Shown: positions 1-64,000 of the stretch, piece by piece
Layout: each line of letters starts with the position of its first letter
Position numbering within the stretch: the first letter of the stretch is position 1
Virus record (IMG/VR): IMGVR_UViG_3300047323_000545
Length of the DNA stretch: 64,000 nt
Direction: 5' to 3' (one strand)
Source: a virus
The notes under the pieces: model-generated
Told to the model about the DNA's origin: nothing
Databases searched by the model: none
Seen by the model: the letters and a program-made list of their open reading frames with translations, nothing else
Position numbers and translations under genes: made by a program

Positions 1-80
1 CTACTGGGCCTGTGAACGGGGGGGGGCGCCGGGCAACCCGCCCGCCGCCACCGTAGGGGAGACCACTGACACGGCCCCGC

Positions 81-638
81 TTACCTGTCGTCGTCCTCCT
101 CGCCCTGGGGCAGGCCACCCGTGTTGAGCAGGCGGAACACCTCCCTCTCGGCCTCGATCGTCGGCACCGTCACCTCGTCGAAGGGGATCGAGCGCGCGGC
201 GAACCGGTTCTGTCCGCGCTTCGAGAGCATCGAGAAGCGCACGTAGGGGCCGTCCTCGTTCTCCTCGTAGACGGCACTCAGGCTCTCCTCCGGCCACCAC
301 GTGCGTGGCGCGGGGAACTCGTCGCGCAGGAACATCACGACCGTCTCCCAGCGCTGCTTGCCGTCGATGACGGCGTACATGGGATTCCCGGGCGCGTAGG
401 GCTCGTAGCCGGGCTCCTTGAACTGAGTGCCGCGCTTGTTGACCGTGATCGACCCGACCGACAGACCACGCAGGAGCGACATGACCAGCCGCTGACGGCG
501 ACGCACCCCCCATACGGCCTGGCGCTGGTACGGCGGGGCGAGGTCGACGCTGCCCAGCATGTTCTCCAGGGAGTGCAGGCTGAGGTTCTTCAGATCGCGG
601 TGCAGCTCGGCCAGCGGGGCCCACGTCTGGAGGCTCAC
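81..638 (-). CDS. Stand-alone DUF262 (ParB/Srx-like, GmrS-type) protein
   Basis: Motifs PPYQRQAVW and YAVIDGKQR plus VFRLLN. GTG start at 638 overlaps the upstream stop (GTGA). Confidence 0.8.
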   Translation of the reverse strand: MSLQTWAPLAELHRDLKNLSLHSLENMLGSVDLAPPYQRQAVWGVRRRQRLVMSLLRGLSVGSITVNKRGTQFKEPGYEPYAPGNPMYAVIDGKQRWETVVMFLRDEFPAPRTWWPEESLSAVYEENEDGPYVRFSMLSKRGQNRFAARSIPFDEVTVPTIEAEREVFRLLNTGGLPQGEEDDDR

Positions 639-1123
639 TGTCCCGCTCCCTCGGCGACGGCCGCGCCGTTCTCCTCGCGGTAGGCGTGGACGAGGGAGGC
701 GAACTCTTCCGGGTACTGCTCGGCCAGTACGCGCCGGGCGTGCTCCTCGGCCTCCTCCTGGAGTGCCTTGGCGCGCCCCTGGTCGGCCGCCTCCTGCCAG
801 GCTCGGGCCTGGGACGGCAGCACGTAGTAGTGACCGTTCGGGCGGCCCAGCCACCCCGGCGCGCCGTGCTCCTCCCAGCCCTCGCCCGTGCGCTTGACCA
901 GCGAACCGTCGGCAACCATGCCTGCCAGCAGGCGCTTCAAGTTGGCCTGATGGACGTGCCACATGGCGGTCTGGCCGTCGTAGACGTGCTCGATGTTGTA
1001 GACGCGGGTGACGACCAAGCGGGCGACGTCGGCGACGGTTCGCAGGGTGTCGGGGTACTTCTCCAGAGCGTTCAGGACGTCGTCGCGGGTGACGTCGATC
1101 CTCTCGTCGGGCTTAGCCGTCAT
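635..1123 (-). CDS. Hypothetical protein
   Basis: ATG 1123 with AAGGA RBS, high GC3, coupled to the DUF262 gene. Confidence 0.7.
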   Translation of the reverse strand: MTAKPDERIDVTRDDVLNALEKYPDTLRTVADVARLVVTRVYNIEHVYDGQTAMWHVHQANLKRLLAGMVADGSLVKRTGEGWEEHGAPGWLGRPNGHYYVLPSQARAWQEAADQGRAKALQEEAEEHARRVLAEQYPEEFASLVHAYREENGAAVAEGAGQ

Positions 1124-1373
1124 GGTGGTCCTTCCAGGTGGCGATGGCCTCGCTGGCGGGGCCTGTGTGGTGGTGTCGGGTGGTGCGGGCGGCGATGGCG
1201 GCGAGGGCGCCCCGGCCGCTGCCCTGAACGGCCGGGACCGGGTCGGCGGGCCAGACGGTGCGGGTGTGGCGCTCAGAGTGGAAACCCTGGTTCTGGTGCG
1301 GCTCTCGGGTGCACAGCGTGCCGGGCTGCTCGGGATGCTCGGCACCGCAGGTCTCGGCGGCCGGGCCGCTCAC
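1113..1373 (-). CDS. Small hypothetical protein
   Basis: GTGA overlap with the upstream gene; fills the operon gap. Confidence 0.4.
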   Translation of the reverse strand: MSGPAAETCGAEHPEQPGTLCTREPHQNQGFHSERHTRTVWPADPVPAVQGSGRGALAAIAARTTRHHHTGPASEAIATWKDHHDG

Positions 1374-2200
1374 TTGCCCGACTCCTTAGCGGCGGCGATG
1401 ATCACGTCGAGGTGGCGGAGTGCCTCGACCTGCTGCTCGTCGGTGATGCGGCCGACGGCGTTGAGGCCGCAGATGTACACCTGCGTCCGCAGGAAGCCGT
1501 TCGCGTGCAGCCAGCGGGTCACCCCGATGACGGAGTTGCTGTAAGTCAGCTCGACCAGAGGCTCGCCCGCGATCTTGTTGAGTCCGGCGACAGCCTCCTT
1601 GACCGGGACCAGGCGGGCGGCCTCGGACTCTCGTTCAGCCTTGCTGGCGGCGTCGCGGGCCTCCTGCTCGGCGACGGCGGCGGTGTAGGCGGCCTGCCAC
1701 TCGCCGAACTGGGGGTGAGCGGCCAGCTTCTGGCGCAGCTCCTCGACGGTGCCGAGGCGGCCGACCTCCCGGGAGGCAGAGTTGAGCATGAGGCGCTGCG
1801 GCTCGTGGAGCTGGTACGGAGTGCCGAACTCGGCCAGGTTGGCATGCCAGTTGCCCCGGGGCAGGTCGACCCACTTCACGACGATGGACCTGGCGCTCTT
1901 GGAGAGCACCCGCACGAGGTGGGTGCGCGGATGGCGCATGAGGATGTCGCGGGCGGTGTGGGTGCGCAGGGCGTTGCCGTACGCGTCGTCCTCGACGACG
2001 ACGAGGATGTCGTCGACCTCGACGTCGGCGGCGGCCTCGACGGGCGGGATGAGCAGCTCGGCGGCCAGGTTGCCGCGCCGGGCACCGTGGCGCTTCTCGT
2101 TGTTCTCCGGGTCGTGCGGGAAGAGCGAGGAGAAGATCGTGCGGCTGAGGTGCTCGGCGATGCGGTAGGGCTCGACGGCCTCGGTGGTCTCGGTGCTCAT
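1370..2200 (-). CDS. Hypothetical protein
   Basis: 276 aa, GGAG RBS, typical codon bias. Confidence 0.75.
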   Translation of the reverse strand: MSTETTEAVEPYRIAEHLSRTIFSSLFPHDPENNEKRHGARRGNLAAELLIPPVEAAADVEVDDILVVVEDDAYGNALRTHTARDILMRHPRTHLVRVLSKSARSIVVKWVDLPRGNWHANLAEFGTPYQLHEPQRLMLNSASREVGRLGTVEELRQKLAAHPQFGEWQAAYTAAVAEQEARDAASKAERESEAARLVPVKEAVAGLNKIAGEPLVELTYSNSVIGVTRWLHANGFLRTQVYICGLNAVGRITDEQQVEALRHLDVIIAAAKESGK

Positions 2201-2248
2201 GGTGTTCTCCAGGCGGCGGGATGGCGGGGCGTTGCTTCAACGAGGCCC

Positions 2249-2279
2249 ACTCTAGCGCAACAGCTGTTGCCCATGTCAA
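2249..2279 (-). promoter_or_regulatory. Promoter TTGACA-N19-TAGAGT with dyad GCAACAGCTGTTGC in the spacer
   Basis: Direct read; near-identical copy at 2976-3006. Confidence 0.7.
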
Positions 2280-2311
2280 GCAGTTCCATCAACACCCGCT
2301 AAACGAGCAGG

Positions 2312-2848
2312 TCAGACGGCCTTCGCGGGCTCGTACACGTACCAGCCGTACTCGATGGGCGTGTCCGTGAGCCGGACGAAGTCGCGCATGGCAGGACTGG
2401 AGTACCGCCCGACCCGGGGATAGCCGTCCTCGTCGGCGGCGACCGAGCACCAGTGCTCGGAGTCCCACTCGTAGACCTCGGGGGCGCTCCCGTTGCGCCA
2501 GTGCATCACGACACGGTCGCCGACGGCGGGTTCGTCAGGGATGACGCAGGGCGGGACGTCGGGCACCTCGTCGATCATCGACTGTGGCAGGCGGGTGCGG
2601 AAGACGCGCACCGTGGTGTCGCCGCCCGGGAAGTAGGGGCGCACGGTGTGGCCGCCGTGAACATGGCGGAGGGTGAGGGCGTGTGTCGTCGTGACGTCGT
2701 TCAGCCGTTCCGGCAATTCGACGACGACGTGATTCTTGAACGTCGGGCTGGCGATTACACAGCCGGGGGTGAGTTCCTCGACGCGGATCTTTTCCAGGTC
2801 GCTGGATTCAAGATCGGAAATGCACTTGCTGAGGGAAATGGTGTCCAT
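2312..2848 (-). CDS. Hypothetical protein
   Basis: 178 aa, AGGAG RBS. Confidence 0.7.
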   Translation of the reverse strand: MDTISLSKCISDLESSDLEKIRVEELTPGCVIASPTFKNHVVVELPERLNDVTTTHALTLRHVHGGHTVRPYFPGGDTTVRVFRTRLPQSMIDEVPDVPPCVIPDEPAVGDRVVMHWRNGSAPEVYEWDSEHWCSVAADEDGYPRVGRYSSPAMRDFVRLTDTPIEYGWYVYEPAKAV

Positions 2849-2975
2849 GGCGGGGACTCCTGACGGTGAAGGACTGGCGGGTGCCCTTTACTCGGTCGCC
2901 GGAATGTTCACGCTATGCGCTGGACCATGGCGGCGGTCAGCGCGAAGTGTTTACAACTCCGACGACAACGCCCCC

Positions 2976-3006
2976 ACTCTAGCGCACCAATTGTTGCGCG
3001 TGTCAA
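2976..3006 (-). promoter_or_regulatory. Promoter TTGACA-N19-TAGAGT with imperfect dyad GCGCACCAATTGTTGCGC
   Basis: Direct read; paralogous to 2249-2279. Confidence 0.7.
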
Positions 3007-3034
3007 GAGCGGAGGCGGTCCACCGGGGGAGGGG

Positions 3035-3574
3035 TCAGCGGGCGCCCGCTGCCCACGCCGCGCGCGGGTCGACGACGGGCCTCTTTGGCGTGGGGAGGTA
3101 CCAACGGCACCACATGCGCTTGCCGTTGAGGCCGGGCCCGTGGTCGACGCCGATGCCGTCGGAGCGCATGGCGATGAGCAGCAGGCCGCGCCCGTTCTCG
3201 GCGTCCTCGTCCATGTCGAGGAGCTGGTCGGCGGCCGTGGCCGGGTCCGGCAGGACGGGGATGTGGACGCCGTCTATGTCGTGTACGCCGAGTTCCACGT
3301 ACCGGCGGCGCATGCCGAGGACGTTGCACTCGACGTGGAACCAGCGACGCAGGCGGGGGTCCTTGGCGTGTCGGATGGCGTTACCGGCCAGCTCGGATAA
3401 ACACAGCTCGGCGGCCTCGGCGATGTCGCCGTCGAGCTGGCTGCGGTAGACCACAGAGCGGAACTCCTCGCGGGCGTGGCGGACGCTCGCTTGGTCAAGG
3501 GGGTAGAAGCTGCGGTATCTCAGGTGCCTGAGAGGACCCAGAGGTGGCGGCCCCGGGCTGAGCGGGGAGTGCAT
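3035..3574 (-). CDS. HATPase_c-type ATP-binding (anti-sigma-like) protein
   Basis: ELCLSELAGNAIRHA, ELGVHD and ENGRGLLLI motifs; divergent from the XRE gene as in Streptomyces triads. Confidence 0.85.
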   Translation of the reverse strand: MHSPLSPGPPPLGPLRHLRYRSFYPLDQASVRHAREEFRSVVYRSQLDGDIAEAAELCLSELAGNAIRHAKDPRLRRWFHVECNVLGMRRRYVELGVHDIDGVHIPVLPDPATAADQLLDMDEDAENGRGLLLIAMRSDGIGVDHGPGLNGKRMWCRWYLPTPKRPVVDPRAAWAAGAR

Positions 3575-3661
3575 GTGTAACTCCCGTTGCAAGATGGGCA
3601 GGTGAGACCTACTCACACCGATGCGGTACCTGGCGCAAGCGGGTTGTTACCCACCGTCGCG

Positions 3662-3701
3662 GAGAATTCTCTCGTACGCAAGCCCTGAGCGGAGAATTCT
3701 C
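3662..3701. promoter_or_regulatory. Two GAGAATTCTC palindromes 30 bp apart (putative operator)
   Basis: GCGGAGAATTCTCTC occurs twice in the divergent intergenic region (palindromes at 3662-3671 and 3692-3701). Confidence 0.55.
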
Positions 3702-3773
3702 TCTACCGTGTGTTGGTCCAGGAGGGCTGCGAGGGTGCACACTGTGGGCCAGCACGCCAACTGGGGAGGACAC

Positions 3774-4658
3774 GTGCCGTACAAGGCCCGCCGGGCGATC
3801 AGGAGGACGGTCCTCGGCAACATGCTCAACCGCGCCCGCGTAGCCGCCGACGTGGACGTTGAAGAGGTAGTCAAGGCCCTGGGTATCTCTCGGCCGGTCG
3901 TATACCGTCAAGAGGACGGCATCGCGCCCGTCACCGTGGAGAAGATTCCGCAGCTGGCCGAGCTGTACGGCGTCACCGATCCGGAGACGATCGCCAAGTG
4001 GACGAAGTGGGCCGAGATTTCGGCGACCAAGGGTCCCTGGGGTCCGTACGGCAACAGCCTCGGCCCCTCGTACGAGGACTACGCCGACGTGGAATCCCTC
4101 GCCAGGGAGATCCGGGCGTTCGAGCCGGTCGTGATACACGGCCTCCTGCAGACGAAGGCGTACTCCGAGGAGGCCATCCGCGCCAGCGACACGGCGCTCA
4201 CCGGCCCCGCCGTCGAGGGATGTGTCGAGAGGGACCGCATGAAGCTGCGCGAGGCCCGCAAGGCGATCCTCGAACGCGTGGAACCGGCTCCGCCCCGGCT
4301 CTGGGTCGTCCTCGGCGAGGCGGCTGTTCTGACGCCGCCGAGCGTCACGAACAAGGCGGCCCACCCCGACCAGGTCCGGCGTCTGCTCGATCTGGGCGAG
4401 ATGGCGGCGACCATCCAGGTCCTGCCGATGGAGACCGGCCTGCACACTGGACTGGCTGGCTCATTCAGCCTCCTGACACTCGATGACAACATCGACATAA
4501 TTTTCCGTGAGGGTTACCACGGCGACGGCTCTTTCAGTGACGACCCTGACCGAGTGCGCTCATATCGAGCCAGATATGAGCAGCTCATCAGTCAGGCGTT
4601 GTCTCCGGCAGAAACTCGCCGATACTTGCACGGACTCCTCAAGAACCTGGGGAGTTAA
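3774..4658 (+). CDS. XRE-family HTH regulator with DUF5753 domain (WhiJ/Scr1-like)
   Basis: N-terminal HTH; FEPVVIHGLLQTKAYS, VVLGEAAV and IQVLP motifs; GGAGG RBS before GTG 3774. Confidence 0.9.
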   Translation: MPYKARRAIRRTVLGNMLNRARVAADVDVEEVVKALGISRPVVYRQEDGIAPVTVEKIPQLAELYGVTDPETIAKWTKWAEISATKGPWGPYGNSLGPSYEDYADVESLAREIRAFEPVVIHGLLQTKAYSEEAIRASDTALTGPAVEGCVERDRMKLREARKAILERVEPAPPRLWVVLGEAAVLTPPSVTNKAAHPDQVRRLLDLGEMAATIQVLPMETGLHTGLAGSFSLLTLDDNIDIIFREGYHGDGSFSDDPDRVRSYRARYEQLISQALSPAETRRYLHGLLKNLGS

Positions 4659-4684
4659 CGAAAGAGATGGAAGGAAAGGCACAG

Positions 4685-4888
4685 ATGGCTGAGAAGCAGC
4701 ACACCCCGTGGAGGAAGTCCTCCTACAGCGCAGGCAGCGGTGAAGCCTGCGTCGAGACCCGCAAGGGCCAGGTCGGCACTGACGTCATGGACATCGACGT
4801 CGCCGACAGCAAGGACCCGGCCCGCAGCACCGTCATCACGGTGAGCCCGGCCGCCTGGTCGTCGTTCGTCACCAGCGTCAAGGGCTGA
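4685..4888 (+). CDS. DUF397 protein (BldB/Scr2-like)
   Basis: WRKSSYS...ACVE...DSKDP...AWSSFV signature. Confidence 0.92.
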   Translation: MAEKQHTPWRKSSYSAGSGEACVETRKGQVGTDVMDIDVADSKDPARSTVITVSPAAWSSFVTSVKG

Positions 4889-4912
4889 TGTAGCGGCCCC
4901 CTGGCACACGGA

Positions 4913-4945
4913 GACGCCCCCGGCAGATGAGTTGCCGGGGGCGTC
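4913..4945. terminator. Hairpin terminator between convergent genes
   Basis: 13-bp inverted repeat GACGCCCCCGGCA/TGCCGGGGGCGTC. Confidence 0.7.
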
Positions 4946-4990
4946 GTCGTTCCCAGAATCGGCCACGAGAAGCCGTCGCTCAAGACTGCC

Positions 4991-5464
4991 TCATCTGGGG
5001 GCCCCGGGGCCAGTGGCACGGTGCCAGGTGGCGCATTCGTTCGTGTCGAAGAACTCCCCTGCGCGCAGCTGGACATAGGCGTCGCCGGTCGCGGTGTCGG
5101 AGGCGATGACCGAGCGCCGCTCGAAGGTCGCGTCCTTGGAGGTGCGCCAGCTGCAGTGCTGGTTGCCCTGCGCGTGGTACAGGCCCGGCTGCACGTCGGC
5201 CGTCTCGGTGGTGCCGACGATGTAGACGCCGTCGCCGGGGATGGTCCAGGGGGTAGGGCCCACCAGCGTGCGCGGCGATGCAATGGCCGACGGTGACGGC
5301 GCCGGGGGAATTGACTGGGAGGCTATGGAGAACCCGGCGAAGAGGCAGGCGACTCCGGTTGCCACTGCCATTAGGTACGCGCGCTTTGGCATTCTGCGGT
5401 GTTCAAGCCGAAATGACTCGTGGCGGGTTTCCGGGTCATTTTCGGCAGTGGACTCCACACTCAT
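4991..5464 (-). CDS. Membrane-anchored/secreted protein
   Basis: Hydrophobic segment followed by a TIPGDGVYIVG...VQPGLY...CSW motif typical of actinobacterial surface proteins. Confidence 0.65.
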   Translation of the reverse strand: MSVESTAENDPETRHESFRLEHRRMPKRAYLMAVATGVACLFAGFSIASQSIPPAPSPSAIASPRTLVGPTPWTIPGDGVYIVGTTETADVQPGLYHAQGNQHCSWRTSKDATFERRSVIASDTATGDAYVQLRAGEFFDTNECATWHRATGPGAPR

Positions 5465-5765
5465 GTCCTTGCCTTTTCTCTATCGATACGTGCGCATTTA
5501 TCGCCCTCATTACTCGATGCGTTCGCCCGGATGGCGGGTGGCCGGGCGGACCCAGAATGCGTCGAGACAGATAGTTGAAAGTCGCGGCATTCGGAACCTA
5601 CCCCATCAAGGGGGTGGGTGCAACGTTCGTGCAGGCCACACGCAGTGAAGAGAGATGAACTTTGTTCAGTTCTATCGTCAACTTCTTGATGTGGACACAC
5701 TTTTGTGAGAGCGATCCTGTGCTTGGACGGCTCTGTACCTCCCTTCGGTTCCGGCTCCCACGCTA

Positions 5766-5781
5766 TCGAACCAGCGTTCGA
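5766..5781. promoter_or_regulatory. Actinobacterial LexA (SOS) box
   Basis: TCGAAC-CAGC-GTTCGA matches the TCGAAC-N4-GTTCGA consensus exactly; intergenic. Confidence 0.75.
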
Positions 5782-5892
5782 ATGTGTGAGGCGACACGTT
5801 ACTGATGAGTCAACAAAGCATGATCGAACATGGTTACGGCTGCCGCTGTGGAGAACCTGTGTGAGCTGCGTGCGGGCGGGTAGGCGTGCGAC

Positions 5893-6192
5893 ATGGGTAT
5901 CGGCATGTCATGGGGTTCGGTCTATGGGCAGGCCTGGGGCGAGTTCCCGACCGTGGACGCCTGCGCGGCAGCGCTGTGCCGGTCTGTCCGACGGGTCTAT
6001 GCCCGCGTCGGCCCGTCCTTCCGGGGTGCGCTCCTGAGGCAGTCTGCAGGCAGGCTGCGCTGCGAGATGTGCACGGACGGCCTGCACCGCGTGGTGCGCT
6101 GCCAGGAGTGGCACGGCGAGCACGGCGGCGTGTGGGTGTCGCTGTACCCGCGCTGCGACGAGAGACGTGCGGGGCCGCGACACCTCCGGTAA
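5893..6192 (+). CDS. Cys-rich hypothetical protein
   Basis: 99-aa ORF downstream of the SOS box; coding status uncertain. Confidence 0.4.
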   Translation: MGIGMSWGSVYGQAWGEFPTVDACAAALCRSVRRVYARVGPSFRGALLRQSAGRLRCEMCTDGLHRVVRCQEWHGEHGGVWVSLYPRCDERRAGPRHLR

Positions 6193-6232
6193 CCTGAGTT
6201 ACCGTGACATTCAAAAATCTGAGGGGGACTTG

Positions 6233-6502
6233 GTGACCGCCAGCACCAGCAAGACCCGACTGCGCAAGATCGACACGGTCGACGATGACAACGCCGTGGC
6301 GACGTACGAGGCCACCCGCGACGGCAGGGTCCTCGGCACCATCACGAAGTACGACGAGCCCGCCTACAAGATGACCAAGAGGGGGCCGCGCGACTACCGG
6401 CTCATCTCCTGGCGGCACAGCCTCGACGTGCCGTACAGCGCCCAGAACACGCGAGCCGCGTGCATCATCGACCTGGAGCGCACGGCGGGGGTGACCTCGT
6501 GA
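6233..6502 (+). CDS. Hypothetical protein
   Basis: GAGGGG RBS, high GC3. Confidence 0.7.
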   Translation: MTASTSKTRLRKIDTVDDDNAVATYEATRDGRVLGTITKYDEPAYKMTKRGPRDYRLISWRHSLDVPYSAQNTRAACIIDLERTAGVTS

Positions 6503-6533
6503 CCACCGTCGACGACGACGAGGAGGAGGCGTC

Positions 6534-6926
6534 GTGACCTTCGAGGTGAAGCGCTGGCAGACGTACGTACCGTGCCGACCGCCGAGTTATGCATATCCCG
6601 GCAAGCCGTTCGTCATCGAGTGCGTGGTCGGCGACAAGGCCGAAGTATGGGATCCGACCGGCGGCCAGCGCATGGGCGGGCACCGGTGGGTGGCGTTGCG
6701 CAACCTGCACGCGACCAACAAGACGAAGACGGGCAAGGAGCGTCTGACCGGCTGGTACCTGCACTGCGAGCCCCCCACCGACCCTGTCAAGCAGGAGCTG
6801 TGCGGCTCGTGCTTCCTCTGGTTGGATCGCGATCAGTTCGGCGTGCTGGCCTGGGGGTTCGGGCACAGCACGTGCAAGCCCTGCAAGGCCGAGATCGAGG
6901 AGAGGTACGGCAAGATCACCTCATGA
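6534..6926 (+). CDS. Hypothetical protein with C-terminal CxxC...CxxC
   Basis: 130 aa, GGAGG RBS. Confidence 0.7.
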   Translation: MTFEVKRWQTYVPCRPPSYAYPGKPFVIECVVGDKAEVWDPTGGQRMGGHRWVALRNLHATNKTKTGKERLTGWYLHCEPPTDPVKQELCGSCFLWLDRDQFGVLAWGFGHSTCKPCKAEIEERYGKITS

Positions 6927-7237
6927 CGGAGAAGCGCAGGCTGCAGGTGAACCCCGATCCGCTCAAGATCGTCGAGGCCCGCCCCGGAGATGCTCCTGCC
7001 TCGGCGACCATGATGCTGGCCATCAAGCGTGGCGAGGCTTACCGCAACAGCACCCTCATGCGTCGAGTCAGCGTCCACCGCGAGGGCTGCCCGCGCATCC
7101 CTGCCCGCGAGTTCACCGGCTGGAGCGTCACACCTGCCTCCCGAGAGATCATTCAGAGAGTCCTCAACGAAGCCGACCGATGCGGCGTGCCCACCGCCGT
7201 CTCCTGCCGCACTTGCGGCGGCTGGAGCGTGCTGTGA
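6923..7237 (+). CDS. Hypothetical protein (HxxxC...CxxC metal site)
   Basis: ATGA and GTGA overlaps at both ends. Confidence 0.65.
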   Translation: MTEKRRLQVNPDPLKIVEARPGDAPASATMMLAIKRGEAYRNSTLMRRVSVHREGCPRIPAREFTGWSVTPASREIIQRVLNEADRCGVPTAVSCRTCGGWSVL

Positions 7238-8238
7238 CGCTGCAGCCCATCGACGGCTCCACCCCTGCCGTCCGGCCGCGCCGAGCCCGGCTCTCGGAGT
7301 CGGCCCGGCGGCGCCTGCAAGGCTCGGTGCCCGATGAGACGCTGCGCGCGTACGCCCGGGAGTGGCCTAGGTTCGTCGCCTGGTGCGCGGCCGAGGGCGA
7401 GCCGTCACAGCCGTGCTCCACGGACGCCCTGACGAACTGGGTGGCCGACCGGGCCGACCTCGGCCACTCGGTGTCGGCGATCAAGCAGGGCATCGCCGCC
7501 GTGGTGTTCTTCCACGACCAGGCCAACGTGGACGAGAAGCTGATGCCGGACACTGGCGACGCCTGGCGCATCGTGAGCCAGTACAAGAAGGAGCGGGCCG
7601 ACGCCGGGTTCCGGCCGATGCAGGCCGCGATCGTCAACCCCGACGAGCTGCGGCGGATGGTGGCCACCCTGCCGCCCGGCCGCGTCGCCACGCTGCGGGA
7701 CCGCGCCATCCTGACCGTCGGCATGTCCTCCTTCGCCCGGCGCTCGAACCTGGTCCGCTTCGACCGGCAAGACCTGGTCTTCCTCGACAACGGCGACGCC
7801 GACATGCTCAAGACCTACTCCAAGACCGACCAGGCGGCCGACGGCCACAAGGTCACCCTGCCCCCGGGCAGCCACGAGCTGTCCGACCCCGTCGGCGCGC
7901 TGCGAGCCTGGGTCGACGAGCTGGAGGCCCAGGGCATCACGGACGGCCCGCTGTTCCGACGCGTCTCCCGGTCCGACAACATCCTCCCGTACCGCCTGGA
8001 CGCGTCGTGGGTGAACACGCTGGTGAAAAAGACAGCGAAGGCGGCCGGGCTCAAGCCACCGAAGAACACCCGGCACTCAGCACACACCCTGCGAGGCTCG
8101 GGCGCCTCGGCCGCATCCCAAACCGGAGCGTCGACCAGCGCCATCTGCGACCAGGGCGACTGGTCGAAGGAAGGCACGCAGGTACACATCTACGTCCGGC
8201 CGAAGGCGAAGGACAACGCCATGCGAGGAGTCCTGTGA
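7234..8238 (+). CDS. Tyrosine recombinase, Cre-like
   Basis: RDRAIL...ARRSNLV, SKTDQ, HTLR, GDW...Y catalytic set. Confidence 0.92.
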   Translation: MTLQPIDGSTPAVRPRRARLSESARRRLQGSVPDETLRAYAREWPRFVAWCAAEGEPSQPCSTDALTNWVADRADLGHSVSAIKQGIAAVVFFHDQANVDEKLMPDTGDAWRIVSQYKKERADAGFRPMQAAIVNPDELRRMVATLPPGRVATLRDRAILTVGMSSFARRSNLVRFDRQDLVFLDNGDADMLKTYSKTDQAADGHKVTLPPGSHELSDPVGALRAWVDELEAQGITDGPLFRRVSRSDNILPYRLDASWVNTLVKKTAKAAGLKPPKNTRHSAHTLRGSGASAASQTGASTSAICDQGDWSKEGTQVHIYVRPKAKDNAMRGVL

Positions 8239-8681
8239 CTACACCCCTGATCGTTCCGCGTCCTCCTCGGACGGAGCCCGCCTGCTGGGAATGGGGTGTC
8301 ACCGACTCTCTGCGATCCGCTGCTGGACGTCTCGGCATCCGCGACTTCAGGGGTTGCCTGGACCTGCTCGACCGTTGGCAGGATGAGCGGTGTGCCGTCT
8401 GCGGCCGAAGTACCGTACGGCGCGGTGAGGTTGTTGACCATGACCACGTAACGGCGCTTGTGCGCGGACTGCTGTGCCGCTCCTGCAACGGCCGCGAGGG
8501 GCACTCCGGCGATGCCCTGTTCGAGCAGTACCGCGAGCGCCCGCCTGCCGCCATCCTCGGCTTCAACGTGACGTACAACAGCCCGATCCACGGATGGGCC
8601 AAGCCAGAGCCCGAGGAGGAGGACGACCTCGACGCCTCACCGGTGTACGACCTGGCGAAGTTCCTTGCAAAGGGCGCATGA
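8235..8681 (+). CDS. Endonuclease VII-domain protein
   Basis: CAVC...VDHDH...VRGLLCRSCN signature. Confidence 0.88.
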   Translation: MTTPLIVPRPPRTEPACWEWGVTDSLRSAAGRLGIRDFRGCLDLLDRWQDERCAVCGRSTVRRGEVVDHDHVTALVRGLLCRSCNGREGHSGDALFEQYRERPPAAILGFNVTYNSPIHGWAKPEPEEEDDLDASPVYDLAKFLAKGA

Positions 8682-8756
8682 CACCGGAAAACGGAAATCC
8701 GTTGAACCGTTGAACCGGGATACACTGGTCGTCCACCACGATCGAGAGGGCGACCA

Positions 8757-9236
8757 GTGGTAACCAGCAGGTCCCGCAAGAGGCGCTACCAGCAGGAGCT
8801 GCAGCCCGCCGTACCGGCGCCGGAGCCCCAGCCGGAACCCGCGCCGGAGCCGCCCCCGGCCGACGAGGCAGGGCTGCAGCTGGACATGGACCTGGACTTC
8901 CTCATGCCGCCGATGGAGCTGCTCTTCGCTGAGGGCGCGGTCCAGTCCTCCCCGCCGAAGACGATCACGCTCGGTCCTCCGCTGGAGGCCCACTGGAAAA
9001 AGTTCGCCATGGCCAACCCCGACATGAAGGTGTTCGCCAAGTTCGTCCGGGCGGCCGTGCGCGTCGCCGTCCGGGAGTGGGAGGCGTCGGCGGAGGTGGC
9101 ACGCGAGGAGATGCGCCGCGTCGGCGTTCCCGTGCAGCCGGAGACGGGCCCGCTGGTCCAGGCCCTCCGTGAGGAATACCGGATGGTCGCTGCCGAGATG
9201 GAAGAGGATCGCAGGGCCGCCCGCGAGATGGGCTGA
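8757..9236 (+). CDS. Hypothetical protein
   Basis: 159 aa, codon bias. Confidence 0.65.
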   Translation: MVTSRSRKRRYQQELQPAVPAPEPQPEPAPEPPPADEAGLQLDMDLDFLMPPMELLFAEGAVQSSPPKTITLGPPLEAHWKKFAMANPDMKVFAKFVRAAVRVAVREWEASAEVAREEMRRVGVPVQPETGPLVQALREEYRMVAAEMEEDRRAAREMG

Positions 9237-9340
9237 CCGCGTTTTCATCGTTCTCTTACCTGTGCTGCCTCCTGCAGAGGCCCCCAGGGGATGAAGGGCC
9301 TGCTCCCAGGGCCCTGTTCCCTCTCTGCAGGAGGCTTCTC

Positions 9341-10051
9341 GTGTTCGTGGTCGTCCAGAACCACTCCACCCGCGTGACCGACGCCGACGCCGCCCTGATG
9401 GTGCGCGCAGTGGCCCATCAGGTCCGCTACGACGTTGCCCCGGCGTGGGGCTCCAAGACGGCCAGCGTCGTGTTCCTGCCCAAGGGGGCGGCCGTCCCGG
9501 CCGGGTCGTACGCGATCGGCCTCTACGACACCGCCGACCAGGCCGACGCGCTCGGCTACCACTCCGAGGAGGCCGACGGCACGGTCTACGGCAAGGTGTT
9601 CGCCTCGCCGGTCCTCGACAACGGCGGCACGGTCCTGGAGGGCGAGCTGTCCGTGGCGGCCGTCCTGAGCCACGAGGTCCTGGAGACGTTCGTCGACCCT
9701 CACGTCCAGCTGTGGGCCTCCGACGGCGGCGACGGCTTGTACGCCTACGAGGCGTGCGACGCGGTCGAGGACGGCGCGTATATGGTGCACGTCGGCGGCA
9801 AGCAGGTCTCGGTCTCCAACTTCGTGTTGCCCGCGTACTTCGACGCCCAGGCCCCGGCCGGTACCCGGGTCGACTACCTGGCCCAGCTGAAGCGGCCGTT
9901 CGAGATCAGCAAGGGCGGCTACGCGGTGAAGATCACCCTGGGCCGCGACACCAAGGTCGACCAGGTCTTCGGCGAGCGCTTCCCCGAGTGGAAGAAGGCC
10001 TCGAAGCAGCACCCGCTGGCGCGGCTGGCGCGCCGGGCGCACAGCTCCTGA
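9341..10051 (+). CDS. Putative metal-dependent hydrolase/peptidase
   Basis: LGYH...SHEVLE...DP...EACDAVE...VSNFVLP conserved-looking motifs. Confidence 0.6.
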   Translation: MFVVVQNHSTRVTDADAALMVRAVAHQVRYDVAPAWGSKTASVVFLPKGAAVPAGSYAIGLYDTADQADALGYHSEEADGTVYGKVFASPVLDNGGTVLEGELSVAAVLSHEVLETFVDPHVQLWASDGGDGLYAYEACDAVEDGAYMVHVGGKQVSVSNFVLPAYFDAQAPAGTRVDYLAQLKRPFEISKGGYAVKITLGRDTKVDQVFGERFPEWKKASKQHPLARLARRAHSS

Positions 10052-10061
10052 CGGCAGGCAG

Positions 10062-10105
10062 CAAGCAGGGCCCCTCTCCCGGATGGTGGCGAGGGGCCCT
10101 GCTTG
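10062..10105. terminator. Hairpin terminator
   Basis: 15-bp inverted repeat CAAGCAGGGCCCCTC/GAGGGGCCCTGCTTG. Confidence 0.7.
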
Positions 10106-10263
10106 TTTCATGAGCGACGACAGCCACTACAGCGGACATGGCGGCGGAGTCCGCAGGCACCGCATCTGCTGTTCGGGGGCGTGGCTCTCCGGCCGTGAGG
10201 CCGAAGTGGGATCAGTATGCACCCGGTCGGGTGACATTTTCTCAGCTCTCGCGAGAATTCTCC

Positions 10264-10283
10264 GAGTTGGCATATGCCAACTC
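10264..10283. repeat. Perfect 20-bp palindrome GAGTTGGCATATGCCAACTC
   Basis: Direct read. Confidence 0.85.
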
Positions 10284-10481
10284 TTAGCGCTCCGGCGGGA
10301 GTTGCTCCAGCAGCCGTATGGCCACGTCGACCGCGTCGCCGCCGTCGGCGGCCACCAGGGCCTTGGGCCGGTTCACCGCGAGGTAGTTGTGCAGGCGCTG
10401 CAGGGCCGCCACGGCGCCGTCGTGGAGGGCGGTGGCGGGATCGGCCGCCGGGGGCGGCGGGAAGGCCCCAGAGCCGCTCAC
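10284..10481 (-). CDS. Small hypothetical protein
   Basis: GTGA overlap with the upstream gene. Confidence 0.55.
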   Translation of the reverse strand: MSGSGAFPPPPAADPATALHDGAVAALQRLHNYLAVNRPKALVAADGGDAVDVAIRLLEQLPPER

Positions 10482-10726
10482 GGCACCCTCGCGAACGGGT
10501 CGGCCGCGTCGGTCGGCTCCAGCTTGTCGAGGTTCCTGTTCTCCCATGCCAGCCGCAGCTCGATCGACTTCGCCACAGACTGCGAGGCGTGCGGGCCCAG
10601 GTGGCCCTCGACAACCTCGCAGGAGTGGATCGCGAACTCTCCGGCGACCGGCTCACGGCAGGTCCGCTCGGGAAAAACGGGGAGACGTACCTCGGTACGG
10701 ACGGGCTGCTTCTTACGGGGCGGCAT
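10478..10726 (-). CDS. Small hypothetical protein (C...C...HxxxH)
   Basis: GAGGAG RBS. Confidence 0.6.
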   Translation of the reverse strand: MPPRKKQPVRTEVRLPVFPERTCREPVAGEFAIHSCEVVEGHLGPHASQSVAKSIELRLAWENRNLDKLEPTDAADPFARVP

Positions 10727-10949
10727 GGTGGGCTCCTCTCTCCACCCCCTGGAGCCCCGGCAGCCCCTGCAGACAGCGAGTCGTCAACCGGGCATATGCC
10801 GGATCGGAAGAGAGACTTCTCTCTCGCGAGAATATGTCATAGCTTCCTTCTTGTCGGCACGCTCCGTGATCAACCGGCTACGCATGATCACGCTGCGTTG
10901 CCCTGCTCCGGCCCGTCCGGACCGGAGACCTTCGCACAGGAGGACAGCA

Positions 10950-11216
10950 ATGGACGCATCCGGTAAGGCCACCACCGACCTCTACGACCGCAAGATCGAG
11001 GGCCCCTTCTCGGCCCTCTGCGGCGGCGGCCAGGACAACGACGGCAACATGGAGGACTGCATCGAGATCGCCCCCCTCGTCGGCGGCGGCTACGCCGTCG
11101 GTGACACCAAGCTCCAGGGCGACTCGCCGCAGCTGCGCTTCTCCGAGGCCGAGCTGACCAAGTTCGCCCGTGGCTGGCTCGCCAAGAACGACGACGCCCC
11201 GAACGCCACCGCCTGA
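10950..11216 (+). CDS. Orphan DUF397-like protein
   Basis: CGGG...DCIEIA...YAVGDTK...LRFSEAELTKF; AGGAGG RBS. Confidence 0.75.
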   Translation: MDASGKATTDLYDRKIEGPFSALCGGGQDNDGNMEDCIEIAPLVGGGYAVGDTKLQGDSPQLRFSEAELTKFARGWLAKNDDAPNATA

Positions 11217-11234
11217 CGCTCCACCCGGCATGAC

Positions 11235-11270
11235 GGGGCACCCGCGCCCGACGGCGGGCGCGGGTGCCCC
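11235..11270. terminator. 16-bp perfect hairpin between the DUF397 and JmjC genes
   Basis: GGGGCACCCGCGCCCG-ACGG-CGGGCGCGGGTGCCCC. Confidence 0.6.
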
Positions 11271-11311
11271 TCCCGCACCTCTACCGCAGCCACTCCGACA
11301 GGAGACGCCCA

Positions 11312-12208
11312 ATGCCTCTCTCCGACCTGGTGGAAGATGTACCCGACCTCCTGGCCGCCTGGCCCGCCAAGCCTCGCGTCCACCACCACGACCCCAGCGC
11401 CTTCCGCGACCTGCTCACCCTCAACGAGGCCAACGACCTGATCGACAGCGAGTGCATCCCCGCGCACAACGTCGTCCTCGTCGCGCCCGACGGCACCCTC
11501 GTCGACCGCCGCTCCTTCGTCGCGGGCGACATGCCCCACCCCGGCACCCTGCGAGCCCACCTCGACAACGGCGGCACCGTCTCCCTGCGCAAGCTGGAGA
11601 ACATGCGCCCGCCCCTGTCCCGCCTGCGGGCCGACATCCAGGCCGAAACGGGCTGCCGCACCCACATCAACGCCTACATGACCCCACCCGGCTGCCAGGG
11701 CTTCCGCTACCACTACGACCCCTACGTCACCCTCATCGTCCAGCTTGCCGGACGCAAGACATGGCCGGTACACGAGCCGTTCGTCGAGAACCCCGTACGC
11801 GAATGGGGCAACTTCATCACCCGAGGCTTCACCAACGAAGAGCACCACTTCCTCGCCAACACGCCTCCGGCCGCCAGCTATACCCTCGCCCCCGGCGACG
11901 TGCTCTGGCTGCCTCGGGCCTACGTGCACTCCCCCTACACCGAGGGCGACGAGACGTCCCTGCACCTGACCTTCGCCCTGGCCGCGCGCACCTTCCACTG
12001 GCTGGCGCAGCAGATGGTCGACGAGGCTCTCGCCCACGCCCTGGCGGACCCTGCCCTGCGCGAGGAAATCACCCCCTCCAGCCTGCTGGCCGACCCGGCC
12101 CCGGCGATGGACCGCATGCGCGAGTACCTCGTCGGCGCGCTGCATCTGGTGACGACGGACGACGAAATGTTGCCCATTGTCCGCAACGCAGTCCTGGCGA
12201 CGGACTAG
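11312..12208 (+). CDS. JmjC/Cupin_4 (ribosomal-oxygenase-like) Fe(II)/2OG oxygenase
   Basis: NAYMTPPG.QGF..HYD...QLAGRKTW...LAPGDVLWLPR..VH, giving an HxD...H triad. Confidence 0.88.
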   Translation: MPLSDLVEDVPDLLAAWPAKPRVHHHDPSAFRDLLTLNEANDLIDSECIPAHNVVLVAPDGTLVDRRSFVAGDMPHPGTLRAHLDNGGTVSLRKLENMRPPLSRLRADIQAETGCRTHINAYMTPPGCQGFRYHYDPYVTLIVQLAGRKTWPVHEPFVENPVREWGNFITRGFTNEEHHFLANTPPAASYTLAPGDVLWLPRAYVHSPYTEGDETSLHLTFALAARTFHWLAQQMVDEALAHALADPALREEITPSSLLADPAPAMDRMREYLVGALHLVTTDDEMLPIVRNAVLATD

Positions 12209-12217
12209 CCTGCTGCC

Positions 12218-12613
12218 GTGAAGCACTGGCATGCCTACTCGTACACCGGCCGTACCTACACGGACGCGATGATCCGGCAGAAGAAGGTCCCAGACAGCTA
12301 CCCGCCGATCGAGATCAAGCACTGGCTGTCGAAACCTCGCAAGCACGTGGTGGAGACCTTCACCGAGATCGCTCCGATGCTCGCGTGGCTGGAGAGCGAG
12401 ATGACCCCGATGCCGCCCCGGGACGAAGAGTTCTTCCCTCTGAAGGAGCGTCTGGAGTACTCGCGCCAGTGGCTGTCGCTGGGGGATGACGTGGTGTACG
12501 GCTACTACTCGGTGGGGGCGGGGCCGTGGGTGTCCCGTGCGCTGATCTTCTGCCCCCGGCGCAAGATGACTCCCCATGAGGAGCCGCCTCCCCCCTGTCC
12601 CCTGGGCACGTAG
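12218..12613 (+). CDS. Hypothetical protein
   Basis: 131 aa, starts 9 nt after the JmjC stop. Confidence 0.65.
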   Translation: MKHWHAYSYTGRTYTDAMIRQKKVPDSYPPIEIKHWLSKPRKHVVETFTEIAPMLAWLESEMTPMPPRDEEFFPLKERLEYSRQWLSLGDDVVYGYYSVGAGPWVSRALIFCPRRKMTPHEEPPPPCPLGT

Positions 12614-12763
12614 CCCCCTCAGGCGACCCCGCCCGTGCGTCTCATCCCCGTGGCGCATGGGCGGGGTCTTTCGTGTGTGCATAGAGAGGCGGGACCCGGG
12701 TACGCGCTCCCCAGGTCCCGCCGACTTCTCCCCTCCCCCCCCCGGAGTTGCCCGGCGGGACCG

Positions 12764-13192
12764 TCAAGCCTGTCCCGGCGGCTCGGGCATCGTGAAGGCG
12801 CCCATGCCCTTGATGGCGTCCTCGTGCCAGGTCCGGCGCTGGGGGCCGTTGGCCTGGATGAGCGCGACGACCTCGGCGAACCACTGAGCCGGGGTGAGGA
12901 TGGCCTTGCCTTCGCCGCACAGCCAGCAGACGGGTGTGCCGGGGGCGCCCATGTGGCGGGCGATGCTGCCCCACCAGCCGAGGGCGACGGCGCGGGCGCA
13001 CTCGCTGCAGGCGACCAGCTCTTGGCCGTCAGGGGGGTCTGTGACGAGGGCGCCGTCCTTGGCCACGAGGGCGCCGGTGCCGAGGTCGATCACGGGGCCG
13101 TCGCCGCGCGCGCTCATCCGGCGCAGGGCGTCCTGCAGCTCGGGCGGGAGGTCGTCGAGGTCGAGGGGCTCGTCTGGCTCGGTGCTTCGCAT
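12764..13192 (-). CDS. Hypothetical Zn-ribbon protein
   Basis: CSEC...CWLC; probably leaderless (TACGCT 7 nt before the ATG). Confidence 0.6.
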   Translation of the reverse strand: MRSTEPDEPLDLDDLPPELQDALRRMSARGDGPVIDLGTGALVAKDGALVTDPPDGQELVACSECARAVALGWWGSIARHMGAPGTPVCWLCGEGKAILTPAQWFAEVVALIQANGPQRRTWHEDAIKGMGAFTMPEPPGQA

Positions 13193-13337
13193 GTGGGGGA
13201 GCGTAGCGAAACGGGGCGCGGCGCTGCTGGCCTTCGCTGTGGCGGCCGTGGCAGGATCGGGGTATCCGCCAGCGGCCCGCCAGCCGCCGAACCCTCCTGC
13301 AGCACCCCAGGCCATCCGGCGTTCCCACCCTCTTGAG

Positions 13338-13464
13338 CAACCTTACAAAACCTCGCGCAGGCCCACCCACCGGCCGGTGGCTGAGGTAGAAACGCGAAGT
13401 GCGGGACGGCGCCGCGCGCGCTTTCCCCTAGTGGGTGGTGGCCTTGCGAGGTTTTGTAAGGTTG
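13338..13464. repeat. 19-bp perfect inverted repeat (extends imperfectly inward)
   Basis: CAACCTTACAAAACCTCGC at 13338-13356 and GCGAGGTTTTGTAAGGTTG at 13446-13464. Confidence 0.85.
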
Positions 13465-13497
13465 ACCTCTCGGGCAGGGACGGCAGGATGAGGAGGT

Positions 13498-14361
13498 GTG
13501 GATCCCTTGACGCTGCTCGACGACTGGCTGGCCAACGCGCCCCTGCGCCCCTCGACACAGATCGAGTACCGGCGCGAGGTCAAGCGCTGGCTCACGTGGT
13601 GCGCCTCCCGGCGCCCGCAGGCCGTCGACCCCTACCACGTCGGCCCCGAGCACGTCGCCCGCTGGGCCTACGAGGACCACCTGCGGTACTACTTCGGCGA
13701 CGTCCCCTTCACCGGCCCCGAAGCCCTCGACGTCCTCGTCGCCGAATACCCCGAGGTCGCCAAAAGCCACGACCGGCGCATCACCGCCCTCGTCCAGTAC
13801 TACGAAGCAGCCCAGGACCGGGGCCTGGTCCTCACTCCCCCGCACCTGTACGACCTGCGCTCCGGCATCGACCGCGACACCGGCACACCCCAACGCCTCG
13901 ACGCCCGCGAACGCGCCGCCTTCCTCAAGGCCGTCGGCGCCTGGGGCCCCCACCGCAGCCAGCACCACCAGCGCGACCAGCTCCTCGCCTACCTCCTGCT
14001 CGCCGGGCTCCGCCCCGCACAGGCCGTACGCCTCGACATGCGCCTCATGAACGAACAGCCCGACGGCAGCTGGCACTGCCGCGTCCCCGACGACCACGAC
14101 GGCCCCGGCCGCCCGATGGACCTCGACCCCCTCGTCGGCGACGCCATCCGCGACTACCTCCCCCACCGACCCACCCCCAAGCCCGGCGAATGGGCCCTGC
14201 TCCTCTCCCGCACCGGCCGCCCCCTCTACAGCCGCTTCCCCAACGAACTCGTCCGCGCCATCGCCGACACCAACTCACGCCTCGCCCAACGCCCCCGCCC
14301 CGTCACCGCCGACGCCGTCGCCCACACCGGCCTGTTCGACGAACCCCAGGAGAACCCGTGA
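13498..14361 (+). CDS. Tyrosine-recombinase-like protein lacking the C-terminal catalytic residues
   Basis: Core-binding domain (STQIEYRREV) and RDQLL...GLR present; HxxR replaced by ADAVAH and the ORF ends with no Tyr segment. Confidence 0.75.
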   Translation: MDPLTLLDDWLANAPLRPSTQIEYRREVKRWLTWCASRRPQAVDPYHVGPEHVARWAYEDHLRYYFGDVPFTGPEALDVLVAEYPEVAKSHDRRITALVQYYEAAQDRGLVLTPPHLYDLRSGIDRDTGTPQRLDARERAAFLKAVGAWGPHRSQHHQRDQLLAYLLLAGLRPAQAVRLDMRLMNEQPDGSWHCRVPDDHDGPGRPMDLDPLVGDAIRDYLPHRPTPKPGEWALLLSRTGRPLYSRFPNELVRAIADTNSRLAQRPRPVTADAVAHTGLFDEPQENP

Positions 14362-14687
14362 CCACCACGCCCGAAGACCTCGCCGCAGAGAACGCCCGCC
14401 TGCGCAGCGAGCTGGAGGCCGCCCAGGCCCTCGCCGCCGACGCCACCGAGTACCGCGTCCCCGTCCCCGAGAACGGCGGTGAGGAGCTGCTCGTGCGGCG
14501 CCAGGCGCTCGTGCACGGCCCCGGCTGGGCCGTGAGCACCATGGCCCGGGGCGGCGGCCGGGCCTGGACCACCGAAGGCTGGCAGGAAGGCATCAGCGCC
14601 CTGTCCGTCGACCGGCTGTTCTGCTGGCCCGATCCCGCCACCGCCATCAGCGAAGCACGCCGCGCGCTGGCCGAGGTGCTTCAATAG
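14358..14687 (+). CDS. Hypothetical protein
   Basis: GTGA overlap, AGGAG RBS. Confidence 0.7.
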   Translation: MTTTPEDLAAENARLRSELEAAQALAADATEYRVPVPENGGEELLVRRQALVHGPGWAVSTMARGGGRAWTTEGWQEGISALSVDRLFCWPDPATAISEARRALAEVLQ

Positions 14688-14735
14688 CCTCCACACCGGG
14701 CCGGGGAGGTCCCGGGCAGGAGGGGTGGGGAACTC

Positions 14736-15092
14736 ATGCGCAGAGTGGGCCTGTTGCTGGCGGCCGTCGCCACGGTGTGCGCCGCCACGGCGTGCAGCAG
14801 CGGTTCGGGTGACGGCAGCAGCAAGGACGCGTCGGTCTCGTACGGGGCGCAGTCCTGCTCGGACTGGACGGGACGCCTGGGGGACAGTGAGCGCTGGGAT
14901 GCGGCCGAGGAGCTGCTGACCAGTGCCAAGGGGACCGACGGCACCGAGGGTGACCGGGCTCCGGCGACGAGCAGTATCGAGGCGTTCGAGAAGGGGCTGA
15001 CCGACTCGTGCGACCGGGGCTCCAGTGATGACCTGCTCGCCACGGTGGCCGACGACCTGTACTCCTCGGACCGGGCGTTCTACAGCTACTGA
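14736..15092 (+). CDS. Lipoprotein
   Basis: Signal peptide with ATAC lipobox. Confidence 0.75.
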   Translation: MRRVGLLLAAVATVCAATACSSGSGDGSSKDASVSYGAQSCSDWTGRLGDSERWDAAEELLTSAKGTDGTEGDRAPATSSIEAFEKGLTDSCDRGSSDDLLATVADDLYSSDRAFYSY

Positions 15093-15182
15093 GACGTGAG
15101 CAGGGCCCGGGTGAGCCGTCACGCTCATCCGGGCCCTGCTGGTTTCACTCTATCGGCCTAGCTCAGAAAATGTCTGGGGTGG

Positions 15183-16220
15183 TCAGGGGGTGGTCGTCTT
15201 GGCGGCCTTGCGCAGGCGGGAGGCGTAGGTCTCATCGACGTTGAGGAGTTCGCCGAGGAGCTTGTTGGTGATCTTGATGTCGTACGGGCTGGAGAGGGTC
15301 TCGACGTCGGCGACGTACTGGGCGGCCACGTCGAAGGGGCGGCCGTCGGCCGGGGCGGTGGGCAGGAGGCGCAGGAAGGCGTTCAGCTCGTCGTCCGGGA
15401 CGATCTCGCGGCGGGAGTCCCGGTAGACGGTGGTGGTGATCTTCGGGAGGGGCTTGGCGGCGGGCAGGAGGCTGTCGGTGGTGAAGAGGGCGGTCGCGCC
15501 GCAGATCTCGTGCCGCTTGTGCGCCGGGGTGGGTGCGGCCGGGGCGTCGGTGGTGAGGTAGCCCTCCCAGGCGCGCGGGACGTTCCGGCCCTTGTCCTTG
15601 CGGCGGTTGGCCTCGGTGCGGATGACGTAGTCCTGGGGCTTCTCCCAGAGCTTCACCAGGCGCCAGACGGTGAAGGTGCTGAAGGGGGCCAGCAGCCACC
15701 AGGCCAGGCGGATGACCGGGAGCGGGGCGGGGCGCAGTCCGGCGGCGATCTGAGCGGCGCGGCGGGCGGCCTTGGCGTCGCGCAGGCGGCCTCGCAGCAT
15801 CATCTCGTGGCCGAGGATCCAGACGGCCGGTGCCATGCCGTGGAAGCCGACGGCGGTGGGGTGGGGCCAGGCGGCGCGCAGCTGCAGGCCGAAGGTGGCC
15901 ATGGAGAAGGCGGCGACGATGAGGCGGATGCCCCAGGCGGAGCGGCCTGCCTTGATCTCGGCGACGGCCTTGCGGGAGTAGGCGAGGATCGCGACGTCGG
16001 CGAGGGCGGCGGCGACGGCGGCCTGGTGGTTGGTGTAGCCGACGGCGACGGCGAGGTCGTAGAGGGTCTGGTAGCCGAGGTAGAAGCCGCCGAGGGCCAG
16101 GAGGTAGATGAGGCCGTCAGTGGTGAGCTTGTCCCAGTCGGCCTGGGCGGCGCGGGTTCTCCAGGTGGTCCCGCTGCGGGACATCGCGGCTTTGGTCACG
16201 GTAGGCTGGGTGGCAGACAT
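15183..16220 (-). CDS. DUF2637-like membrane protein (mobile-element spread/transfer associated)
   Basis: Four TM segments, YQTLYDLA, and WWLLAPFSTFTVWRLVKLWE motif. Confidence 0.7.
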   Translation of the reverse strand: MSATQPTVTKAAMSRSGTTWRTRAAQADWDKLTTDGLIYLLALGGFYLGYQTLYDLAVAVGYTNHQAAVAAALADVAILAYSRKAVAEIKAGRSAWGIRLIVAAFSMATFGLQLRAAWPHPTAVGFHGMAPAVWILGHEMMLRGRLRDAKAARRAAQIAAGLRPAPLPVIRLAWWLLAPFSTFTVWRLVKLWEKPQDYVIRTEANRRKDKGRNVPRAWEGYLTTDAPAAPTPAHKRHEICGATALFTTDSLLPAAKPLPKITTTVYRDSRREIVPDDELNAFLRLLPTAPADGRPFDVAAQYVADVETLSSPYDIKITNKLLGELLNVDETYASRLRKAAKTTTP

Positions 16221-16334
16221 GTTCCCTCGTGCTCCTGTGTTCCTTTAGGCGGGAAATCCGGGGCGATGGCCGTGTCGCTTGCAGCGCCTCCGATGGGGTC
16301 CGTAACGGGGACTTTGTCGGGGGCGCTGTTTCGT

Positions 16335-16859
16335 TCAGCTGGCCTTGGCCTGGATGGTGTGGCCTTCGATGGCGGGCTTGGTGCGCTTGTGGATGGCCTG
16401 GTACAGCTCCTCGCGCTGTTCGGCGGGGGCCTGGATCATCGCGTAGAGCGGCTCGACGAGGTCACGCATGCCCTGCAGGACTTCCGGGCTCATGTACGCG
16501 GGGACGTCTTCGGGTTCCAGGTCCCTGGTGCGGGAGCGCCAGTTCAGCTTGGCGAGGTCGATGTCGCGCCTGCTCTTGAGGATGCGGTTGAACTGGGCGC
16601 GCCACTTGTCGAATCCCCGGCCCTGGGCGCGCATGGTGTGGGTGGCGGTCTGGCCCTCGGCGAGGGTGAGTTCCGATCCGTCGAGGACAAGGTCTTCCAG
16701 GAAGCGGTCGACCTGCAGGAGCCGGGCGCGGAGCTTGCCCACCTCGTGGAGGGCGATCATGGCCGGAGTCATGGGGACCTCGGTCATGTCGACGTTGAAC
16801 GGGTCCGGGTCGCTCGTCCTGCGCCCGCCCTGCGGGGGCGTCTTGCTGGCGGCGGACAT
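16335..16859 (-). CDS. Hypothetical protein
   Basis: GAGGAGG RBS before ATG 16859. Confidence 0.7.
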   Translation of the reverse strand: MSAASKTPPQGGRRTSDPDPFNVDMTEVPMTPAMIALHEVGKLRARLLQVDRFLEDLVLDGSELTLAEGQTATHTMRAQGRGFDKWRAQFNRILKSRRDIDLAKLNWRSRTRDLEPEDVPAYMSPEVLQGMRDLVEPLYAMIQAPAEQREELYQAIHKRTKPAIEGHTIQAKAS

Positions 16860-16889
16860 GGCGCCTCCTCTGTTTGTGGCGGTCAAACG

Positions 16890-16942
16890 GAACACCCCCA
16901 CTCTATAGCAACTATTGGCGCGCTGCAAGAGTGGGGGTGTTC
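16890..16942 (-). promoter_or_regulatory. Promoter TTGCAG-N17-TAGAGT enclosed in a 15-bp inverted repeat
   Basis: GAACACCCCCACTCT/AGAGTGGGGGTGTTC; spacer GCAACTATTGGC resembles the 2257/2984 dyads. Confidence 0.6.
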
Positions 16943-16957
16943 GGCCCAGGTCAGAGG

Positions 16958-17776
16958 CTACTTCTGCTTGGTCTCCTCGACGAGGTTGAGGATGCTGGCC
17001 ACGACCTGGACCGGGGCCTTGTTGCCGTCGTGGACCAGCTCGTCGACCTGGTTACGGAAGTCGCGCAGCGTCGTAACATCCTTCTCCAGGTCGGCCGCGT
17101 CACCGCTCGTGGCCTTGAAGGCGTTGAGCAGCTCGCTCAGCGGCGCGGCCACCGAGACGGGCAGGCCGGAGAGGTCGACCAGCGGCTCCTGCTTCTTCAC
17201 CGGCTCGGCCGCGCGGGGGGCGGGCACCGGGGCGGTGTCGGCAGCGGCCTTCTTCGCCGGGGCCGGGGTGGTCTTCTTCGCCGGGGCCTTCTTGGCGGCC
17301 TTCTTCGCGGCCGTCGCCGTCCGCTTGCGGATGGCCTCGGGGCTGGTGCCCGCGATGCCGTGCTTCCTGCTGCGGTGGACGGCCAGCGCCGGGGGGTGCG
17401 TGGTGTTGAAGGGGTCCTTGACGTCCGGGTCCGCCTCGCACTCCGGGCAGACGCGCACCGGCTTGCCGTCCTGCTGGGCGGGAGCCTGCTTCTCCGGCTC
17501 CGGCTTCGGATCCGCCTTGCCCTGTGCGCGCTCGTGCGCGGCCAGCGCCGAGAGGAAGCCCCTGTCGGAGAGCACCTTCTGCAGCTGCGGCGGCGCCCAG
17601 CGGTTGGTCAGGGGCAGGACGATCTGCTGGCCCTTCTTCACGTTCGCGCCGGGCGGCGTCAGCTTGACGCTGGTGTCGCTGCAGACCACGTCCCAGCCCA
17701 TGTCGTCGGCGTCATCCATGACGCTCTGGTAGTGGCTGGGCAGAGCCTTGGTGGCGGTGGTGGTGGCGGTGCTCAT
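16958..17776 (-). CDS. C2H2 Zn-finger protein with histone-like AKK repeats
   Basis: CPEC...HRSRKH followed by AAKKAAKKAPAKKTTPAPAKKAA. Confidence 0.7.
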   Translation of the reverse strand: MSTATTTATKALPSHYQSVMDDADDMGWDVVCSDTSVKLTPPGANVKKGQQIVLPLTNRWAPPQLQKVLSDRGFLSALAAHERAQGKADPKPEPEKQAPAQQDGKPVRVCPECEADPDVKDPFNTTHPPALAVHRSRKHGIAGTSPEAIRKRTATAAKKAAKKAPAKKTTPAPAKKAAADTAPVPAPRAAEPVKKQEPLVDLSGLPVSVAAPLSELLNAFKATSGDAADLEKDVTTLRDFRNQVDELVHDGNKAPVQVVASILNLVEETKQK

Positions 17777-17814
17777 TCGAGCTGTTCTCCTGACTGCTCC
17801 GGTCTGGCGGGACT

Positions 17815-19719
17815 CTAGAGCGTGGTGGGTGTGCTGGGGCGGAGGCCGAGGCGAGCGGCGTGGCGGGCCGTCCCGACAAAGGTGACCACCTCGGTCGCTT
17901 CCCAGCCGACTGCGGGCAGTTGCGGCATGAACCGCTTGTGCCGGTCGACGTATTGCAGCGTCATATGGGCCGTCCAGCCGTGCTCACTGGGAAGGCGGTA
18001 CCCGTATCGCTCCAGGTAGTCGGCCAGACTGACGTGCATCTGTACCCCGCCAGGTATATCGGGGTGAGCCCACAGGACGTGCTGGTCTTTGTAGGCGTTG
18101 TTGAACGTGCCAACGCCTCCGATGTGGATCGTAACTGCCTTTTGCCGCATTGCCCAGGCCGAAACCAGTTGGGGCAGCAATGCCAGCTGCTCCTTGGTGT
18201 AGTCGGCCGCATTGCCCAGGTACGCCAGAGTGATATGCAGGTCATCGACCAATTGCCCGCCGTGCAGGGCGAGTTGCTCGGCCACCTCGGGCGGTGGAAC
18301 GAACGCAACCATCACGCCATCGCCGTTCGCAACGGCAGCCGCCTGCCGCTGCAGCAGGCGCTCCTCGGCCTCGGTCAGTTGCAGGGAGGCGGTGTGATGC
18401 GTCGGCTCGGTCCACTCCTCGTCGGGACCGTGGACGGCAGGATGCTCGATATGAGGGCCGTTGTAGCCCCACTCGTTGATGTCGTTGCCGTCGGTGTGGA
18501 CGTGCTTGGCCGGGACGGTGGCCTTGAGGACCGGCCAGTCTTTCGAGGGGTCGTCTGGATGCATGCCGTGCTCGCGGGCGTACTGGGAAGACGTGCTGAC
18601 CCAGTCTCCGGTGCGGATGTGGCTGACACCGTGTGGGACTGAGCGGTAGATGGTCACTGGGGTGTCCGGCTTCCCCTTGGTCCGGTGGACGGCCGCCAGG
18701 GATTCCTCGTGGGGCTCCCCAATGCTGCCCCAGTCGGGGTTGTCGAGGTCCTCCTGATTGAAGGCGCCCCCCTCCCCGCTGGGGTGGGTCGGATCGTGTA
18801 GCGGAGCATTGTGAGGGCCTGGAGCCCGGTGCATCATCTTGCCGTCGTCGTCCACGGAAGCAGTCTGCTGCAGGTTTGCCGTCCGGAAGAAGTCCGTCAG
18901 GCCGGACAGGCGCTTCTGGGCGGCCTCGTAGTTGTGGGGGCCGATGTGGCCGATGAACAGCCGGTGCGCGCTCTCGGGCGAGGTGGGGTTGCCGTCGGCG
19001 TCCTCGAAGCGGTGGGTGACGCGGTGCAGGAAGTCGGCGCGGGACGAGCGCCAGCCGCCGTTCTCCCACTGCCCTCCGTTGAGGGCGTGGTCGTACTTGT
19101 GCTGCTCGCCGCGTGCGAGGCGGTCGATGGTGTTGAGGGTCTTCTCCTGGACCTCGGGGTGGAGGCCGTCGAAGTCCTTCTCTGCGCCCTTGTGGAACTC
19201 CACCGGCAGGGAGCCGCCCTCGTGGCTGGCGCCCAGGCGCTGCTCGGCGTCGGCGACGTTGTGTCCGGCGTAGCCGACGTGGAGGGTCTTAGTGTCGGGG
19301 TCGGTGCGGTGGACGACCTGGTGGCCGCCGGAGGTGATGGCGGCGTGCCAGCCCTCCAGCGGGTGGGAGAGCGGGTAGCTGGTCACGCCGGAGCGGCCGT
19401 GCTGCAGGGCGGTGATGGTGTCCTGCACGTGGCGGGCGCCGCCTCCGAGGCGGTCGAGGTCGCCCTGCAGCTCCGGGTGGCGCTCTACTTCTGCTGCTGC
19501 GCGGACACGGCGGCCCGGTGCCGCAGCTCGTTCAGGCTGACCGGGCTGCGGTCGCTGGCCGTCTCGTGCCGGTGCAGCAGCTCGGCCTCGATATCCGGCG
19601 CGATCAGCTCCGGGGTGGTCGGCAGCTCGTCCTGCGGCAGGGTCGTTTCGTGCATGGTCCCCTCCATGGGAGGCATCGTACGCGCCACGGAAGTGGGCGA
19701 CGGCGTTGAACTCGGTCAT
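17815..19719 (-). CDS. Polyvalent protein: two RelE/ParE-like domains, an ART-like domain and a 2H phosphoesterase
   Basis: VEFHKGAEKDFDGL...IGHIGPH (RelE-like); IYRS...WVSTS...NEWGY (ART-like); LHITL...AHMTL (2H). Confidence 0.75.
   Translation of the reverse strand: MTEFNAVAHFRGAYDASHGGDHARNDPAAGRAADHPGADRAGYRGRAAAPARDGQRPQPGQPERAAAPGRRVRAAAEVERHPELQGDLDRLGGGARHVQDTITALQHGRSGVTSYPLSHPLEGWHAAITSGGHQVVHRTDPDTKTLHVGYAGHNVADAEQRLGASHEGGSLPVEFHKGAEKDFDGLHPEVQEKTLNTIDRLARGEQHKYDHALNGGQWENGGWRSSRADFLHRVTHRFEDADGNPTSPESAHRLFIGHIGPHNYEAAQKRLSGLTDFFRTANLQQTASVDDDGKMMHRAPGPHNAPLHDPTHPSGEGGAFNQEDLDNPDWGSIGEPHEESLAAVHRTKGKPDTPVTIYRSVPHGVSHIRTGDWVSTSSQYAREHGMHPDDPSKDWPVLKATVPAKHVHTDGNDINEWGYNGPHIEHPAVHGPDEEWTEPTHHTASLQLTEAEERLLQRQAAAVANGDGVMVAFVPPPEVAEQLALHGGQLVDDLHITLAYLGNAADYTKEQLALLPQLVSAWAMRQKAVTIHIGGVGTFNNAYKDQHVLWAHPDIPGGVQMHVSLADYLERYGYRLPSEHGWTAHMTLQYVDRHKRFMPQLPAVGWEATEVVTFVGTARHAARLGLRPSTPTTL
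19485..19655 (-). CDS. Nested out-of-frame 56-aa acidic protein, antitoxin-like
   Basis: GGAGG RBS 5 nt before the ATG, strong GC3 bias, stop falls at the start of the first RelE-like domain. Confidence 0.6.
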   Translation of the reverse strand: MHETTLPQDELPTTPELIAPDIEAELLHRHETASDRSPVSLNELRHRAAVSAQQQK

Positions 19720-22700
19720 GCTGCGGTCTCCAGGTCCGTGGCGGCGGTCCCGTCGTGGGCGTGTTTCCAGTCGATGAGCTGCTGCAGCGGCTTGCCCGGG
19801 GCCTTGTCGAGGGCCTTCCAGGTCGCGTTCGCAGGATCGTAGAGGCCCGACCCCTCGGGGCCGAAAGCGCTGTGGCGGTCAGCGTGGAGGTAATCGTACA
19901 GCGCGGCGCCCTCGCGCTCGCGGACTTCGTCGGGCAGCTCGGCGATGGCCTTGATGAGCTTCTGCAGGGCGTCGAAGACGTCCCAGGTGGACTCGGGCAG
20001 CTTCTCGGGGCCGAAGTCGTCGGGGACCTCGACCGGCTCGACGGCCCACTCGTCGCGGGTGATGTCGTAGGCGGCATAGGGCTTGAGTGCCTTGATGTCG
20101 TACGAGCCCGGGTTGACGTACCAGGTGGATTCCCAGGGACCGGTCTCTTTGCCGTCCGGGCCGGGGAGCATGCGGGCGTCGTCGTTCAGGCCCTCGCGCA
20201 GCTCGTCGGTGAGCTTGGCGTCGACTGCATCATCGGGCTCGCCGGTGAAGTGGTCGACGTGGTAGTTGAGGGCCTCGTGGTCGACGCCGATGAGGATGTC
20301 GAGGTCGTTGTTGCCATACCAGTGGGAGGCCTCGGAGCCGGTGAGGTAGACGCGGGCCCAGGACTGCCAGGAGTCGCCGTACTTCGGTGTCCAGAAGCTG
20401 TTGAGCAGGCTCAGGAGGTGCTGGCGGACGATGGGGTGCATGCGGCGCTGCTCGTCGAACAGGCGCGGGTCCAGGCCCTTCTCCCCCGGCGCGAAGAAGT
20501 GGTCGCGGGGCAGCCATTCGTGGTGGTGCTTGTAGGGCTGGGTGTTGTCGGGGACCGGGGTAGCGCCGTGGCCGCCGTCGGTCAGTCGGCCATCGCAGGC
20601 GGCATCATCCGGGCTGTTGGCGGGGACGGTGCGGCCACCGTCGCAGTGGTAGCACTCGAAGCCGGTGTCGTGCTCGCCGGTGCCGCCGCAGCAGGGGCAC
20701 GGCTTGGTCGCGGCGGCCTGGCGGCGGATGGGCTCGCCGTGGACCTCGACGGCGTCGCCGGTGCCGGTGCGCCACTCGTGCTTGTCGCCGCCGGGGAAGC
20801 CCTGGGCGCCGGGCCGGGGGCGGAGGTGCAGGACAGCGAAGTTGGAGGGGTCCTTCTTGGCGAACGCCTCGCGATCGTTGGAGGTGAACAGGACCGACGG
20901 CTTGCCATTGCCGGACCACTCGCGGGCTCGGGAGAACGCGCCGTACTCGTCGTGGCGTTCCTCGACGTTGGGGTCTCGTTCCCAGCCGGTGCCGACCTCT
21001 CGGCCGTCCTTGGTGACGCCGAAGTTCTTGTGGATGGTCGGGTGGGGGGTCCAGCCCTTTTCCTTGGCCTCGGTGTAGGTGGCGAAGCCGGGCTCCAGGC
21101 GCTTGCCGCGCCTCATGGAGTCCTGCGCGTATTCGTTGTGGCCGCCGGATACGCCGTGTTCGAACGCGTCGTGGAAGGGCTTCTCGGCGCCCTCGGCGTT
21201 CTGGGCTGCGCGGTGCAGGTCGGCGAAGGTGGTCTTGCCGTTGAGGTGGTCGTGGTATTCGTGCAGGGCGTCGAGCATGCTGTGGGCGTTGTCTTCGCGG
21301 TGGGTCATGGACAGCCACTCAGGGGTGCCGCCCAGGCCGTGGCCGCGCCTCTGACCGAGTTCGTCGCCGCTCCTGAGGCCGTGGGCGGCGACCCCAGCGG
21401 CGTCGGTGGTGGTGTGGTACAGCTTCTGCGGCAGCGGCTGCCAGCCCTTGCCCTCCGAGTGCTGGCCAGTCCAGTCGTCCCGGGTGTCCTCGCGGGCGTC
21501 GCCGGTGTAGCCATGCTCGCGGGCCTGCATGTAGTCGAGGTGCCCGAGGGACAGGCCGCGCCGGACGCGGCTCTGGTGATCGGACCAGTCCTCGCCCTCC
21601 CCTCGCGCGAAGGACTCCGCCCCAGCGACCGTGGTGAGGGTAGCCATAGTCCGACCGCGCTGGACTCGCTTGCCGTCGGCGTAGCTCTTCCACCAGGCCT
21701 TGCCGTCGGGCGTGCGGTCGCCGTGATCTATAGGCGTGCCCGGGTGGCGGCGCTGCATTTCGTCCATGAGGGCGGAGCCGACGCCCTTGCGCTGGTGGTC
21801 CTCGTGAGTCTTCAGCTCATGGACAGTGATCTTGTTGTTTTTGCGGCGGGGCACCTGGTAGTCGAGGAAGCCCATTTCTTCGCCGGTCTCGGGGTGCAGG
21901 GCTTTGAGCTTGATCCTTGTCGGCCAGATCGAGCTGCCGGTGTCGGTCTCCTCGTGCTCAAAGTCGGGTGTGAGGGCGGCCTGCCGGGAGATGCTGTGGC
22001 GCTGCTCGATGCCTGCGCGGTCGGGGTGCCAGCGCAGCCAGTTCGTGGCGTCCTCGTGGCTCAGCTCGTGGGGCTTGACCCAACCGTCGCGCACAACGCC
22101 GTCGGTCATGATGGCGTTGCTGTGGGCGTCGCTGTGCTCCTCGGGGGCGTCCCAGTCGACGTCGTCGAGGTCGTGGCCGGGGTAGTTGCTGTAGTGGTTG
22201 CCCGTTGCATGCTCGTGGGCGGCGACCGCGTGGGGGTCGGCGCCGTGCCACGGGGGCGGCATCTTGGCGTCACTGGCCGGGGCGTCGTGGTGGCCGTAGT
22301 CGATGTGGCCGTTGTTCTGGACCTCGGCGTGCTGGCCGACGGGGTGCCACTTCCAGTCGGGGTGGGTGCGCTCGGGGTGCATCGGGATGGGGTGCCCGTG
22401 GGGTTCGTCCTGGCCGTGCCAGACGTAGGCGCCGTCGATGTGGACGTGGCTGCCGGGCTTGAGGCGGACTTCGGCCTCGTGGTCCATGGAGCGCGTGCGT
22501 CCGTCCCAGGACGGGTGGGAGCGGGGGATGGTCTGTGCGGCCGGGTCATCGACGCGGCCCTGCCAGAACATGCGGCGCTGGCCCTGGCCCGGGGGCGGGG
22601 TGAAGGCGGAGTCGGGGTTGACGCTCCAGTGCAGGCCGACGCCGGAGTGCTGCAGGGCGTCGTGGGGTGCGCCCTCGCGGGCCTCTCCGCGCCAGATGGT

Positions 22701-22862
22701 GGTACCCGGGACGGGGTTCTTGGCCAGCTGCAGGGCGCGGTGTCGGTGCTCAATGAAGTCCGGGTGGCCGAGGGCGTCCTCCTGCTCTGGCGGGAGCTGG
22801 GGGCGCGGCGAAATCTCGCCTGCAGCCCGCTGGAAGAAGCCGATCGCGCTGATGTCCGTCAT
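19716..22862 (-). CDS. Polyvalent protein: ART-like, GNAT, second ART-like, CxxCxGxG Zn finger, Pol-beta-type nucleotidyltransferase
   Basis: IWRG..HWS..EAEV; HQRKGVGSALM; LYHTT..GL; CPCCGGTG..CYHCDGG; YLTGS...DLDILI. Confidence 0.75.
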   Translation of the reverse strand: MTDISAIGFFQRAAGEISPRPQLPPEQEDALGHPDFIEHRHRALQLAKNPVPGTTIWRGEAREGAPHDALQHSGVGLHWSVNPDSAFTPPPGQGQRRMFWQGRVDDPAAQTIPRSHPSWDGRTRSMDHEAEVRLKPGSHVHIDGAYVWHGQDEPHGHPIPMHPERTHPDWKWHPVGQHAEVQNNGHIDYGHHDAPASDAKMPPPWHGADPHAVAAHEHATGNHYSNYPGHDLDDVDWDAPEEHSDAHSNAIMTDGVVRDGWVKPHELSHEDATNWLRWHPDRAGIEQRHSISRQAALTPDFEHEETDTGSSIWPTRIKLKALHPETGEEMGFLDYQVPRRKNNKITVHELKTHEDHQRKGVGSALMDEMQRRHPGTPIDHGDRTPDGKAWWKSYADGKRVQRGRTMATLTTVAGAESFARGEGEDWSDHQSRVRRGLSLGHLDYMQAREHGYTGDAREDTRDDWTGQHSEGKGWQPLPQKLYHTTTDAAGVAAHGLRSGDELGQRRGHGLGGTPEWLSMTHREDNAHSMLDALHEYHDHLNGKTTFADLHRAAQNAEGAEKPFHDAFEHGVSGGHNEYAQDSMRRGKRLEPGFATYTEAKEKGWTPHPTIHKNFGVTKDGREVGTGWERDPNVEERHDEYGAFSRAREWSGNGKPSVLFTSNDREAFAKKDPSNFAVLHLRPRPGAQGFPGGDKHEWRTGTGDAVEVHGEPIRRQAAATKPCPCCGGTGEHDTGFECYHCDGGRTVPANSPDDAACDGRLTDGGHGATPVPDNTQPYKHHHEWLPRDHFFAPGEKGLDPRLFDEQRRMHPIVRQHLLSLLNSFWTPKYGDSWQSWARVYLTGSEASHWYGNNDLDILIGVDHEALNYHVDHFTGEPDDAVDAKLTDELREGLNDDARMLPGPDGKETGPWESTWYVNPGSYDIKALKPYAAYDITRDEWAVEPVEVPDDFGPEKLPESTWDVFDALQKLIKAIAELPDEVREREGAALYDYLHADRHSAFGPEGSGLYDPANATWKALDKAPGKPLQQLIDWKHAHDGTAATDLETAA

Positions 22863-22918
22863 CCCTGCACCTCCAGCCCTTCACGTCGGTGAAGAGCTGG
22901 TGGACATGGGAATGGGAG

Positions 22919-22948
22919 AGCCCCCCGGCGGTACCTGTCCGGGGGGCT
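22919..22948 (-). terminator. Hairpin terminator
   Basis: AGCCCCCCGG/CCGGGGGGCT. Confidence 0.6.
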
Positions 22949-22954
22949 TCTCGT

Positions 22955-23106
22955 GTCTCGTGAGACGTTTTAAGTAGTGGTCAGTCCCGCCAGACTCCAC
23001 CACACCCCGGCGCCATCCAGCCGACCTGATCGGTCAGTCACCGGGTGGCACGTTGAGGCACGCCTGCCAGCTGCAGTGCTTACGCCGCAGCCCTTATTCA
23101 CGAGAC
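22955..23106 (-). ncRNA. Candidate ~150-nt multi-stem RNA
   Basis: Closing stem GTCTCGTGA/TCACGAGAC, four internal hairpins, upstream promoter-like and downstream terminator-like elements. Confidence 0.5.
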
Positions 23107-23157
23107 GACGCCATCGTGCCACGGAGTTTTCCTCTCGGGCAAGGCAGCCATTCCTGC

Positions 23158-25359
23158 TCAGCGGCGATATCCGGACCTTGTGCGACCGAGACCTTGATCC
23201 CAGCCCTGGCGTCCGGTACGGGTGCGCGTGAAGGATCGCAGAGCGTCCAGGCGGCCCTGCATGTCCTGGTCAGGCATGGCCAGGTCAGGGGTGCGGGCGC
23301 TGGATCCGTGCAGGCCGCCCATCATGGCGCCAGTGGGCATGGCGCCGTTGAGCATCTCCTTGTAGCCCTCGATCCAGTCGCCGATGAGGGCGAAGGTTGT
23401 GATCATGATCGCATCGGCGATGTCCTTGGTCTGGACGGGGCCGATGGTGGGGTGATCGACGCGGTTAATGCCGGGCTTCTTCTGGAGGAACTTCAGCTCC
23501 AGCATGCCCTCTTCGTGCTCGGGCGCGTGGACGAGGCCCATGTTGATCGCGGCCTTGAAGGTCTCGGCGTAGCGCCAGTTGAGCTGGTTGGTGGCTGTGC
23601 GCTCCCAGATGTTGACCTTCTTGGGCAGGCGCGTTCTGGCGGTCCGCTTGACGAGTGACTGGATGGATCCGACCGACTGGTACTGGTCGAAGGTGAAGTC
23701 CTCGGGGGCGAAGGGGACGATCATGTCGTCCCAGATCCAGTCCTCGACCTCCTCGTAGTCGATGGTGTGGCCAGGAAAGTCGGCCGGATCGAAGTAGTGG
23801 ATCTTGTCGAAGACGACGTGGGGGCGCCCCTCGGCGTCGATCTCTGTATGGGCGAGGGCGACGCCGAAGCGGCAGTTGACGGAGCTGGGGTCGGCGTGGC
23901 CCTTGTACGTGTAGGCAAGGATGCCCTGGGTGGTGGGCAGGATGAGCGGGCTACCGTAATCGGCGGGGCGCTCGTGCCACGGACCGAAGACGGATTCGAC
24001 CTTGTCCGGATTGAGGTAGGCGTCCAGGACGGTGGCCCACTGGGCTCGGCGCTCGACGGCGAAAGTGTCGGGGTCGGCCTTCTCCAGTTTGCGCATCTCT
24101 TCGTCGAAGTTCTGGATGGCGCCCTTGAGGGGCTTGAAGCCGGGCGGGTCGCAGTCGACGTACTCGCCGTTGTCGCCGGTGAATCCCTCGGGGAAGAGGG
24201 GCAGCTCGTGGGCGATCTGCCAGTCGAGGTAGACGTCCCAGCTGGGGAGCTGGATCATCATGACGTTCGCGTAGGTGGGGGTGCCGTCGTCCTCGTAGCT
24301 GGTGGCGCGCAGCCAGTTGTCGTAGAACTTGCCGCTCATCTCCCATGGCGAGCTGGGCTCGACGATGAAGCCGTCCTTGCCGAACTGGTCGAGGGAGGGG
24401 GTGGAGGCGTCGTAGACCTCTCCGGCGGAGCGGTTGGCGCCTGAGTTGACGACGTGGGCCATCTCGTCGAAGCCGAGGATCATGGAGGCGGGGCCACGGC
24501 CTGCCATGACGGTGGATTCCTTGGGCAGGATGTGGAAGGTGGCCATGTCCATGGCGGTCTTGATGCCGCGCTTGCGCATGTCTTCCATGCGGATGAAGTC
24601 GTTCGGCGCGTAGACGGAGAGCTTCTCGCCGAGGCTGTCGGCGATGTACGGGGCGAAGCACGGGCCGCCGGTAACGACGTTGACGAGGTCGCGCCACAGG
24701 TTCTGCTTGGCCTGGTCGCGCTTACCGGCGAAGATCAGCACGGCGAGCTTCTTGTCGCGGTCGACGCCGTAGAACTCCTGGGGGTCGCCCTTGGCCATGT
24801 AGCACCACAGGACGTAGGCCATGGCCAGGGCGCTGATGTGGCCCTTGCCTGCGCGGCGGCCCATGACCAGGAGGATCTCTTTGAACCAGCTGTAGCCGAG
24901 GGCCTTGCAGGCGCGCATGCGGCCCAGGAGGTCCGGGGAGCCGGACAGGGGCATCTTGGGGGCGTCCTCGTTGCCTTCCAGCAGGGCCTGGGCGGCGATG
25001 GCGTCGAGGGCCTCGGTCATGATGCCGTCGACCTCGGCTGCGAGGGCGTCTTCGGGGCTGGTCTCGGCGAGTTCGGCGGCGCGGGCGGCGCGCTGTTCGT
25101 TGGAGGACTTGGCGGTGCGGTAGGACTCGTCCCACTCGGCGACGACCCGGTAGTCGTAGTCCGTGAAGAGGTCTTCACGCAGGAAGAAGACCTTCAGGAG
25201 AGTGGCCTGCCTCGGGTAGAGGTTCGGCCGGTTCAGGTACCTCTGCGAGACCACGAACGTAATCGGGTCGGGGACCTCCAGGCCCAGGAACAGCTGGTGG
25301 ATCTCCGTCGGATCGAAGTTCGCCAGGGGCGAGTTGTCCTCGTTGTTCTTGCTGGTCAT
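23158..25359 (-). CDS. terL: Terminase large subunit
   Basis: Walker A GRRAGKG, Walker B LGFDEMAH, nuclease HADPS...FDQYQ...DIADA. Confidence 0.88.
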   Translation of the reverse strand: MTSKNNEDNSPLANFDPTEIHQLFLGLEVPDPITFVVSQRYLNRPNLYPRQATLLKVFFLREDLFTDYDYRVVAEWDESYRTAKSSNEQRAARAAELAETSPEDALAAEVDGIMTEALDAIAAQALLEGNEDAPKMPLSGSPDLLGRMRACKALGYSWFKEILLVMGRRAGKGHISALAMAYVLWCYMAKGDPQEFYGVDRDKKLAVLIFAGKRDQAKQNLWRDLVNVVTGGPCFAPYIADSLGEKLSVYAPNDFIRMEDMRKRGIKTAMDMATFHILPKESTVMAGRGPASMILGFDEMAHVVNSGANRSAGEVYDASTPSLDQFGKDGFIVEPSSPWEMSGKFYDNWLRATSYEDDGTPTYANVMMIQLPSWDVYLDWQIAHELPLFPEGFTGDNGEYVDCDPPGFKPLKGAIQNFDEEMRKLEKADPDTFAVERRAQWATVLDAYLNPDKVESVFGPWHERPADYGSPLILPTTQGILAYTYKGHADPSSVNCRFGVALAHTEIDAEGRPHVVFDKIHYFDPADFPGHTIDYEEVEDWIWDDMIVPFAPEDFTFDQYQSVGSIQSLVKRTARTRLPKKVNIWERTATNQLNWRYAETFKAAINMGLVHAPEHEEGMLELKFLQKKPGINRVDHPTIGPVQTKDIADAIMITTFALIGDWIEGYKEMLNGAMPTGAMMGGLHGSSARTPDLAMPDQDMQGRLDALRSFTRTRTGRQGWDQGLGRTRSGYRR

Positions 25360-25673
25360 GGCGGCGGCCCTCCTCGCCCATTGGGGCGCCGGAGCGGCCT
25401 CTCACAGCAGCCAGCAACCGTTATCCGACCGTTACAAATGAGGTGCGGGCAGCGCTCCCGGCCGAAAACGGGCTCTTCCGGAGCCCCGTTCGTTCCCCGG
25501 CGCACCCCCGTCGCCGCTCCGGCCGCGCTCCGGCCGCCGAATCGCCGAAACAGGCTTCCTCAGCCCTCCCCCGGCCGCCGGGCAGGGGCTTTGACCTGGG
25601 GCTTCGCTCCCCTACTGTGGTCTCACCGGGTTGGCCAACCCTCCTTGTAGACACACGAGTTGAGGAGCCCGAG

Positions 25674-25880
25674 ATGGCGAAGAAGAAGCTCACCGGCACG
25701 CTGACGGTCACCTTCAAGGTGAAGCAGACCGACGGCTCCGTCCCCGAGACGCTGGACGCCCTGGAGGAGTGGGTCGAGAGCGAGTGGGGCGGCCTGGAGG
25801 TCTACGTCGCCGACCCCGGCGAGGAGGACGAGACCGTGGTGGAGCTGGAGATCGAGAAGATCACGGTCACCACGAACTGA
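25674..25880 (+). CDS. Small acidic protein
   Basis: GAGGAG RBS; followed by a terminator. Confidence 0.7.
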   Translation: MAKKKLTGTLTVTFKVKQTDGSVPETLDALEEWVESEWGGLEVYVADPGEEDETVVELEIEKITVTTN

Positions 25881-25891
25881 CCCGGGCGCAG

Positions 25892-25929
25892 CGAGGCCCC
25901 TCCCCGGTGCTCGTCGGGGAGGGGCCTCG
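25892..25929. terminator. Bidirectional hairpin terminator
   Basis: 15-bp inverted repeat between convergent genes. Confidence 0.75.
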
Positions 25930-25939
25930 GGCTCTTGGG

Positions 25940-26419
25940 CTACTTCGCCGGGCTGGTCACCGACGGCTGGCCCTGGACGCCGGAGACCAGCGGCACGCCG
26001 TTGGCGCCGGAGGGGATGTAGACCACCGAGGAGTTCTTGCCGCTCTTGGCGATCTCCTTGAGGGCCTCGGTCATCTCGAACTGCACGTACAGCGGGGTCA
26101 GGGTCTTGGCGATCTCGTCCTGGGACTCGCGGATGCCCTTGGCGTTCTCGAACCGGATCTGGGCCTGCTGCTGGGCGACCTTGACCCGCTGCTGCTGGTT
26201 CTTGATCTGGATCGCGGTGACGGTGACGTCGTTGCTGGCCTTGATCCGGGCGACCGTGGCGGCGTTCTTGGCGTCGGTGACCGACTGGTAGCGGCCGAAC
26301 GCCTTGAAGCCCGCGACGGCGCCCATGATGATGCCTATGAGCACCAGGAGGCTGACCAGGGCGTAGACGCCGATGCGGACCGGGCTGATGCCGTCGTTCT
26401 CGCGGCGCGTGTCGTACAT
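25940..26419 (-). CDS. Membrane protein with SPFH/prohibitin-like C-terminal coiled coil
   Basis: One TM; AKGIRESQDEIAKTLTPLYVQ...VVYIP. Confidence 0.65.
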   Translation of the reverse strand: MYDTRRENDGISPVRIGVYALVSLLVLIGIIMGAVAGFKAFGRYQSVTDAKNAATVARIKASNDVTVTAIQIKNQQQRVKVAQQQAQIRFENAKGIRESQDEIAKTLTPLYVQFEMTEALKEIAKSGKNSSVVYIPSGANGVPLVSGVQGQPSVTSPAK

Positions 26420-26458
26420 GGGGTTCCCCTTTTTCAACGGTTCGACGGAAAAATGGAT

Positions 26459-26728
26459 TTACGGTTTCCGGTGGTGGTTCGGGCAGACCTTGAGGTGGTC
26501 CAGGAGCCGGGCCAGGTACTCGGCCGGGTAGGCGGAGTTGCGCTTGCCGCCGCAGCAGGGCGTCTCGGCAACGGTGTGGATGCCGACGAAGCCGGTGCCG
26601 CTGGAGGTGAGGATCTCCAGGAACATGCGAACGCGGTCGACCTGCTCGCCGCAGTTCCCGCAGCCCTGAGGGATGATCGCGACGGTGACGCTGTCGTCGT
26701 CCCAGTCGCGCAGGCGGCTGTCCTTCAT
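26459..26728 (-). CDS. Small Cys-rich protein
   Basis: CGNC...PCCG; ATGA overlap. Confidence 0.55.
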   Translation of the reverse strand: MKDSRLRDWDDDSVTVAIIPQGCGNCGEQVDRVRMFLEILTSSGTGFVGIHTVAETPCCGGKRNSAYPAEYLARLLDHLKVCPNHHRKP

Positions 26729-26862
26729 CGGCGGCCCCCGCGCGACAGCTCGTACCAGCGCCAAAGCTGCGCGGTGCTGTACTTCACGTGCCAGTCCGGC
26801 ATGTCGTCGTGGAGGTAGGGCAATCTGAGCCGCCTGACCAGGAATGCGCGCAGGTAGCTCAT
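26725..26862 (-). CDS. 45-aa protein (below the ORF-track cutoff)
   Basis: MSYLRAFLVRR...GGRR; TGATG and ATGA overlaps at both ends. Confidence 0.55.
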   Translation of the reverse strand: MSYLRAFLVRRLRLPYLHDDMPDWHVKYSTAQLWRWYELSRGGRR

Positions 26863-27335
26863 CAGTGGGGGTGGTCTCCGCGCGCGGGCTCCTCGGAGGC
26901 GATGACGCCCTGGGTGCCGAGTTCGAGGATGTCGCGGGTGACCTCGTGGACCTTCTGGTCGTGGTCGAAGGCCTTCTTCGCGACGCGCCCGGCGATCTGG
27001 ATGTCGGGGATCTGGCGGCCGGTGAGGCCGCGCGCGAACCGGTCGTACTCGGCCTTCCAGCTGATGGTGATGGCGAACCCGAGCTGGTGGACTCGTTCCT
27101 TGGCCTCGCGCTCGAACTCCTCCTTGTCGAAGGCCTTGGCGGAGTAGCGGGTCAGCATGCTCTCGAAGAGGGCTTCCAGCTGGAGGATCTCGCTGTCGAG
27201 GATGTCGCCCTGGGCGGTCTCGCTGCGCTGGTGGACGCCGCCGTACTCGCGGTCGAGGAAGTCCGGGCCGGGGGCGGCAGCCGGGCTCTGGACGCCGGGC
27301 GGGAGGATGAGGCCGGACTGGTGGGGCGTGCTCAC
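26862..27335 (-). CDS. Hypothetical protein
   Basis: 157 aa, operonic. Confidence 0.7.
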   Translation of the reverse strand: MSTPHQSGLILPPGVQSPAAAPGPDFLDREYGGVHQRSETAQGDILDSEILQLEALFESMLTRYSAKAFDKEEFEREAKERVHQLGFAITISWKAEYDRFARGLTGRQIPDIQIAGRVAKKAFDHDQKVHEVTRDILELGTQGVIASEEPARGDHPH

Positions 27336-27988
27336 GAGGACTCCTTGGTTCCGTGGGAGGGGTGGTTGTCGAAGCCGAACGGCCGCAGGCGCACGACTCC
27401 CGGCGGGATGGACTCGTCGCAGACCACGGGGAACCCGAACAGATCGCCGGGGATCATCGGGCCGCCCAGGCGCCGCTCGGCCTCCCGGATGCGGAACCGG
27501 GACTTGAAGTCGTCCAGCGAGTCGGGGTGGACGGCGACCTCCTCGACAGGCTCCGTCTTCTTGACCGTCAGCTCTCCCCGGAGTCCGGGCTGGCCGGTGA
27601 GGGCGCAGCGGGTCTCACACGGGGAGACGACCTTGCAGGAGATGCACAGCCCGTTGTCTGCAGACGCAGCGTGCAGGTGCAGGGCGGCGCTGATGCGGGC
27701 CTGGGTGGCGGCGGCCTCCATGCGGATCTGCATGGCGTAGGTGGCGCCGTCCAGGAGTTCGTCGAGCAGGTCCTGGTGGGGGTCGCGGCCGTTGAAGGTC
27801 TGCAGGGGGCGGCCGTACCTCTGGATGCCCAGTGCCCGGCGCTCCATGATCTTGGCGGCCAGATTGTTGGCTCCGGCGCCAAGACGCGGGCTGGCCAGGA
27901 TGTGTGCGATGAGAGCGTCCTGGACGTTCTCATCGCCCTCGGTGGGCAGGGGCTGGTCGCCGTCTCGCTGGCGGAGGTTCTCAGTCAT
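27332..27988 (-). CDS. Putative MazG-like all-alpha NTP pyrophosphatase-related protein
   Basis: R..LG..RYG..L.......DLLDELLDGATY helical motif. Confidence 0.45.
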   Translation of the reverse strand: MTENLRQRDGDQPLPTEGDENVQDALIAHILASPRLGAGANNLAAKIMERRALGIQRYGRPLQTFNGRDPHQDLLDELLDGATYAMQIRMEAAATQARISAALHLHAASADNGLCISCKVVSPCETRCALTGQPGLRGELTVKKTEPVEEVAVHPDSLDDFKSRFRIREAERRLGGPMIPGDLFGFPVVCDESIPPGVVRLRPFGFDNHPSHGTKESS

Positions 27989-28071
27989 CAGTGGTTGTCC
28001 AGCCAGAAGAGGAAGGCGCAGAAGCCAAGCCAGGCGATCGTGCAGATCGTGCGGCGGGCGTTGTCGGACAC
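27988..28071 (-). CDS. 27-aa membrane peptide
   Basis: AGGAG RBS, hydrophobic, TGATG overlap. Confidence 0.45.
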   Translation of the reverse strand: MSDNARRTICTIAWLGFCAFLFWLDNH

Positions 28072-28088
28072 GGGTTCTCCTGTGGTGG

Positions 28089-29081
28089 TCAGGCGGCGGC
28101 GACGAGGGCGTGGCAGGAGTTGCAGCGTTCGGCTTCGTCGACCACGACGGCTCCGGCGATGTGCTGGAGGGTGGCGCGCAGCTTCCGCTTGTCGGGGTCC
28201 TGCAGGATCTTGGGGGCGTTGGCGGTGTTGGCGATGGCCAGCGTCATGTCGAGCAGGGTGGGTTCGTTGTTGCGGGAGAGCGCGACGGTGATGTCGGCGA
28301 GCGGCCTGACGGGCATCTTGTGCTCGGCGGCGACGCGGTGCAGGCGGATGATGCGGTCGCCTGCGACGGAGGTGTTGGCCAGGCGCAGCAGGTGCTGGGC
28401 GTCGTTGTGCAGGCGGGCGTCGGCGCGCAGGGCCTCGGCGGCGAGGCGTTCGCCGACCTTGTCGACGGAGACTCCCCGTGAGTCGATCTTGAGGGAGGGG
28501 TCGGGGATCTCGATCACCGTGGTGGTGTCCTCGTGGAAGAGGATCGGCGCGACGATGGGGGCGAGGTTCTGCCTGCGGTTCTGGCGGAAACGCAGGCCGC
28601 CCTGGATGCCGTCCTCGACGTGGTGGGCGAGGACGTCCAGGTGCAGTTCGTCGGGGGTGATCCAGGCGTCCAGCACGGTGGAGGAGGCCGGGTAGAGCCG
28701 GTGGGCGATGCGGACGAACTCCTCGGCCTCCAAGCGGGGCTTGGTCGGCTTGCGGACGTCGGTGATGCCCCGGTCGTTGTAGGTGATCGTCACCTCGCCC
28801 TCCGCGTGGGTCATCCGCATGTTCATCACGAAGTGCCGTTCCTCGGCGGTGATGCGGCGGAAGTACGCGGTGGGGATTTGGTAGAAGGCGCAGAGCAGCT
28901 CGATGGCCTGTTCGTCCAGGGTGATCTCGTGGTCGCCGAGGAGGATGGAGGGCTCGTGCTTGGCCTCTCGGGGGAAGTCGACCGAGGGGACGCAGGCGTC
29001 GGAGGTCCACTCGCGGTCGCGGTTCTTCCAGGCGAGATCGAGGTCGGCGAGGGTGGTGGTGGATGGCTCGCGGAGGTGCAT
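28089..29081 (-). CDS. Hypothetical protein (DUF932-like)
   Basis: AIELLCAFYQIPTAYF motif; the family call is weak. Confidence 0.55.
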   Translation of the reverse strand: MHLREPSTTTLADLDLAWKNRDREWTSDACVPSVDFPREAKHEPSILLGDHEITLDEQAIELLCAFYQIPTAYFRRITAEERHFVMNMRMTHAEGEVTITYNDRGITDVRKPTKPRLEAEEFVRIAHRLYPASSTVLDAWITPDELHLDVLAHHVEDGIQGGLRFRQNRRQNLAPIVAPILFHEDTTTVIEIPDPSLKIDSRGVSVDKVGERLAAEALRADARLHNDAQHLLRLANTSVAGDRIIRLHRVAAEHKMPVRPLADITVALSRNNEPTLLDMTLAIANTANAPKILQDPDKRKLRATLQHIAGAVVVDEAERCNSCHALVAAA

Positions 29082-29144
29082 GACGGGCTGTTCTCCTCTG
29101 GCGGAAGGAGTGGTGGTGGTTTCCGGCTGGCGGACCAGAGTTTT

Positions 29145-29792
29145 TTACATTTGTTGCTGGTTGCTTTGTGCCATGGCGAGCAGCACGGGATTTCTGCTGA
29201 GCGCCTGGGCGAAAGCCTGCCGGTTCTCTGGCGGGATGAACTCGACAGCGGTCTTCATGTACTCCATGAGGATTGCGCGCCACTTCTTGTCGTCCAGCCC
29301 GCCCTCGACAGAAGCGTCGATCTTCTGCTTGAGGTCGATGGCCTTCATCAGGTCGGTGGCGCCGAGTTTGATTTCTCCTCGTTGAAGGGCGTCGAAGCCC
29401 TTCAGGACGACCATATCCAGGGCGGAGAGGTGGTCTGCGACACGGCCGCCAAATTTTTCTATCTCGTCGCCGAGTGCCTCGGTGCGGCGTTCGAGGATGG
29501 CGGCCTCGGCGCGAGCACCCAAGGGGAGGTGGCGGTCGGTGTGGCTGCGCAGGGCCTTCTCGGTGGGGTGGCCGAGGGGGCCTTCCTCCATGTCCTTGAG
29601 CCAGGCGAGGATGGTGGGCCGGGTGTAGCCCTCCAGGATCCATGCCTCGATCTGGGCGCGGTGGGGGGACTGGCAGACGCGGCAGCGGAGGCCGGTCTTG
29701 GCGGGCACGGTGCGGTTGCCGACGCGCACCATGACCATGCTGACCGGGCCGGAGGTGTCGGGGTCGAGGACCTCGGGCAGGTTGTCGCTCAC
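29145..29792 (-). CDS. Zn-binding DNA-binding protein (possible terminase small subunit)
   Basis: CRVC...HTH-like...HxxxH followed by a helical C-terminus. Confidence 0.5.
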   Translation of the reverse strand: MSDNLPEVLDPDTSGPVSMVMVRVGNRTVPAKTGLRCRVCQSPHRAQIEAWILEGYTRPTILAWLKDMEEGPLGHPTEKALRSHTDRHLPLGARAEAAILERRTEALGDEIEKFGGRVADHLSALDMVVLKGFDALQRGEIKLGATDLMKAIDLKQKIDASVEGGLDDKKWRAILMEYMKTAVEFIPPENRQAFAQALSRNPVLLAMAQSNQQQM

Positions 29793-30082
29793 TCTTCGGC
29801 CTTCAGCGGGACTCTGTGCTGCGGCCGGGCGACGCCTTCGGCGGCGTTGAGGTGCGGGTGCTGGCGGTTGATGGCCCGGTGGAAGGAGCCCTTGCGGACG
29901 GCTCCGTCGGGGGTGCCGCCGGGCACGAAGACCTCGCGCTTGAGGCGGTTCTGCAGCATGTACTCGGTGAGGATCAGCGCCTTGGCCTCGGGGTCTGGGT
30001 TGTCCAGGAAGGACTGGCGCAGGATCGCGTTGGCCTGGGCTTCGAGGTCGGCATCGACGCCGTTACGGATGCGGTCGCTCAT
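29789..30082 (-). CDS. Hypothetical protein
   Basis: Overlap-coupled. Confidence 0.65.
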   Translation of the reverse strand: MSDRIRNGVDADLEAQANAILRQSFLDNPDPEAKALILTEYMLQNRLKREVFVPGGTPDGAVRKGSFHRAINRQHPHLNAAEGVARPQHRVPLKAEE

Positions 30083-30471
30083 GCTGCCACGACCTCCAGC
30101 CCCTCGTCGGCGCTGCCGTTGCCGGGGATGACGCCTGCCTTGATCAGCTCGTTGAGGCGGACGAGTCCCTGGGTGGCGTAGGAGGCGACGGGGTTGTCCT
30201 CGGAGACGCCCATGAGGCGGGCGACTTCCCGCTCGGGCCGGTTCTCAATGAGAAACAGCTGAATTGCCTCGCGCTGGCGAGGAGAAAGCAGGTGCTTTCC
30301 GTTTTCGCCGCGCCTTTCGACGGCGTTCTTGTAGAGGTGGACGATGTCGTGGATGCAGTACTCGGTACCGTCCGGGCCAGTTATCGTGTCCATACCCTCC
30401 GTTTCATAGAGGGTGTTCCACGCCTGGAGATGCCGGAACAGTTCCCGGAGCACGCGCACGTCAATGGTCAT
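30079..30471 (-). CDS. Sigma-70 region-4-like HTH protein
   Basis: LSPRQREAIQL...EREVARLMGVS. Confidence 0.75.
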   Translation of the reverse strand: MTIDVRVLRELFRHLQAWNTLYETEGMDTITGPDGTEYCIHDIVHLYKNAVERRGENGKHLLSPRQREAIQLFLIENRPEREVARLMGVSEDNPVASYATQGLVRLNELIKAGVIPGNGSADEGLEVVAA

Positions 30472-30620
30472 GCAGGCGGGTTCCTTTACTGACGCGTGGC
30501 GGTCGCGCCTTCCCGGATGTGCATGTGGCGGCAGCACATCTGGAATTCTGTGTCAGCATAAGCAGGCCCCCGCCCGCAACTCCAACTTTTCGTCGATCGA
30601 AGTTGGACCACAGACAGGAC

Positions 30621-31349
30621 TCAGGCCGTCAGGGAGTCCTTCAACCTCTGGCCGAGCAGCTCCATGCCGTCGACCAGGTGCTCGGCGGCACGGGAAAGCT
30701 CGGCCTGGAAGATGCCGAAGTAGCGGTGGTCGGCGGAATGCAGGCGGCCTCGCTGGGTGCGCTCCTCGACGGTGACGCGGCCGGTCGGCGCGACGAACCC
30801 TTCGGCCATGGCCTCCTCCCAGCGGGCGCGGGCGAGCATGGCGGGCATGCGCTTCCAGTTGTCGACCTTCAGGCGCCATTCCAGCAGGCCCATGGTGATG
30901 GAGAGCATGAAGCCCTCCTTCTCCCTGTCGGTGAGCTTGGAGTAGTCCTCGATGTAGGCGCCGGACGGGAGTCGCTTCCACACTGGCCAGCCGAAGATGT
31001 CGGTCTCGATCTCCCCGGTGCTCTCGTTCACGACCGGCTCGCGGGCGATGCCCCAGATGTCGTTGAGGATCAGGAAGATGCCGGGGAACTCACGGTGGAT
31101 GATGCCGTCGGCCAGCTCGGCCAGGCCACGGACGGAGGCGCCGTCCTCTTCGAGCCAGTCGTGGCGCATCCGTGCGGTGCGGGAGTAGTTCGGCCGGGTG
31201 AAGTCCCGGGCGCGGTCGGGGTCGATGTCCGGGGTGAGCGGCTCGTCGGCCTCGTGGGCGAGTCCGTTGATGACACGGTTGGCCTGCTTGACGGCCTGCG
31301 TGTCGCTGAGGAACTGGGCGAACTCGGCGACGTCCTCAGCGCTGTTCAC
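30621..31349 (-). CDS. Hypothetical protein
   Basis: 242 aa, operonic. Confidence 0.7.
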   Translation of the reverse strand: MNSAEDVAEFAQFLSDTQAVKQANRVINGLAHEADEPLTPDIDPDRARDFTRPNYSRTARMRHDWLEEDGASVRGLAELADGIIHREFPGIFLILNDIWGIAREPVVNESTGEIETDIFGWPVWKRLPSGAYIEDYSKLTDREKEGFMLSITMGLLEWRLKVDNWKRMPAMLARARWEEAMAEGFVAPTGRVTVEERTQRGRLHSADHRYFGIFQAELSRAAEHLVDGMELLGQRLKDSLTA

Positions 31350-31990
31350 GCGGCGGCCTCCAGCTCTACGGCGGCCTCCTGGGCCTGGCGGTGCTTCTCG
31401 TCGAGGAGCCAGGCCAGGGCGAGCATGCAGGCGTCGCGGACGTGCTCGTTCCAGGGCATGAGCTTGCCGCTGGCCTCGGGCGGGGTGATGTACGCCTCGA
31501 CGGCTTCCTTGACGTGGGCCTTGGTGACGGGGTTCTGGCTGCTCCCGGCCCGGCCGACGATGAGCTTCTTGGCGTGGCGGTTGTCGACCATGACGGCCTT
31601 GCCGTCGGTGGCGCGGTGCACCTCGCGTCCGGCCAGGATGATGGACTCGGTGCGCTTGCCGTGGACCGGGGGCCGCTCGTAGATGATGTTGTCGACCATG
31701 GAGGCGTAGCCCTTGCGGTGGTAGGCGATGCCCGCGTGGATGTCCTCGGCGCGGGCGTAGTTGCCTTCCCAGCTCTGCTGGTCGGTGGCCGAGGTGGAGG
31801 GGCGGATCATGCCGGTGGCCAGCAGGGTGATGCCTTCGCCCCAGGAGCGGAGCAGGACCATACCGGTGTTGTTCAGGGACTGGTCGAAGGCCTGCACCGT
31901 GGCGACGGCGAAGTCGCTGAAGACGGGCGGGCGGAAGGCGTTGCGGCGGGCGAGGCGCTCGACGGCGGGTATGGCGAGCTGGTTCTTCAC
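31346..31990 (-). CDS. RuvC-like Holliday junction resolvase
   Basis: AFDQSLNNTG...IYERP...HVRDA. Confidence 0.8.
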   Translation of the reverse strand: MKNQLAIPAVERLARRNAFRPPVFSDFAVATVQAFDQSLNNTGMVLLRSWGEGITLLATGMIRPSTSATDQQSWEGNYARAEDIHAGIAYHRKGYASMVDNIIYERPPVHGKRTESIILAGREVHRATDGKAVMVDNRHAKKLIVGRAGSSQNPVTKAHVKEAVEAYITPPEASGKLMPWNEHVRDACMLALAWLLDEKHRQAQEAAVELEAAA

Positions 31991-32025
31991 AGGGGTCTCC
32001 GATGGCGGTCAGAGGAGGCGGAGGC

Positions 32026-32865
32026 TCAGGCGGCGAGCCCGGTCTTGACGGTGCAGCGGGTGGCGGGGCACTTGCGGGCCTTGGCGCCGCCGGGGCAGCA
32101 GGCGACGGGCGGCGGGGTCCCGGCGTCTACGTGGGCGAGGACGGTGCGGTACTTCGCCTCCAGGCGGGCGATGTACAGGTCGTCGCGGGGGATGGTGAAC
32201 TCGCGCATCACCCAGCCCTCGCTCATGGCGAGGAAGAGGATGAGCGCCTTCTGCTTGCCGGTGCAGGCCATGTACTCCTGGGCTTGGCCGTAGTACTTCG
32301 GCCACTTGATCTTGAAGGCGTCGAGGTCGTTGTTGTCGATGTGCCTGATCACCGGCGGGGCGCAGGTCTTGAGGTCGAAGATGCCGTCGCCGGGCTCGCA
32401 CCAGCCAGGGATGTCGAGCAGGCCGTCCATGTGGCCGCGTCGGCGGAGGCGGTCGTCGCGGACGCCCCACTCGTCGCACTTGCCGTTGCCCTTGCCGTGG
32501 GGCTTGCCGCAGCACACGCAGGTGCCCTTCGGGGGGACGAGCAGGCCGAGCTTGATCATGACGGTCTGGACGACCTCGTGCATGACGGTGCCCATGAGGA
32601 CGCTCATCCGGGGCCCGTAGTCGAACTCCGGCTCGTCCCACTTGTCCGGCTGGGCGAGGTAGTAGTACAGCTGGCGCTCGTCCATGGTCGGGTGGGTCGA
32701 GGGGTGGAACCAGCCGTCCGGCTCGCGCTTGGCGGCGTACGAGCGCAGGCGCACGACGAAGTTGGTGGGGAAGGCGCACTGCTGGATGGCGTTCTCGATG
32801 AGCGGGATGAGCACCAGGTCGCTGCCGATGGAGCCGACCCGGCGGAAGGAGGGGGTGAACGTCAC
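32026..32865 (-). CDS. Cas4/RecB-like PD-(D/E)XK exonuclease
   Basis: GTVMH...GHMDG...DLKT...QAQEY with a C-terminal Cys cluster. Confidence 0.82.
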   Translation of the reverse strand: MTFTPSFRRVGSIGSDLVLIPLIENAIQQCAFPTNFVVRLRSYAAKREPDGWFHPSTHPTMDERQLYYYLAQPDKWDEPEFDYGPRMSVLMGTVMHEVVQTVMIKLGLLVPPKGTCVCCGKPHGKGNGKCDEWGVRDDRLRRRGHMDGLLDIPGWCEPGDGIFDLKTCAPPVIRHIDNNDLDAFKIKWPKYYGQAQEYMACTGKQKALILFLAMSEGWVMREFTIPRDDLYIARLEAKYRTVLAHVDAGTPPPVACCPGGAKARKCPATRCTVKTGLAA

Positions 32866-33272
32866 GTGGTCGGCCCTGTCTTCGTCTTCTCCGGGTACAG
32901 CTCGACTACCTTGAGGGCTTTCGTCAGCATGGAGGCGGCTTGCAGCACCGTGAGTTCGTCAGTGCCCTTCGGCAGTCGCTCTCGGGCCAGTTCCAGGGCC
33001 AGCTCCTCGCGTGTCTTGGGCTTGGTCTCGGCCTTGTCGCTGCGGATCCAGGAGATCCAGTTCCAGGTGTAGACGCCGAACTTGACGGCGGCGACGGCGA
33101 GGAAGCCCCACTGGAGGGTGGCGAGCGAGTACGCGATCCAGACGGCCTGGGTGAACATCGCCCACAGCCAGCCCTTGGCGTTCTTCTTGCCGACGGCGCG
33201 CAGGGCGACCAGGCCGACCACGTCGAGGCTGGCGAGGATGTAGTTCCAGTCGTCTGCCATGTCAAGGTGCAT
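32862..33272 (-). CDS. PnuC-like small membrane protein
   Basis: GKKNAKGWLW...WIAY...YTWNWISW TM pattern. Confidence 0.55.
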   Translation of the reverse strand: MHLDMADDWNYILASLDVVGLVALRAVGKKNAKGWLWAMFTQAVWIAYSLATLQWGFLAVAAVKFGVYTWNWISWIRSDKAETKPKTREELALELARERLPKGTDELTVLQAASMLTKALKVVELYPEKTKTGPTT

Positions 33273-33286
33273 GATGAGGTCTCACT

Positions 33287-33742
33287 TCACTGATCAGCGT
33301 TGATGAGGTTGCGCGCGAGTTCTACGAGGACCGGGATGCAGCGCGGGCCCTGTTCGATGAGCGCCTGCAGGATGGGCTTGGCCTTGTGCCAGTTCTCGGC
33401 GGCGTCGCGCATCTCAGCGAAGTCCAGGAGGTCACAGACGGCCAGGTCGGCGTGGACTTCCAGGGAGGCGTTGTTGTAGAAGCGGAGTGCGAGCATGGGC
33501 AGTTCGCCGCTGGCTTGCTCTCCGGCCTTCTCCCACATGGCGCGGGTGATGCTGATGGACTTGGCCAGGGTGGACTTGCCGTCGACCGCGAAGGCGAAGG
33601 TGCACGTCGTCCGGTCATGCTTGGCGTCCATCTGGTCGCGCCACTGGTTGCCGCTCCCCCGGGTCTGGCGCATGCCCAGCACCTCGGCCAGCCGTTCCTC
33701 GTGCGCGTCGCCCATGCGCTTGTTGAGGCCCTTGTCGGTCAC
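33287..33742 (-). CDS. Hjc-like PD-(D/E)XK nuclease/resolvase
   Basis: GDAHE...GSGN...D...DGKST. Confidence 0.7.
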   Translation of the reverse strand: MTDKGLNKRMGDAHEERLAEVLGMRQTRGSGNQWRDQMDAKHDRTTCTFAFAVDGKSTLAKSISITRAMWEKAGEQASGELPMLALRFYNNASLEVHADLAVCDLLDFAEMRDAAENWHKAKPILQALIEQGPRCIPVLVELARNLINADQ

Positions 33743-33924
33743 GGCTTGACCCCCGCGAACCGACGGCGCAGGCGCCAGGCCGAGAAGCCGTTGACCGGCT
33801 TCCAGCGGTATCCGTCGGCGGTGCGGTAGACGCGCCTCCAGAAGGCTCCGCATCCGGCGCAGCGGGTGATGAGGGTTGCGCAGGGCTCCGGCGGGGGGAG
33901 GTGGTCGCAGGAGTGCCAGGTCAT
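33739..33924 (-). CDS. Small Cys-rich protein
   Basis: Overlap-coupled; HSC...CAGC. Confidence 0.55.
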   Translation of the reverse strand: MTWHSCDHLPPPEPCATLITRCAGCGAFWRRVYRTADGYRWKPVNGFSAWRLRRRFAGVKP

Positions 33925-34334
33925 TCGGCGTGGCCCTTCCGGACGCAGACGAGCTTGGCGGGCTGGGGCCAGTGCCAGACCACGGTCATGTCCGGGATCG
34001 GCTGGTTGTGGCAGGCGCAGCGGATCGGCTCGTCGCTCTCGATGTAGATCATCTTCTCCGGCGGGTTGTCCGGGTCGACGGGCAGCGCTTTGGCCGGGCC
34101 GTACCGGCGGACGAGGTGGCTGGCGGTGATGCCCATGAAGGCGCCCAGGACGATGGCGGTCAGGGCGGCCATGATGCCGAGCTTGTAGTGGATGTCCTGG
34201 GAGATCTGGTTGAGGTCGACCTGCTGGCCGACCACGTACCAGGCGTAGGCGATGACGAGGGCGCACAGGCTCATGACGGCGTAGAAGAACCAGGGCTCTC
34301 CAGCGATGGCCCATGCGCGCTTGAGGCGGTTCAT
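33921..34334 (-). CDS. Membrane protein
   Basis: Two TM segments. Confidence 0.65.
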   Translation of the reverse strand: MNRLKRAWAIAGEPWFFYAVMSLCALVIAYAWYVVGQQVDLNQISQDIHYKLGIMAALTAIVLGAFMGITASHLVRRYGPAKALPVDPDNPPEKMIYIESDEPIRCACHNQPIPDMTVVWHWPQPAKLVCVRKGHAE

Positions 34335-35458
34335 GCGGCTTCCTCCAGGATCTCGCCGGTGCTGGGGTCGACTCCGTCGGGGACGTCGTCGTAGGAGACG
34401 GTGTGGTCGGCCTTGACGTCACCGGAGATGGAGACGAGGGCCTTCTCCCGGATCACCTCGACCAGTTCGGGGCGCTCAGCGATGGCGGCCTCGACGCCGG
34501 GGCGTCCGCCCTTGACGGTGCTGCCGTCGGGGAACTCGTACGAGACGGTGGACAGGCGCTTGATGGCGCCGGTGGCGATGCCGAGGGTGATGGCTTCGTC
34601 GGCGCGGTCGATGCCGACGGGGCCGTACTTGTCGGTGGCGACGTTGCGGAACCAGAAGTCGGCCACGCGGCCCTGCGGGGCGAGCTTGTTGCGTTCGACC
34701 CGGGCGCGGATCTGGCGGGCGACTTCCAGCTCGGCTGGGGCCTTGGAGACGGCGTCGGTGATGGACACCTTCTTCGTCGGTTCGCCGGTCCGGCTCATCT
34801 TGATCTTCGTGGTGGTGTTGTACTTCAGGGCGCTCGGTCCGGCGGACTTCTGGCCGCCGCGCGGGTTGCCGATGTCGGCCCGGTACTGGTTCACGAAGAT
34901 CACGGCTGCGTTGTTCGCCCGGCACAGGCCCGCGACGCGCTTGACCATGCGGGAGATGACCTGGGAGTTCTTTCCCATGGCGGAGTCCTCTGCGCGCTTT
35001 TCGAAGGCGGCCTTGGACTCCATGCCGCCGACGGAGTCGACGGCGACGAGGGAGATTTCTCCATCTCGGAGGAACATGCTGATCTGGTCGGAGACGTCCT
35101 CGGAGTGGTCCGGGTAGATGTGGACGAACCGGTCTTCGTCGAGGTCCAGGCCGAGCTTCTCGGCCCACTCGAAGTCGAAGGACTGCTCCATGTCGATGAC
35201 CGCGACGCCCCGGTCGGGGAACATCCGCTGGGCGTCGACCATGGCGAGGATGCACTGGGTCGTCTTGCCCATGCCCTCGGGTCCGACGATCTCGTGAGTG
35301 CGCTTCAGGGCGAACCCGCCGCCGAGGGCGTAGTCGAGGGTGAGGCTGCCGCTGGATATGAAGGTGGGGCGGACCATCGCGTCGCGCCGGGTGACGCGGT
35401 CGCCGTAGACCTTGGTCAGGTCCGCGCGCAGCTTGGCGAGACGGCTCTTGGGAGGCAT
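34331..35458 (-). CDS. recA: RecA-family recombinase
   Basis: SSGSLTLDYALGGG, GPEGMGKTT, VDSV, FVNQYR. Confidence 0.95.
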   Translation of the reverse strand: MPPKSRLAKLRADLTKVYGDRVTRRDAMVRPTFISSGSLTLDYALGGGFALKRTHEIVGPEGMGKTTQCILAMVDAQRMFPDRGVAVIDMEQSFDFEWAEKLGLDLDEDRFVHIYPDHSEDVSDQISMFLRDGEISLVAVDSVGGMESKAAFEKRAEDSAMGKNSQVISRMVKRVAGLCRANNAAVIFVNQYRADIGNPRGGQKSAGPSALKYNTTTKIKMSRTGEPTKKVSITDAVSKAPAELEVARQIRARVERNKLAPQGRVADFWFRNVATDKYGPVGIDRADEAITLGIATGAIKRLSTVSYEFPDGSTVKGGRPGVEAAIAERPELVEVIREKALVSISGDVKADHTVSYDDVPDGVDPSTGEILEEAA

Positions 35459-35533
35459 GGTGCGGGGTCTCCTTGCGGGGAGTAGCTGATGGCGGTCAGC
35501 TGTGGCCAATGGCGGTTGGCTCGATTTCGCAGC

Positions 35534-36172
35534 TTACGCTGCAGGACTGACAGTGGCCTGGTTCTGGCCTTCCAGGATTTGCGCGGCCTGGCCCATCTCC
35601 CACTCAAGGGCCATCTCCAGCAGCGCCAGGCGCCTCAGGACGTACCTCTCGGACTGGTAGTCGCCAGGAGGGGCGGTGCGCGGGTCGCCGTACACGCGGC
35701 CCTCTTCGATGCGCAGGATGCTCTTGCTGGTGGACTGGATGCCGTAGCCCAGGGCTCCCCGGCTCATGCCGAAGGACATGCGGGATGCCTGGATGGCCTT
35801 GCCGAGACGGCGCCAGGCGGCCTGCGGGTAGGTGGAGCGGTCGAGGTTGGTGAGCGTCTCGTCCCGGAAGTGGGGGACGGAGGGGGGCGCGGTCGGGAAC
35901 ATGGCGGCCGTCAGAGCCTTGTCGACGTGGGCGCGGGCGGTGCCCTCCTCCCAGCCGAGGGCCTCATCGAGGCGAGAGAGGCTGAGTCGGCCGAGGCCCT
36001 CGGCGACGTCCGGCGGGATGAAGCCGCTCTCCAGGGCTGCGTACTGACGGACGGTGAGGCCGGTGTGCTGAGCGACGGAGGCCTGGGAGATCTGCAGGCC
36101 GTTGCGGGTCGCCTTGGCTGCGACACCGAGGGGGGACCAGTACGGGTGGCTGATGGAGGAGATGATCGACAT
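35534..36172 (-). CDS. Tandem XRE-HTH DNA-binding protein
   Basis: Two repeats ending LDEALGWEEG and LEMALEWEMG. Confidence 0.75.
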   Translation of the reverse strand: MSIISSISHPYWSPLGVAAKATRNGLQISQASVAQHTGLTVRQYAALESGFIPPDVAEGLGRLSLSRLDEALGWEEGTARAHVDKALTAAMFPTAPPSVPHFRDETLTNLDRSTYPQAAWRRLGKAIQASRMSFGMSRGALGYGIQSTSKSILRIEEGRVYGDPRTAPPGDYQSERYVLRRLALLEMALEWEMGQAAQILEGQNQATVSPAA

Positions 36173-36183
36173 GGCGGTGCCTC

Positions 36184-39100
36184 TCACAGGGGCTGGTAGG
36201 TGACGAGGGACAGGCCCCGGTCGTTCTTGCGGAGTTCGGCCAGGCAGAGGGCGCCCTTGGTGAAGCGACGCTGCTCGACGGCCCAGGCGTCGCGGAACAC
36301 GGCGACGCGGAGGGTGGACAGTTCGGTCTCCAGGGTCAAAAAGCCCATGTCGCCCGTCCTGTGCGGGCGGGCCCCGGCGACGATCGCGGCGACGTAGTAG
36401 GTGCCGTTGGGTCCTGCGGCCAGCTGCTCGGCCTGGGCACGGCAGACCGCGCGGTCGTTGGGGTCCAGGTCGTCGAACGGCGTACTGGAGAGGTAGGTGC
36501 CGAGCATCTCGTGCTCGATAGTCCGGATGTCCACGGGGCTGTAGGGCTCGACCGCCTCGATCTGCAGCGGCGGCGGCGCGGTGTACTGGCGGCACGCCTT
36601 GGTGCAGCGCTTGGGCAGCGGCTTGCGCTTGAGGGTCTTGCCGGTGCGCGGGTTGACCGGGGCGGGCTCGCTGGCCCAGTTGAAACTACAGGGCAGGGCC
36701 GTCGACTCGAACAGCTCGATCTTGTGGACGCAGCGGGCGTCCTCTTTGGTCTTGGCAGCCAACAGCTTGGCCTCCAGTCCGCGCCGGTTGCTGACGAGCG
36801 TGTCGAAGGCGCCGATGCGCGCGAGAAGGGCGACGACGCCCGCGTTGGCCTTGGGGCTCTTGCGGGTCTCGAAGTCCTCCCAGGAGGCGTACGGCTGGGT
36901 CTCGACGAGGGCCTTGACGGCGACGTCGCCGACGCCCTTGACGGAGCCGAGGCCGTAGCGGACGGCGTACTGCTCGGGGTCGGCGGTGAAGCCGGGGCCG
37001 GAGGTGTTGATGTCCGGGGGGAGTACCTCGACGTCCAGGCGCCGGGCCTCCTTGACGAACTCGGGGACGCGGTCCTTGTCGACGGTGGACATGGCGGAGA
37101 CGAGGAACTCGCGGGGGTAGTTGACCTTGAGGAACGCGGTCCAGAACGCGAGGAACGCGTAGGCGTAGGCGTGGCTCTTGTTGAAGCCGTACTTGGAGAA
37201 CTCGGCCATCTGGGACCACAGGCGCTCGGCCTGCTCGCGGGGTATGTCGACGCGGGAGAGGAACTCCTGCCCGGCGTCAGCGATGGCGGAGATCTTCTTC
37301 TTGCCCAGGATCCGGCGGACGCCGTCGGCCTCGGACTCGTCGTACCCGGCGAGGAGCTGTGTGACGGCCATGACCTGCTCCTGGTAGATCATCGCGCCGT
37401 AGGTGGGGGCGAGGACCTTCTCCAGGCGGGGGTCGGGGTAGGTGACGGCCTGTTCGCCCGCGCGGCGGCGCAGGTAGAGGTCGGTCAGGCCGGAGTTCAT
37501 CGGGCCGGGCCGGACGATCGTCACCATGTCGGCCAGCTCGGCGACGTTGCGGGGGCGCATGCGCTCGCACAGGCGGGTTCCGGAGTGGGTCTCGATCTGG
37601 AAGACACCGACGGTGTGGGCGGCCTGCAGCTCCTCCCAGACCAGGGGGTCCTCGAACTCGACCTCCCACGCCTCCAGGTCGATCTCGTACCGGCGCTGCT
37701 CGCGGACCAGGTCGAGGGTCTCCTGGATGGTGTCCAGGGTGCGCAGGGTGAGGATGTCGAACTTGACCAGGCCGATCGCCTCGACGTCACCCATGGCCCA
37801 CTGGGTGACCATCTGCTCTTCGCCGTCGATGGTGCGCATCGGCAGCCAGTCGGTGAGCGGGGCGCCGGTGGAGATAACCACCCCGGCCGCGTGGCGGCCG
37901 TAGGACTTCAGGCGGCCGACCAGACGCTCGGCCATGGCGAACAGCTCGGGGTAGCGGTCGGCGAACGGCTGCAGCTGCTCGCCGTGCTGGACCCAGAGGT
38001 CCTCCCAGGACATGCCGAGCCCGGCGGTGCCCGCTTCGGCCTCGTCGATCAGGGCGGAGACCTGGCGCAGGTCGGCCGCCGCGCCCTCGGGGAGGGAGGA
38101 CGCCAGCGCGCGGACCAGCTCGTTGATGACGGCCTTGTTCTTCAGGCGCAGCTCGGAGCCGATGGAGACGACGTTGCGCTCGCCCCAGCGCTCGCGGAGG
38201 TAGCCGAGGATATGGGCCTTCTTGCTGGCGGGGAAGTCGACGTCGAAGTCGGGCAGGCCCGCACGGCCGCGCGTCAGGAAGCGCTCGAAGAGGAGGTCAT
38301 GCTTGACCGGGTCCAGCGAGGTGATGCGGGCGAGGTAGGCGACGAGGGAGCCGCCGCCGGAGCCGCGTCCGGGGCCGACCAGAATGCCGTGGTCCTTCGC
38401 CCAGCCAACATAGTCCGCGACCATCAGGTAATAGCCACAGAACCCTTTGTCGACAAGTAGCTCCATCTCCCTCGCGTACCGGTCTCGGTAGACCCGCTCG
38501 GTGTCGGAGAAGTCCTGGGCGTTGGCGGGCAGTCGGTTCCAGTTGTCCAGGCACAGCTCGCGCAGGCGCCGCTCGTCCTCGGCCGGGTCACCAGTGAAGG
38601 ACGGCGTGGTCGTCTCGCCCTCGATCCGGGCGTCGCAGCGCTCGGCCAGCGCCCGGGTGTTTGCGATGGCCTCCTCAACGACGTCCTGGCCGAGGTAGGC
38701 GAGCCCGGCGCGGACCTCGGCTTCGCCCATGACGTAGAGGTTCAGGTCCTCGGCGAAGAGGTCGCCTTCGTCCTGGACGTCCTTGTTGGTCTGGCAGGCG
38801 ATCCAGACGTCGTGGGCGTGGGCGTCGTCGGCGGTCGGGAAGTGGGAGTCGACGGTGGCCAGCAGCGGCAGGTTGAACTCGCGGGCCAGGGCGACCAGGG
38901 CCGTGTTGAGCTTGACCTGGTCGGGCATGTCGTTGGGCTGCAGCTCGACGTACAGGCGGCCGGGGAACAGGTCCATGAGCCGGGTCAGGCGCTGGAGGGC
39001 CAGGTCGGCGTCGCCGTTCTTGATGGCGACGGCCACCGGGCCGCGCAGGCAGCCGGTGGAGGCGATGACGCCCTCGCTGAACCGGCCGAGGGTGTCCCAG

Positions 39101-39861
39101 TCCATGCGGGGCCGGTAGTAGAGGCCGTCGCGGAAGGACTCGGTGCTGGCTGCCCAGATGTTGCGCAGGCCGGTGTTGTCCATGGCGAACAGGCAGACGT
39201 GCCAGTAGTCGTTGCGAAGGCTGGCCTGCATCTCCTTGTCACCCGGCTCGGCGCGGATGACGCGGTCGTCGCACAGGTACGCCTCGATGCCGAAGATCGG
39301 CTTGACCCCGGCCTTGTCGGCGGCACGCTGCAGCTCGGGGTGTCCGGCGCAGGTGCCGTGGTCGGTGATGGCGACGGCGCTCTGGCCGTGGCGGGTGACC
39401 TCACGGAGGATTTCGTCCATGCGGGACAGGCCGTCGAGGGGGCTGTACTCGCTGTGGGTGTGCAGGTGCACGAACCCGCCGGGGCGAGTGCCGGGTGGGC
39501 TGTCGAGGGCTTCGAGCTGGTCGAGGACCTCGTGGTAGGTGGGGATGCCGTCCTCGTCGTCGAAGATCGCGGAGCGGCTGTAGGCGAGGCACAGCCTGTC
39601 GCTGCCGAGGTCTTGTTCCTCGACTCGGTGTGCCGGGACGGCAGTGACACCGTCCTCCAGCGCCTCCATGACTCCGGCCGCGCCGTCGTTCAGTGCGCGG
39701 CGCCATGTCAGGTGGGTGACGATGACGGGCGCGGCAGCGGGGACGAGCAGCCAGCGGGTGCCGTCTTCCTCGTGCTCGACGAGTGCGGGAAGCTGGGCGC
39801 GAAGTTCGCCAACCTGCACATAAGGGGCGTCAGGTGCGTAGGAGCTGATGAGGCGCAGCAC
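36184..39861 (-). CDS. dnaE: DNA polymerase III alpha subunit (family C)
   Basis: PHP HLHTHSEYS, GRGSGGGS, PDFDVDF, KFDIL, YGFNKSHA; GTG 39861 with AAGGA RBS. Confidence 0.96.
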   Translation of the reverse strand: MLRLISSYAPDAPYVQVGELRAQLPALVEHEEDGTRWLLVPAAAPVIVTHLTWRRALNDGAAGVMEALEDGVTAVPAHRVEEQDLGSDRLCLAYSRSAIFDDEDGIPTYHEVLDQLEALDSPPGTRPGGFVHLHTHSEYSPLDGLSRMDEILREVTRHGQSAVAITDHGTCAGHPELQRAADKAGVKPIFGIEAYLCDDRVIRAEPGDKEMQASLRNDYWHVCLFAMDNTGLRNIWAASTESFRDGLYYRPRMDWDTLGRFSEGVIASTGCLRGPVAVAIKNGDADLALQRLTRLMDLFPGRLYVELQPNDMPDQVKLNTALVALAREFNLPLLATVDSHFPTADDAHAHDVWIACQTNKDVQDEGDLFAEDLNLYVMGEAEVRAGLAYLGQDVVEEAIANTRALAERCDARIEGETTTPSFTGDPAEDERRLRELCLDNWNRLPANAQDFSDTERVYRDRYAREMELLVDKGFCGYYLMVADYVGWAKDHGILVGPGRGSGGGSLVAYLARITSLDPVKHDLLFERFLTRGRAGLPDFDVDFPASKKAHILGYLRERWGERNVVSIGSELRLKNKAVINELVRALASSLPEGAAADLRQVSALIDEAEAGTAGLGMSWEDLWVQHGEQLQPFADRYPELFAMAERLVGRLKSYGRHAAGVVISTGAPLTDWLPMRTIDGEEQMVTQWAMGDVEAIGLVKFDILTLRTLDTIQETLDLVREQRRYEIDLEAWEVEFEDPLVWEELQAAHTVGVFQIETHSGTRLCERMRPRNVAELADMVTIVRPGPMNSGLTDLYLRRRAGEQAVTYPDPRLEKVLAPTYGAMIYQEQVMAVTQLLAGYDESEADGVRRILGKKKISAIADAGQEFLSRVDIPREQAERLWSQMAEFSKYGFNKSHAYAYAFLAFWTAFLKVNYPREFLVSAMSTVDKDRVPEFVKEARRLDVEVLPPDINTSGPGFTADPEQYAVRYGLGSVKGVGDVAVKALVETQPYASWEDFETRKSPKANAGVVALLARIGAFDTLVSNRRGLEAKLLAAKTKEDARCVHKIELFESTALPCSFNWASEPAPVNPRTGKTLKRKPLPKRCTKACRQYTAPPPLQIEAVEPYSPVDIRTIEHEMLGTYLSSTPFDDLDPNDRAVCRAQAEQLAAGPNGTYYVAAIVAGARPHRTGDMGFLTLETELSTLRVAVFRDAWAVEQRRFTKGALCLAELRKNDRGLSLVTYQPL

Positions 39862-39989
39862 GGTGGTGGTCCTTGCGCGTGGAGGGTGGTGAAGGTTGAC
39901 CGGGCCGCCCCGGGGAAGAACGCAGCGCTGAAACGCTGAGCGCCGTATCTGACGGCACCGGGGCGGACCGGTGTCTGTGTGCGCCTGGA

Positions 39990-40979
39990 TCAGGCGGCGG
40001 GAGTCTGCGGTACGCCGAGGTTCGCGATGCGGCTGCGCAGGTCGCCGGAGATGTCCGCCGGACCGCTGTCGGCGGCCGAGAGGTTCACCATGCCGCCGGT
40101 GGCCGCCGTGGCGGCGACGATGGTGCCGTCCTTCTCGACCGTCTTGGTCGGGTCGAAAAAGCGGGCGTAGTACTCGTCGGAGGCCTTGTCGGCGACGATG
40201 CCTTCCAGGCTGACCTCGCGCTCGGCGACGGCCTGGAGGTACTTCTCCCAGATGGGGGTGCCCGGCTTGATGAGGTTCTGGCCGGTCGCCGGGTCCGTGA
40301 TCGGGTCGATCGGGACGATCTTGTACTCGGTGTCGGTGCCGGTGCCGCTGCGGGTGACGCTGAAGTCCCGGTCGACGACCGTCCCGTACAGGCCGTGGAG
40401 GGCCTTGAAGTGGGCGAAGAAGCCCTTCATGGGCTGGTTGATCACCAGGATGCGGGGGTACTTCAGCTTGTTGCCGGTGGGCTTGCCGTCGGAGCCCAGC
40501 TCGTCGACCTCGTCGATCTTGTCGCGGATGCCGACGACGACACCCTGCTTGGCCGGGCCTCCGAGGGCCTCGCTGCCGTCGCCACGCACGATCTCCCGCT
40601 CGATGGCGAGGGCCCACACACGGGGGCGAGCGGTGGCGGGCTTGCCGAAGGAGTTCTTCAGCTTGCCGTCGTCGATGTAGCAGTCCTGGTAGTGGCCGCC
40701 GAACGCCTTGTCGTAGCGGCACACCGAGGTCATGTTCTTGGGCCACTTCTCGGCATCCTTGGGGCCCGGCTTGGTGGGCACAAACGAATGCTGGTTGACC
40801 CAGATCCAGTCGTCGTGGTCCGTGAGGAGGCGGACGACTGCGGAGTCGCCGTCGTCCTTGAGGCCGAAGTAGTCGGGGCCGCGACGGCCGCTGGAGGAGA
40901 CGCTTGCCTCCTTCTCGGCCTGCTCGGCGGCGGTGCCGCCTCGGCGGAAGTTGATGACGGGGCTCGTGTTGGCGGTCAC
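39990..40979 (-). CDS. Phage single-stranded DNA-binding protein (gp32-like)
   Basis: YFGLKDDGDSAVVRLL...RSGTGTDTEY; lies next to dnaE. Confidence 0.65.
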   Translation of the reverse strand: MTANTSPVINFRRGGTAAEQAEKEASVSSSGRRGPDYFGLKDDGDSAVVRLLTDHDDWIWVNQHSFVPTKPGPKDAEKWPKNMTSVCRYDKAFGGHYQDCYIDDGKLKNSFGKPATARPRVWALAIEREIVRGDGSEALGGPAKQGVVVGIRDKIDEVDELGSDGKPTGNKLKYPRILVINQPMKGFFAHFKALHGLYGTVVDRDFSVTRSGTGTDTEYKIVPIDPITDPATGQNLIKPGTPIWEKYLQAVAEREVSLEGIVADKASDEYYARFFDPTKTVEKDGTIVAATAATGGMVNLSAADSGPADISGDLRSRIANLGVPQTPAA

Positions 40980-41017
40980 GAAGGCTCCTGATGATCTTTG
41001 ATGGCAGGTGAAGCCAG

Positions 41018-41767
41018 TTATGCGACGACGGCAGTGGCAGCTGCCGTAATCAACTCCCCGGTCACCGTGGCCTCTTCGTGGAGAAAGACGACGGGAATTC
41101 CGATGTCTCGCACCACGAGGAACGGCAGGTCGTTGGCGGCGTGGAACCCCACCGCGAAGTGGGGGCATCCACGGCCCGTCAGGGCCTGCGCGAGCCCTTC
41201 CCGCCACTGGGCCAGCCTGTCGACGTCGTCGCAGGTAGAGGCCAGAAGCAGGTAGGAGTACGGCCATGCGGCCGGGGGGTCGGATCGGGGATGGCGGTCC
41301 CTGTCTCCGTCATCATCAAAGCCTTCGGTGGAACCCGAAGCAAGAAATTGAAGGACCGGATTTCCGGTCTCCTCAGCCAGAGTTTCAATAATGTCTCTGG
41401 CGGTTCTTCCGGTGCCGAATTCGGCGTTCTCCTGGGCGGCTTGGGCGGCTGCCTTGCGGAGGATGGCCTGCACGGCCGCGCGGTCCACGAAGGTGGTGCC
41501 GGGCTGCTTGCGGTCGTAGGCGGCCCGGCGCTCGCGGTTGATGAGCACCTTGAAGATCTCGGTCAGCTCGGCGTTGTTGGGGCCGCCGAGGGCCTGGTAC
41601 GCCTCGCGGATCTCCCGCTTGGTCGCCGTCGTCGGCACACCGAGCCGGGCGTAGTAGCCGTTGACGTCGTGGACGACCGGCGCCGGGCGGGGCGCGGTGG
41701 GTACCAGGCTGCTGCCGGTGGAGATGATGATGTGCTCGGGACGGCCGTTGATGCGCAGTCCCGTCAT
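41018..41767 (-). CDS. J-domain-like protein lacking the HPD motif
   Basis: YYARLGV...EIREAY...VL...RRAAYD. Confidence 0.7.
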   Translation of the reverse strand: MTGLRINGRPEHIIISTGSSLVPTAPRPAPVVHDVNGYYARLGVPTTATKREIREAYQALGGPNNAELTEIFKVLINRERRAAYDRKQPGTTFVDRAAVQAILRKAAAQAAQENAEFGTGRTARDIIETLAEETGNPVLQFLASGSTEGFDDDGDRDRHPRSDPPAAWPYSYLLLASTCDDVDRLAQWREGLAQALTGRGCPHFAVGFHAANDLPFLVVRDIGIPVVFLHEEATVTGELITAAATAVVA

Positions 41768-41770
41768 CGC

Positions 41771-41914
41771 CTACTCCCCCTCGTTGTCCTCGCCCGTCTC
41801 CTGGACGAGCGCTTCCCACTCTGCCGGGGTCAGCGCGCGTGCGATCTTGGACGTCAGCGCGTCCTCGACCTGGTCTCCGACGGCGGTGATCTGGCCGGTG
41901 CCGAACTTGAGCAT
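41771..41914 (-). CDS. 47-aa acidic protein
   Basis: AGGAGG RBS; MLKFGTGQIT... Confidence 0.6.
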   Translation of the reverse strand: MLKFGTGQITAVGDQVEDALTSKIARALTPAEWEALVQETGEDNEGE

Positions 41915-41958
41915 ACGTTCCTCCTGGGGTGGTCACCCCTTGGGCCGCCCGGGGCGAC

Positions 41959-43062
41959 TCAGACAGCGCACCGGCCGGGATGCACGACCTGGAAGCAGAG
42001 GTGGCAGTAGAGGACCTTCGGCTTCTCCCAGACCTGCCAGGGCACCGCGTACTCGTTGACGAGGACGTCGTACAGCGCATCGGACATCTCGGCGGGGTCA
42101 GCAGCGAAGGGGCTCTGCACGACCCAGTTCTGGCACCAGGCGGAGGCGCGCTGCGGGGCACCAGGGAAGAACTTGCCGTTGTAGGTGCGGCCTGCGACGG
42201 CGCGCCATCCGGCGTCGTCGTTGTCCATGAACCAGATGAGCTTCTTGCGGCCTCGCACCAGGTGCTCGATCTGCTCGTCGGTGACGACGGCGCCGAAGGT
42301 TCCCTCGATGTTGCTGTGGTGCTGGTGGCGGAGCTGACTCATGGGCGACTCGACGACGACGACCTCGTGCCGCAGGAACTCGCGGCCGAAGATCGTCTCG
42401 TCGCGAGGGAAGCCGGGGGTGCTCAGGTACTTCGGTGCGCTCGGGTCGGCAGCGGGCAGGCGGCGGGACTGCCAGCCGACGAGCTGGCCTTCCCAGTAGT
42501 GCGGGATGACGGCGCGCGGGCCGGTGCGCACCCGGGCCTCGGGCGGTCCCATGAAGCCGTCGGGGTCGAGGCAGATGCCCATCCGCTCGCAGGTCTCGAT
42601 CGGGATGCCGCGCTCGCGGGTGATGTAGTCGGGGACGCCCTGCCAGCGCTCCAGCATGCGGGGGCTGTAGACCGGCATCGGCGGCCGGGACTTCGGCGTG
42701 TAGAGGGCGTCGAAGAAGGCGAGCATGTCGGGCAGGCCGACGGCGCGGGTGAGTCCGGCTTCGCCGAGGAGCCATTCGCGGGCCTCGTCGATGGTGGTGT
42801 CGCCGCGCACCGTGGCGATGAGCCACAGGATGGTGCCGCTGGAGTCACATCCGAGACAGTGGAACAGCAGCTTCGAGGCCGACAGGGCGGCGGTGGGGTT
42901 GCGCTCCTGGTCGTTGTGGAAGGCCCCGACCGGGCACGGGATGATCAGCTCGTCGCGGACCTGTCGCTTGACCTGGATGCCGAGGGAGTCGAGGACGTCC
43001 TTGGCGATCTGGGCCTTGTGCTCGTCGGGGAGCGCGGTGAGCTGGTCGAGGTCAGTCGTCAT
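41959..43062 (-). CDS. DNA primase (Zn finger plus TOPRIM)
   Basis: CP..FH...FHCLGC, KYL, VVES, MDNDDAG. Confidence 0.9.
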   Translation of the reverse strand: MTTDLDQLTALPDEHKAQIAKDVLDSLGIQVKRQVRDELIIPCPVGAFHNDQERNPTAALSASKLLFHCLGCDSSGTILWLIATVRGDTTIDEAREWLLGEAGLTRAVGLPDMLAFFDALYTPKSRPPMPVYSPRMLERWQGVPDYITRERGIPIETCERMGICLDPDGFMGPPEARVRTGPRAVIPHYWEGQLVGWQSRRLPAADPSAPKYLSTPGFPRDETIFGREFLRHEVVVVESPMSQLRHQHHSNIEGTFGAVVTDEQIEHLVRGRKKLIWFMDNDDAGWRAVAGRTYNGKFFPGAPQRASAWCQNWVVQSPFAADPAEMSDALYDVLVNEYAVPWQVWEKPKVLYCHLCFQVVHPGRCAV

Positions 43063-43351
43063 AGGAGTCGACGGCCTTGATGCGGGCCAGGTCGGCCGGG
43101 GAGGCCACGCGCTCGCTCCAGACGTACCCGCAGGAGGCGCAGCCCCGGCAGAGGTGCTCTGTGGTCTCGTCGGGGACGTCCCCTGGGGTGTCGCTCATGG
43201 CGACGATGGCGTCGCGGCGCTCCTTGCACATCCCGACGACCACGGTGTCGTGGTACTCGGTGACGGGGAACTGGGTGAGGCACTTCGGGCAGCGGCTCTC
43301 CGGGTCGCCGGTGAAGGCGATGAGCCACGGCCCCAGTGCGGTGGAGGTCAT
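43052..43351 (-). CDS. Zn-ribbon protein
   Basis: CPKC...CASC. Confidence 0.6.
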   Translation of the reverse strand: MTSTALGPWLIAFTGDPESRCPKCLTQFPVTEYHDTVVVGMCKERRDAIVAMSDTPGDVPDETTEHLCRGCASCGYVWSERVASPADLARIKAVDSYDD

Positions 43352-43953
43352 GCGGCGACCTTCGATTCCTTCTGGGAAGCGCGCTCGGCCGCGCGCTGGA
43401 CGCGGTGCGCCTCGCGGCAGGTGCACTCCGGGTGCGGGGCGAGCTGGAGTTCGTTCTTCTTGAAGTGCGCGCGGTAGCCGCGTTCGGTGCCGCAGATGGG
43501 CCGCAGGGGGGCCTGGAAGAGGCTGACGCGGCTGCCGGGGATCTCCTCGTACTGCTGCTGCTCCTCGGCCCGCCTGGCGGCTGCTGCGGCCTTCTCCTTG
43601 CGCTTGCGCTCCTCGGCGGCCTCCTTGTACGCCTGCTGGCGGGCGTTGTGGGCCAGGCGGCAGGGCTCGCAGTCCTCGCCCGCGTCATTGTGACGGCGGT
43701 AGGCCATCTCGCTTTCGCAGTCCGGTGGGAGAAGGTCGGCTTCGGTGATGCCGAGGGCAGCCCAGCGCTCTCCCTGGGTCTCTCCGCCCCAGATGCCCCA
43801 CTCGCGGCCCTCGCGGCCAGCACGACGGCAGGCCAGCTCCACGGGGCAAGTGCCGCAGATCCGCAGGGCCTTGCGGGCGGCCTTGGTCTCGCGTGTCTTG
43901 CCGGTGTCGAACAGCTCGGGCTGGACGGCGCAGGGGAAGGCGTAGGCGGTCAC
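43348..43953 (-). CDS. WhiB-family transcription factor with C-terminal extension
   Basis: C...CGTCPV..C...GIWGG. Confidence 0.88.
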   Translation of the reverse strand: MTAYAFPCAVQPELFDTGKTRETKAARKALRICGTCPVELACRRAGREGREWGIWGGETQGERWAALGITEADLLPPDCESEMAYRRHNDAGEDCEPCRLAHNARQQAYKEAAEERKRKEKAAAAARRAEEQQQYEEIPGSRVSLFQAPLRPICGTERGYRAHFKKNELQLAPHPECTCREAHRVQRAAERASQKESKVAA

Positions 43954-45254
43954 AGGGTCACCTCGCCGAGGACGTGCTGGGTGCCGTACCAGGGCTCCCA
44001 GGCGCAGCGCCAGTTGGTCAGGTCCATGCGTCGGGACGCGAGCATTTGAAGGGTGGCCATACCGGCAGCGACCTCGGTTTCTGAGCGGATGAGGCCGAAC
44101 ACCCAGGAGCTGTAGCGCTCGATCGCCGAGGAGTCGGCGATGTGCTGCATCTCCAGTCGTCCGGCCTTCTGGGCGGCGGCGACGCCCTCACGGTTGATCT
44201 GGCAGTTCAGGAGCACCGACGGCATGTAGCGGCCGGTGGTGATGAGCGTGGACAGCTCGTTCATCAGCTCGGCGATCGTTTCGTGCTTGGGCCGCCGGGG
44301 GTTGGGGTTGGGGTGCTGGATGTGGGAGAGCTGGTCGATGATGATCGACTTCGCCCCGTAGGACTGGGCCTGGCGGATGAGGGCGGCGGGGGTGCGCAGG
44401 CCGTCGTCCGGGGAGAGGACGTGCAGGCCGTCCTTCAGGTCCTGCTCGTTCTCGGCGAGCCAGGTGCGGACTCGGTCGACGTCCTCAGCGGCGGCCGTGC
44501 CCTTCTGGTACTCGCGGTAGTCGACGCAGCAGATCTGGCAGGCGAGCCGGTCGTACGTCATCTGCACGCTGTTCTCCAGCGTGTAGAGGACGGTCTCCCG
44601 GTCGCGCCGCCACTCGGTGTTGGCGACGTGGGTGGCGCTGAACGACTTGGCACCCTTGGGCGGGGCGCACCAGGCGCAGATCTCGCCCCCGTGGACGCCG
44701 AGGGTGTGATTGTCGACGGCCTCCATCCCGAGGGACATGCCGGTGACGACCTTCGGTGCGGCGGCGCGCTGGTCGTAGCGGGCGAGGGAGTCGCGCAGTC
44801 CCTGGACGCCTTCGACCTCGTTCTGCCGGTTGCGGACCGACATGGAGAGGCCGTGGAAGGCGGCGGCGGCCTGGTGGACGGCCTCGACGCGTTCGTGCGG
44901 CTCGGCGTTGGCCATCGCGACGGCGGCCTCGCGCTGCAGGCGCTGGGACTCGGCCAGGACGTACTGGCTCTGCAGGTACTCGATCGCCGCGAAGACCTCG
45001 TCGACTTCGAGGTCCTCGTCCGGCAGGACGATGTTGCACTGCTCCAGCCGGTGTCCCCACTGCTCCTGCAGGAGTTCGCGGGAGGGCGCCTTGGTGCGGC
45101 CGGAGCGGTAGAAGTAGGAGACCGTCCACTCGACGACGTCGCGCATGCCGGTCGTCGGGATGCACGCCGGGTCCAGGCCTGTGTCGGCCAGCTGCTCCAG
45201 CGCGTCTACGTCGGTGAGGCTGGCGTAGAGGACGGTCTCTGCGTGCATGGTCAT
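43950..45254 (-). CDS. DnaB-like replicative helicase
   Basis: TLEN, IIIDQL, CQINR, IADSSAIER. Confidence 0.85.
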   Translation of the reverse strand: MTMHAETVLYASLTDVDALEQLADTGLDPACIPTTGMRDVVEWTVSYFYRSGRTKAPSRELLQEQWGHRLEQCNIVLPDEDLEVDEVFAAIEYLQSQYVLAESQRLQREAAVAMANAEPHERVEAVHQAAAAFHGLSMSVRNRQNEVEGVQGLRDSLARYDQRAAAPKVVTGMSLGMEAVDNHTLGVHGGEICAWCAPPKGAKSFSATHVANTEWRRDRETVLYTLENSVQMTYDRLACQICCVDYREYQKGTAAAEDVDRVRTWLAENEQDLKDGLHVLSPDDGLRTPAALIRQAQSYGAKSIIIDQLSHIQHPNPNPRRPKHETIAELMNELSTLITTGRYMPSVLLNCQINREGVAAAQKAGRLEMQHIADSSAIERYSSWVFGLIRSETEVAAGMATLQMLASRRMDLTNWRCAWEPWYGTQHVLGEVTL

Positions 45255-45490
45255 GCGGTCACCTGTGGGAACGCCAGGCCCTTGGCGACGGCCAGGGCGA
45301 CTGCGTGCGTGCGGTTGTCGGCGCCGAGGCAGGGGCGGATGCGGTAGCGCCAGTACTCGCGGACGGTGTGGACGCTGATCTCCAGGTCGCCAGCGATCTC
45401 GGCGTCGCTGTACCCCCCGCTCGCGAGCTGGACGATGTCCCCCTCCCTCGGCGAGAGGGGGTCCCCGAGAGTCTTGGCCGCCAGGGTCAC
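45251..45490 (-). CDS. LuxR-type HTH protein
   Basis: LSPRE...EIAGDLEISVHTV...NRTHAV. Confidence 0.85.
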   Translation of the reverse strand: MTLAAKTLGDPLSPREGDIVQLASGGYSDAEIAGDLEISVHTVREYWRYRIRPCLGADNRTHAVALAVAKGLAFPQVTA

Positions 45491-46110
45491 CGGGCGCCCT
45501 GCGGGAGGCTGTCGACGTCGGCGGCGACCATGCGCAGCGCCACGGCGAGCCCGGCCAGCTCCATGTTGCCCTCGGCGTGCTTCATGACCTCACCGGCCAG
45601 GTGGCGCACGGAGTCGCCCGGGGTGCGCTGGCGGATGAAGGTGACGAAGTTCGGCGTCTCGGCCTGCTGGCGGGCCCTGTTCAGCTCGGTCTCGTACCGC
45701 TCGGCCGTCTGCTTGGCTTCCTCGGTGCGCTGCTTCCACATCCGGCACTGCTTGATGAGGTTGTCGTTGCGCTTCTGCAGGTCGATCAGGGCCTGGTTCG
45801 CGGTGGCCAGCTCGGACTCGGGGCCGCGCATGGCGGCGGCGATCTCGCCGACGCGCTTCTCCAGTTCGAGGACGGCCGTCTTGGAAGTACCCAGGAGGGT
45901 GCTCAGGGTGCGGACCTTGTGGTCGACGACGCGTACCTGCTCGGCGGCCTTCTCAGCGGTCATGCCCGCCTTCGGGGTGTAGTGCCGGGTGACCTGGTTG
46001 TTGGCCGTGGCCTCCCAGGCAGCGGGCAGGCCCATGGACGCCGGAAGCGTTCCCCCTCGGGAGTTGGCCGTCCTGGGGATAGATGCGAAAAGCTCGTCGT
46101 CAAAGCTCAT
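45487..46110 (-). CDS. Coiled-coil hypothetical protein
   Basis: Heptad pattern. Confidence 0.65.
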   Translation of the reverse strand: MSFDDELFASIPRTANSRGGTLPASMGLPAAWEATANNQVTRHYTPKAGMTAEKAAEQVRVVDHKVRTLSTLLGTSKTAVLELEKRVGEIAAAMRGPESELATANQALIDLQKRNDNLIKQCRMWKQRTEEAKQTAERYETELNRARQQAETPNFVTFIRQRTPGDSVRHLAGEVMKHAEGNMELAGLAVALRMVAADVDSLPQGAR

Positions 46111-46111
46111 G

Positions 46112-46960
46112 TCATACCGCCGTGATGGGTCGGGCCAGGCCGAGTTCGGCTTCCTGGCGGGAGAGTTCGCGTCGCACCGGCCGGTAGTCGGTGCCGGGGA
46201 TCTCGATGAAGTCGGCGGACTCGCTGAGCAGGCTCATCGCGTAGACGCCGTAGCCCTGCTGGATCTCCTGGGGAGATCGGTTACTGGTGATGATCGTGGG
46301 CGCGGCATCGGAGACGCGGGCGCGGATGATGCGGTCGACCATGTCCTCGACTACGTCGATCCGGCCCTTGTTCTCTTTGCCCATGTCGTCCATGGCGAGG
46401 ACGTCCACGTTGCGCACGCGGCGCGTCCAGTGCTCGCGCTCGTCCTTGTCGCGCCAGGTGGAGGTGAAGAGGTCGATGACGTCGTTGAACTGCGAGAAGT
46501 GGGCCTGAAATCCGTTGGCCATGAGGAACTTGCACAGCAGAGCGAGGAAAAGCGTCTTGCCGGTGCCGGGGTCCTTGGACCAGAGGATCAGGTTGCGTCC
46601 GGTGGCTATGTTGCGGGCCGCCTGGAGGGCGTAGCCCATGACCTGTTCAACGATGTGCTGCGGAACAGTCTTGATGTCGTCCCAGCCCAGGCGCTGGTAG
46701 TTCATTGGGATGCCCGCGTTGAGGAACCACAGGTGCATGAGCCACTGGTCGCGGCAGTCGCACTCGTAGGTGACGACCTCCTCCGTGCGGCGGTTTGCGG
46801 CGTCGTCGGCGTACCAGCGGTAGGTGTTGCTGTCCCGCTTGAGGCAGGTCAGGCAGGTGTCCTTGGGGCTGGTCCATAGGCGGGGGCGGACGGCCTTGAG
46901 CCGGTCGAAGTCCGGGTTGGACAGCGGCTGGCAGGACGGAGGAGGCGGAGGTCGTTTCAA
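46112..46960 (-). CDS. DnaC/IstB-like helicase-loader ATPase
   Basis: CxxC...CDC, PGTGKT, LAMDDMGKE, IITSN, DYR. Confidence 0.88.
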   Translation of the reverse strand: MKRPPPPPSCQPLSNPDFDRLKAVRPRLWTSPKDTCLTCLKRDSNTYRWYADDAANRRTEEVVTYECDCRDQWLMHLWFLNAGIPMNYQRLGWDDIKTVPQHIVEQVMGYALQAARNIATGRNLILWSKDPGTGKTLFLALLCKFLMANGFQAHFSQFNDVIDLFTSTWRDKDEREHWTRRVRNVDVLAMDDMGKENKGRIDVVEDMVDRIIRARVSDAAPTIITSNRSPQEIQQGYGVYAMSLLSESADFIEIPGTDYRPVRRELSRQEAELGLARPITAV

Positions 46961-47007
46961 GGTGGCGGTCCTTGATGAAGGCCCAGTGGCGGCCGGGCGG
47001 TGGTAGA

Positions 47008-47259
47008 TCAGAAGGTCTTGCGGAGGACGCTGTCGGCGCAGGGGGTGCCCTCCAGGTCGTACGCCTGAAGGATCTTGAACCGCTGGATGTGCGTGTTGAG
47101 CAGCTCTTGCTCCCAGCGGTGCATGGCGTCGTGCCACTCCTCCACGTTCAGGAGAACGTGGCCTTCGGGGCCGCAGCAGCGTTCTGAGCCGTCCTCGATC
47201 TCCAGGCCGCCGTCGATGGGGCGGACGTAGGAGTTGGGGCAGCAGGCGGGCTCAGGCAT
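47008..47259 (-). CDS. Small hypothetical protein
   Basis: Operonic. Confidence 0.55.
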   Translation of the reverse strand: MPEPACCPNSYVRPIDGGLEIEDGSERCCGPEGHVLLNVEEWHDAMHRWEQELLNTHIQRFKILQAYDLEGTPCADSVLRKTF

Positions 47260-47680
47260 CGGCCAGCCGCTCGCTGATCGGGCCCGCGAAGAAGTCGTCG
47301 TTGCCGATGGTGAAACGGGTGACGGTGACAGGCGACTGCCGCCAGTAGCCGTCCTGCTGCTCGAAGGCGAAGCGGGCGATGGGCCCGGCCTGGTTGCCCC
47401 AGCGGGCGGCGAAGCTCTTGAAGATCGAGTTGACCGTGTGGGCCTCGCGGCGCGGCTGGGGGCCGTGGCGCTCGGCGACCGAACGCATGACGTAGTCGCG
47501 CAGTTGCTCCCAGGACCAGTCCATGGGGGCGTTGAGGAGGTCGGTGGCTGCCATGGCGACAGGGCCGGGCGCGGCGGCCGGGCGGATGGTCACCGGCGGT
47601 GCAGCGGGCACGGCGGCCTTGCCGTAGGCAGGGGCGGAAAAGTCGAGCACGAGGTCTCCAACCTGGCGGTGGCTGGGCAC
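47252..47680 (-). CDS. Hypothetical protein
   Basis: 142 aa, upstream of the loader. Confidence 0.6.
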   Translation of the reverse strand: MPSHRQVGDLVLDFSAPAYGKAAVPAAPPVTIRPAAAPGPVAMAATDLLNAPMDWSWEQLRDYVMRSVAERHGPQPRREAHTVNSIFKSFAARWGNQAGPIARFAFEQQDGYWRQSPVTVTRFTIGNDDFFAGPISERLADA

Positions 47681-47773
47681 GGCAAGATGGCGGTCTGCCG
47701 TGGAAGAGGGCCTCCTGGCGGTGAAGGCGCTTTGACGCTAACCGCCGGTCCAGGTCGAGAGCAAGAAACTGCT

Positions 47774-48655
47774 CTACCAGAGTTCTCCGGCCATCAATTG
47801 GCGCTCGATCTCGCGCAGCTGGTAGCGGTTCAGGAACGCCCACAGGGCCTGCCAGGCGGCGTCCGGGCCGGGGGTGACGGGCATGAACGGGCCGGGGCCG
47901 GTGGGGATCATCTCGTACGGGACGTCGCGGAGGTCGACGAGCTGGCGGTAGACCGCGATCTCGCCCTTCTCGCGGGCCTCGATGATGGCCGGGTGCTCGA
48001 CGGCGCCCAGGTCCCATCCGGCGGCCGTGAGGTGCTTGAGGGCGTAGACGTCGCCGATGCCCTTCACGCCGGGGATGCCGTCGGAGGCGTCGCCGGTCAG
48101 GGACATCACGAGGGGGCGCTGGGCGGGCGTGCAGCCGTAGCGCTCGATGACCTTGTCCTCGTCCCAGCGGTCGGTGGGGGTGTTGTAGCTGGAGATGCGG
48201 ATCTGCGTGCACGGGTGGCCGGTCGGGGTCTCGCCGACGAGCTGGAGCATGTCCTTATCGCTGGAGAGGATGACGACCGGCTCGTGGGCGTAGCGCCAGT
48301 GCGCGGCGATGAGGTCGTCGGCCTCGAACCCTGGCAGATAGGTCCAGGGGACCCGGGCGAGGGAGAGGAACTGCCGGACGAGCCTGCGGGTGACGCTGCG
48401 GTACTCGTCGGTGACCTGGGGCCGGTTGGCTTTGTACTTCGGGTAGATCTGCTTGCGCCAGTCCGGTCCGCTGTCCCAGAGCACCATGACGCGGTAGGGC
48501 TTCTCCTCGCGTATGTAGCGGGAGATGGTCTTGATGAAGACGACCAGGGCGCTGGTGTCGGTGCCGTCGTCGCTGTGCATGGCGGAGCGGCGGGTGGCCT
48601 CGACGGCGCGTATCAGGATGTTGTTGCCGTCGATGAGCAGGGTGGGGCGCATCAT
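47774..48655 (-). CDS. 5'-3' exonuclease (Pol I N-terminal/FEN family)
   Basis: LLIDGNN, YKANR, EADD, SSDKD, GDASDGIPGVKGIG. Confidence 0.92.
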   Translation of the reverse strand: MMRPTLLIDGNNILIRAVEATRRSAMHSDDGTDTSALVVFIKTISRYIREEKPYRVMVLWDSGPDWRKQIYPKYKANRPQVTDEYRSVTRRLVRQFLSLARVPWTYLPGFEADDLIAAHWRYAHEPVVILSSDKDMLQLVGETPTGHPCTQIRISSYNTPTDRWDEDKVIERYGCTPAQRPLVMSLTGDASDGIPGVKGIGDVYALKHLTAAGWDLGAVEHPAIIEAREKGEIAVYRQLVDLRDVPYEMIPTGPGPFMPVTPGPDAAWQALWAFLNRYQLREIERQLMAGELW

Positions 48656-49146
48656 CCCTCGCGCTTCTTGGTCCGGGCCCAGTACTGGCGGGCGATGGCG
48701 AGGAGGATCTGGCACACGCGCTGAAGTTCGTGGCCGTCGATGTCGCCGCGCTCGTACAGGGCGCAGGCGAGGCGTTCGACGTCGGGCAGCGTGTACCGCT
48801 TGGGCACCGTGGCGCCCCCTCGGGTGACGCTGCGGAACTCCAGGGGCTCGCCGTTCAGGAGGAGGGGCCAGGTCTTCGTGTCGCCGGTGGCGAGCCTGTA
48901 GGGCTTGCCCTTGAGCTGGCGCTTGAGCCAGTCGAGCTGTCCGGCGAACGCGAAGCAGGCGACCTCGCCGACGCCGAAGTGCGGGACGGCCAGCGGCGGG
49001 GTGCCGGGGGCGACCGCGTACTTCGGGTCGGTCTCCACGGGAAAGTCAGTGTCGTACAGGATGTACCGGCCGCGCTTGGGATCAGAGACCCGGGCCGTGA
49101 GGTCTTCGGGCTCGACGATGATGGGCTCCATGGTCAGGGGAGGCAT
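48652..49146 (-). CDS. Possible MerR-like winged-HTH protein
   Basis: FGVGEVA...WLK...KRYTLPDVERL. Confidence 0.5.
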   Translation of the reverse strand: MPPLTMEPIIVEPEDLTARVSDPKRGRYILYDTDFPVETDPKYAVAPGTPPLAVPHFGVGEVACFAFAGQLDWLKRQLKGKPYRLATGDTKTWPLLLNGEPLEFRSVTRGGATVPKRYTLPDVERLACALYERGDIDGHELQRVCQILLAIARQYWARTKKREG

Positions 49147-49235
49147 ATTCGTCCTTCCACATGCCGCGAGCCTCCGCCCGGGTCAGGGGCGGAGGCGGCG
49201 GGGGCTGTAATGGTGTCGTAAAGATTGCGGGGTGC

Positions 49236-49988
49236 CTAGCGCAGGTTGATGCTCAGCGTGCCGTGCTTCACCGTGCTGATCTTGCTGACGATCTCCTGGT
49301 AGCGGGCCATCTTGTTCTTGAGGGTGAGCACGCGCTTGATCTTGTCGAGGTCGATGACGTGCTGGGTGCTGGTGATCGCGCGGAATTCGGCGCGGGTGAT
49401 CTTGCCGCTTTCCAGGAGGTCGAGCAGGGCGTCCATGCTCCACTCGACGGTATCCTTGGCCTTTTCGCGGGTGAAGTGCTTCAGGCCGTCCTTGATGTCG
49501 GCGCGCTCCGGGTTTCCGGGTGAGGCGATCAGGTAGTGGCCCTTGGCGCTCTTCGGGGTCTTTTCGGGGTCGATCTTCTTGTGCTCTTCGGCGACGACGT
49601 CGAAGTGGACCGAGACCATGGTGTGGATCTCGTTCTTGCGTGCCGTCAGCGCCTTCATCGCGGTGTCGATCTGGATCTTCTCGATGCGCAGCTTGGCCAG
49701 CTCGGTGTTGTTGAGGAGTCGGCGGCTGGCGGGGGGCTTGACCTTCCCGAAGACCTTGGGGATCTCCTCGATGGCCAGCATGAGTTCGCCGGTGACCAGC
49801 TCGACGACGGAGGCGGTCTTCACCGGCTTGTCGGGGTCGATGGGCTGGATGGTGGCCAGCCTGGCCAGGACGTCGGAGAGGTTGAGGCTGGGGTCGTTCT
49901 TCAGCTCGACGCCGAGCTTGTCGAAGTCGAACGGGAGGGAGGGAACGAGTTCGGTGCTGGTGGATTCCGTGGCGGAGGCGGAAGTCAC
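49236..49988 (-). CDS. Hypothetical protein
   Basis: 250 aa, AGGAG RBS. Confidence 0.7.
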   Translation of the reverse strand: MTSASATESTSTELVPSLPFDFDKLGVELKNDPSLNLSDVLARLATIQPIDPDKPVKTASVVELVTGELMLAIEEIPKVFGKVKPPASRRLLNNTELAKLRIEKIQIDTAMKALTARKNEIHTMVSVHFDVVAEEHKKIDPEKTPKSAKGHYLIASPGNPERADIKDGLKHFTREKAKDTVEWSMDALLDLLESGKITRAEFRAITSTQHVIDLDKIKRVLTLKNKMARYQEIVSKISTVKHGTLSINLR

Positions 49989-50042
49989 GTTATTGCTCCT
50001 GTGCGTGTGAGGTTATTCGCTCTTGGCGGAGAACGTGGTTTC

Positions 50043-50072
50043 ACCATACCCCCTGGAGGGGGTGGGTGACAA
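50043..50072 (-). promoter_or_regulatory. Promoter TTGTCA-N18-TATGGT with dyad ACCCCCT-GG-AGGGGGT
   Basis: Direct read; lies upstream of the replication operon. Confidence 0.6.
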
Positions 50073-50093
50073 GAAAAGCGGAAATCCGGATTC

Positions 50094-52238
50094 TCAAGCG
50101 GCGGCGGGCAGCTCGCTGGTGAAACCCTGGTAGAAGGCGACGATGTCGGCCAGTGCCGTGGTGACTGGAGCGGGAGGGAGGGCCTTGACGATCTTTCGGC
50201 CGTAGGGCTTGCTGGCCAGACGCGGGTCCATGATCGCGACGACGCCGGAGTCGCCCACGCTGCGGATGAGGCGGCCGTACGCCTGCAGGAGCGTGAGGGT
50301 CATGGACGGCACAACCAGGTCGGCGAAGGCGTTGCCGCCCTGGCGCTCGATGGCCTCGCTGCGGGCCTTGTGGATGGGGTCGCTGGGGACGGCGAAGGGG
50401 AGCTTGTCGACGACGACGAGGCGGCAGGTGTTGCCGGGGAAGTCCATGCCGGTCATGAAGGAGCGCAGGCCGAACAGGACGGAGTGCTCGTCGGCGCGGA
50501 AGCGTTCGGCCATCTCCTTGACGCTCATGTCGCCGCCCTGGACGAAGGTGGCGTAGCCGTCGGCGCGCAGCTGGCCGCCGATGACGTTGTAGGCCTCGGT
50601 CATGGCCTTGCGGGAGGTGTAGAGGAGCAGAGCCCCTCCCCCGGCGGCCCGGACGAGTTCGAGGGTGGCGGCCGACACCCAGCTCTCCCACTCCCCCCGC
50701 GTGTCTCCTGCGGGGACCGGAACATCGGCGGCCGGGTGGAAGGTGAGGGCCTGGTGGCGGTAGTCGAAGGGGCTGCCGACGTCGAGGGTGGCGGCGGTGT
50801 CCTTCAGGCCGAGGCGGCGGGCGATGTAGTCGAAGCGGTGCGCTCCGGTGCCCGCGCTGAGGGTGGCCGACATCAGGACGGCCGGGTAGCGGCTCCACAG
50901 CTCCTCGCGGAGGTAGGAGCCGACGCCGATGGGCGCGGCCTTGATCATCCAGCGCTTGCCGACGGTCATGCGCTCGTTGCCGTACATCTCGGCCCAGCGG
51001 ACCATCTCGTTGGGGTCAGCGAGCATGACGGCCTTGATGTTGGCCAGGAAGTTGCGGCCGACGGTGATGATCCGATTGCGGATCGCCTCCTCCTTCTCCT
51101 GGTCGGAGGAGTCGGCGATCTTCCGCTTGACGACGCGCTGCCGCAGCACTTCGAGCGCCATCCACAGCGCCACGAACCGGTCGGCGTGGTCGCCGATGAA
51201 CTCAGCGTCGATGGCGCCGGTCTGGTCGTGCGCCAGCTGGTCGGCGATCGGCTGGGTCAGCGCGTCAATGGCGGTGATGACGTCCTGGTGGGCGTCGTAG
51301 CTCTTCCCGACGCGCTGCTCGTCCACGTCCTCGTGGACGGCGAGGAAACTCATGGCCTGGTCGGCCCACTTGAGCAGGCCACCCTGCTTGATGTCGAAAC
51401 CGAGGTGGTTGGTGGCCTGGTCCTCCAGCTCGTGGGCCTCGTCGATGATCAGGCCGTCGTAGTCACCGAGGAGGGCGTGGATCCGGGGGCCTTCGCCGTC
51501 GTCTCCGGCGGTCTCCCGGGCGATCTTGGTGTCGGTGAGCAGGACGGCCAGGTTGGTCGCGACGATGTCGGCGCCCATGGCGGCGTCCTTGTGCCGCAGG
51601 CCGAAGCACTGCTCGGCGAAGCCGCACTTCGAGCGACCGGGGCACTCGTCGCTGGAGGCGGACACCAGCGGCCACTCGCGGCGCTGATCGACTGGCGTGG
51701 TGACGTCGTCGCGGTCGCCGGTGTGGGAGAGCTGGCCGTTCTCGTCCGGCGCGATCTCCTCGCGCAGCGCCTGCAGGTTCTCGATCGCGGGGGTGTCGGC
51801 CATCTTGGCCAGGCAGATGAAGTTCCCGATGCCCTTGAGCGGAGCCCAGGTGAAGTCGATGCCGACCTCGGCCAGGACCTCCTCCAGCCAGGGGAGATCT
51901 TTCTTTGTGTACTGACTCAGGAGGGCGTTGGTCGCGGTGGCGACGACGAACCTCTTGCGGGGCACATCCGGACCCCCGGCGCGACTGGCGAGGATCGCGG
52001 CGACGAGGGCGGCGTAGGACTTGCCGGTGCCGGTGCCCGCCTCGGCGACCAGGTGCATGGGGTCGTGCTCAGTGAGGTCCTGGGTCAGCGTCAGCTCGGT
52101 GGCCTGCGCCAAGTGCTCCTGCTGCGGGCGGCGGCGGTAACCCGGGAGGTGCTTCGCGAACAGCTCTTGCAGGGACAAAAAGGTCGCAGGCGGAGCGGAC
52201 GGCATGGAGGGCCCCTTGAAGGTGGTGATGCTGCTCAT
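50094..52238 (-). CDS. DinG/YoaA-family helicase
   Basis: EAGTGTGKS, Fe-S Cys residues, IIDEAH, MSATL, QAYGRLIR. Confidence 0.93.
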   Translation of the reverse strand: MSSITTFKGPSMPSAPPATFLSLQELFAKHLPGYRRRPQQEHLAQATELTLTQDLTEHDPMHLVAEAGTGTGKSYAALVAAILASRAGGPDVPRKRFVVATATNALLSQYTKKDLPWLEEVLAEVGIDFTWAPLKGIGNFICLAKMADTPAIENLQALREEIAPDENGQLSHTGDRDDVTTPVDQRREWPLVSASSDECPGRSKCGFAEQCFGLRHKDAAMGADIVATNLAVLLTDTKIARETAGDDGEGPRIHALLGDYDGLIIDEAHELEDQATNHLGFDIKQGGLLKWADQAMSFLAVHEDVDEQRVGKSYDAHQDVITAIDALTQPIADQLAHDQTGAIDAEFIGDHADRFVALWMALEVLRQRVVKRKIADSSDQEKEEAIRNRIITVGRNFLANIKAVMLADPNEMVRWAEMYGNERMTVGKRWMIKAAPIGVGSYLREELWSRYPAVLMSATLSAGTGAHRFDYIARRLGLKDTAATLDVGSPFDYRHQALTFHPAADVPVPAGDTRGEWESWVSAATLELVRAAGGGALLLYTSRKAMTEAYNVIGGQLRADGYATFVQGGDMSVKEMAERFRADEHSVLFGLRSFMTGMDFPGNTCRLVVVDKLPFAVPSDPIHKARSEAIERQGGNAFADLVVPSMTLTLLQAYGRLIRSVGDSGVVAIMDPRLASKPYGRKIVKALPPAPVTTALADIVAFYQGFTSELPAAA

Positions 52239-52329
52239 GGCGGTGAGCAGGAAGGTCCTGGCGTGAGCGCGACGCTACACAGCGGCCCCGGGCGGAGTCG
52301 CGTTTTTGCTCCGGCGGATTTCCCGACAG

Positions 52330-52975
52330 GGGGTCAGCGGGGCGCGCCTGCAGGTTTCATGCGCAGGGTCCGTGCATCTGACACCACAGAAGTACTAGGG
52401 TGACCACGCGACCATCGTCGGTACCGCCCACCGAGGGTCGCGTCCGCTTCACCTGGCTCCAGAAACACCAACGGCCGCGTCGTCGGGATCCCCATCCCTC
52501 AGCGGCCGTCCGACAGAGACCTTGGCCGGTCATCTTCTGTCGGTGGGGCCAACAACCTGATATCCGAACAAGATCGCTACGACCATGGAGGTTGCTGGCA
52601 TGAGCCAGCCTACCCAAGAACAGCCCTCGGTGTACACGACCCGAGGCCATGACACGCCGCTGCAGGCCCGCGCCTGCAATCCGTTCAGGGGGCGGCTGTC
52701 CATTTCTGCCCTCGATGATGTTCAATGTCTTCCGGACGACCGGGCCCGCCAGCCTGGAGCCACCACCACAGACCACCCCCGGGCACAGGCGTGCCCGAAC
52801 CCGCCAAGGGGGCTGACGATGCACGGACTTCCTCAGGAAATGCTGGAGGGGCGCCCGGAGACCTCCATCTCCGTGACGCCCCTCTTCGCTTAGCGGCCCG
52901 AAGGCCGGTGGGAGCCTCTCCGCCAAGAGTGCGCTTCCCACAAGGGATTACCAGTCCCTCAGACGACGCGACCTA
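52330..52975 (-). ncRNA. Candidate large structured RNA or leader
   Basis: More than ten hairpins and long-range helices; cUUCGg tetraloop on the minus strand. Strand is tentative. Confidence 0.4.
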
Positions 52976-52999
52976 GTCGGTCAGACCATCGCCTCCACG

Positions 53000-54448
53000 G
53001 TGGTCGGGCCCTTGTCCCCAATGCCAATAGAGAGGGCACCTCCCGCCGTGCCACGCCAGTTTACGGGCCACGCACCCGTGCCGCACGCCAGCCAGGGCGA
53101 AAAACTCGCCAAAATTAGGGGAACCGCCGCCTCCGTCGGCGCGTCTCCACTTGATCTTCACCCTCAGCACTGGCTCCGCCGGTTCCCCGCACTCTCCCCG
53201 CGCATGACGGCCCTGATGGACCAGGGTGACGTCGGACTGCGCTACGGAACGACGGACTCCACCTCGTCCAAGAGGGCCAAGTCCCAGCACCGGCACGCCG
53301 TCATGTCGGCCGCCGCCGCCGGTGCCGTCCGCAGCGGCTGGACCAGCGACCAGTTCGCCGAGGCCATGATCGACTGGCCTTCGCGTCCCGGCGGCTTCGT
53401 GCGCGAGATGAGCCAGCCGTCGGCCGAGCGGTACCTGGACAAGATCTGGGAGCGGGCCCGCCACCACGTCAGCTTCACCAGCGTCGTCGGCTCCCGCGAG
53501 GACGCCGTGATCGAACTGGTCGCGCTGCGGGACACCATCGCCTCCGCCAACTGCTGGCGGGGCACGTCCGGTTCAACCGATCTCCGCGTTCTGATGGCCC
53601 ACTGGCACGCCGCGAAGAAGGCCGGTGGCCGGATGTACACCCTGGCCCACCGTGAGGCCGCAGAGGGCGCCGGGTGCACCGCCAACACCGCGTACCGGGC
53701 CTCCAAGCGCCTGGTCTCCGGGGGCTGGCTGAAGCTGGTCGAGGTGGGTACCGCTGACAAGGGATCGACCTGGTACCTGAAGGACGGTTCTCAGCAACGA
53801 CACACTCCCCGGGGGGCGCAGCCTGGGGGGGCACAGTCGAATGTATCGATGGTGAGAAACGGTGAGCTGGACGGTGCCGTCATCGAGCGCCTGATGAGCC
53901 TGGACGCCTTCGCCCACCGGGGCCTTGGAGCCTCTTCCCTGAAGATCCTGGCCGCCCTTCACCTGCGGGATCCCCAGTCCGTCGCGGAGCTGACCCAGAC
54001 CGCCATGGCCAGCTCCGCGACCGTCTACCGCAAGCTCAAGGTGCTGACCGAGCACGGTCTGGTCGAGCGCCAGGACGGCCTGTGGGCGCTCACTGAGACG
54101 GCCGCTGAGGCCCTCGCAGGGGCCTGGGAGGGCTGGGACACCGTGGCGGCCGAGGTCGGCACGTACGGGACCGCCTGGCGCCGTCAGCAGGCCCACAAGG
54201 ACCAGCGTGCGGTGTGGCACGGCATGGTCGTCCCCCGTATGCGCGAGCGCCGGATGCCCGACGTGGTTCCCGTACGGGGTGACGAGGTCGACCGGCGGTG
54301 CAGGTGGGGCAGCGAGGTCATCGACCGGGTGACCGGCGAGGTCATCGAGGACTTCGTCGTGGCGTCAGATGGCCGGTACCTGCTGCTCGTTGAGGACCTG
54401 GACTACGACGAGCTGGTCCGCCGCAACGCCCTCGCCTGCGCCGCCTGA
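53000..54448 (+). CDS. Plasmid-type replication initiator (Rep) with winged HTH domains; start uncertain
   Basis: WRGTSGSTDLRVL, REAAEGAG..NTAYRA and ArsR-like HTH; origin-like repeat within and after the gene. Confidence 0.6.
   Translation: MVGPLSPMPIERAPPAVPRQFTGHAPVPHASQGEKLAKIRGTAASVGASPLDLHPQHWLRRFPALSPRMTALMDQGDVGLRYGTTDSTSSKRAKSQHRHAVMSAAAAGAVRSGWTSDQFAEAMIDWPSRPGGFVREMSQPSAERYLDKIWERARHHVSFTSVVGSREDAVIELVALRDTIASANCWRGTSGSTDLRVLMAHWHAAKKAGGRMYTLAHREAAEGAGCTANTAYRASKRLVSGGWLKLVEVGTADKGSTWYLKDGSQQRHTPRGAQPGGAQSNVSMVRNGELDGAVIERLMSLDAFAHRGLGASSLKILAALHLRDPQSVAELTQTAMASSATVYRKLKVLTEHGLVERQDGLWALTETAAEALAGAWEGWDTVAAEVGTYGTAWRRQQAHKDQRAVWHGMVVPRMRERRMPDVVPVRGDEVDRRCRWGSEVIDRVTGEVIEDFVVASDGRYLLLVEDLDYDELVRRNALACAA
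53786..53860 (+). repeat. ~75-bp element inside rep (copy 1)
   Basis: 46-bp core at 53788-53833 is identical to the reverse complement of 54818-54863. Confidence 0.9.
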
Positions 54449-54541
54449 CTGCCCAGCAAACCTTCATGTAGCCGCATATTCGCTGATCAGATGGCATGCG
54501 TGGTCTTGCCAGCCTGTTTCCGGTCTGCTTAGTGTGCCCCC

Positions 54542-54883
54542 ATGCAGAGACCGATCGCCGCCACTCGGTGCCTGTCCTATGACGACGCCACCGCAGTCCT
54601 TCCAGACATACGCCAGAACCTCAAGTACCGGGGTCTCACCCGTGATCAGTACGGCCTGTGCGCTGAAGTCGGCCGGTACGGACGAGGCTGGGCTGTCTAT
54701 GTGGGATTCCAGCGCTCCGCTGACGTCCACGAGGCCACCCAAGCCATCACCGCCGACTACCCAGATCCCAAAGACAGGTCTCTGATCTGGGGTTTCTCAG
54801 CTTTGACACATTCGATATGCCCCCCCAGGCTGCGCCCCCCGGGGAGTGTGTCGTTGCTGAGAAACTGGGTACCTGCCCCCTGA
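54542..54883 (+). CDS. Hypothetical protein
   Basis: 113 aa; its 3' end runs through repeat copy 2. Confidence 0.35.
   Translation: MQRPIAATRCLSYDDATAVLPDIRQNLKYRGLTRDQYGLCAEVGRYGRGWAVYVGFQRSADVHEATQAITADYPDPKDRSLIWGFSALTHSICPPRLRPPGSVSLLRNWVPAP
54792..54865 (-). repeat. ~75-bp element (copy 2, inverted) bounded by GTTTCTCAGC/GCTGAGAAAC
   Basis: Direct alignment with copy 1. Confidence 0.9.
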
Positions 54884-54914
54884 GCGGCCCTCCACCAGCC
54901 CGGAGGTGCCAACA

Positions 54915-54955
54915 CAGCAGGGGCCCTCGGGAGGTCATCCAGAGGGCCCCTGCTG
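54915..54955. terminator. Bidirectional hairpin terminator
   Basis: 14-bp inverted repeat between convergent units. Confidence 0.7.
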
Positions 54956-56509
54956 CTACGCCACCAGGTAGCTCCGGCGCCGCTGTACGGCCCCCACGTG
55001 GCCTTCCGCGCCGGTGTCGCCCAGGAACCGGTCGGCCATCTCGTTGCGAGCCAGCATGGACTCCACGATCCCCTCCTCCACGGTGCCCTGCAGGACGAAC
55101 GTGGTGCAGGTGATCGAGGCCGCCTGCGAGGTGATCCGGTCGATCCGGCCGAGGCGCTGGGTGCGGGTCTCGTAGGTCAGCGCCGACTCGTACTCGACCA
55201 GGTAGGTGGCCTCGGGAAGGTTGATGCCGTCCTTGCCCGCGTCGCTGGTCAGGAAGACGCAGGGCTCGGGGTCGGCACGGAAGCCGGTGCGGGCCTGCTC
55301 GCGGTCGGCACCGGCCATGGAGCCGGTGTAGAGGTAGCTGCGGATGCCCTCCTTGCGCAGGGCCTCGGCGAGCAGCGGCAGGGCGGACGGCCCGAACTGG
55401 GAGAAGACCACGGCCTTGTCGCCCTGCCCGTGGACAATGGATGACAGGTACTCGACAAGCTCCTCGGTCTTCCTCGACGGCAGCGACCGCAGGTACTCCA
55501 CCCCATACGCCCGGACCAGCTCCATGGCCAGCTGAGACGTTCCGGCGGCGGCCGAGTGGGCGAGGGCCATCGGGTGCGCGGCGATCTGTCTCAGGGCCGC
55601 GTGCAGGCCGGGGACGGGCTGCTGGGGGTCGACCTGCAGGGACGCCACCTCGTCGTAGAGCCGCCCCTGCTCCCGGCCCATCTGCAGCGTGCGGAACTCC
55701 TCGATCCGCCGGGGGAACAGGTCGCGGACGTCCGGGTCCGTCTTGCGCTTGCGCCAGATGTGCGGCCGGGCCAGGGCGACGAACTGCTCGACGCCGTCGT
55801 CGGAGTAGCGCGGGCGGCCGTAGTCGTCCCGGCTCTTGATCACCGCGTCCTCGAACACCTTCACCGTCGGCATGGCGGCTGGGACGAGGAGCCGGAGCAG
55901 GTTGAAGCCGTCCTCGTAGGACCGGCTGATCGGAGTGGCCGTCAGGCCGACGACGCGCAGGTCCTTCTGGCACCGGCGCAGCTGGGTGAGGGCGTAGCCG
56001 TGGGCCTTGTAGAGCTGGCTGGAGCGGTTGCGCAGCTTGTCGGACATCTCGTCGTAGACCACGAGGACGCGGCGGCCGTCGGCCTGGGCGGCCAGCAGGG
56101 CCTGCAGGACGGGCCCCGGCTCGGGGACCCGGGTCCGCTTCCCCTGGGGAATGGAGAAGCGCGCCAGGTCGGCGCGGAGCGTCTCGTAGGTGCTGATCAC
56201 GACGCGGGGCAGGCCGCGCTGCAGCGCCTTCATCCGGCCGGGGCCGTGGTGGACGGCGGCCGTCAGCGTGGTGAAGGCGCCGAAATCCTCGTGCCACTCG
56301 GTGAGCTTGTTCTGCTTGCACACGAGCAGGACGAGGTCCTCGGCGCCGTCCTGCTTGAGGAGCGCGGCGAGCGCCATGGCGATGACGGACTTGCCGATGC
56401 CGGTGTCGGCCACGAGCAGGCCGGAGCGCCGGGCGTAGGCGAACGCGGTGCCTTCTTGCTGGCACGGGTAGAGGCCGTGCGGGCTGTGGAAGACGGGCGG
56501 GGCGTCCAT
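54956..56509 (-). CDS. SNF2-family helicase
   Basis: DTGIGKS, VYDE, LTATP, VVFSQF, DGINL, QRLGRIDR. Confidence 0.9.
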   Translation of the reverse strand: MDAPPVFHSPHGLYPCQQEGTAFAYARRSGLLVADTGIGKSVIAMALAALLKQDGAEDLVLLVCKQNKLTEWHEDFGAFTTLTAAVHHGPGRMKALQRGLPRVVISTYETLRADLARFSIPQGKRTRVPEPGPVLQALLAAQADGRRVLVVYDEMSDKLRNRSSQLYKAHGYALTQLRRCQKDLRVVGLTATPISRSYEDGFNLLRLLVPAAMPTVKVFEDAVIKSRDDYGRPRYSDDGVEQFVALARPHIWRKRKTDPDVRDLFPRRIEEFRTLQMGREQGRLYDEVASLQVDPQQPVPGLHAALRQIAAHPMALAHSAAAGTSQLAMELVRAYGVEYLRSLPSRKTEELVEYLSSIVHGQGDKAVVFSQFGPSALPLLAEALRKEGIRSYLYTGSMAGADREQARTGFRADPEPCVFLTSDAGKDGINLPEATYLVEYESALTYETRTQRLGRIDRITSQAASITCTTFVLQGTVEEGIVESMLARNEMADRFLGDTGAEGHVGAVQRRRSYLVA

Positions 56510-56609
56510 GCAGGTCACGGTAGGTGCCAGGGGGCTAGAGATGGATTTGGAGATTTATTTATCTGGTGATGCGTCGAGAAAAACGCAAATCCATTTTTCC
56601 GTTGACGAG

Positions 56610-57527
56610 TTACTTGATCCGGTCGAGTCGGAGCCAGCTGCCCGATCCGAGAGTGGCGGTCTGAGCGGCGGTGCCGCTGGCGAAGGTGACCACGAGGTTC
56701 CCGGCGGTGGCGGCGGTGATCAGCGTTCCGTGCAGGGAGACCGCCTTGTTCGCGCCGGAGCCGGACCAGCTGTCGGTGGCGGTGATGGAGGCGACGTAGG
56801 TGGCCGTGTTGTCGCCCCAGACCATGGTGGCGCCGGACGGGCCGGTGAAGGAGTGGACGAAGCTCACGCCGGACGGAGACTGGACGACCAGGAACGCGGT
56901 CATCTGGTACGTGGCCCCGGCTTCCACGGGGATCGTGAGCGAGGCCGACGCCTGCTGCGTGACGGTGCTGTTCGTCTCGGCCGCCGCAGAGAGAGCGCGC
57001 GCGGGCACCAGGCCGCGCACGTTGCCGGAGATGTCCCGCATCCGGATCGGCACGCCCGCTGCCGATTGGCTGTAGATCACCGATCCGCCGGAGGGATTGG
57101 TGGTGGGGACGGTCGTGGCGTCGGCCAGCTGGATCTCGCCGACGCCGTTGTCCCCGAGCGTCGAGGCGGTGCCGACACGGACCGACTGGGAGAAGGCGGG
57201 CGTGCCCGAGAACGTCGGGTTCCCGGAGAAGGTGCCCGACATGGTGCCGCCGCTCGCAGGCAGGGCCCCCGTGATGCGGGAGTCGTTGCCCGCTGCGTAG
57301 GTACCGGCGGCGGTACCGGCGACCGGTATCTGGCCGAACGCGGCAGCGTCGTTCGCCGCAGTCCCGTTGGCCAGGTTGGTGATCTTCTGGCCGTTCAGGG
57401 CGACGGGAGCGGTAGGGGCGACCAGCTGGTCCAGCCGCTTGCTGGTGATCTGAGTCTGCAGATCGGTGAGCGCTGCGTTGAGCGGCACGTCCCAGTTGAG
57501 GGTGCCGGTGGCGACGGTGTTAACCAT
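56610..57527 (-). CDS. Tail fibre/virion structural protein
   Basis: WDVPLNAAL N-terminus, KITNLANGTAANDAA repeat, GSWL C-terminal knob. Confidence 0.7.
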   Translation of the reverse strand: MVNTVATGTLNWDVPLNAALTDLQTQITSKRLDQLVAPTAPVALNGQKITNLANGTAANDAAAFGQIPVAGTAAGTYAAGNDSRITGALPASGGTMSGTFSGNPTFSGTPAFSQSVRVGTASTLGDNGVGEIQLADATTVPTTNPSGGSVIYSQSAAGVPIRMRDISGNVRGLVPARALSAAAETNSTVTQQASASLTIPVEAGATYQMTAFLVVQSPSGVSFVHSFTGPSGATMVWGDNTATYVASITATDSWSGSGANKAVSLHGTLITAATAGNLVVTFASGTAAQTATLGSGSWLRLDRIK

Positions 57528-59119
57528 TACTGGCCTCCAAACTTGCCTGAGCCGTAGGCGCCGCTGCCGAAGCCGGTCAGGGGGTCGTTCCGCGAGCGGA
57601 CGAGGACTCGTCCGAGCTGTGGCGTGAAGACAGCCGAGTTGACCTGCAGGGTCAGGCGCAGGTACTTCGTCCCGCTCGGCAGCGGGCGTGCGTTGGCCAG
57701 CCAGGTTTGGTACCAGGAGGCCGTGGTCGCGGTCATCGTTTGCCAGGCCAGCGGGATGGTGGTCCAGGTCGCGTTGTCCGGTGAGACCTGGGCGACGACC
57801 TCGGTGGCGAGGGTGGCCGGGTCCGGTCCGCTCAGCTGCCAGGAGAAGACGTGGGCGCGGAAGTCGCGGATGCCGGTCCTCTGCTGGTAGGTGACCCAGC
57901 CCGTTCCGGCGCCGTTCCGCTTGGCCCGGTTGAGGTCGCCCGCCTTCGAGCCGTCGGAGTCGCCGGTCTCCAGGACCAGGTTGGGGTCGTGGGCGTACGA
58001 CTTCGTCCAGTCGGCCAGCTCGTCGTCGATCGCGCCGTCGGTGAGGTACACGAGCCCCAGCTGATCGAGGGCGGACAGCAGGGACAGCAGCGCTGTCCGG
58101 CCTGGCGTGGACGTGATGACGCCGCTGCTGCTCACCAGGGGCTGGGTGCTTCCGGCCGCACCGAACACGCCGATGGGGCTGGCGGGGCCGCCGAGGACCG
58201 CGTCCTGGCGGGCGGCGAAGAACCGGGACATCACCGCATTGCCCAGGACGGCGACGCTCCAGTTCAGCCAGCTCAGGTCAGGCAGCGTGCCCTGGCCGAC
58301 GATGACTTTGCCGTCGGAGGTGATCTGGGCGCTGGAGCCGACGGTGATGGTGTTGGCGGCCGGTGCCGTCACACCAGAGCCGACCACCACGGCACCGTCC
58401 GGTGCAGCGGCTGGCGAGGCGGCACGGCCGAGGGCTACCTGGTTCGGCTGGCCGGTGTTGGTGGCGGCGCCGAGGGCGACGCTGGAGTCGGTGGCATTGG
58501 CCGTGGCACCGGCAGCGACCGCGTTGGGCCCAGCGGTCGCCCGGCCGAGGATGACCGCGCCATCGCCGCCCGGGTGGGCATCGGACCCGATGACCGCCGT
58601 GTCCTTGCCCTGCGCACCGGTGGGCGTATGGCCGAACCAGGTCTGGCCCGGGTAGATGTCGGTGAGGTCGGGGCTGCCCAGCACCGTGGAATGGGGCGCG
58701 TCGCCCTCGTGCTCGTGGAAGCGCAGGACGTCCAGCACCTGCCAGACGGCCGAGCCGTCCGGGGAGACGGCCAGCATGGCCTCGCTGGACAGGTTGTCGG
58801 CCGAGCCGATGTGTACCGGCTCATCGCTGCGGACGGTGGCGGCCGGGGCCGGGACGATGTCGACGCCGGAGCGGGTGAAGGTCGCGCCGCCGGGCAGCAG
58901 CGCCTGCACGGTCACCCGCAGCGGGTTGTCCGTCCACAAGTTGATGACGGCCGAGTCGACCAGGATGGGCCACTCCTGGGGAGCGCCGCCGTACGGGTCC
59001 AGGTACACCGGCTCGTCGATCGGATTGCCGGTGTCCAGGTCGAGCAGCGTCACCTCGGCGTACGGGTACGGCGCGCCGGAGGAGTCGACCAGCGGCAGGT
59101 ACAGGTGGCAGCGGTCCAC
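57527..59119 (-). CDS. Tail-fibre-like protein with YadA-head-like repeats and a C-terminal beta-sandwich
   Basis: AVIG/VALG 14-residue repeats; N-domain shared with 60459 and 62129. Confidence 0.7.
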   Translation of the reverse strand: MDRCHLYLPLVDSSGAPYPYAEVTLLDLDTGNPIDEPVYLDPYGGAPQEWPILVDSAVINLWTDNPLRVTVQALLPGGATFTRSGVDIVPAPAATVRSDEPVHIGSADNLSSEAMLAVSPDGSAVWQVLDVLRFHEHEGDAPHSTVLGSPDLTDIYPGQTWFGHTPTGAQGKDTAVIGSDAHPGGDGAVILGRATAGPNAVAAGATANATDSSVALGAATNTGQPNQVALGRAASPAAAPDGAVVVGSGVTAPAANTITVGSSAQITSDGKVIVGQGTLPDLSWLNWSVAVLGNAVMSRFFAARQDAVLGGPASPIGVFGAAGSTQPLVSSSGVITSTPGRTALLSLLSALDQLGLVYLTDGAIDDELADWTKSYAHDPNLVLETGDSDGSKAGDLNRAKRNGAGTGWVTYQQRTGIRDFRAHVFSWQLSGPDPATLATEVVAQVSPDNATWTTIPLAWQTMTATTASWYQTWLANARPLPSGTKYLRLTLQVNSAVFTPQLGRVLVRSRNDPLTGFGSGAYGSGKFGGQ

Positions 59120-59128
59120 GAAGGCTCC

Positions 59129-60451
59129 TCAGGAAGTCGGCATGGTGGGGTCGGACACCAGCGGCTGGAAGTGGATGTAGCGCCACTGCGAGGTGCCGGT
59201 GGACGGGCTGCGGAAGCCGACGCCCTTGCCGCCTGCCAGCGTGGTGACCAGGAGGAAGGTCTGGGAGACGCCGTTGACGTACACCCGGATCTGGCCGGGC
59301 CAGTTCCTCACCGCGACGTGGTCACCGGCCACGATCGGCGTGGTGAAGGTGAAGAACTTCGACAGGGTGCCGTTGATGCACGAGTACAGGCCGGTCGAGG
59401 TCATCTGGTAGTAGTTGTTTGCATCTACCTTTCGCCACACCAGGCCGCCCTCGGCCGTCGCGGTGCCCCAGCGGGTCGTCAGCACCCCGTACTGCCAGTC
59501 CACGTTGAACGAAGCCGTCGCGTTGGCGGCGAGCAGCACGCCGTCCTTGCTGGCCGTGGCGACGCCGTTGACGTTCCATGCTTCGCCGGACGCCGTCACC
59601 GTCAGTCCGTTGCTGTTTGACGGCGGGGGCTGCACGGCGGTGGGGCCCATGTCGTAGTAGAAAAAATCTCCGCTGGCGGGCTGCAGCGCGTCCCACTGGT
59701 ACAGCGCGGTGTCGGTGCCCCGGTAGTCGGCGCCCATGAAGCTGCCGGAGGCCGACATGTCGGAGAACACGGCGGTGTTGGTGGTGCCGTCGGCGTTGCG
59801 CTTGTAGGCGCGCGGCGCGCGGAACGGGAAGCCGATGCAGTTGTCGATCAGGCAGAAGACGTTCTGGCCGAAGGTGGACAGCGTGTACGAGTGGGGGTTG
59901 CCGTCCCACGGCTTGATCGCGGTGGGCAGCGTGATCGCGGCCGAGTCGGCCTTCTCGGCGTCCCATGGACCGACCGCGTTGCCGGAGCCCGGGATGGTCT
60001 GGCGGACGCCGATGGAGTTGTTGCCCTGGGTCAGCGCCACGTACGTACGAGCAGCGCTGGTGCTCTGCCAGATGGTGCCCGGGTGGCGGACCGCGAAGGC
60101 GAAGTCACGCGGCCCCCAGGTGTAGTCGGGGGCCCGGGTGCCGTCCGGGCTGGCCGTGAGGGTGCCGGTGCTCTGCGGGATGACGGAGATGCTGGCCGAG
60201 CCCCGTACGCCGCCGGTGTCCCGCAGGACTCCGTATCCGTCCGGGCTGCCCTTGAACCCGGCGAACCGCGCGAAGCGGTACTGGTCGATGAACCACAGGG
60301 GCGCGGAGACTTCCTCGCCGAGCATCTGCGAGTACGTGTAGGGCACGAGGGAGTAGTCCGGCAGCCCGAGGGTGCCGTCGCCCTTGTCGTCGCGGAGGAA
60401 GCCGTCGATGGTCCCGGCGGCGACCTGGCCGGTTACGGAGTTGGCTGCCAT
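59129..60451 (-). CDS. Virion structural protein, beta-rich (possible lectin folds)
   Basis: Gly/Thr/aromatic-rich; lies in the tail operon. Confidence 0.6.
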   Translation of the reverse strand: MAANSVTGQVAAGTIDGFLRDDKGDGTLGLPDYSLVPYTYSQMLGEEVSAPLWFIDQYRFARFAGFKGSPDGYGVLRDTGGVRGSASISVIPQSTGTLTASPDGTRAPDYTWGPRDFAFAVRHPGTIWQSTSAARTYVALTQGNNSIGVRQTIPGSGNAVGPWDAEKADSAAITLPTAIKPWDGNPHSYTLSTFGQNVFCLIDNCIGFPFRAPRAYKRNADGTTNTAVFSDMSASGSFMGADYRGTDTALYQWDALQPASGDFFYYDMGPTAVQPPPSNSNGLTVTASGEAWNVNGVATASKDGVLLAANATASFNVDWQYGVLTTRWGTATAEGGLVWRKVDANNYYQMTSTGLYSCINGTLSKFFTFTTPIVAGDHVAVRNWPGQIRVYVNGVSQTFLLVTTLAGGKGVGFRSPSTGTSQWRYIHFQPLVSDPTMPTS

Positions 60452-60458
60452 GTCTCCC

Positions 60459-62072
60459 TCAGGGCGTGGTGTTGTTGGTCAGCAGGCCCAGTCCGGCCAG
60501 CGCGGAGATCAGGTTGCGCAGCGCGAGGTTGCCGCCGTCGGAGCCGGTCACGGTCGGCTTGACGGTGCCCTCCGCGCCGAAGAAGCCCAGCCGACTGGTG
60601 GCGTCCGTGCCGATGTTGACCGTCGTGAGGGCGTACAGCTTGTTCACGATGACGACTGCGTTGAACGGGTAGTCGGGGTTGCCGAACGTGGTCTGCTGGG
60701 CCGCGCTGGTCTTGGAGGCGTCGCCGATGGCCGAGGAGCCGTTGTGGGTGGCGGCCACGACGGTGTTGGCGCCCAGGGCCAGCGCGGCGGGAGCCAGGGC
60801 CTGGGCGTTCTTGCCGATCGCCACGGCGTTGGTGGCGCCGGGGCCGACGTAGGCGGTGGTACCGATGGCGCTACCGGCGGAGCCGTACGCCTTGGCCTGG
60901 CGGCCGATCGCCGTGCCGTCGGTGGAGTCGACGTAAGCGTCCGCGCCGACGGCCGTCCAGCCAGTGCTGGCCAGCGACCCGGTGGCGCGCGCGCCCACGG
61001 CGACCGCGTTCTGAGAGACCGCCTTGGCAGTGGGGCCCACCGCAACGGTGTCTACGGCCGTGGCGTTCGAGCCATTACCAAAGGCCGTGGCGTTGGCGTA
61101 CCACGCCTGTGCCCAGGTGCCGACGGCGATGGAGTTCAGGCCTGAGGAGGTCGCGTTCGCACCCAGTGCTATCGACCCGGTGCCGGACCCGGAGTGGGTG
61201 TGCGCGGGGACCGTGCCGCCGTACATGATCTGCAGGCCGGTCATCCATGCCTCATGGCCGGTGCCCGCGACGAAGGTGGCCGCGCCCTTGAACTCGACGG
61301 AGACGGACTGGTAGGTGCCAGCGGCCAGCGGGTAGCGGTAGAAGCCCCACGGCCGGGTCTGGGTGATCGTCTCCAGCACGGTCTTCGTGCCGCCCTGCGT
61401 GGTGGCCGCGATGATGACGCTTTCACCGGTGGCCAGGCTCGGCCGTACCCACAGCGAGACGAAGCCCGCCTCGGCGAGGGTGAAGCCCGGCGCGAGGGCG
61501 ACGAGGTCGGCCGCGTTGCCGGTGTGCCTGGCGTGCAGGGACCGGGTGAGACCCCAGTCGGTGGGCGCCTCGGCCGGGTAGTCGCGGGTGCTGGTCGCGG
61601 CCTGCGTGAACGACCAGCCTGCCGGGTCACGGGCGAGTGCGAAGTCCTCGTGGATGACGGTGACCCTCGGCGTGACGCCGGAGTTGGCCGGGACCGGCCC
61701 CCACACGGCCTGGCCCGGGGTGTCACCGGCCAGCAGCACGTTGCCGGGCACCTGCTCGCCGACGATGAGCAGCGGGCTGTCGGTGCGGGCGGTTTCCTCC
61801 GGCGGCGGCGGCCCGTCGAGGTAGACCAGGATGTCGGAGAAGCCGTCCTTCTGGACCAGGACCGACACACGCTGCGGCTCGTCCATCCAGAAGTCGATCA
61901 CGCCGTTGGCGGTGACGAACGGATTCGTCAGCTGATCGTTGCCGGTGGGCCCCGCGTACAGCGGCTGGGCCACCTTCACCGACTGCCCGGACTCACGCAC
62001 GGTGACCTGCGCGCCGTACAGCAGGTCGCCTGTCTCGCCGGTGATCGGCCGCATCACGTGTGCTCGCGCCAC
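60459..62072 (-). CDS. Tail-fibre-like protein with about 11 YadA-head-like repeats
   Basis: SIALG/AVAVG/TAIG repeats; C-terminal GFFG...LISALAGLGL. Confidence 0.75.
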   Translation of the reverse strand: MARAHVMRPITGETGDLLYGAQVTVRESGQSVKVAQPLYAGPTGNDQLTNPFVTANGVIDFWMDEPQRVSVLVQKDGFSDILVYLDGPPPPEETARTDSPLLIVGEQVPGNVLLAGDTPGQAVWGPVPANSGVTPRVTVIHEDFALARDPAGWSFTQAATSTRDYPAEAPTDWGLTRSLHARHTGNAADLVALAPGFTLAEAGFVSLWVRPSLATGESVIIAATTQGGTKTVLETITQTRPWGFYRYPLAAGTYQSVSVEFKGAATFVAGTGHEAWMTGLQIMYGGTVPAHTHSGSGTGSIALGANATSSGLNSIAVGTWAQAWYANATAFGNGSNATAVDTVAVGPTAKAVSQNAVAVGARATGSLASTGWTAVGADAYVDSTDGTAIGRQAKAYGSAGSAIGTTAYVGPGATNAVAIGKNAQALAPAALALGANTVVAATHNGSSAIGDASKTSAAQQTTFGNPDYPFNAVVIVNKLYALTTVNIGTDATSRLGFFGAEGTVKPTVTGSDGGNLALRNLISALAGLGLLTNNTTP

Positions 62073-62128
62073 TTCGCCTCCCTCGTCACCCCTTCGGTCA
62101 CCAGGGAGGCGTGGCACAGCAACCGGCG

Positions 62129-62950
62129 TCAGCCTCCGCCGGGGTCACCCGGCAGCGGGTCCCCGCCATCGCCCGAGCTTTCACCCGTGCCCTCGTCCGG
62201 CTCCGGCGGCGGCACGTAGGTCGGCAGCTTCTGGGTGTACAGCAGCCCCTCGTTCGTGACGCCGAGCATGAAGGTGCTGCCGTTGGGGCTCTGCAGCGCG
62301 ATCCCGCCAGGGAAGAAGGCGGTGTCGGCCGCCGTACCGATGACGACCTGGTGGGGCCGGTCGGTCTGGGCGCCCGCTCCGATCGCGACAGAGCGGTTGA
62401 ACATCGCCCGCGCCGCGTCGCCGAGGGCCGTGGACTGGGAGCCCTGAGCCAGCGCCGACTGCCCGACGGCCACGGCCCCGGGCGCCGTGGCGTCCGACTG
62501 GGAGCCTGCGGCCAGGGCGCCGATGTCGGAGGCCGTCGCCTGCTCGCCCAGGGCCACGGTGGAGTCGGCGATGGCCTGGGTGCCCTGGCCGAGGGCGGTG
62601 GCGTGCACGCCGGTGGCGCTCGCGCCGACACCGATCTGGAGGGACTGGGCTCCGGAGCCGGGGTGGGTGGAGTCGGAGTTGACGGCGGTCACATCGACGT
62701 TGTCCCAGAACTCCTCCGGGTCCGCACCGACCTGGACGCCGATGCGCACGCGGTCCGGGGCGTCGAGGTAGAAGTCCACCTCGCCGGTCGTGACCGTCCA
62801 CGGGTTGGTGTAGGTCGTGCCGCCGGTGGCCTGGGCGTAGATGGTCTGGCCGTAGAAGGTCGTGGTGCCGGGGACCAGGAGCCGCACCGTGGCGGTGGGC
62901 ACCTGGTTGCCCTGCAGATCGAGCAGGGCGCGGTTGAAGTGCGCGCGCAC
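62129..62950 (-). CDS. Tail-fibre-like protein with YadA-head-like repeats
   Basis: ATALG/TVALG/SVAIG repeats; shared N-domain. Confidence 0.75.
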   Translation of the reverse strand: MRAHFNRALLDLQGNQVPTATVRLLVPGTTTFYGQTIYAQATGGTTYTNPWTVTTGEVDFYLDAPDRVRIGVQVGADPEEFWDNVDVTAVNSDSTHPGSGAQSLQIGVGASATGVHATALGQGTQAIADSTVALGEQATASDIGALAAGSQSDATAPGAVAVGQSALAQGSQSTALGDAARAMFNRSVAIGAGAQTDRPHQVVIGTAADTAFFPGGIALQSPNGSTFMLGVTNEGLLYTQKLPTYVPPPEPDEGTGESSGDGGDPLPGDPGGG

Positions 62951-62959
62951 GTCGGCTCC

Positions 62960-64000
62960 TTAGCGGTTGAGGACGAAGGCGTCGGTGAGGATGTGGCGAG
63001 CCAGCGCGGGCGGAGCGCCCTCGTTGGTGCCCTCGGCCACCGCGTCGGGCAGGGTGATCGTGGGCAGCGGGTCGGTCTTCGGGGCGTTCTGCTGCATCCA
63101 CTGGCGGAACGCGAGCCACCAGTCCTCGGGGATGGGGCTGGTCCAGCCCTGGAACAGCGGGTCGGAGTCCACCGGCGGGTAGTAGTCGGCCAGGGAGCTG
63201 GCGGCCCCGGCGGCCTGCAGGGTGTCCTGGTAGGGCACCGCGCCGCTCAGCGTGGCGTACCAGGGCCGCAGGATGACCGAGGACAGCGACAGGTTGGAGG
63301 CGTAGCCGGTGGCCCTCCAGCGCAGCTGCGTGCCGCCGGAGCGGTCGGTGTTGGGCAGGTCCGGGAACTGGAAGACGCCGCGCGGGTTGTTCTTGATGTC
63401 GATCATCTCGTACCAGTTCACGCCGCCGTCGCGGGAGATCTCCCAGATGATCGGGTCGTTGAAGACCGCCAGCGAGTCGACGTGCCACACGCCGGTGCCC
63501 GCGCTGCCCTCCTGGATGACCCGGACGCGGACGTCGTGGACGTCGTCCACGTCCCAGTCCTGGGCGACGTCGCCCCACATGCCGAGGGTCTCCATCTCCG
63601 ACCACTTGCGGGTGCCATGGACCGACACGGCGTCCCAGGTGAGCGGGTTGGGCGGGCTGGTGTCGACGGTGGCACCCACGTACCACTCGCCGATCTGCGC
63701 CGAGTCGAAGCTGTGCGAGGCCGACGCGATGATCCGGCCGTCGCCGTTGACCAGCTGCAGCAGTAGCGGCGCGGCCAGCGGGCCGTCGGTGTAGACGCGT
63801 GCCGCCGCATACAGACGGCCGCGCGGCGCCGGGGTCACCGGCCGCAGCGACTCGATGCCGCCGAAGTCGGCCTCAGAGGTGGCGTTCTCGATCTCCCACC
63901 ACAGCGGCCGGTTCGGCAGCGGGTCGGAGTCCTCGATGTCACCCCAGGTCGCGAAGCGGGACTCCAGCGAGCCCCAGGAGGACGCCGAGTGGCCGCGAGC
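62960..64000 (-). CDS. Large virion/tail protein, 5' end outside the window
   Basis: Frame is open to the window edge; WEISRDGGVNW motif. Confidence 0.65.
   Translation of the reverse strand, partial: ARGHSASSWGSLESRFATWGDIEDSDPLPNRPLWWEIENATSEADFGGIESLRPVTPAPRGRLYAAARVYTDGPLAAPLLLQLVNGDGRIIASASHSFDSAQIGEWYVGATVDTSPPNPLTWDAVSVHGTRKWSEMETLGMWGDVAQDWDVDDVHDVRVRVIQEGSAGTGVWHVDSLAVFNDPIIWEISRDGGVNWYEMIDIKNNPRGVFQFPDLPNTDRSGGTQLRWRATGYASNLSLSSVILRPWYATLSGAVPYQDTLQAAGAASSLADYYPPVDSDPLFQGWTSPIPEDWWLAFRQWMQQNAPKTDPLPTITLPDAVAEGTNEGAPPALARHILTDAFVLNR

What the first reader, a model, noticed from the sequence alone, without database searches (positions are those of the whole stretch)
19485..19719. Antitoxin-like gene nested out of frame inside a RelE-containing polyprotein
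Seen: the 634-aa ORF starts with an ATGA-coupled MTEFNAVAHFR, then for about 60 codons uses A/T-ending shadow-frame codons and low-complexity sequence. The alternative frame there has its own GGAGG RBS and ATG (19655), near-perfect GC3, and encodes an acidic 56-aa protein (...DIEAELLHRHE...PVSLNELR...) whose stop sits where the first RelE-like domain begins. Known: small acidic antitoxins sit immediately upstream of RelE/ParE toxins. Inference: a type II TA module was captured so that the toxin became part of a probably virion-loaded polyprotein while the antitoxin is still made from an overlapping frame. That would protect the producing cell and could deliver unopposed RNase to the next host. 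I know of no described equivalent.
Basis: partly seen in the sequence, partly recalled or inferred. Interest (0 to 1): 0.82.

Follow-up and report, generated by a model that had tools for sequence, protein, structure and literature searches.

The report
Antitoxin-like gene hidden inside phage polyprotein
A virus of soil Streptomyces appears to read about 170 bases of a large multi-enzyme gene in two frames, so that a small antidote-like protein is encoded inside the gene for the RNA-cutting toxin it probably blocks; the layout is kept in many relatives and standard annotation misses one of the two products.

Summary
Observation confirmed; not a sequencing error (six other assemblies identical). 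In this window alone an open long frame is chance-level (66% of such stretches). Across 21 loci, however, both frames stay open. The nested ORF keeps its ATG, usually a ribosome-binding site, and GC3 0.77-1.0. Differing upstream modules always run in frame into the toxin domain, and distant relatives conserve an AGRGKPR motif in the long frame by synonymous wobble. Both downstream domains have the RelE/YoeB/YafQ fold. Here the first has lost four near-invariant residues; the second keeps them. The nested peptide weakly resembles the toxin-binding tail of Phd/YefM/RelB antitoxins and lacks a DNA-binding domain. Its stop overlaps the codon where a GTGA-coupled toxin start would lie. It stays nested when other modules separate it from the toxin, and is missing from a complete genome whose toxin domain is deleted. 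Best reading (0.7): a type II toxin-antitoxin pair absorbed into a polyvalent phage-plasmid protein. This scan already reported the architecture on other genomes. Intragenic antitoxins have precedents (Rpn, slr0489), none of this form.

The parts
17815..19719 (-). 634-aa polyvalent (multi-module) protein: short start peptide, dual-coded linker, RelE-like 1, RelE-like 2, phrog_2579 domain, 2H phosphoesterase
   Evidence: orthologous gene annotated whole in Streptomyces sp. RLB1-9 plasmid pRLB1-9.1 (WP_143626643.1)
19716..19719 (-). ATGA overlap coupling the long ORF's start to the stop of the 1048-aa gene
   Evidence: the same coupled start peptide heads the orthologous gene in L001-L007, L014, L016
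19661..19665 (-). GGAGG ribosome-binding site of the nested gene
   Evidence: 7-base SD match 5-6 nt before the ATG in 10 homologs, 4-5-base matches in most others
19485..19655 (-). nested +1-frame ORF, 56 aa, acidic, antitoxin-like (helix, loop, short amphipathic tail; no DNA-binding domain)
19485..19488 (-). GTAG overlap: the nested stop sits on Val78 (GTA) of the long frame, the register of a classical GTGA antitoxin-stop/toxin-start overlap
   Evidence: GTA in 16 loci, GTG in 2, CTG in 3
19234..19488 (-). RelE-like domain 1 (residues 78-162), RelE fold, probably catalytically inactive
   Evidence: AF2 pLDDT 92; top matches Mtb RelE1, YoeB, YafQ, Z 10-11; His, Lys, Arg and Tyr that are near-invariant in the family are replaced
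18907..19203 (-). RelE-like domain 2 (residues 173-271), keeps the family's conserved His/Arg/Arg/Tyr; likely the active RNase
18445..18882 (-). domain matching phrog_2579 (labelled 'ParB C-terminal domain' by PHROGs; function not tested)
   Evidence: E 6.5e-35
17908..18339 (-). 2H phosphoesterase domain, constant C-terminal module of the orthologous genes
   Evidence: PF13563 E 5.6e-11
19716..22862 (-). upstream 1048-aa polyvalent-type protein (weak GNAT hit), co-oriented
23158..25359 (-). terminase large subunit, heading the co-oriented gene block
   Evidence: phrog_2 E 3.2e-12

Best explanation
A RelE/YoeB-type toxin-antitoxin pair was absorbed in frame into a modular polyvalent gene of ~155-kb Streptomyces phage-plasmids. 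The toxin is now an internal domain of the polyprotein; its old start codon is usually GTA, so little or no free toxin should be made. The antitoxin, reduced to its toxin-binding tail, is still translated from its own ribosome-binding site in the +1 frame of the same mRNA, while the same bases serve the long frame as a linker. Every mRNA that makes the RNase-bearing polyprotein therefore also makes its inhibitor, and the pair moves as one cassette when modules are shuffled, protecting the cell that makes the polyprotein. In this lineage the toxin is duplicated into a dead first copy and an active-looking second copy. Shown: both frames conserved, RelE fold, frame continuity, co-retention and one co-loss. 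Inferred: translation (~0.9 each frame) and inhibition of the RNase (~0.7). Weakly inferred: packaging and delivery to the next host (~0.5), from the position behind the terminase and from polyvalent-protein precedent.
For: Both frames open in 21/21 loci; nested GC3 0.77-1.0. In 16/16 loci with an internal upstream module, that module's coding frame is the toxin's frame and has no stop. T-ending codons occur at 0/231 positions where they would stop the long frame, against 38/458 elsewhere; background 4.1%, P=0.027 with one locus per clade. Long-frame motif AGRGKPR: 84% vs 24% identity in long vs nested frame, nucleotide differences 13/15/62 by long-frame codon position; all 25 occurrences in 65,605 residues lie just before the RelE-like domain. 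Nested ORFs of distant clades are homologous: cross-clade HMM E 2.4e-5, HHalign 73%, E 3e-5. They align weakly with tails of real RelE/YoeB-cognate antitoxins (score 18-19 vs 5-9 for shuffles). The nested gene is kept when modules push it ~130-330 codons from the toxin (L018, L026, L027). It is absent from complete genome G406, whose RelE-like domain is deleted to a remnant. Fold. YoeB by profile E 0.002; phrog_1213 RelE-like toxin.
Against: No Pfam, NCBIfam, PDB or Atlas family for the nested peptide. The antitoxin match is weak (HHalign probability 16-19%; for the distant clade alone one shuffle scored as high). Nested peptides of L019, L020 and L050 are divergent. Substitutions inside the overlap are flat over codon positions (35/30/40), so purifying selection on the nested frame is not shown by that test. 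Co-loss rests on one complete genome plus one 88%-complete record. The adjacent domain looks inactive here. No capsid or portal gene was identified in what I scanned, so virion loading is only contextual.
Confidence: 0.7

Rival explanations
1. Both frames are translated, but the small protein is not an inhibitor: it is a chaperone, packaging adaptor or regulator, or its translation only modulates ribosome traffic on the long frame. The RNase is restrained some other way, for example until proteolytic release from the polyprotein or by the dead first copy.
For: No family match for the peptide; weak similarity to antitoxins; fast divergence (14-80% identity); an inactive-looking RelE copy exists in this lineage.
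Against: Position and stop register are those of a type II antitoxin; single-domain relatives have no dead copy yet keep the nested gene; co-loss with the toxin in G406.
Confidence: 0.14
2. The pair is a true toxin-antitoxin system but acts in the carrier cell: addiction of the 155-kb phage-plasmid or abortive defence against superinfecting phages, not delivery in the virion. This competes only with the delivery step of the best explanation.
For: Close relatives are carried as a circular plasmid in Streptomyces sp. RLB1-9 and as a 155-kb contig in strain NPDC021080; RelE/ParE systems are widely tied to defence (PMC11980606); tight antitoxin binding would hamper delivery of free toxin (general knowledge).
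Against: The gene lies directly behind the terminase in a co-oriented block and is fused to modules typical of virion-borne polyvalent proteins (ART, GNAT, metallopeptidase, 2H; PMC5512222); no autoregulatory DNA-binding domain.
Confidence: 0.3
3. The nested ORF is a decaying relic of a captured antitoxin; only the long frame is used.
For: Flat substitution pattern in the overlap; the long frame is the more conserved one over the AGRGKPR motif.
Against: ATG, open frame and GC3 0.77-1.0 persist in 21 loci, most with a clear RBS, although their toxin domains are only 28-40% identical across clades; a relic would have gained stops.
Confidence: 0.06
4. The long frame is a chance opening. The real genes are the small ORF and a separately started toxin (near-cognate GTA start by coupling, or a frameshift from the small ORF).
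For: The shadow frame is open by chance in 66% of such stretches; gene callers split the locus this way; GTG survives at the junction in L024.
Against: Upstream modules of up to ~900 codons have no stop before the toxin; frame agreement 16/16; stop avoidance; synonymous wobble in the long-frame motif. In this window the long frame has only ~20 codons before the overlap, so the argument here leans on orthologs.
Confidence: 0.06
5. A sequencing or assembly frameshift produces the pattern.
For: Two compensating single-base errors could in principle mimic it.
Against: Six other assemblies are identical; the same layout is in a finished RefSeq plasmid and 19 further loci.
Confidence: 0.01

Closest known systems
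Type II TA operons of the RelE/ParE superfamily (YefM-YoeB, Mtb RelBE1/RelJK, DinJ-YafQ; PDB 9G12, 2A6Q, 6L8E, 4Q2U; PMC11980606)
   Same: Toxin fold and conserved basic/His/Tyr positions; small acidic partner ending in the classical 4-nt overlap register; tail resembling Phd/YefM/RelB toxin-binding tails.
   Different: Toxin is an internal domain of a large polyprotein with no own start; partner lies wholly inside the toxin's gene in another frame; no DNA-binding domain; tandem dead plus live toxin copies in this lineage.
Polyvalent proteins of phages and conjugative elements (Iyer et al. 2017, PMC5512222)
   Same: Mosaic multi-enzyme proteins near packaging genes with GNAT, ART, metallopeptidase, ParB-like, 2H and BECR-fold RNase modules.
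   Different: Their PBECR RNases are described with a colicin-D-like His/Thr site, not as YoeB/YafQ-like. The passages I read describe no antitoxin nested in the gene.
Rpn gene-within-gene TA systems (10.1101/2023.05.02.539157; commentary PMC10400984)
   Same: Antitoxin translated from an internal start within the toxin gene.
   Different: RpnS is in frame and identical to the toxin's C-terminus, and the toxin is a PD-(D/E)XK DNase. Here the partner is out of frame, unrelated in sequence and upstream of the toxin domain.
Synechocystis slr0489L/S genes-in-genes (10.64898/2025.12.20.695498) and lambda Rz/Rz1
   Same: Out-of-frame nested gene whose product binds the host-gene product; slr0489S relieves growth inhibition by slr0489L.
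   Different: Spanin-like membrane proteins, not an RNase; not derived from a type II TA pair; not a mobile polyprotein module.
MuF polymorphic toxins of temperate phages (PMC5576092; abstract listing only)
   Same: Phage-encoded toxin domain fused to a larger protein, with a cognate immunity gene.
   Different: In polymorphic toxin systems the toxin is C-terminal and the immunity gene is separate and downstream (from my own knowledge); here the toxin is internal and no MuF domain was detected.

Membership tests
RelE/ParE superfamily (domains) | [quoted passage not shown] | tested here: met
   AF2 models and Foldseek/VIA matches, Z 10-11, TM 0.66-0.75
RelE/ParE superfamily (domains) | sequence kinship to RelE/YoeB/ParE profiles | tested here: met
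   family profile finds YoeB 6L8E E 0.002; phrog_1213 E 6.5e-6 for P0060; PF05016 below cut-off in 5/8 relatives; the window's own domains hit nothing directly
RelE-type mRNases | conserved basic/His/Tyr active-site positions, domain 2 | tested here: met
   (positions assigned by family conservation and alignment to YoeB, not by assay)
RelE-type mRNases | conserved basic/His/Tyr active-site positions, domain 1 | tested here: not met
   His to Tyr, Lys to Ile, Arg to Gln, Tyr to Val
RelE-type mRNases | ribosome-dependent mRNA cleavage and toxicity | not testable with these tools
   needs assay
Type II TA system | small protein gene adjacent to the toxin, stop/start coupled | tested here: met
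Type II TA system | bicistronic operon with a separately initiated monodomain toxin | tested here: not met
   toxin domain has no start of its own (first in-frame GTG after Val78 lies inside the domain, codon 98); it is internal to the polyprotein
Type II TA system | antitoxin binds and neutralises the toxin | not testable with these tools
   complex prediction unavailable
Phd/YefM antitoxins (PF02604) | N-terminal DNA-binding domain | tested here: not met
   nested peptides are 28-60 aa with no PF02604 hit
Phd/YefM/RelB antitoxins | C-terminal toxin-binding helix and tail | tested here: inconclusive
   HHalign E ~1e-3, probability 16-19%, above all shuffles for the full and window-clade alignments
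Polyvalent proteins | several unrelated effector domains, variable between orthologs | tested here: met
Polyvalent proteins | encoded by a terminase-portal phage near late genes | tested here: inconclusive
   terminase adjacent; portal and capsid not identified in the proteins scanned
Polyvalent proteins | packaged in the virion and delivered | not testable with these tools
   needs virion proteomics
Rpn-type intragenic antitoxin | in-frame internal start giving the toxin's own C-terminus | tested here: not met
   nested ORF is in the +1 frame

The most novel reading that the evidence does not exclude
These phage-plasmids have turned a type II toxin-antitoxin pair into a self-protecting, shuffle-proof cassette. 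The antitoxin is encoded out of frame inside the polyprotein linker and shields the producing cell; the RelE domain is packaged, released by processing and shuts down or reprograms translation in the next host before new antitoxin is made. The dead first copy may act as a decoy for host or own antitoxin.
Probability: 0.3. Interest if true: 0.87.

Novelty: new variant of a known kind. Interest (0 to 1): 0.68.

Why it matters
It shows a concrete route by which a two-gene addiction/defence module can become a domain of a viral effector polyprotein without losing its antidote, and gives a natural series of out-of-frame gene-in-gene toxin control (adjacent, displaced, duplicated, deleted). Annotation keeps only one product: RefSeq calls the long protein and misses the small one, metagenome callers do the reverse and truncate the toxin. 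Multidomain RelE proteins set aside for 'no antitoxin found' (PMC11980606) may therefore hide theirs in another frame. The central claim is testable with three small constructs in a laboratory strain.

Tried and rejected
No whole genome is held for the window. No match in GenBank phages; none in 400 sampled Streptomyces genomes beyond the centre genome. Direct Pfam, NCBIfam and PDB searches of the nested peptide were empty. An HMM of nested peptides against real TA loci gave no significant hit (best E 0.5). A shadow-frame HMM was insensitive because of composition (8/30 test proteins); a composition measure flagged 36/38 but includes a known false positive (P0093), so it is only indicative. 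My first background set held antisense non-genes; the corrected figures are the ones reported. I first read the small gene in L018 as free-standing; one search showed it is nested too. A TIGR02574-like identity for the peptide, recalled from memory, got no NCBIfam support. The promoter scan found nothing. Eight literature searches found no description of this architecture.

Full report
Setting. The window is part of a high-GC phage-like element, with a terminase at 23158-25359, a DNA polymerase and helicases. Close relatives are 154-157 kb elements, one annotated as circular plasmid pRLB1-9.1 of Streptomyces sp. RLB1-9 and one a contig of strain NPDC021080. I infer a Streptomyces phage-plasmid. 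Behind the terminase lie two co-oriented multi-module genes of 1048 and 634 aa.

Observation. The long ORF starts in an ATGA overlap. From about codon 11 to 80 its GC3 drops to 0.40-0.55, while the +1 frame has 0.96 and carries GGAGG, an ATG at 19655 and a 56-aa acidic ORF. That ORF's TAG overlaps Val78 of the long frame. Six other assemblies are identical here. One caution: in GC-rich genes this shadow frame is open in 66% of 56-codon stretches, so the window alone proves nothing about the long frame.

The long frame is real. I collected 21 loci. In orthologs the gene opens with the same coupled start peptide, then carries different modules (metallopeptidase-like, GNAT, ART, NUDIX, ParB-like) before the overlap. 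In all 16 loci where the upstream test window falls inside such a module, the best-GC3 frame is the toxin's frame and there is no stop. Nested ORFs vary from 28 to 60 codons without breaking this register. T-ending codons occur at 38 of 458 neutral positions of the nested ORFs, but at 0 of 231 positions where they would stop the long frame. Background is 4.1%, giving 9.5 expected; with one locus per clade and only loci not chosen for a long protein call, P=0.027. In distant relatives the overlap carries a long-frame motif, AGRGKPR, with 84% identity against 24% in the nested frame and 62 of 90 differences at third positions. All 25 copies in 65,605 residues lie directly before the RelE-like domain. 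This motif is degenerate in the window's own lineage and its role is unexplained.

The nested frame is real. All 21 have an ATG and a stop, most with a clear RBS, and GC3 0.77-1.0, although their toxin domains are only 28-40% identical across clades. A profile from the window's clade ranks the nested ORFs of L022, L023, L026 and L018 first among 1,918 segments (best E 2.4e-5). The reverse search ranks the window's nested ORF first of 1,060, though at E 0.32; HHalign gives 73%, E 3e-5. Against this, substitutions within the overlap are flat across codon positions (35/30/40, versus 30/27/66 in the toxin domain). That fits double constraint or fast evolution but does not by itself show selection on the nested frame. 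Translation was not observed.

The toxin domains. A search of 1.84 billion representatives gave 64 hits, 60 of them true members, mostly in large polyproteins. The family profile finds YoeB (E 0.002) and phrog_1213. The AF2 model of domain 1 (pLDDT 92) matches Mtb RelE1, YoeB, YafQ and RelE with Z 9-11. The tandem model gives the same topology twice. Most relatives have one copy. The window's lineage has two, and the first has replaced a His, Lys, Arg and Tyr that the family conserves (51-60 of 62 domains), while the second keeps His, Arg, Arg and Tyr.

Is the peptide an antitoxin? No library family matches it. Four indirect lines point that way. (1) Its stop lies on a GTA, GTG or CTG codon of the long frame, in most loci at or just before the toxin's first strand; this is the register of the classical GTGA overlap, and L024 still has GTGA there. 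(2) It aligns in register with the C-terminal tails of 19 actinobacterial antitoxins taken from RelE/ParE/YoeB operons: score 18-19 against 5-9 for 12 shuffles, E about 1e-3, but probability only 16-19%. (3) It stays nested when other modules push it ~130-330 codons away from the toxin (L018, L026, L027). (4) A complete genome whose toxin domain is cut to a 24-residue remnant has no such gene anywhere, and an 88%-complete relative has neither part. Binding could not be modelled.

Mechanism. Most likely a toxin-antitoxin pair entered a polyvalent gene in frame. The toxin's start decayed to GTA, the antitoxin lost or never had a DNA-binding domain, and its shadow frame became a linker. One mRNA then yields the RNase-bearing polyprotein and its inhibitor, and recombination moves them together. 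Purpose is less sure. Position and partner domains fit virion-borne polyvalent proteins (PMC5512222), but no virion data exist and a tight-binding antitoxin might be packaged too. The elements also live as plasmids, where addiction or abortive defence would be useful. I put protection of the producing cell at about 0.7 and delivery at about 0.5.

Comparison. The parts are known: RelE-type TA pairs (PMC11980606), polyvalent proteins (PMC5512222), and intragenic antitoxins in frame (Rpn; PMC10400984) and out of frame (slr0489; 10.64898/2025.12.20.695498). I found no paper on a RelE-type pair embedded this way. It works like a type II TA system but fails the bicistronic and DNA-binding tests, so I file it as a new variant. 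This scan has reported the same architecture on other genomes; those notes are not used as evidence.

Noticed in passing
L017:3516-3536, L019:2358-2378, L021:3860-3880, L022:3869-3889, L024:3881-3901: Basic long-frame motif AGRGKPR conserved at protein level inside the overlap, found only just before the RelE-like domain (25/25); possible processing, packaging or RNA-binding signal; degenerate in the window's lineage.
   Followed up: partly
window 17815-22862 and orthologs L001-L007, L016, L021-L025: Modules of both polyproteins are separated by recurring short linkers of the HTA/RTA/RQA and FFR type, which also resemble the N-terminal start peptide; candidate protease sites or recombination points.
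   Followed up: partly
L025:2999-4990 / L037 (genome G406): Natural deletion joins a linker directly to the last 24 residues of the RelE-like domain; nested gene absent from the complete genome.
   Followed up: yes
L015:1811-6925: The same nested-gene plus tandem RelE cassette sits in a different ~1700-aa polyprotein (GNAT-like, Cys-rich repeats, phrog_2940/30974 region), so the cassette moves between genes.
   Followed up: partly
L019:2398-2484, L020:4672-4836, L050 (~2890-3030): Divergent nested peptides (28, 54 and 44 aa; the L050 one is lysine-rich) in the same position; may be non-homologous replacements.
   Followed up: partly
window 19719-20540 (-): C-terminal module of the 1048-aa protein has a DxD motif pattern suggestive of a Pol-beta-type nucleotidyltransferase; no Pfam hit; highly conserved in relatives.
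   Followed up: partly
window 11264-12208 (+): Real gene on the + strand (GC3 0.91) that looks like a JmjC/cupin hydroxylase by eye; the 530-aa minus-strand ORF over it is an antisense shadow. In pRLB1-9.1 a roughly corresponding region holds an ATP-grasp RiPP pair.
   Followed up: no
window 3621-4658 (+), 7180-8238 (+), 13498-14361 (+): HTH-DUF5753 regulator, a tyrosine integrase (Pfam) and a second recombinase-like gene (annotated so in the roughly corresponding pRLB1-9.1 position), consistent with a temperate phage-plasmid.
   Followed up: partly
window 36184-40746 (-): DNA polymerase III alpha-like ORF has about 420 residues before the PHROG match; the start call or an extra domain was not examined.
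   Followed up: no
   Followed up: no

Follow-up and report, generated by a model that had tools for sequence, protein, structure and literature searches.

A predicted antisense RNA over the rep leader and a candidate seed-pairing regulon in a Streptomyces phage-plasmid family

The window, a stretch of 64,000 nucleotides from IMG/VR virus record IMGVR_UViG_3300047323_000545, is part of a Streptomyces phage-plasmid belonging to a family of about 155 kb. Its gap region is 92% identical to that of the 154-kb circular pRLB1-9.1, which encodes an HK97 capsid, baseplate J, ParA, a ParB-family protein, DnaE, DnaB and WhiB, and homologues of its Rep-like protein lie mostly on contigs of 150-157 kb. 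The gap separates a dinG-like gene from a divergent rep-like gene, and the features of this junction are as follows.

50094-52238, minus strand: dinG-like helicase (Helicase_C_2, E 4e-39), which opens the lytic replication operon
52206-52277, minus strand: putative dinG promoter (-10 TAGCGT, 52277-52272) and short leader
52368-52401, plus strand: promoter-like site of the folded module (conserved CGTGC, -10 TAGGGT; predicted +1 at 52406)
52406-52650: clade-specific folded RNA module with stems 52406/52443, 52471/52509, 52510/52543, 52548/52599 and 52625/52646
52607-52640, minus strand: putative convergent promoter-like site (-10 TAGGCT, 52612-52607; predicted +1 at about 52600)
52651-52727, plus strand: predicted rep promoter region, with a GACAC box (WhiA-type) and a conserved TGATGTTSAATG core
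52801-52893, plus strand: Shine-Dalgarno (SD) sequence with CCGCCA, and short upstream ORF (ATG 52819, 24 aa)
52836-53052, minus strand: predicted antisense RNA of about 215 nt (z -4.3) over the rep leader, SD and start codon
Parts of its predicted fold, minus strand, from the 5' end: a hairpin covering the start and SD of rep; Hb (52993-52962); a hairpin with a UGGCGG loop (52925-52920); a GC hairpin at the end (52885-52846); then a U-rich tail
52979-53050, plus strand: rep ribosome-binding region with two alternative folds, an SD-sequestering hairpin or a hairpin at 52979-53010 that frees the SD
53058-53063, minus strand: putative antisense promoter -10, TA(A/G)A(C/A)T, inside the first rep codons (4-6)
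53048-54448, plus strand: rep-like tandem winged-helix protein (GTG start after the SD AGAGAGGG; HTH Pfam matches)
53788-53860 and 54792-54863: 73-bp inverted duplication (92% identity, E 1e-24), inside and after rep

The likely start of dinG is 52205, 3' of an AAGGGG SD, and genes for a DnaC-like protein, DnaB, WhiB and DnaE follow downstream. Its leader carries CCGCCA at 52243-52238, and a -10 with one to three CCGCCA copies is present in all 19 leaders extracted. On the other side of the gap, tandem winged helices, a weak PHROG match to a replication initiator (E 1e-4) and a distant plasmid homologue that adjoins parA suggest that the Rep-like protein is a replication initiator; a Foldseek search with it gave no match at E<=0.001, only generic winged helices. 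In Streptomyces sp. NPDC021080 dinG is split by about 1 kb (L010:2942 and 1963), possibly by an intein or intron. The early region of the window further encodes a 2'-5' RNA ligase/LigT-domain protein (19719-17815, minus strand) and a RecA homologue (35509-34331, minus strand).

The comparison set comprised 20 distinct loci, all with the divergent dinG/rep arrangement. The gap is long (about 1 kb) in 11 of these relatives and short (about 0.65 kb) in 9, and the short-gap loci are those that lack the left 300 nt or so (52345-52645). Lineage-specific insertions of 90-190 bp were seen between the dinG promoter and the module at approximately L048:2950-3130, L053:2600-2720 and L075:2540-2640; that in L053 holds a plus-strand terminator-like hairpin and that in L075 a direct repeat. 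Comparison of the Rep and DinG trees indicates that Rep has reassorted between lineages (L004, L013/L048), yet the core of the leader RNA can still be aligned, a pattern suggestive of replicon swapping. In distant Rep homologues on chromosomes and linear plasmids the leader is of another kind and has no CCGCCA repeats. Among the distant, mostly chromosomal ones (L014-L042), a conserved leader with hairpins and short repeats lies about 250 bp upstream, and is possibly another RNA control element.

The initial annotation described 52330-52975 as a single nested fold of about 600 nt, forming a large noncoding RNA, a switchable leader or a single-strand origin. The stems it listed all lie at the positions given, and the 646 nt fold better than dinucleotide shuffles (z -3.3 on the plus and -4.3 on the minus strand; 0 of 20 shuffles as good). 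The base pairing is thus real, whereas the single fold is not, as the excess stability is confined to two blocks, 52406-52650 (mean z -3.2/-3.3 in 11 relatives) and 52834-53050 (mean z -4.3 on both strands in 20 relatives), and 52646-52833 folds no better than shuffles (z about 0). The two long-range helices said to enclose the stems are poorly kept. The first (52454/52754) keeps its full pairing (-16.5 kcal/mol) in the window and the 92% relative alone, reaching -11.8 in one relative and -5 to -8 in eight others with a nearly invariant 5' arm; the second (52368/52818) pairs at full strength in 2 of 11, partially in 3 and weakly in 6, and its 5' arm, at a fixed distance upstream of the TAGGGT -10, looks like a promoter element. 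Relatives do not conserve the TGCAGGC stem, and the minus-strand UUCG loop occurs in the window only, while the structured element extends past 52975 to about 53063.

The gap lacks a conserved protein: the ORF from ATG 52725 ranges from 3 to 119 aa and is frameshifted among the 20 relatives, and a Pfam search of three gap ORFs gave no match. Leaderless ORFs from either module start were rejected, being frameshifted among relatives. Searches of Rfam at both gathering and E-value thresholds returned no family, including GOLLD, ROOL, group I/II introns and ribozymes, with a sub-threshold Actinomyces-1 hit only. Resemblances to a T-box antiterminator and a group I intron were set aside, as Rfam lends them no support; the bases that look like a T-box serve also as a -10. 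Comparison with the relatives shows the gap to be a composite of three parts: an antisense block, the rep promoter with its upstream ORF, and a clade-specific module.

In the antisense block, T, A, A and T of the putative -10 are invariant in 20/20 relatives while the encoded Rep residues vary, and a fixed gap of 6 nt separates it from the GCACG of the first hairpin. Hairpin Hb and the GC hairpin contain 40 minus-only against 2 plus-only G-U cells, strong evidence for the strand and not proof, as the minus strand is G-richer, which inflates such counts, and the relatives share ancestry. Covariation was observed among the relatives: in the minus-strand alignment of the block 96.9% of cells are paired, with 7 compensatory changes (0 of 500 shuffles equal), and GC-to-AU swaps occurred in separate lineages. 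Each antisense RNA would carry one to four UGG(C/U)GG sites, at least one of them largely unpaired in 20/20. The tail of the terminal GC hairpin is short (3-5 U, weak in about three relatives) and fails a strict terminator scan. The conserved -10, the strand-specific structure and the end hairpin together point to an RNA of about 215 nt antisense to the rep leader, SD and start. That the block is a structured RNA we consider highly probable, and that it is made as an antisense transcript, quite probable. The initial placement of a structured RNA at the junction of plasmid and lytic replication is supported by the block z-scores, the strand-specific G-U pairs, the covariation and the phage-plasmid context.

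On the opposite strand the GACAC box, a WhiA motif (PMC10243135), stands 65+-1 or 52-54 bp upstream of the TGATGTTSAATG core in 20/20 relatives. Between these spacings lies roughly one turn of the helix, as would fit an activator that binds DNA, and the WhiA/WhiB-type assignment is by motif match and phased spacing. The core is followed downstream by CCGCCA, a stretch rich in C and A, and a CCGCCA-fused SD. An SD with a start codon at up to 10 nt is found in 19/20 relatives, and the ORF behind it varies from 4 to 32 aa without sequence conservation, so probably the act of translation, not the peptide, matters. The ORF ends at 52893, about 155 nt before the rep start at 53048, and is only 4 aa long in several relatives; with its stop so far upstream, direct coupling to rep is impossible. 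The rep-leader strand has three to six copies of CCGCC(A/G), the opposite one none.

At the rep ribosome site the wobble bias is reversed (48 plus-only against 8 minus-only G-U cells), and opposite biases on the two strands of the same bases are what a sense-antisense pair would be expected to leave. Two folds alternate there among relatives; covariation for the open fold (hairpin 52979-53010) was not above shuffles (76/500). The rep-sense leader strand has no U-tailed terminator of the pT181/pIP501 type, the U-rich tail being on the minus strand only.

These strand-specific pairs also bear on whether the hairpins act as DNA, forming a single-strand or priming origin, or as an RNA primer like that of non-RepA mycobacteriophage origins. 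The location beside rep, a turn of the cumulative GC skew near 52300 and the RNA-based prophage origins known in actinophages (PMC7157519) speak for such a role. However, the skew turns where the coding strand changes, the conserved G-U pairs fit an RNA, the left module is dispensable in 9 relatives, and rep and the sequence behind it contain a better origin candidate, and so such an origin, the initially proposed single-strand one included, is improbable. This candidate is the 73-bp inverted duplication, which from its sequence may be a Rep-binding origin or operator. One of its copies encodes the disordered linker of Rep, and a 41-bp hairpin (54915-54955) lies 3' of it.

A search with model R2, built from the 5' half of the antisense RNA, led to a further element.

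22913-23106, minus strand: second RNA, with a separate promoter-like site (site region from 23142) and a UGGCGGG loop at 22992-22986

Model R2 matched it weakly, at the same place in four genomes; in 150 further genomes the model gave weak matches only, and none in the 50 kb of pZL12 examined. The layout of the second RNA comprises a promoter-like pair TTGCC and CACGAT, a closing stem, a shared hairpin, the UGGCGGG loop and a terminal hairpin/terminator. The shared hairpin, GACCG-N-AGGUCG, also occurs in the antisense RNA, is rearranged in one homologue and is possibly a protein-loading site. Across 10 homologues (z -2.7 to -5.6) the UGGCGGG loop is invariant in 10/10 within variable stems, and Rfam holds no credible match. 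Because no rep leader lies opposite, the loop could act only in trans, and this together with its own promoter-like site and terminator indicates that UGGCGG is the RNA strand. The separate promoter-like sites of both RNAs suggest that they are primary transcripts.

The complement of this loop is widespread in the family. CCGCCA stands within 40 nt before the SD at 34/193, 31/143, 32/214 and 15/70 predicted starts in four family genomes versus 6/312 in the host, that is 15-22% versus 1.9% in the host chromosome (P 5e-8 to 9e-12). In pRLB1-9.1 it lies on the sense strand within 70 nt of 53 of 185 annotated starts, a count that includes ATG overlaps; the tagged genes are mostly early and middle ones, and the complement was found only 4 times. 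The control replicons phiC31 (0/26) and pZL12 (2/59) have no enrichment. Galactica, an imperfect control, has 9/70 CCGCCA starts, several of them in inverted repeats that also contain the complement, and the RNA model has no match there. CCACCA is likewise enriched before SD sites in the long-gap clade. CCGCCA is sometimes found in the loop of an SD-holding hairpin, in the window and in the pRLB1-9.1, cg35 and MH60 replicons. CCGCCA as a mimic of a tRNA 3' end for RNase P was unsupported, most sites having no 5' partner strand.

A seed duplex of 6-7 bp would be worth -9.9 to -13.2 kcal/mol, and complementarity beyond it is not common to most targets. With complementarity this short, and with about 1.5 copies of the hexamer per kb of host DNA, specificity is a problem, and a regulon built on trans pairing with CCGCCA seems to us an even bet. 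The tag might instead be bound by a phage or host RNA-binding protein with a CsrA-like logic; the CCGCCA loops of the rep leader would then be its sites, the UGGCGG RNAs would not be trans effectors, and the antisense RNA may act on rep in cis only. Dozens of sites with just 6-7 nt in common, mostly unpaired, would suit a protein, as would the CCGCCA before some Galactica genes, and a 6-nt seed is short for an RNA without a chaperone. Protein binding leaves unexplained why the exact complement is the invariant loop of the 23-kb RNA in 10/10 homologues, and no candidate protein was identified, so we regard it as unlikely, if the most serious competitor to RNA pairing. Between 78013 and 114337 of pRLB1-9.1 (L076, L077), a repeated GCAAC..GTTGC precedes a TAGAGT -10 ahead of small early genes; they are probably bound by a protein repressor, which makes control by RNA alone unlikely.

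The third part of the gap, the folded module, has 82% column identity among the 11 relatives that carry it. Its distribution requires one change on the DinG tree, in one clade (100/100), and does not follow the Rep tree. The module was absent from the cg35 plasmid and from the phage collection, and was not found in 400 sampled Streptomyces genomes, where a single match was a chance one in coding sequence. It lies between two convergent promoter-like sites, each setting the predicted +1 at the foot of a helix. The plus-strand site (52368-52401) keeps identical spacing around a variable spacer in 11/11, and TAGGGT/TAGGTT is also present at other promoter-like sites of the family; the minus-strand site (52607-52640) has an invariant -10 and an ungapped, variable spacer in 11/11. 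The predicted minus-strand +1, about 52600, coincides with the base of a 12-bp helix whose pairs are all formed on the minus strand alone, with the help of G-U. The consensus fold (alifold) is -85.5 on the minus versus -80.3 on the plus strand, and wobble events are mixed, with 5-6 favouring minus and 3 plus. Energy, the 12-bp helix, purine-rich internal loops and a k-turn slightly favour the minus strand as the one transcribed; a plus-strand RNA or a sense-antisense pair is possible.

The left module also bears on a further reading, in which one long plus-strand leader, from 52406 to rep, switches by long-range pairing (e.g. 52436 with 52966) and thereby chooses between Rep and lytic replication. 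The promoter-like site before 52406, the conservation of both ACGCGACC copies and the two folds at the rep ribosome-binding site are consistent with it. Against this, the long helices have decayed in most relatives, the middle part is unstructured and promoter-like, the left half is missing from 9/20, and the module tracks DinG, encoded on the other strand, and not Rep. The same promoter-like sites, unstructured part, decayed helices and losses speak against the initial proposal of a single large noncoding RNA, and the long leader is improbable.

On its minus strand the module forms a k-turn-like hairpin, canonical in 6/11 relatives, which resembles the Actinomyces-1 motif (RF02928) in its C:G at -1b:-1n and, in two relatives, its C:C at 3b:3n, the Actinomyces-1 k-turn being the reference for these positions (PMC8191799). 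The score of 31.4 bits is below the cut-off of 39.1, and the k-turn hairpin alone aligns. The same strand masks a CCGCYRAG site (52505-52496) with an extended match to a UGGCGG-type loop. The site varies only C/U and A/G; these changes break the k-turn in five relatives yet keep it compatible with a UUGGCGG loop, which points to a decoy or to an upstream leader for dinG gated by the small RNA, a role we put forward tentatively, at somewhat less than an even chance. A search for long duplexes between the module and the two RNAs, run without a shuffle control, found no one site common to all six genomes.

Drawing on the observed conservation, strand-specific structure, motif enrichment and second RNA, we infer the following mechanism. 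The rep mRNA would start near 52735 from a WhiA-type promoter and carry the short upstream ORF with its CCGCCA-tagged SD, followed by the rep ribosome site with its open and closed folds. A counter-promoter in rep codons 4-6 would give rise to the antisense RNA of about 215 nt, ending at the GC hairpin. Kissing contacts between its UGGCGG loops and the CCGCCA loops in the rep leader would grow into a duplex that covers the SD and start codon of rep, so that Rep, and with it copy number, is kept in check. The UGGCGG loop of both RNAs would also pair in trans with the CCGCCA that adjoins the SD at dinG, at the upstream ORF and at dozens of other early or middle genes. The lytic programme would most likely be held down in the plasmid state, repression being about twice as probable as activation. 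In one clade, an extra folded RNA of about 200-240 nt on the dinG side would hide the extended loop match on its minus strand. Antisense control of rep in cis combined with seed pairing of two RNAs to CCGCCA boxes is, on balance, the account we find slightly preferable. The widest form of the proposal holds that phage-plasmid RNAs sharing a 6-7-nt seed loop and a hairpin motif form a genome-wide, microRNA-like translational regulon, in which the rep countertranscript would also regulate dozens of lytic mRNAs according to its dose and the dinG-side decoy would tune the switch in one clade; this is a speculative extension, perhaps one chance in three.

Small folded phage-plasmid RNAs that use short unpaired stretches to pair with repeated boxes, one of them at the ribosome site of a short ORF, and so silence genes of replication or lysis are known from P1 and P7 (C4 RNA) and N15 (CA RNA), and the C4 and CI RNAs are processed by RNase P from the transcript they control and cause termination. 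In P4, CI RNA pairs with seqA/seqC and blocks the replication genes (PMC4825925). As in these systems, a short loop here is complementary to repeated boxes on phage mRNAs, one at the ribosome-binding site of a short ORF, the likeness being in complementarity only. Unlike C4, the RNAs described here have no Rfam C4 match at the gathering score or at E<=10; unlike CI and C4, there are two of them with their own promoter-like sites, 30-50 candidate boxes lie genome-wide instead of 2-4 local ones, and one RNA is also the predicted countertranscript of rep.

That last feature recalls ColIb-P9 Inc, IncB RNAI and R1 CopA, in which a countertranscript of the rep leader comes with a short leader ORF and an occludable rep ribosome-binding site, an arrangement like the one predicted here. 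The target loop of I-complex antisense replicons is rUUGGCG (PMC10724649), and the sequences of their kissing pair, CGCCAA/UUGGCG, recur in the kissing pair predicted for this phage-plasmid family. However, the polarity is reversed in 20/20 relatives, with UUGGCG on the antisense RNA, and the leader ORF stop neither overlaps nor abuts the rep start. The predicted RNA is also long, at about 215 nt, and has up to 4 seed sites and many seed targets outside the replicon, and no activating pseudoknot was found. With no Rfam match, reversed polarity, an uncoupled ORF and more targets, the gap RNA is a member of neither the CI/C4 group nor the I-complex replicons. Extrachromosomal prophages of actinophages are known, some of which need a noncoding RNA (PMC7157519); this family differs from pZL12 and the cluster A mycobacteriophages in having a Rep-like gene with a predicted RNA antisense to its leader. 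Antisense copy control in Streptomyces phage-plasmids, or the CCGCCA motif, was not described in the literature searched, the coverage of which was incomplete.

Cultured carriers of the family exist (RLB1-9, MH60 and cg35), and the RNA/box pair could yield a Streptomyces replicon and an orthogonal translation switch. RNA immunity factors so far described in phage-plasmids target a few nearby sites, and the antisense RNAs of plasmids a single mRNA. If the proposed mechanism is true, one RNA would do both, reaching about a fifth of the genes of a 155-kb phage through a 6-nt seed, which would be a new scale of RNA control over the choice between lysis and the plasmid state, in a host group not known to have Hfq. 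RNA rather than protein may thus tie plasmid copy control to the lytic programme.
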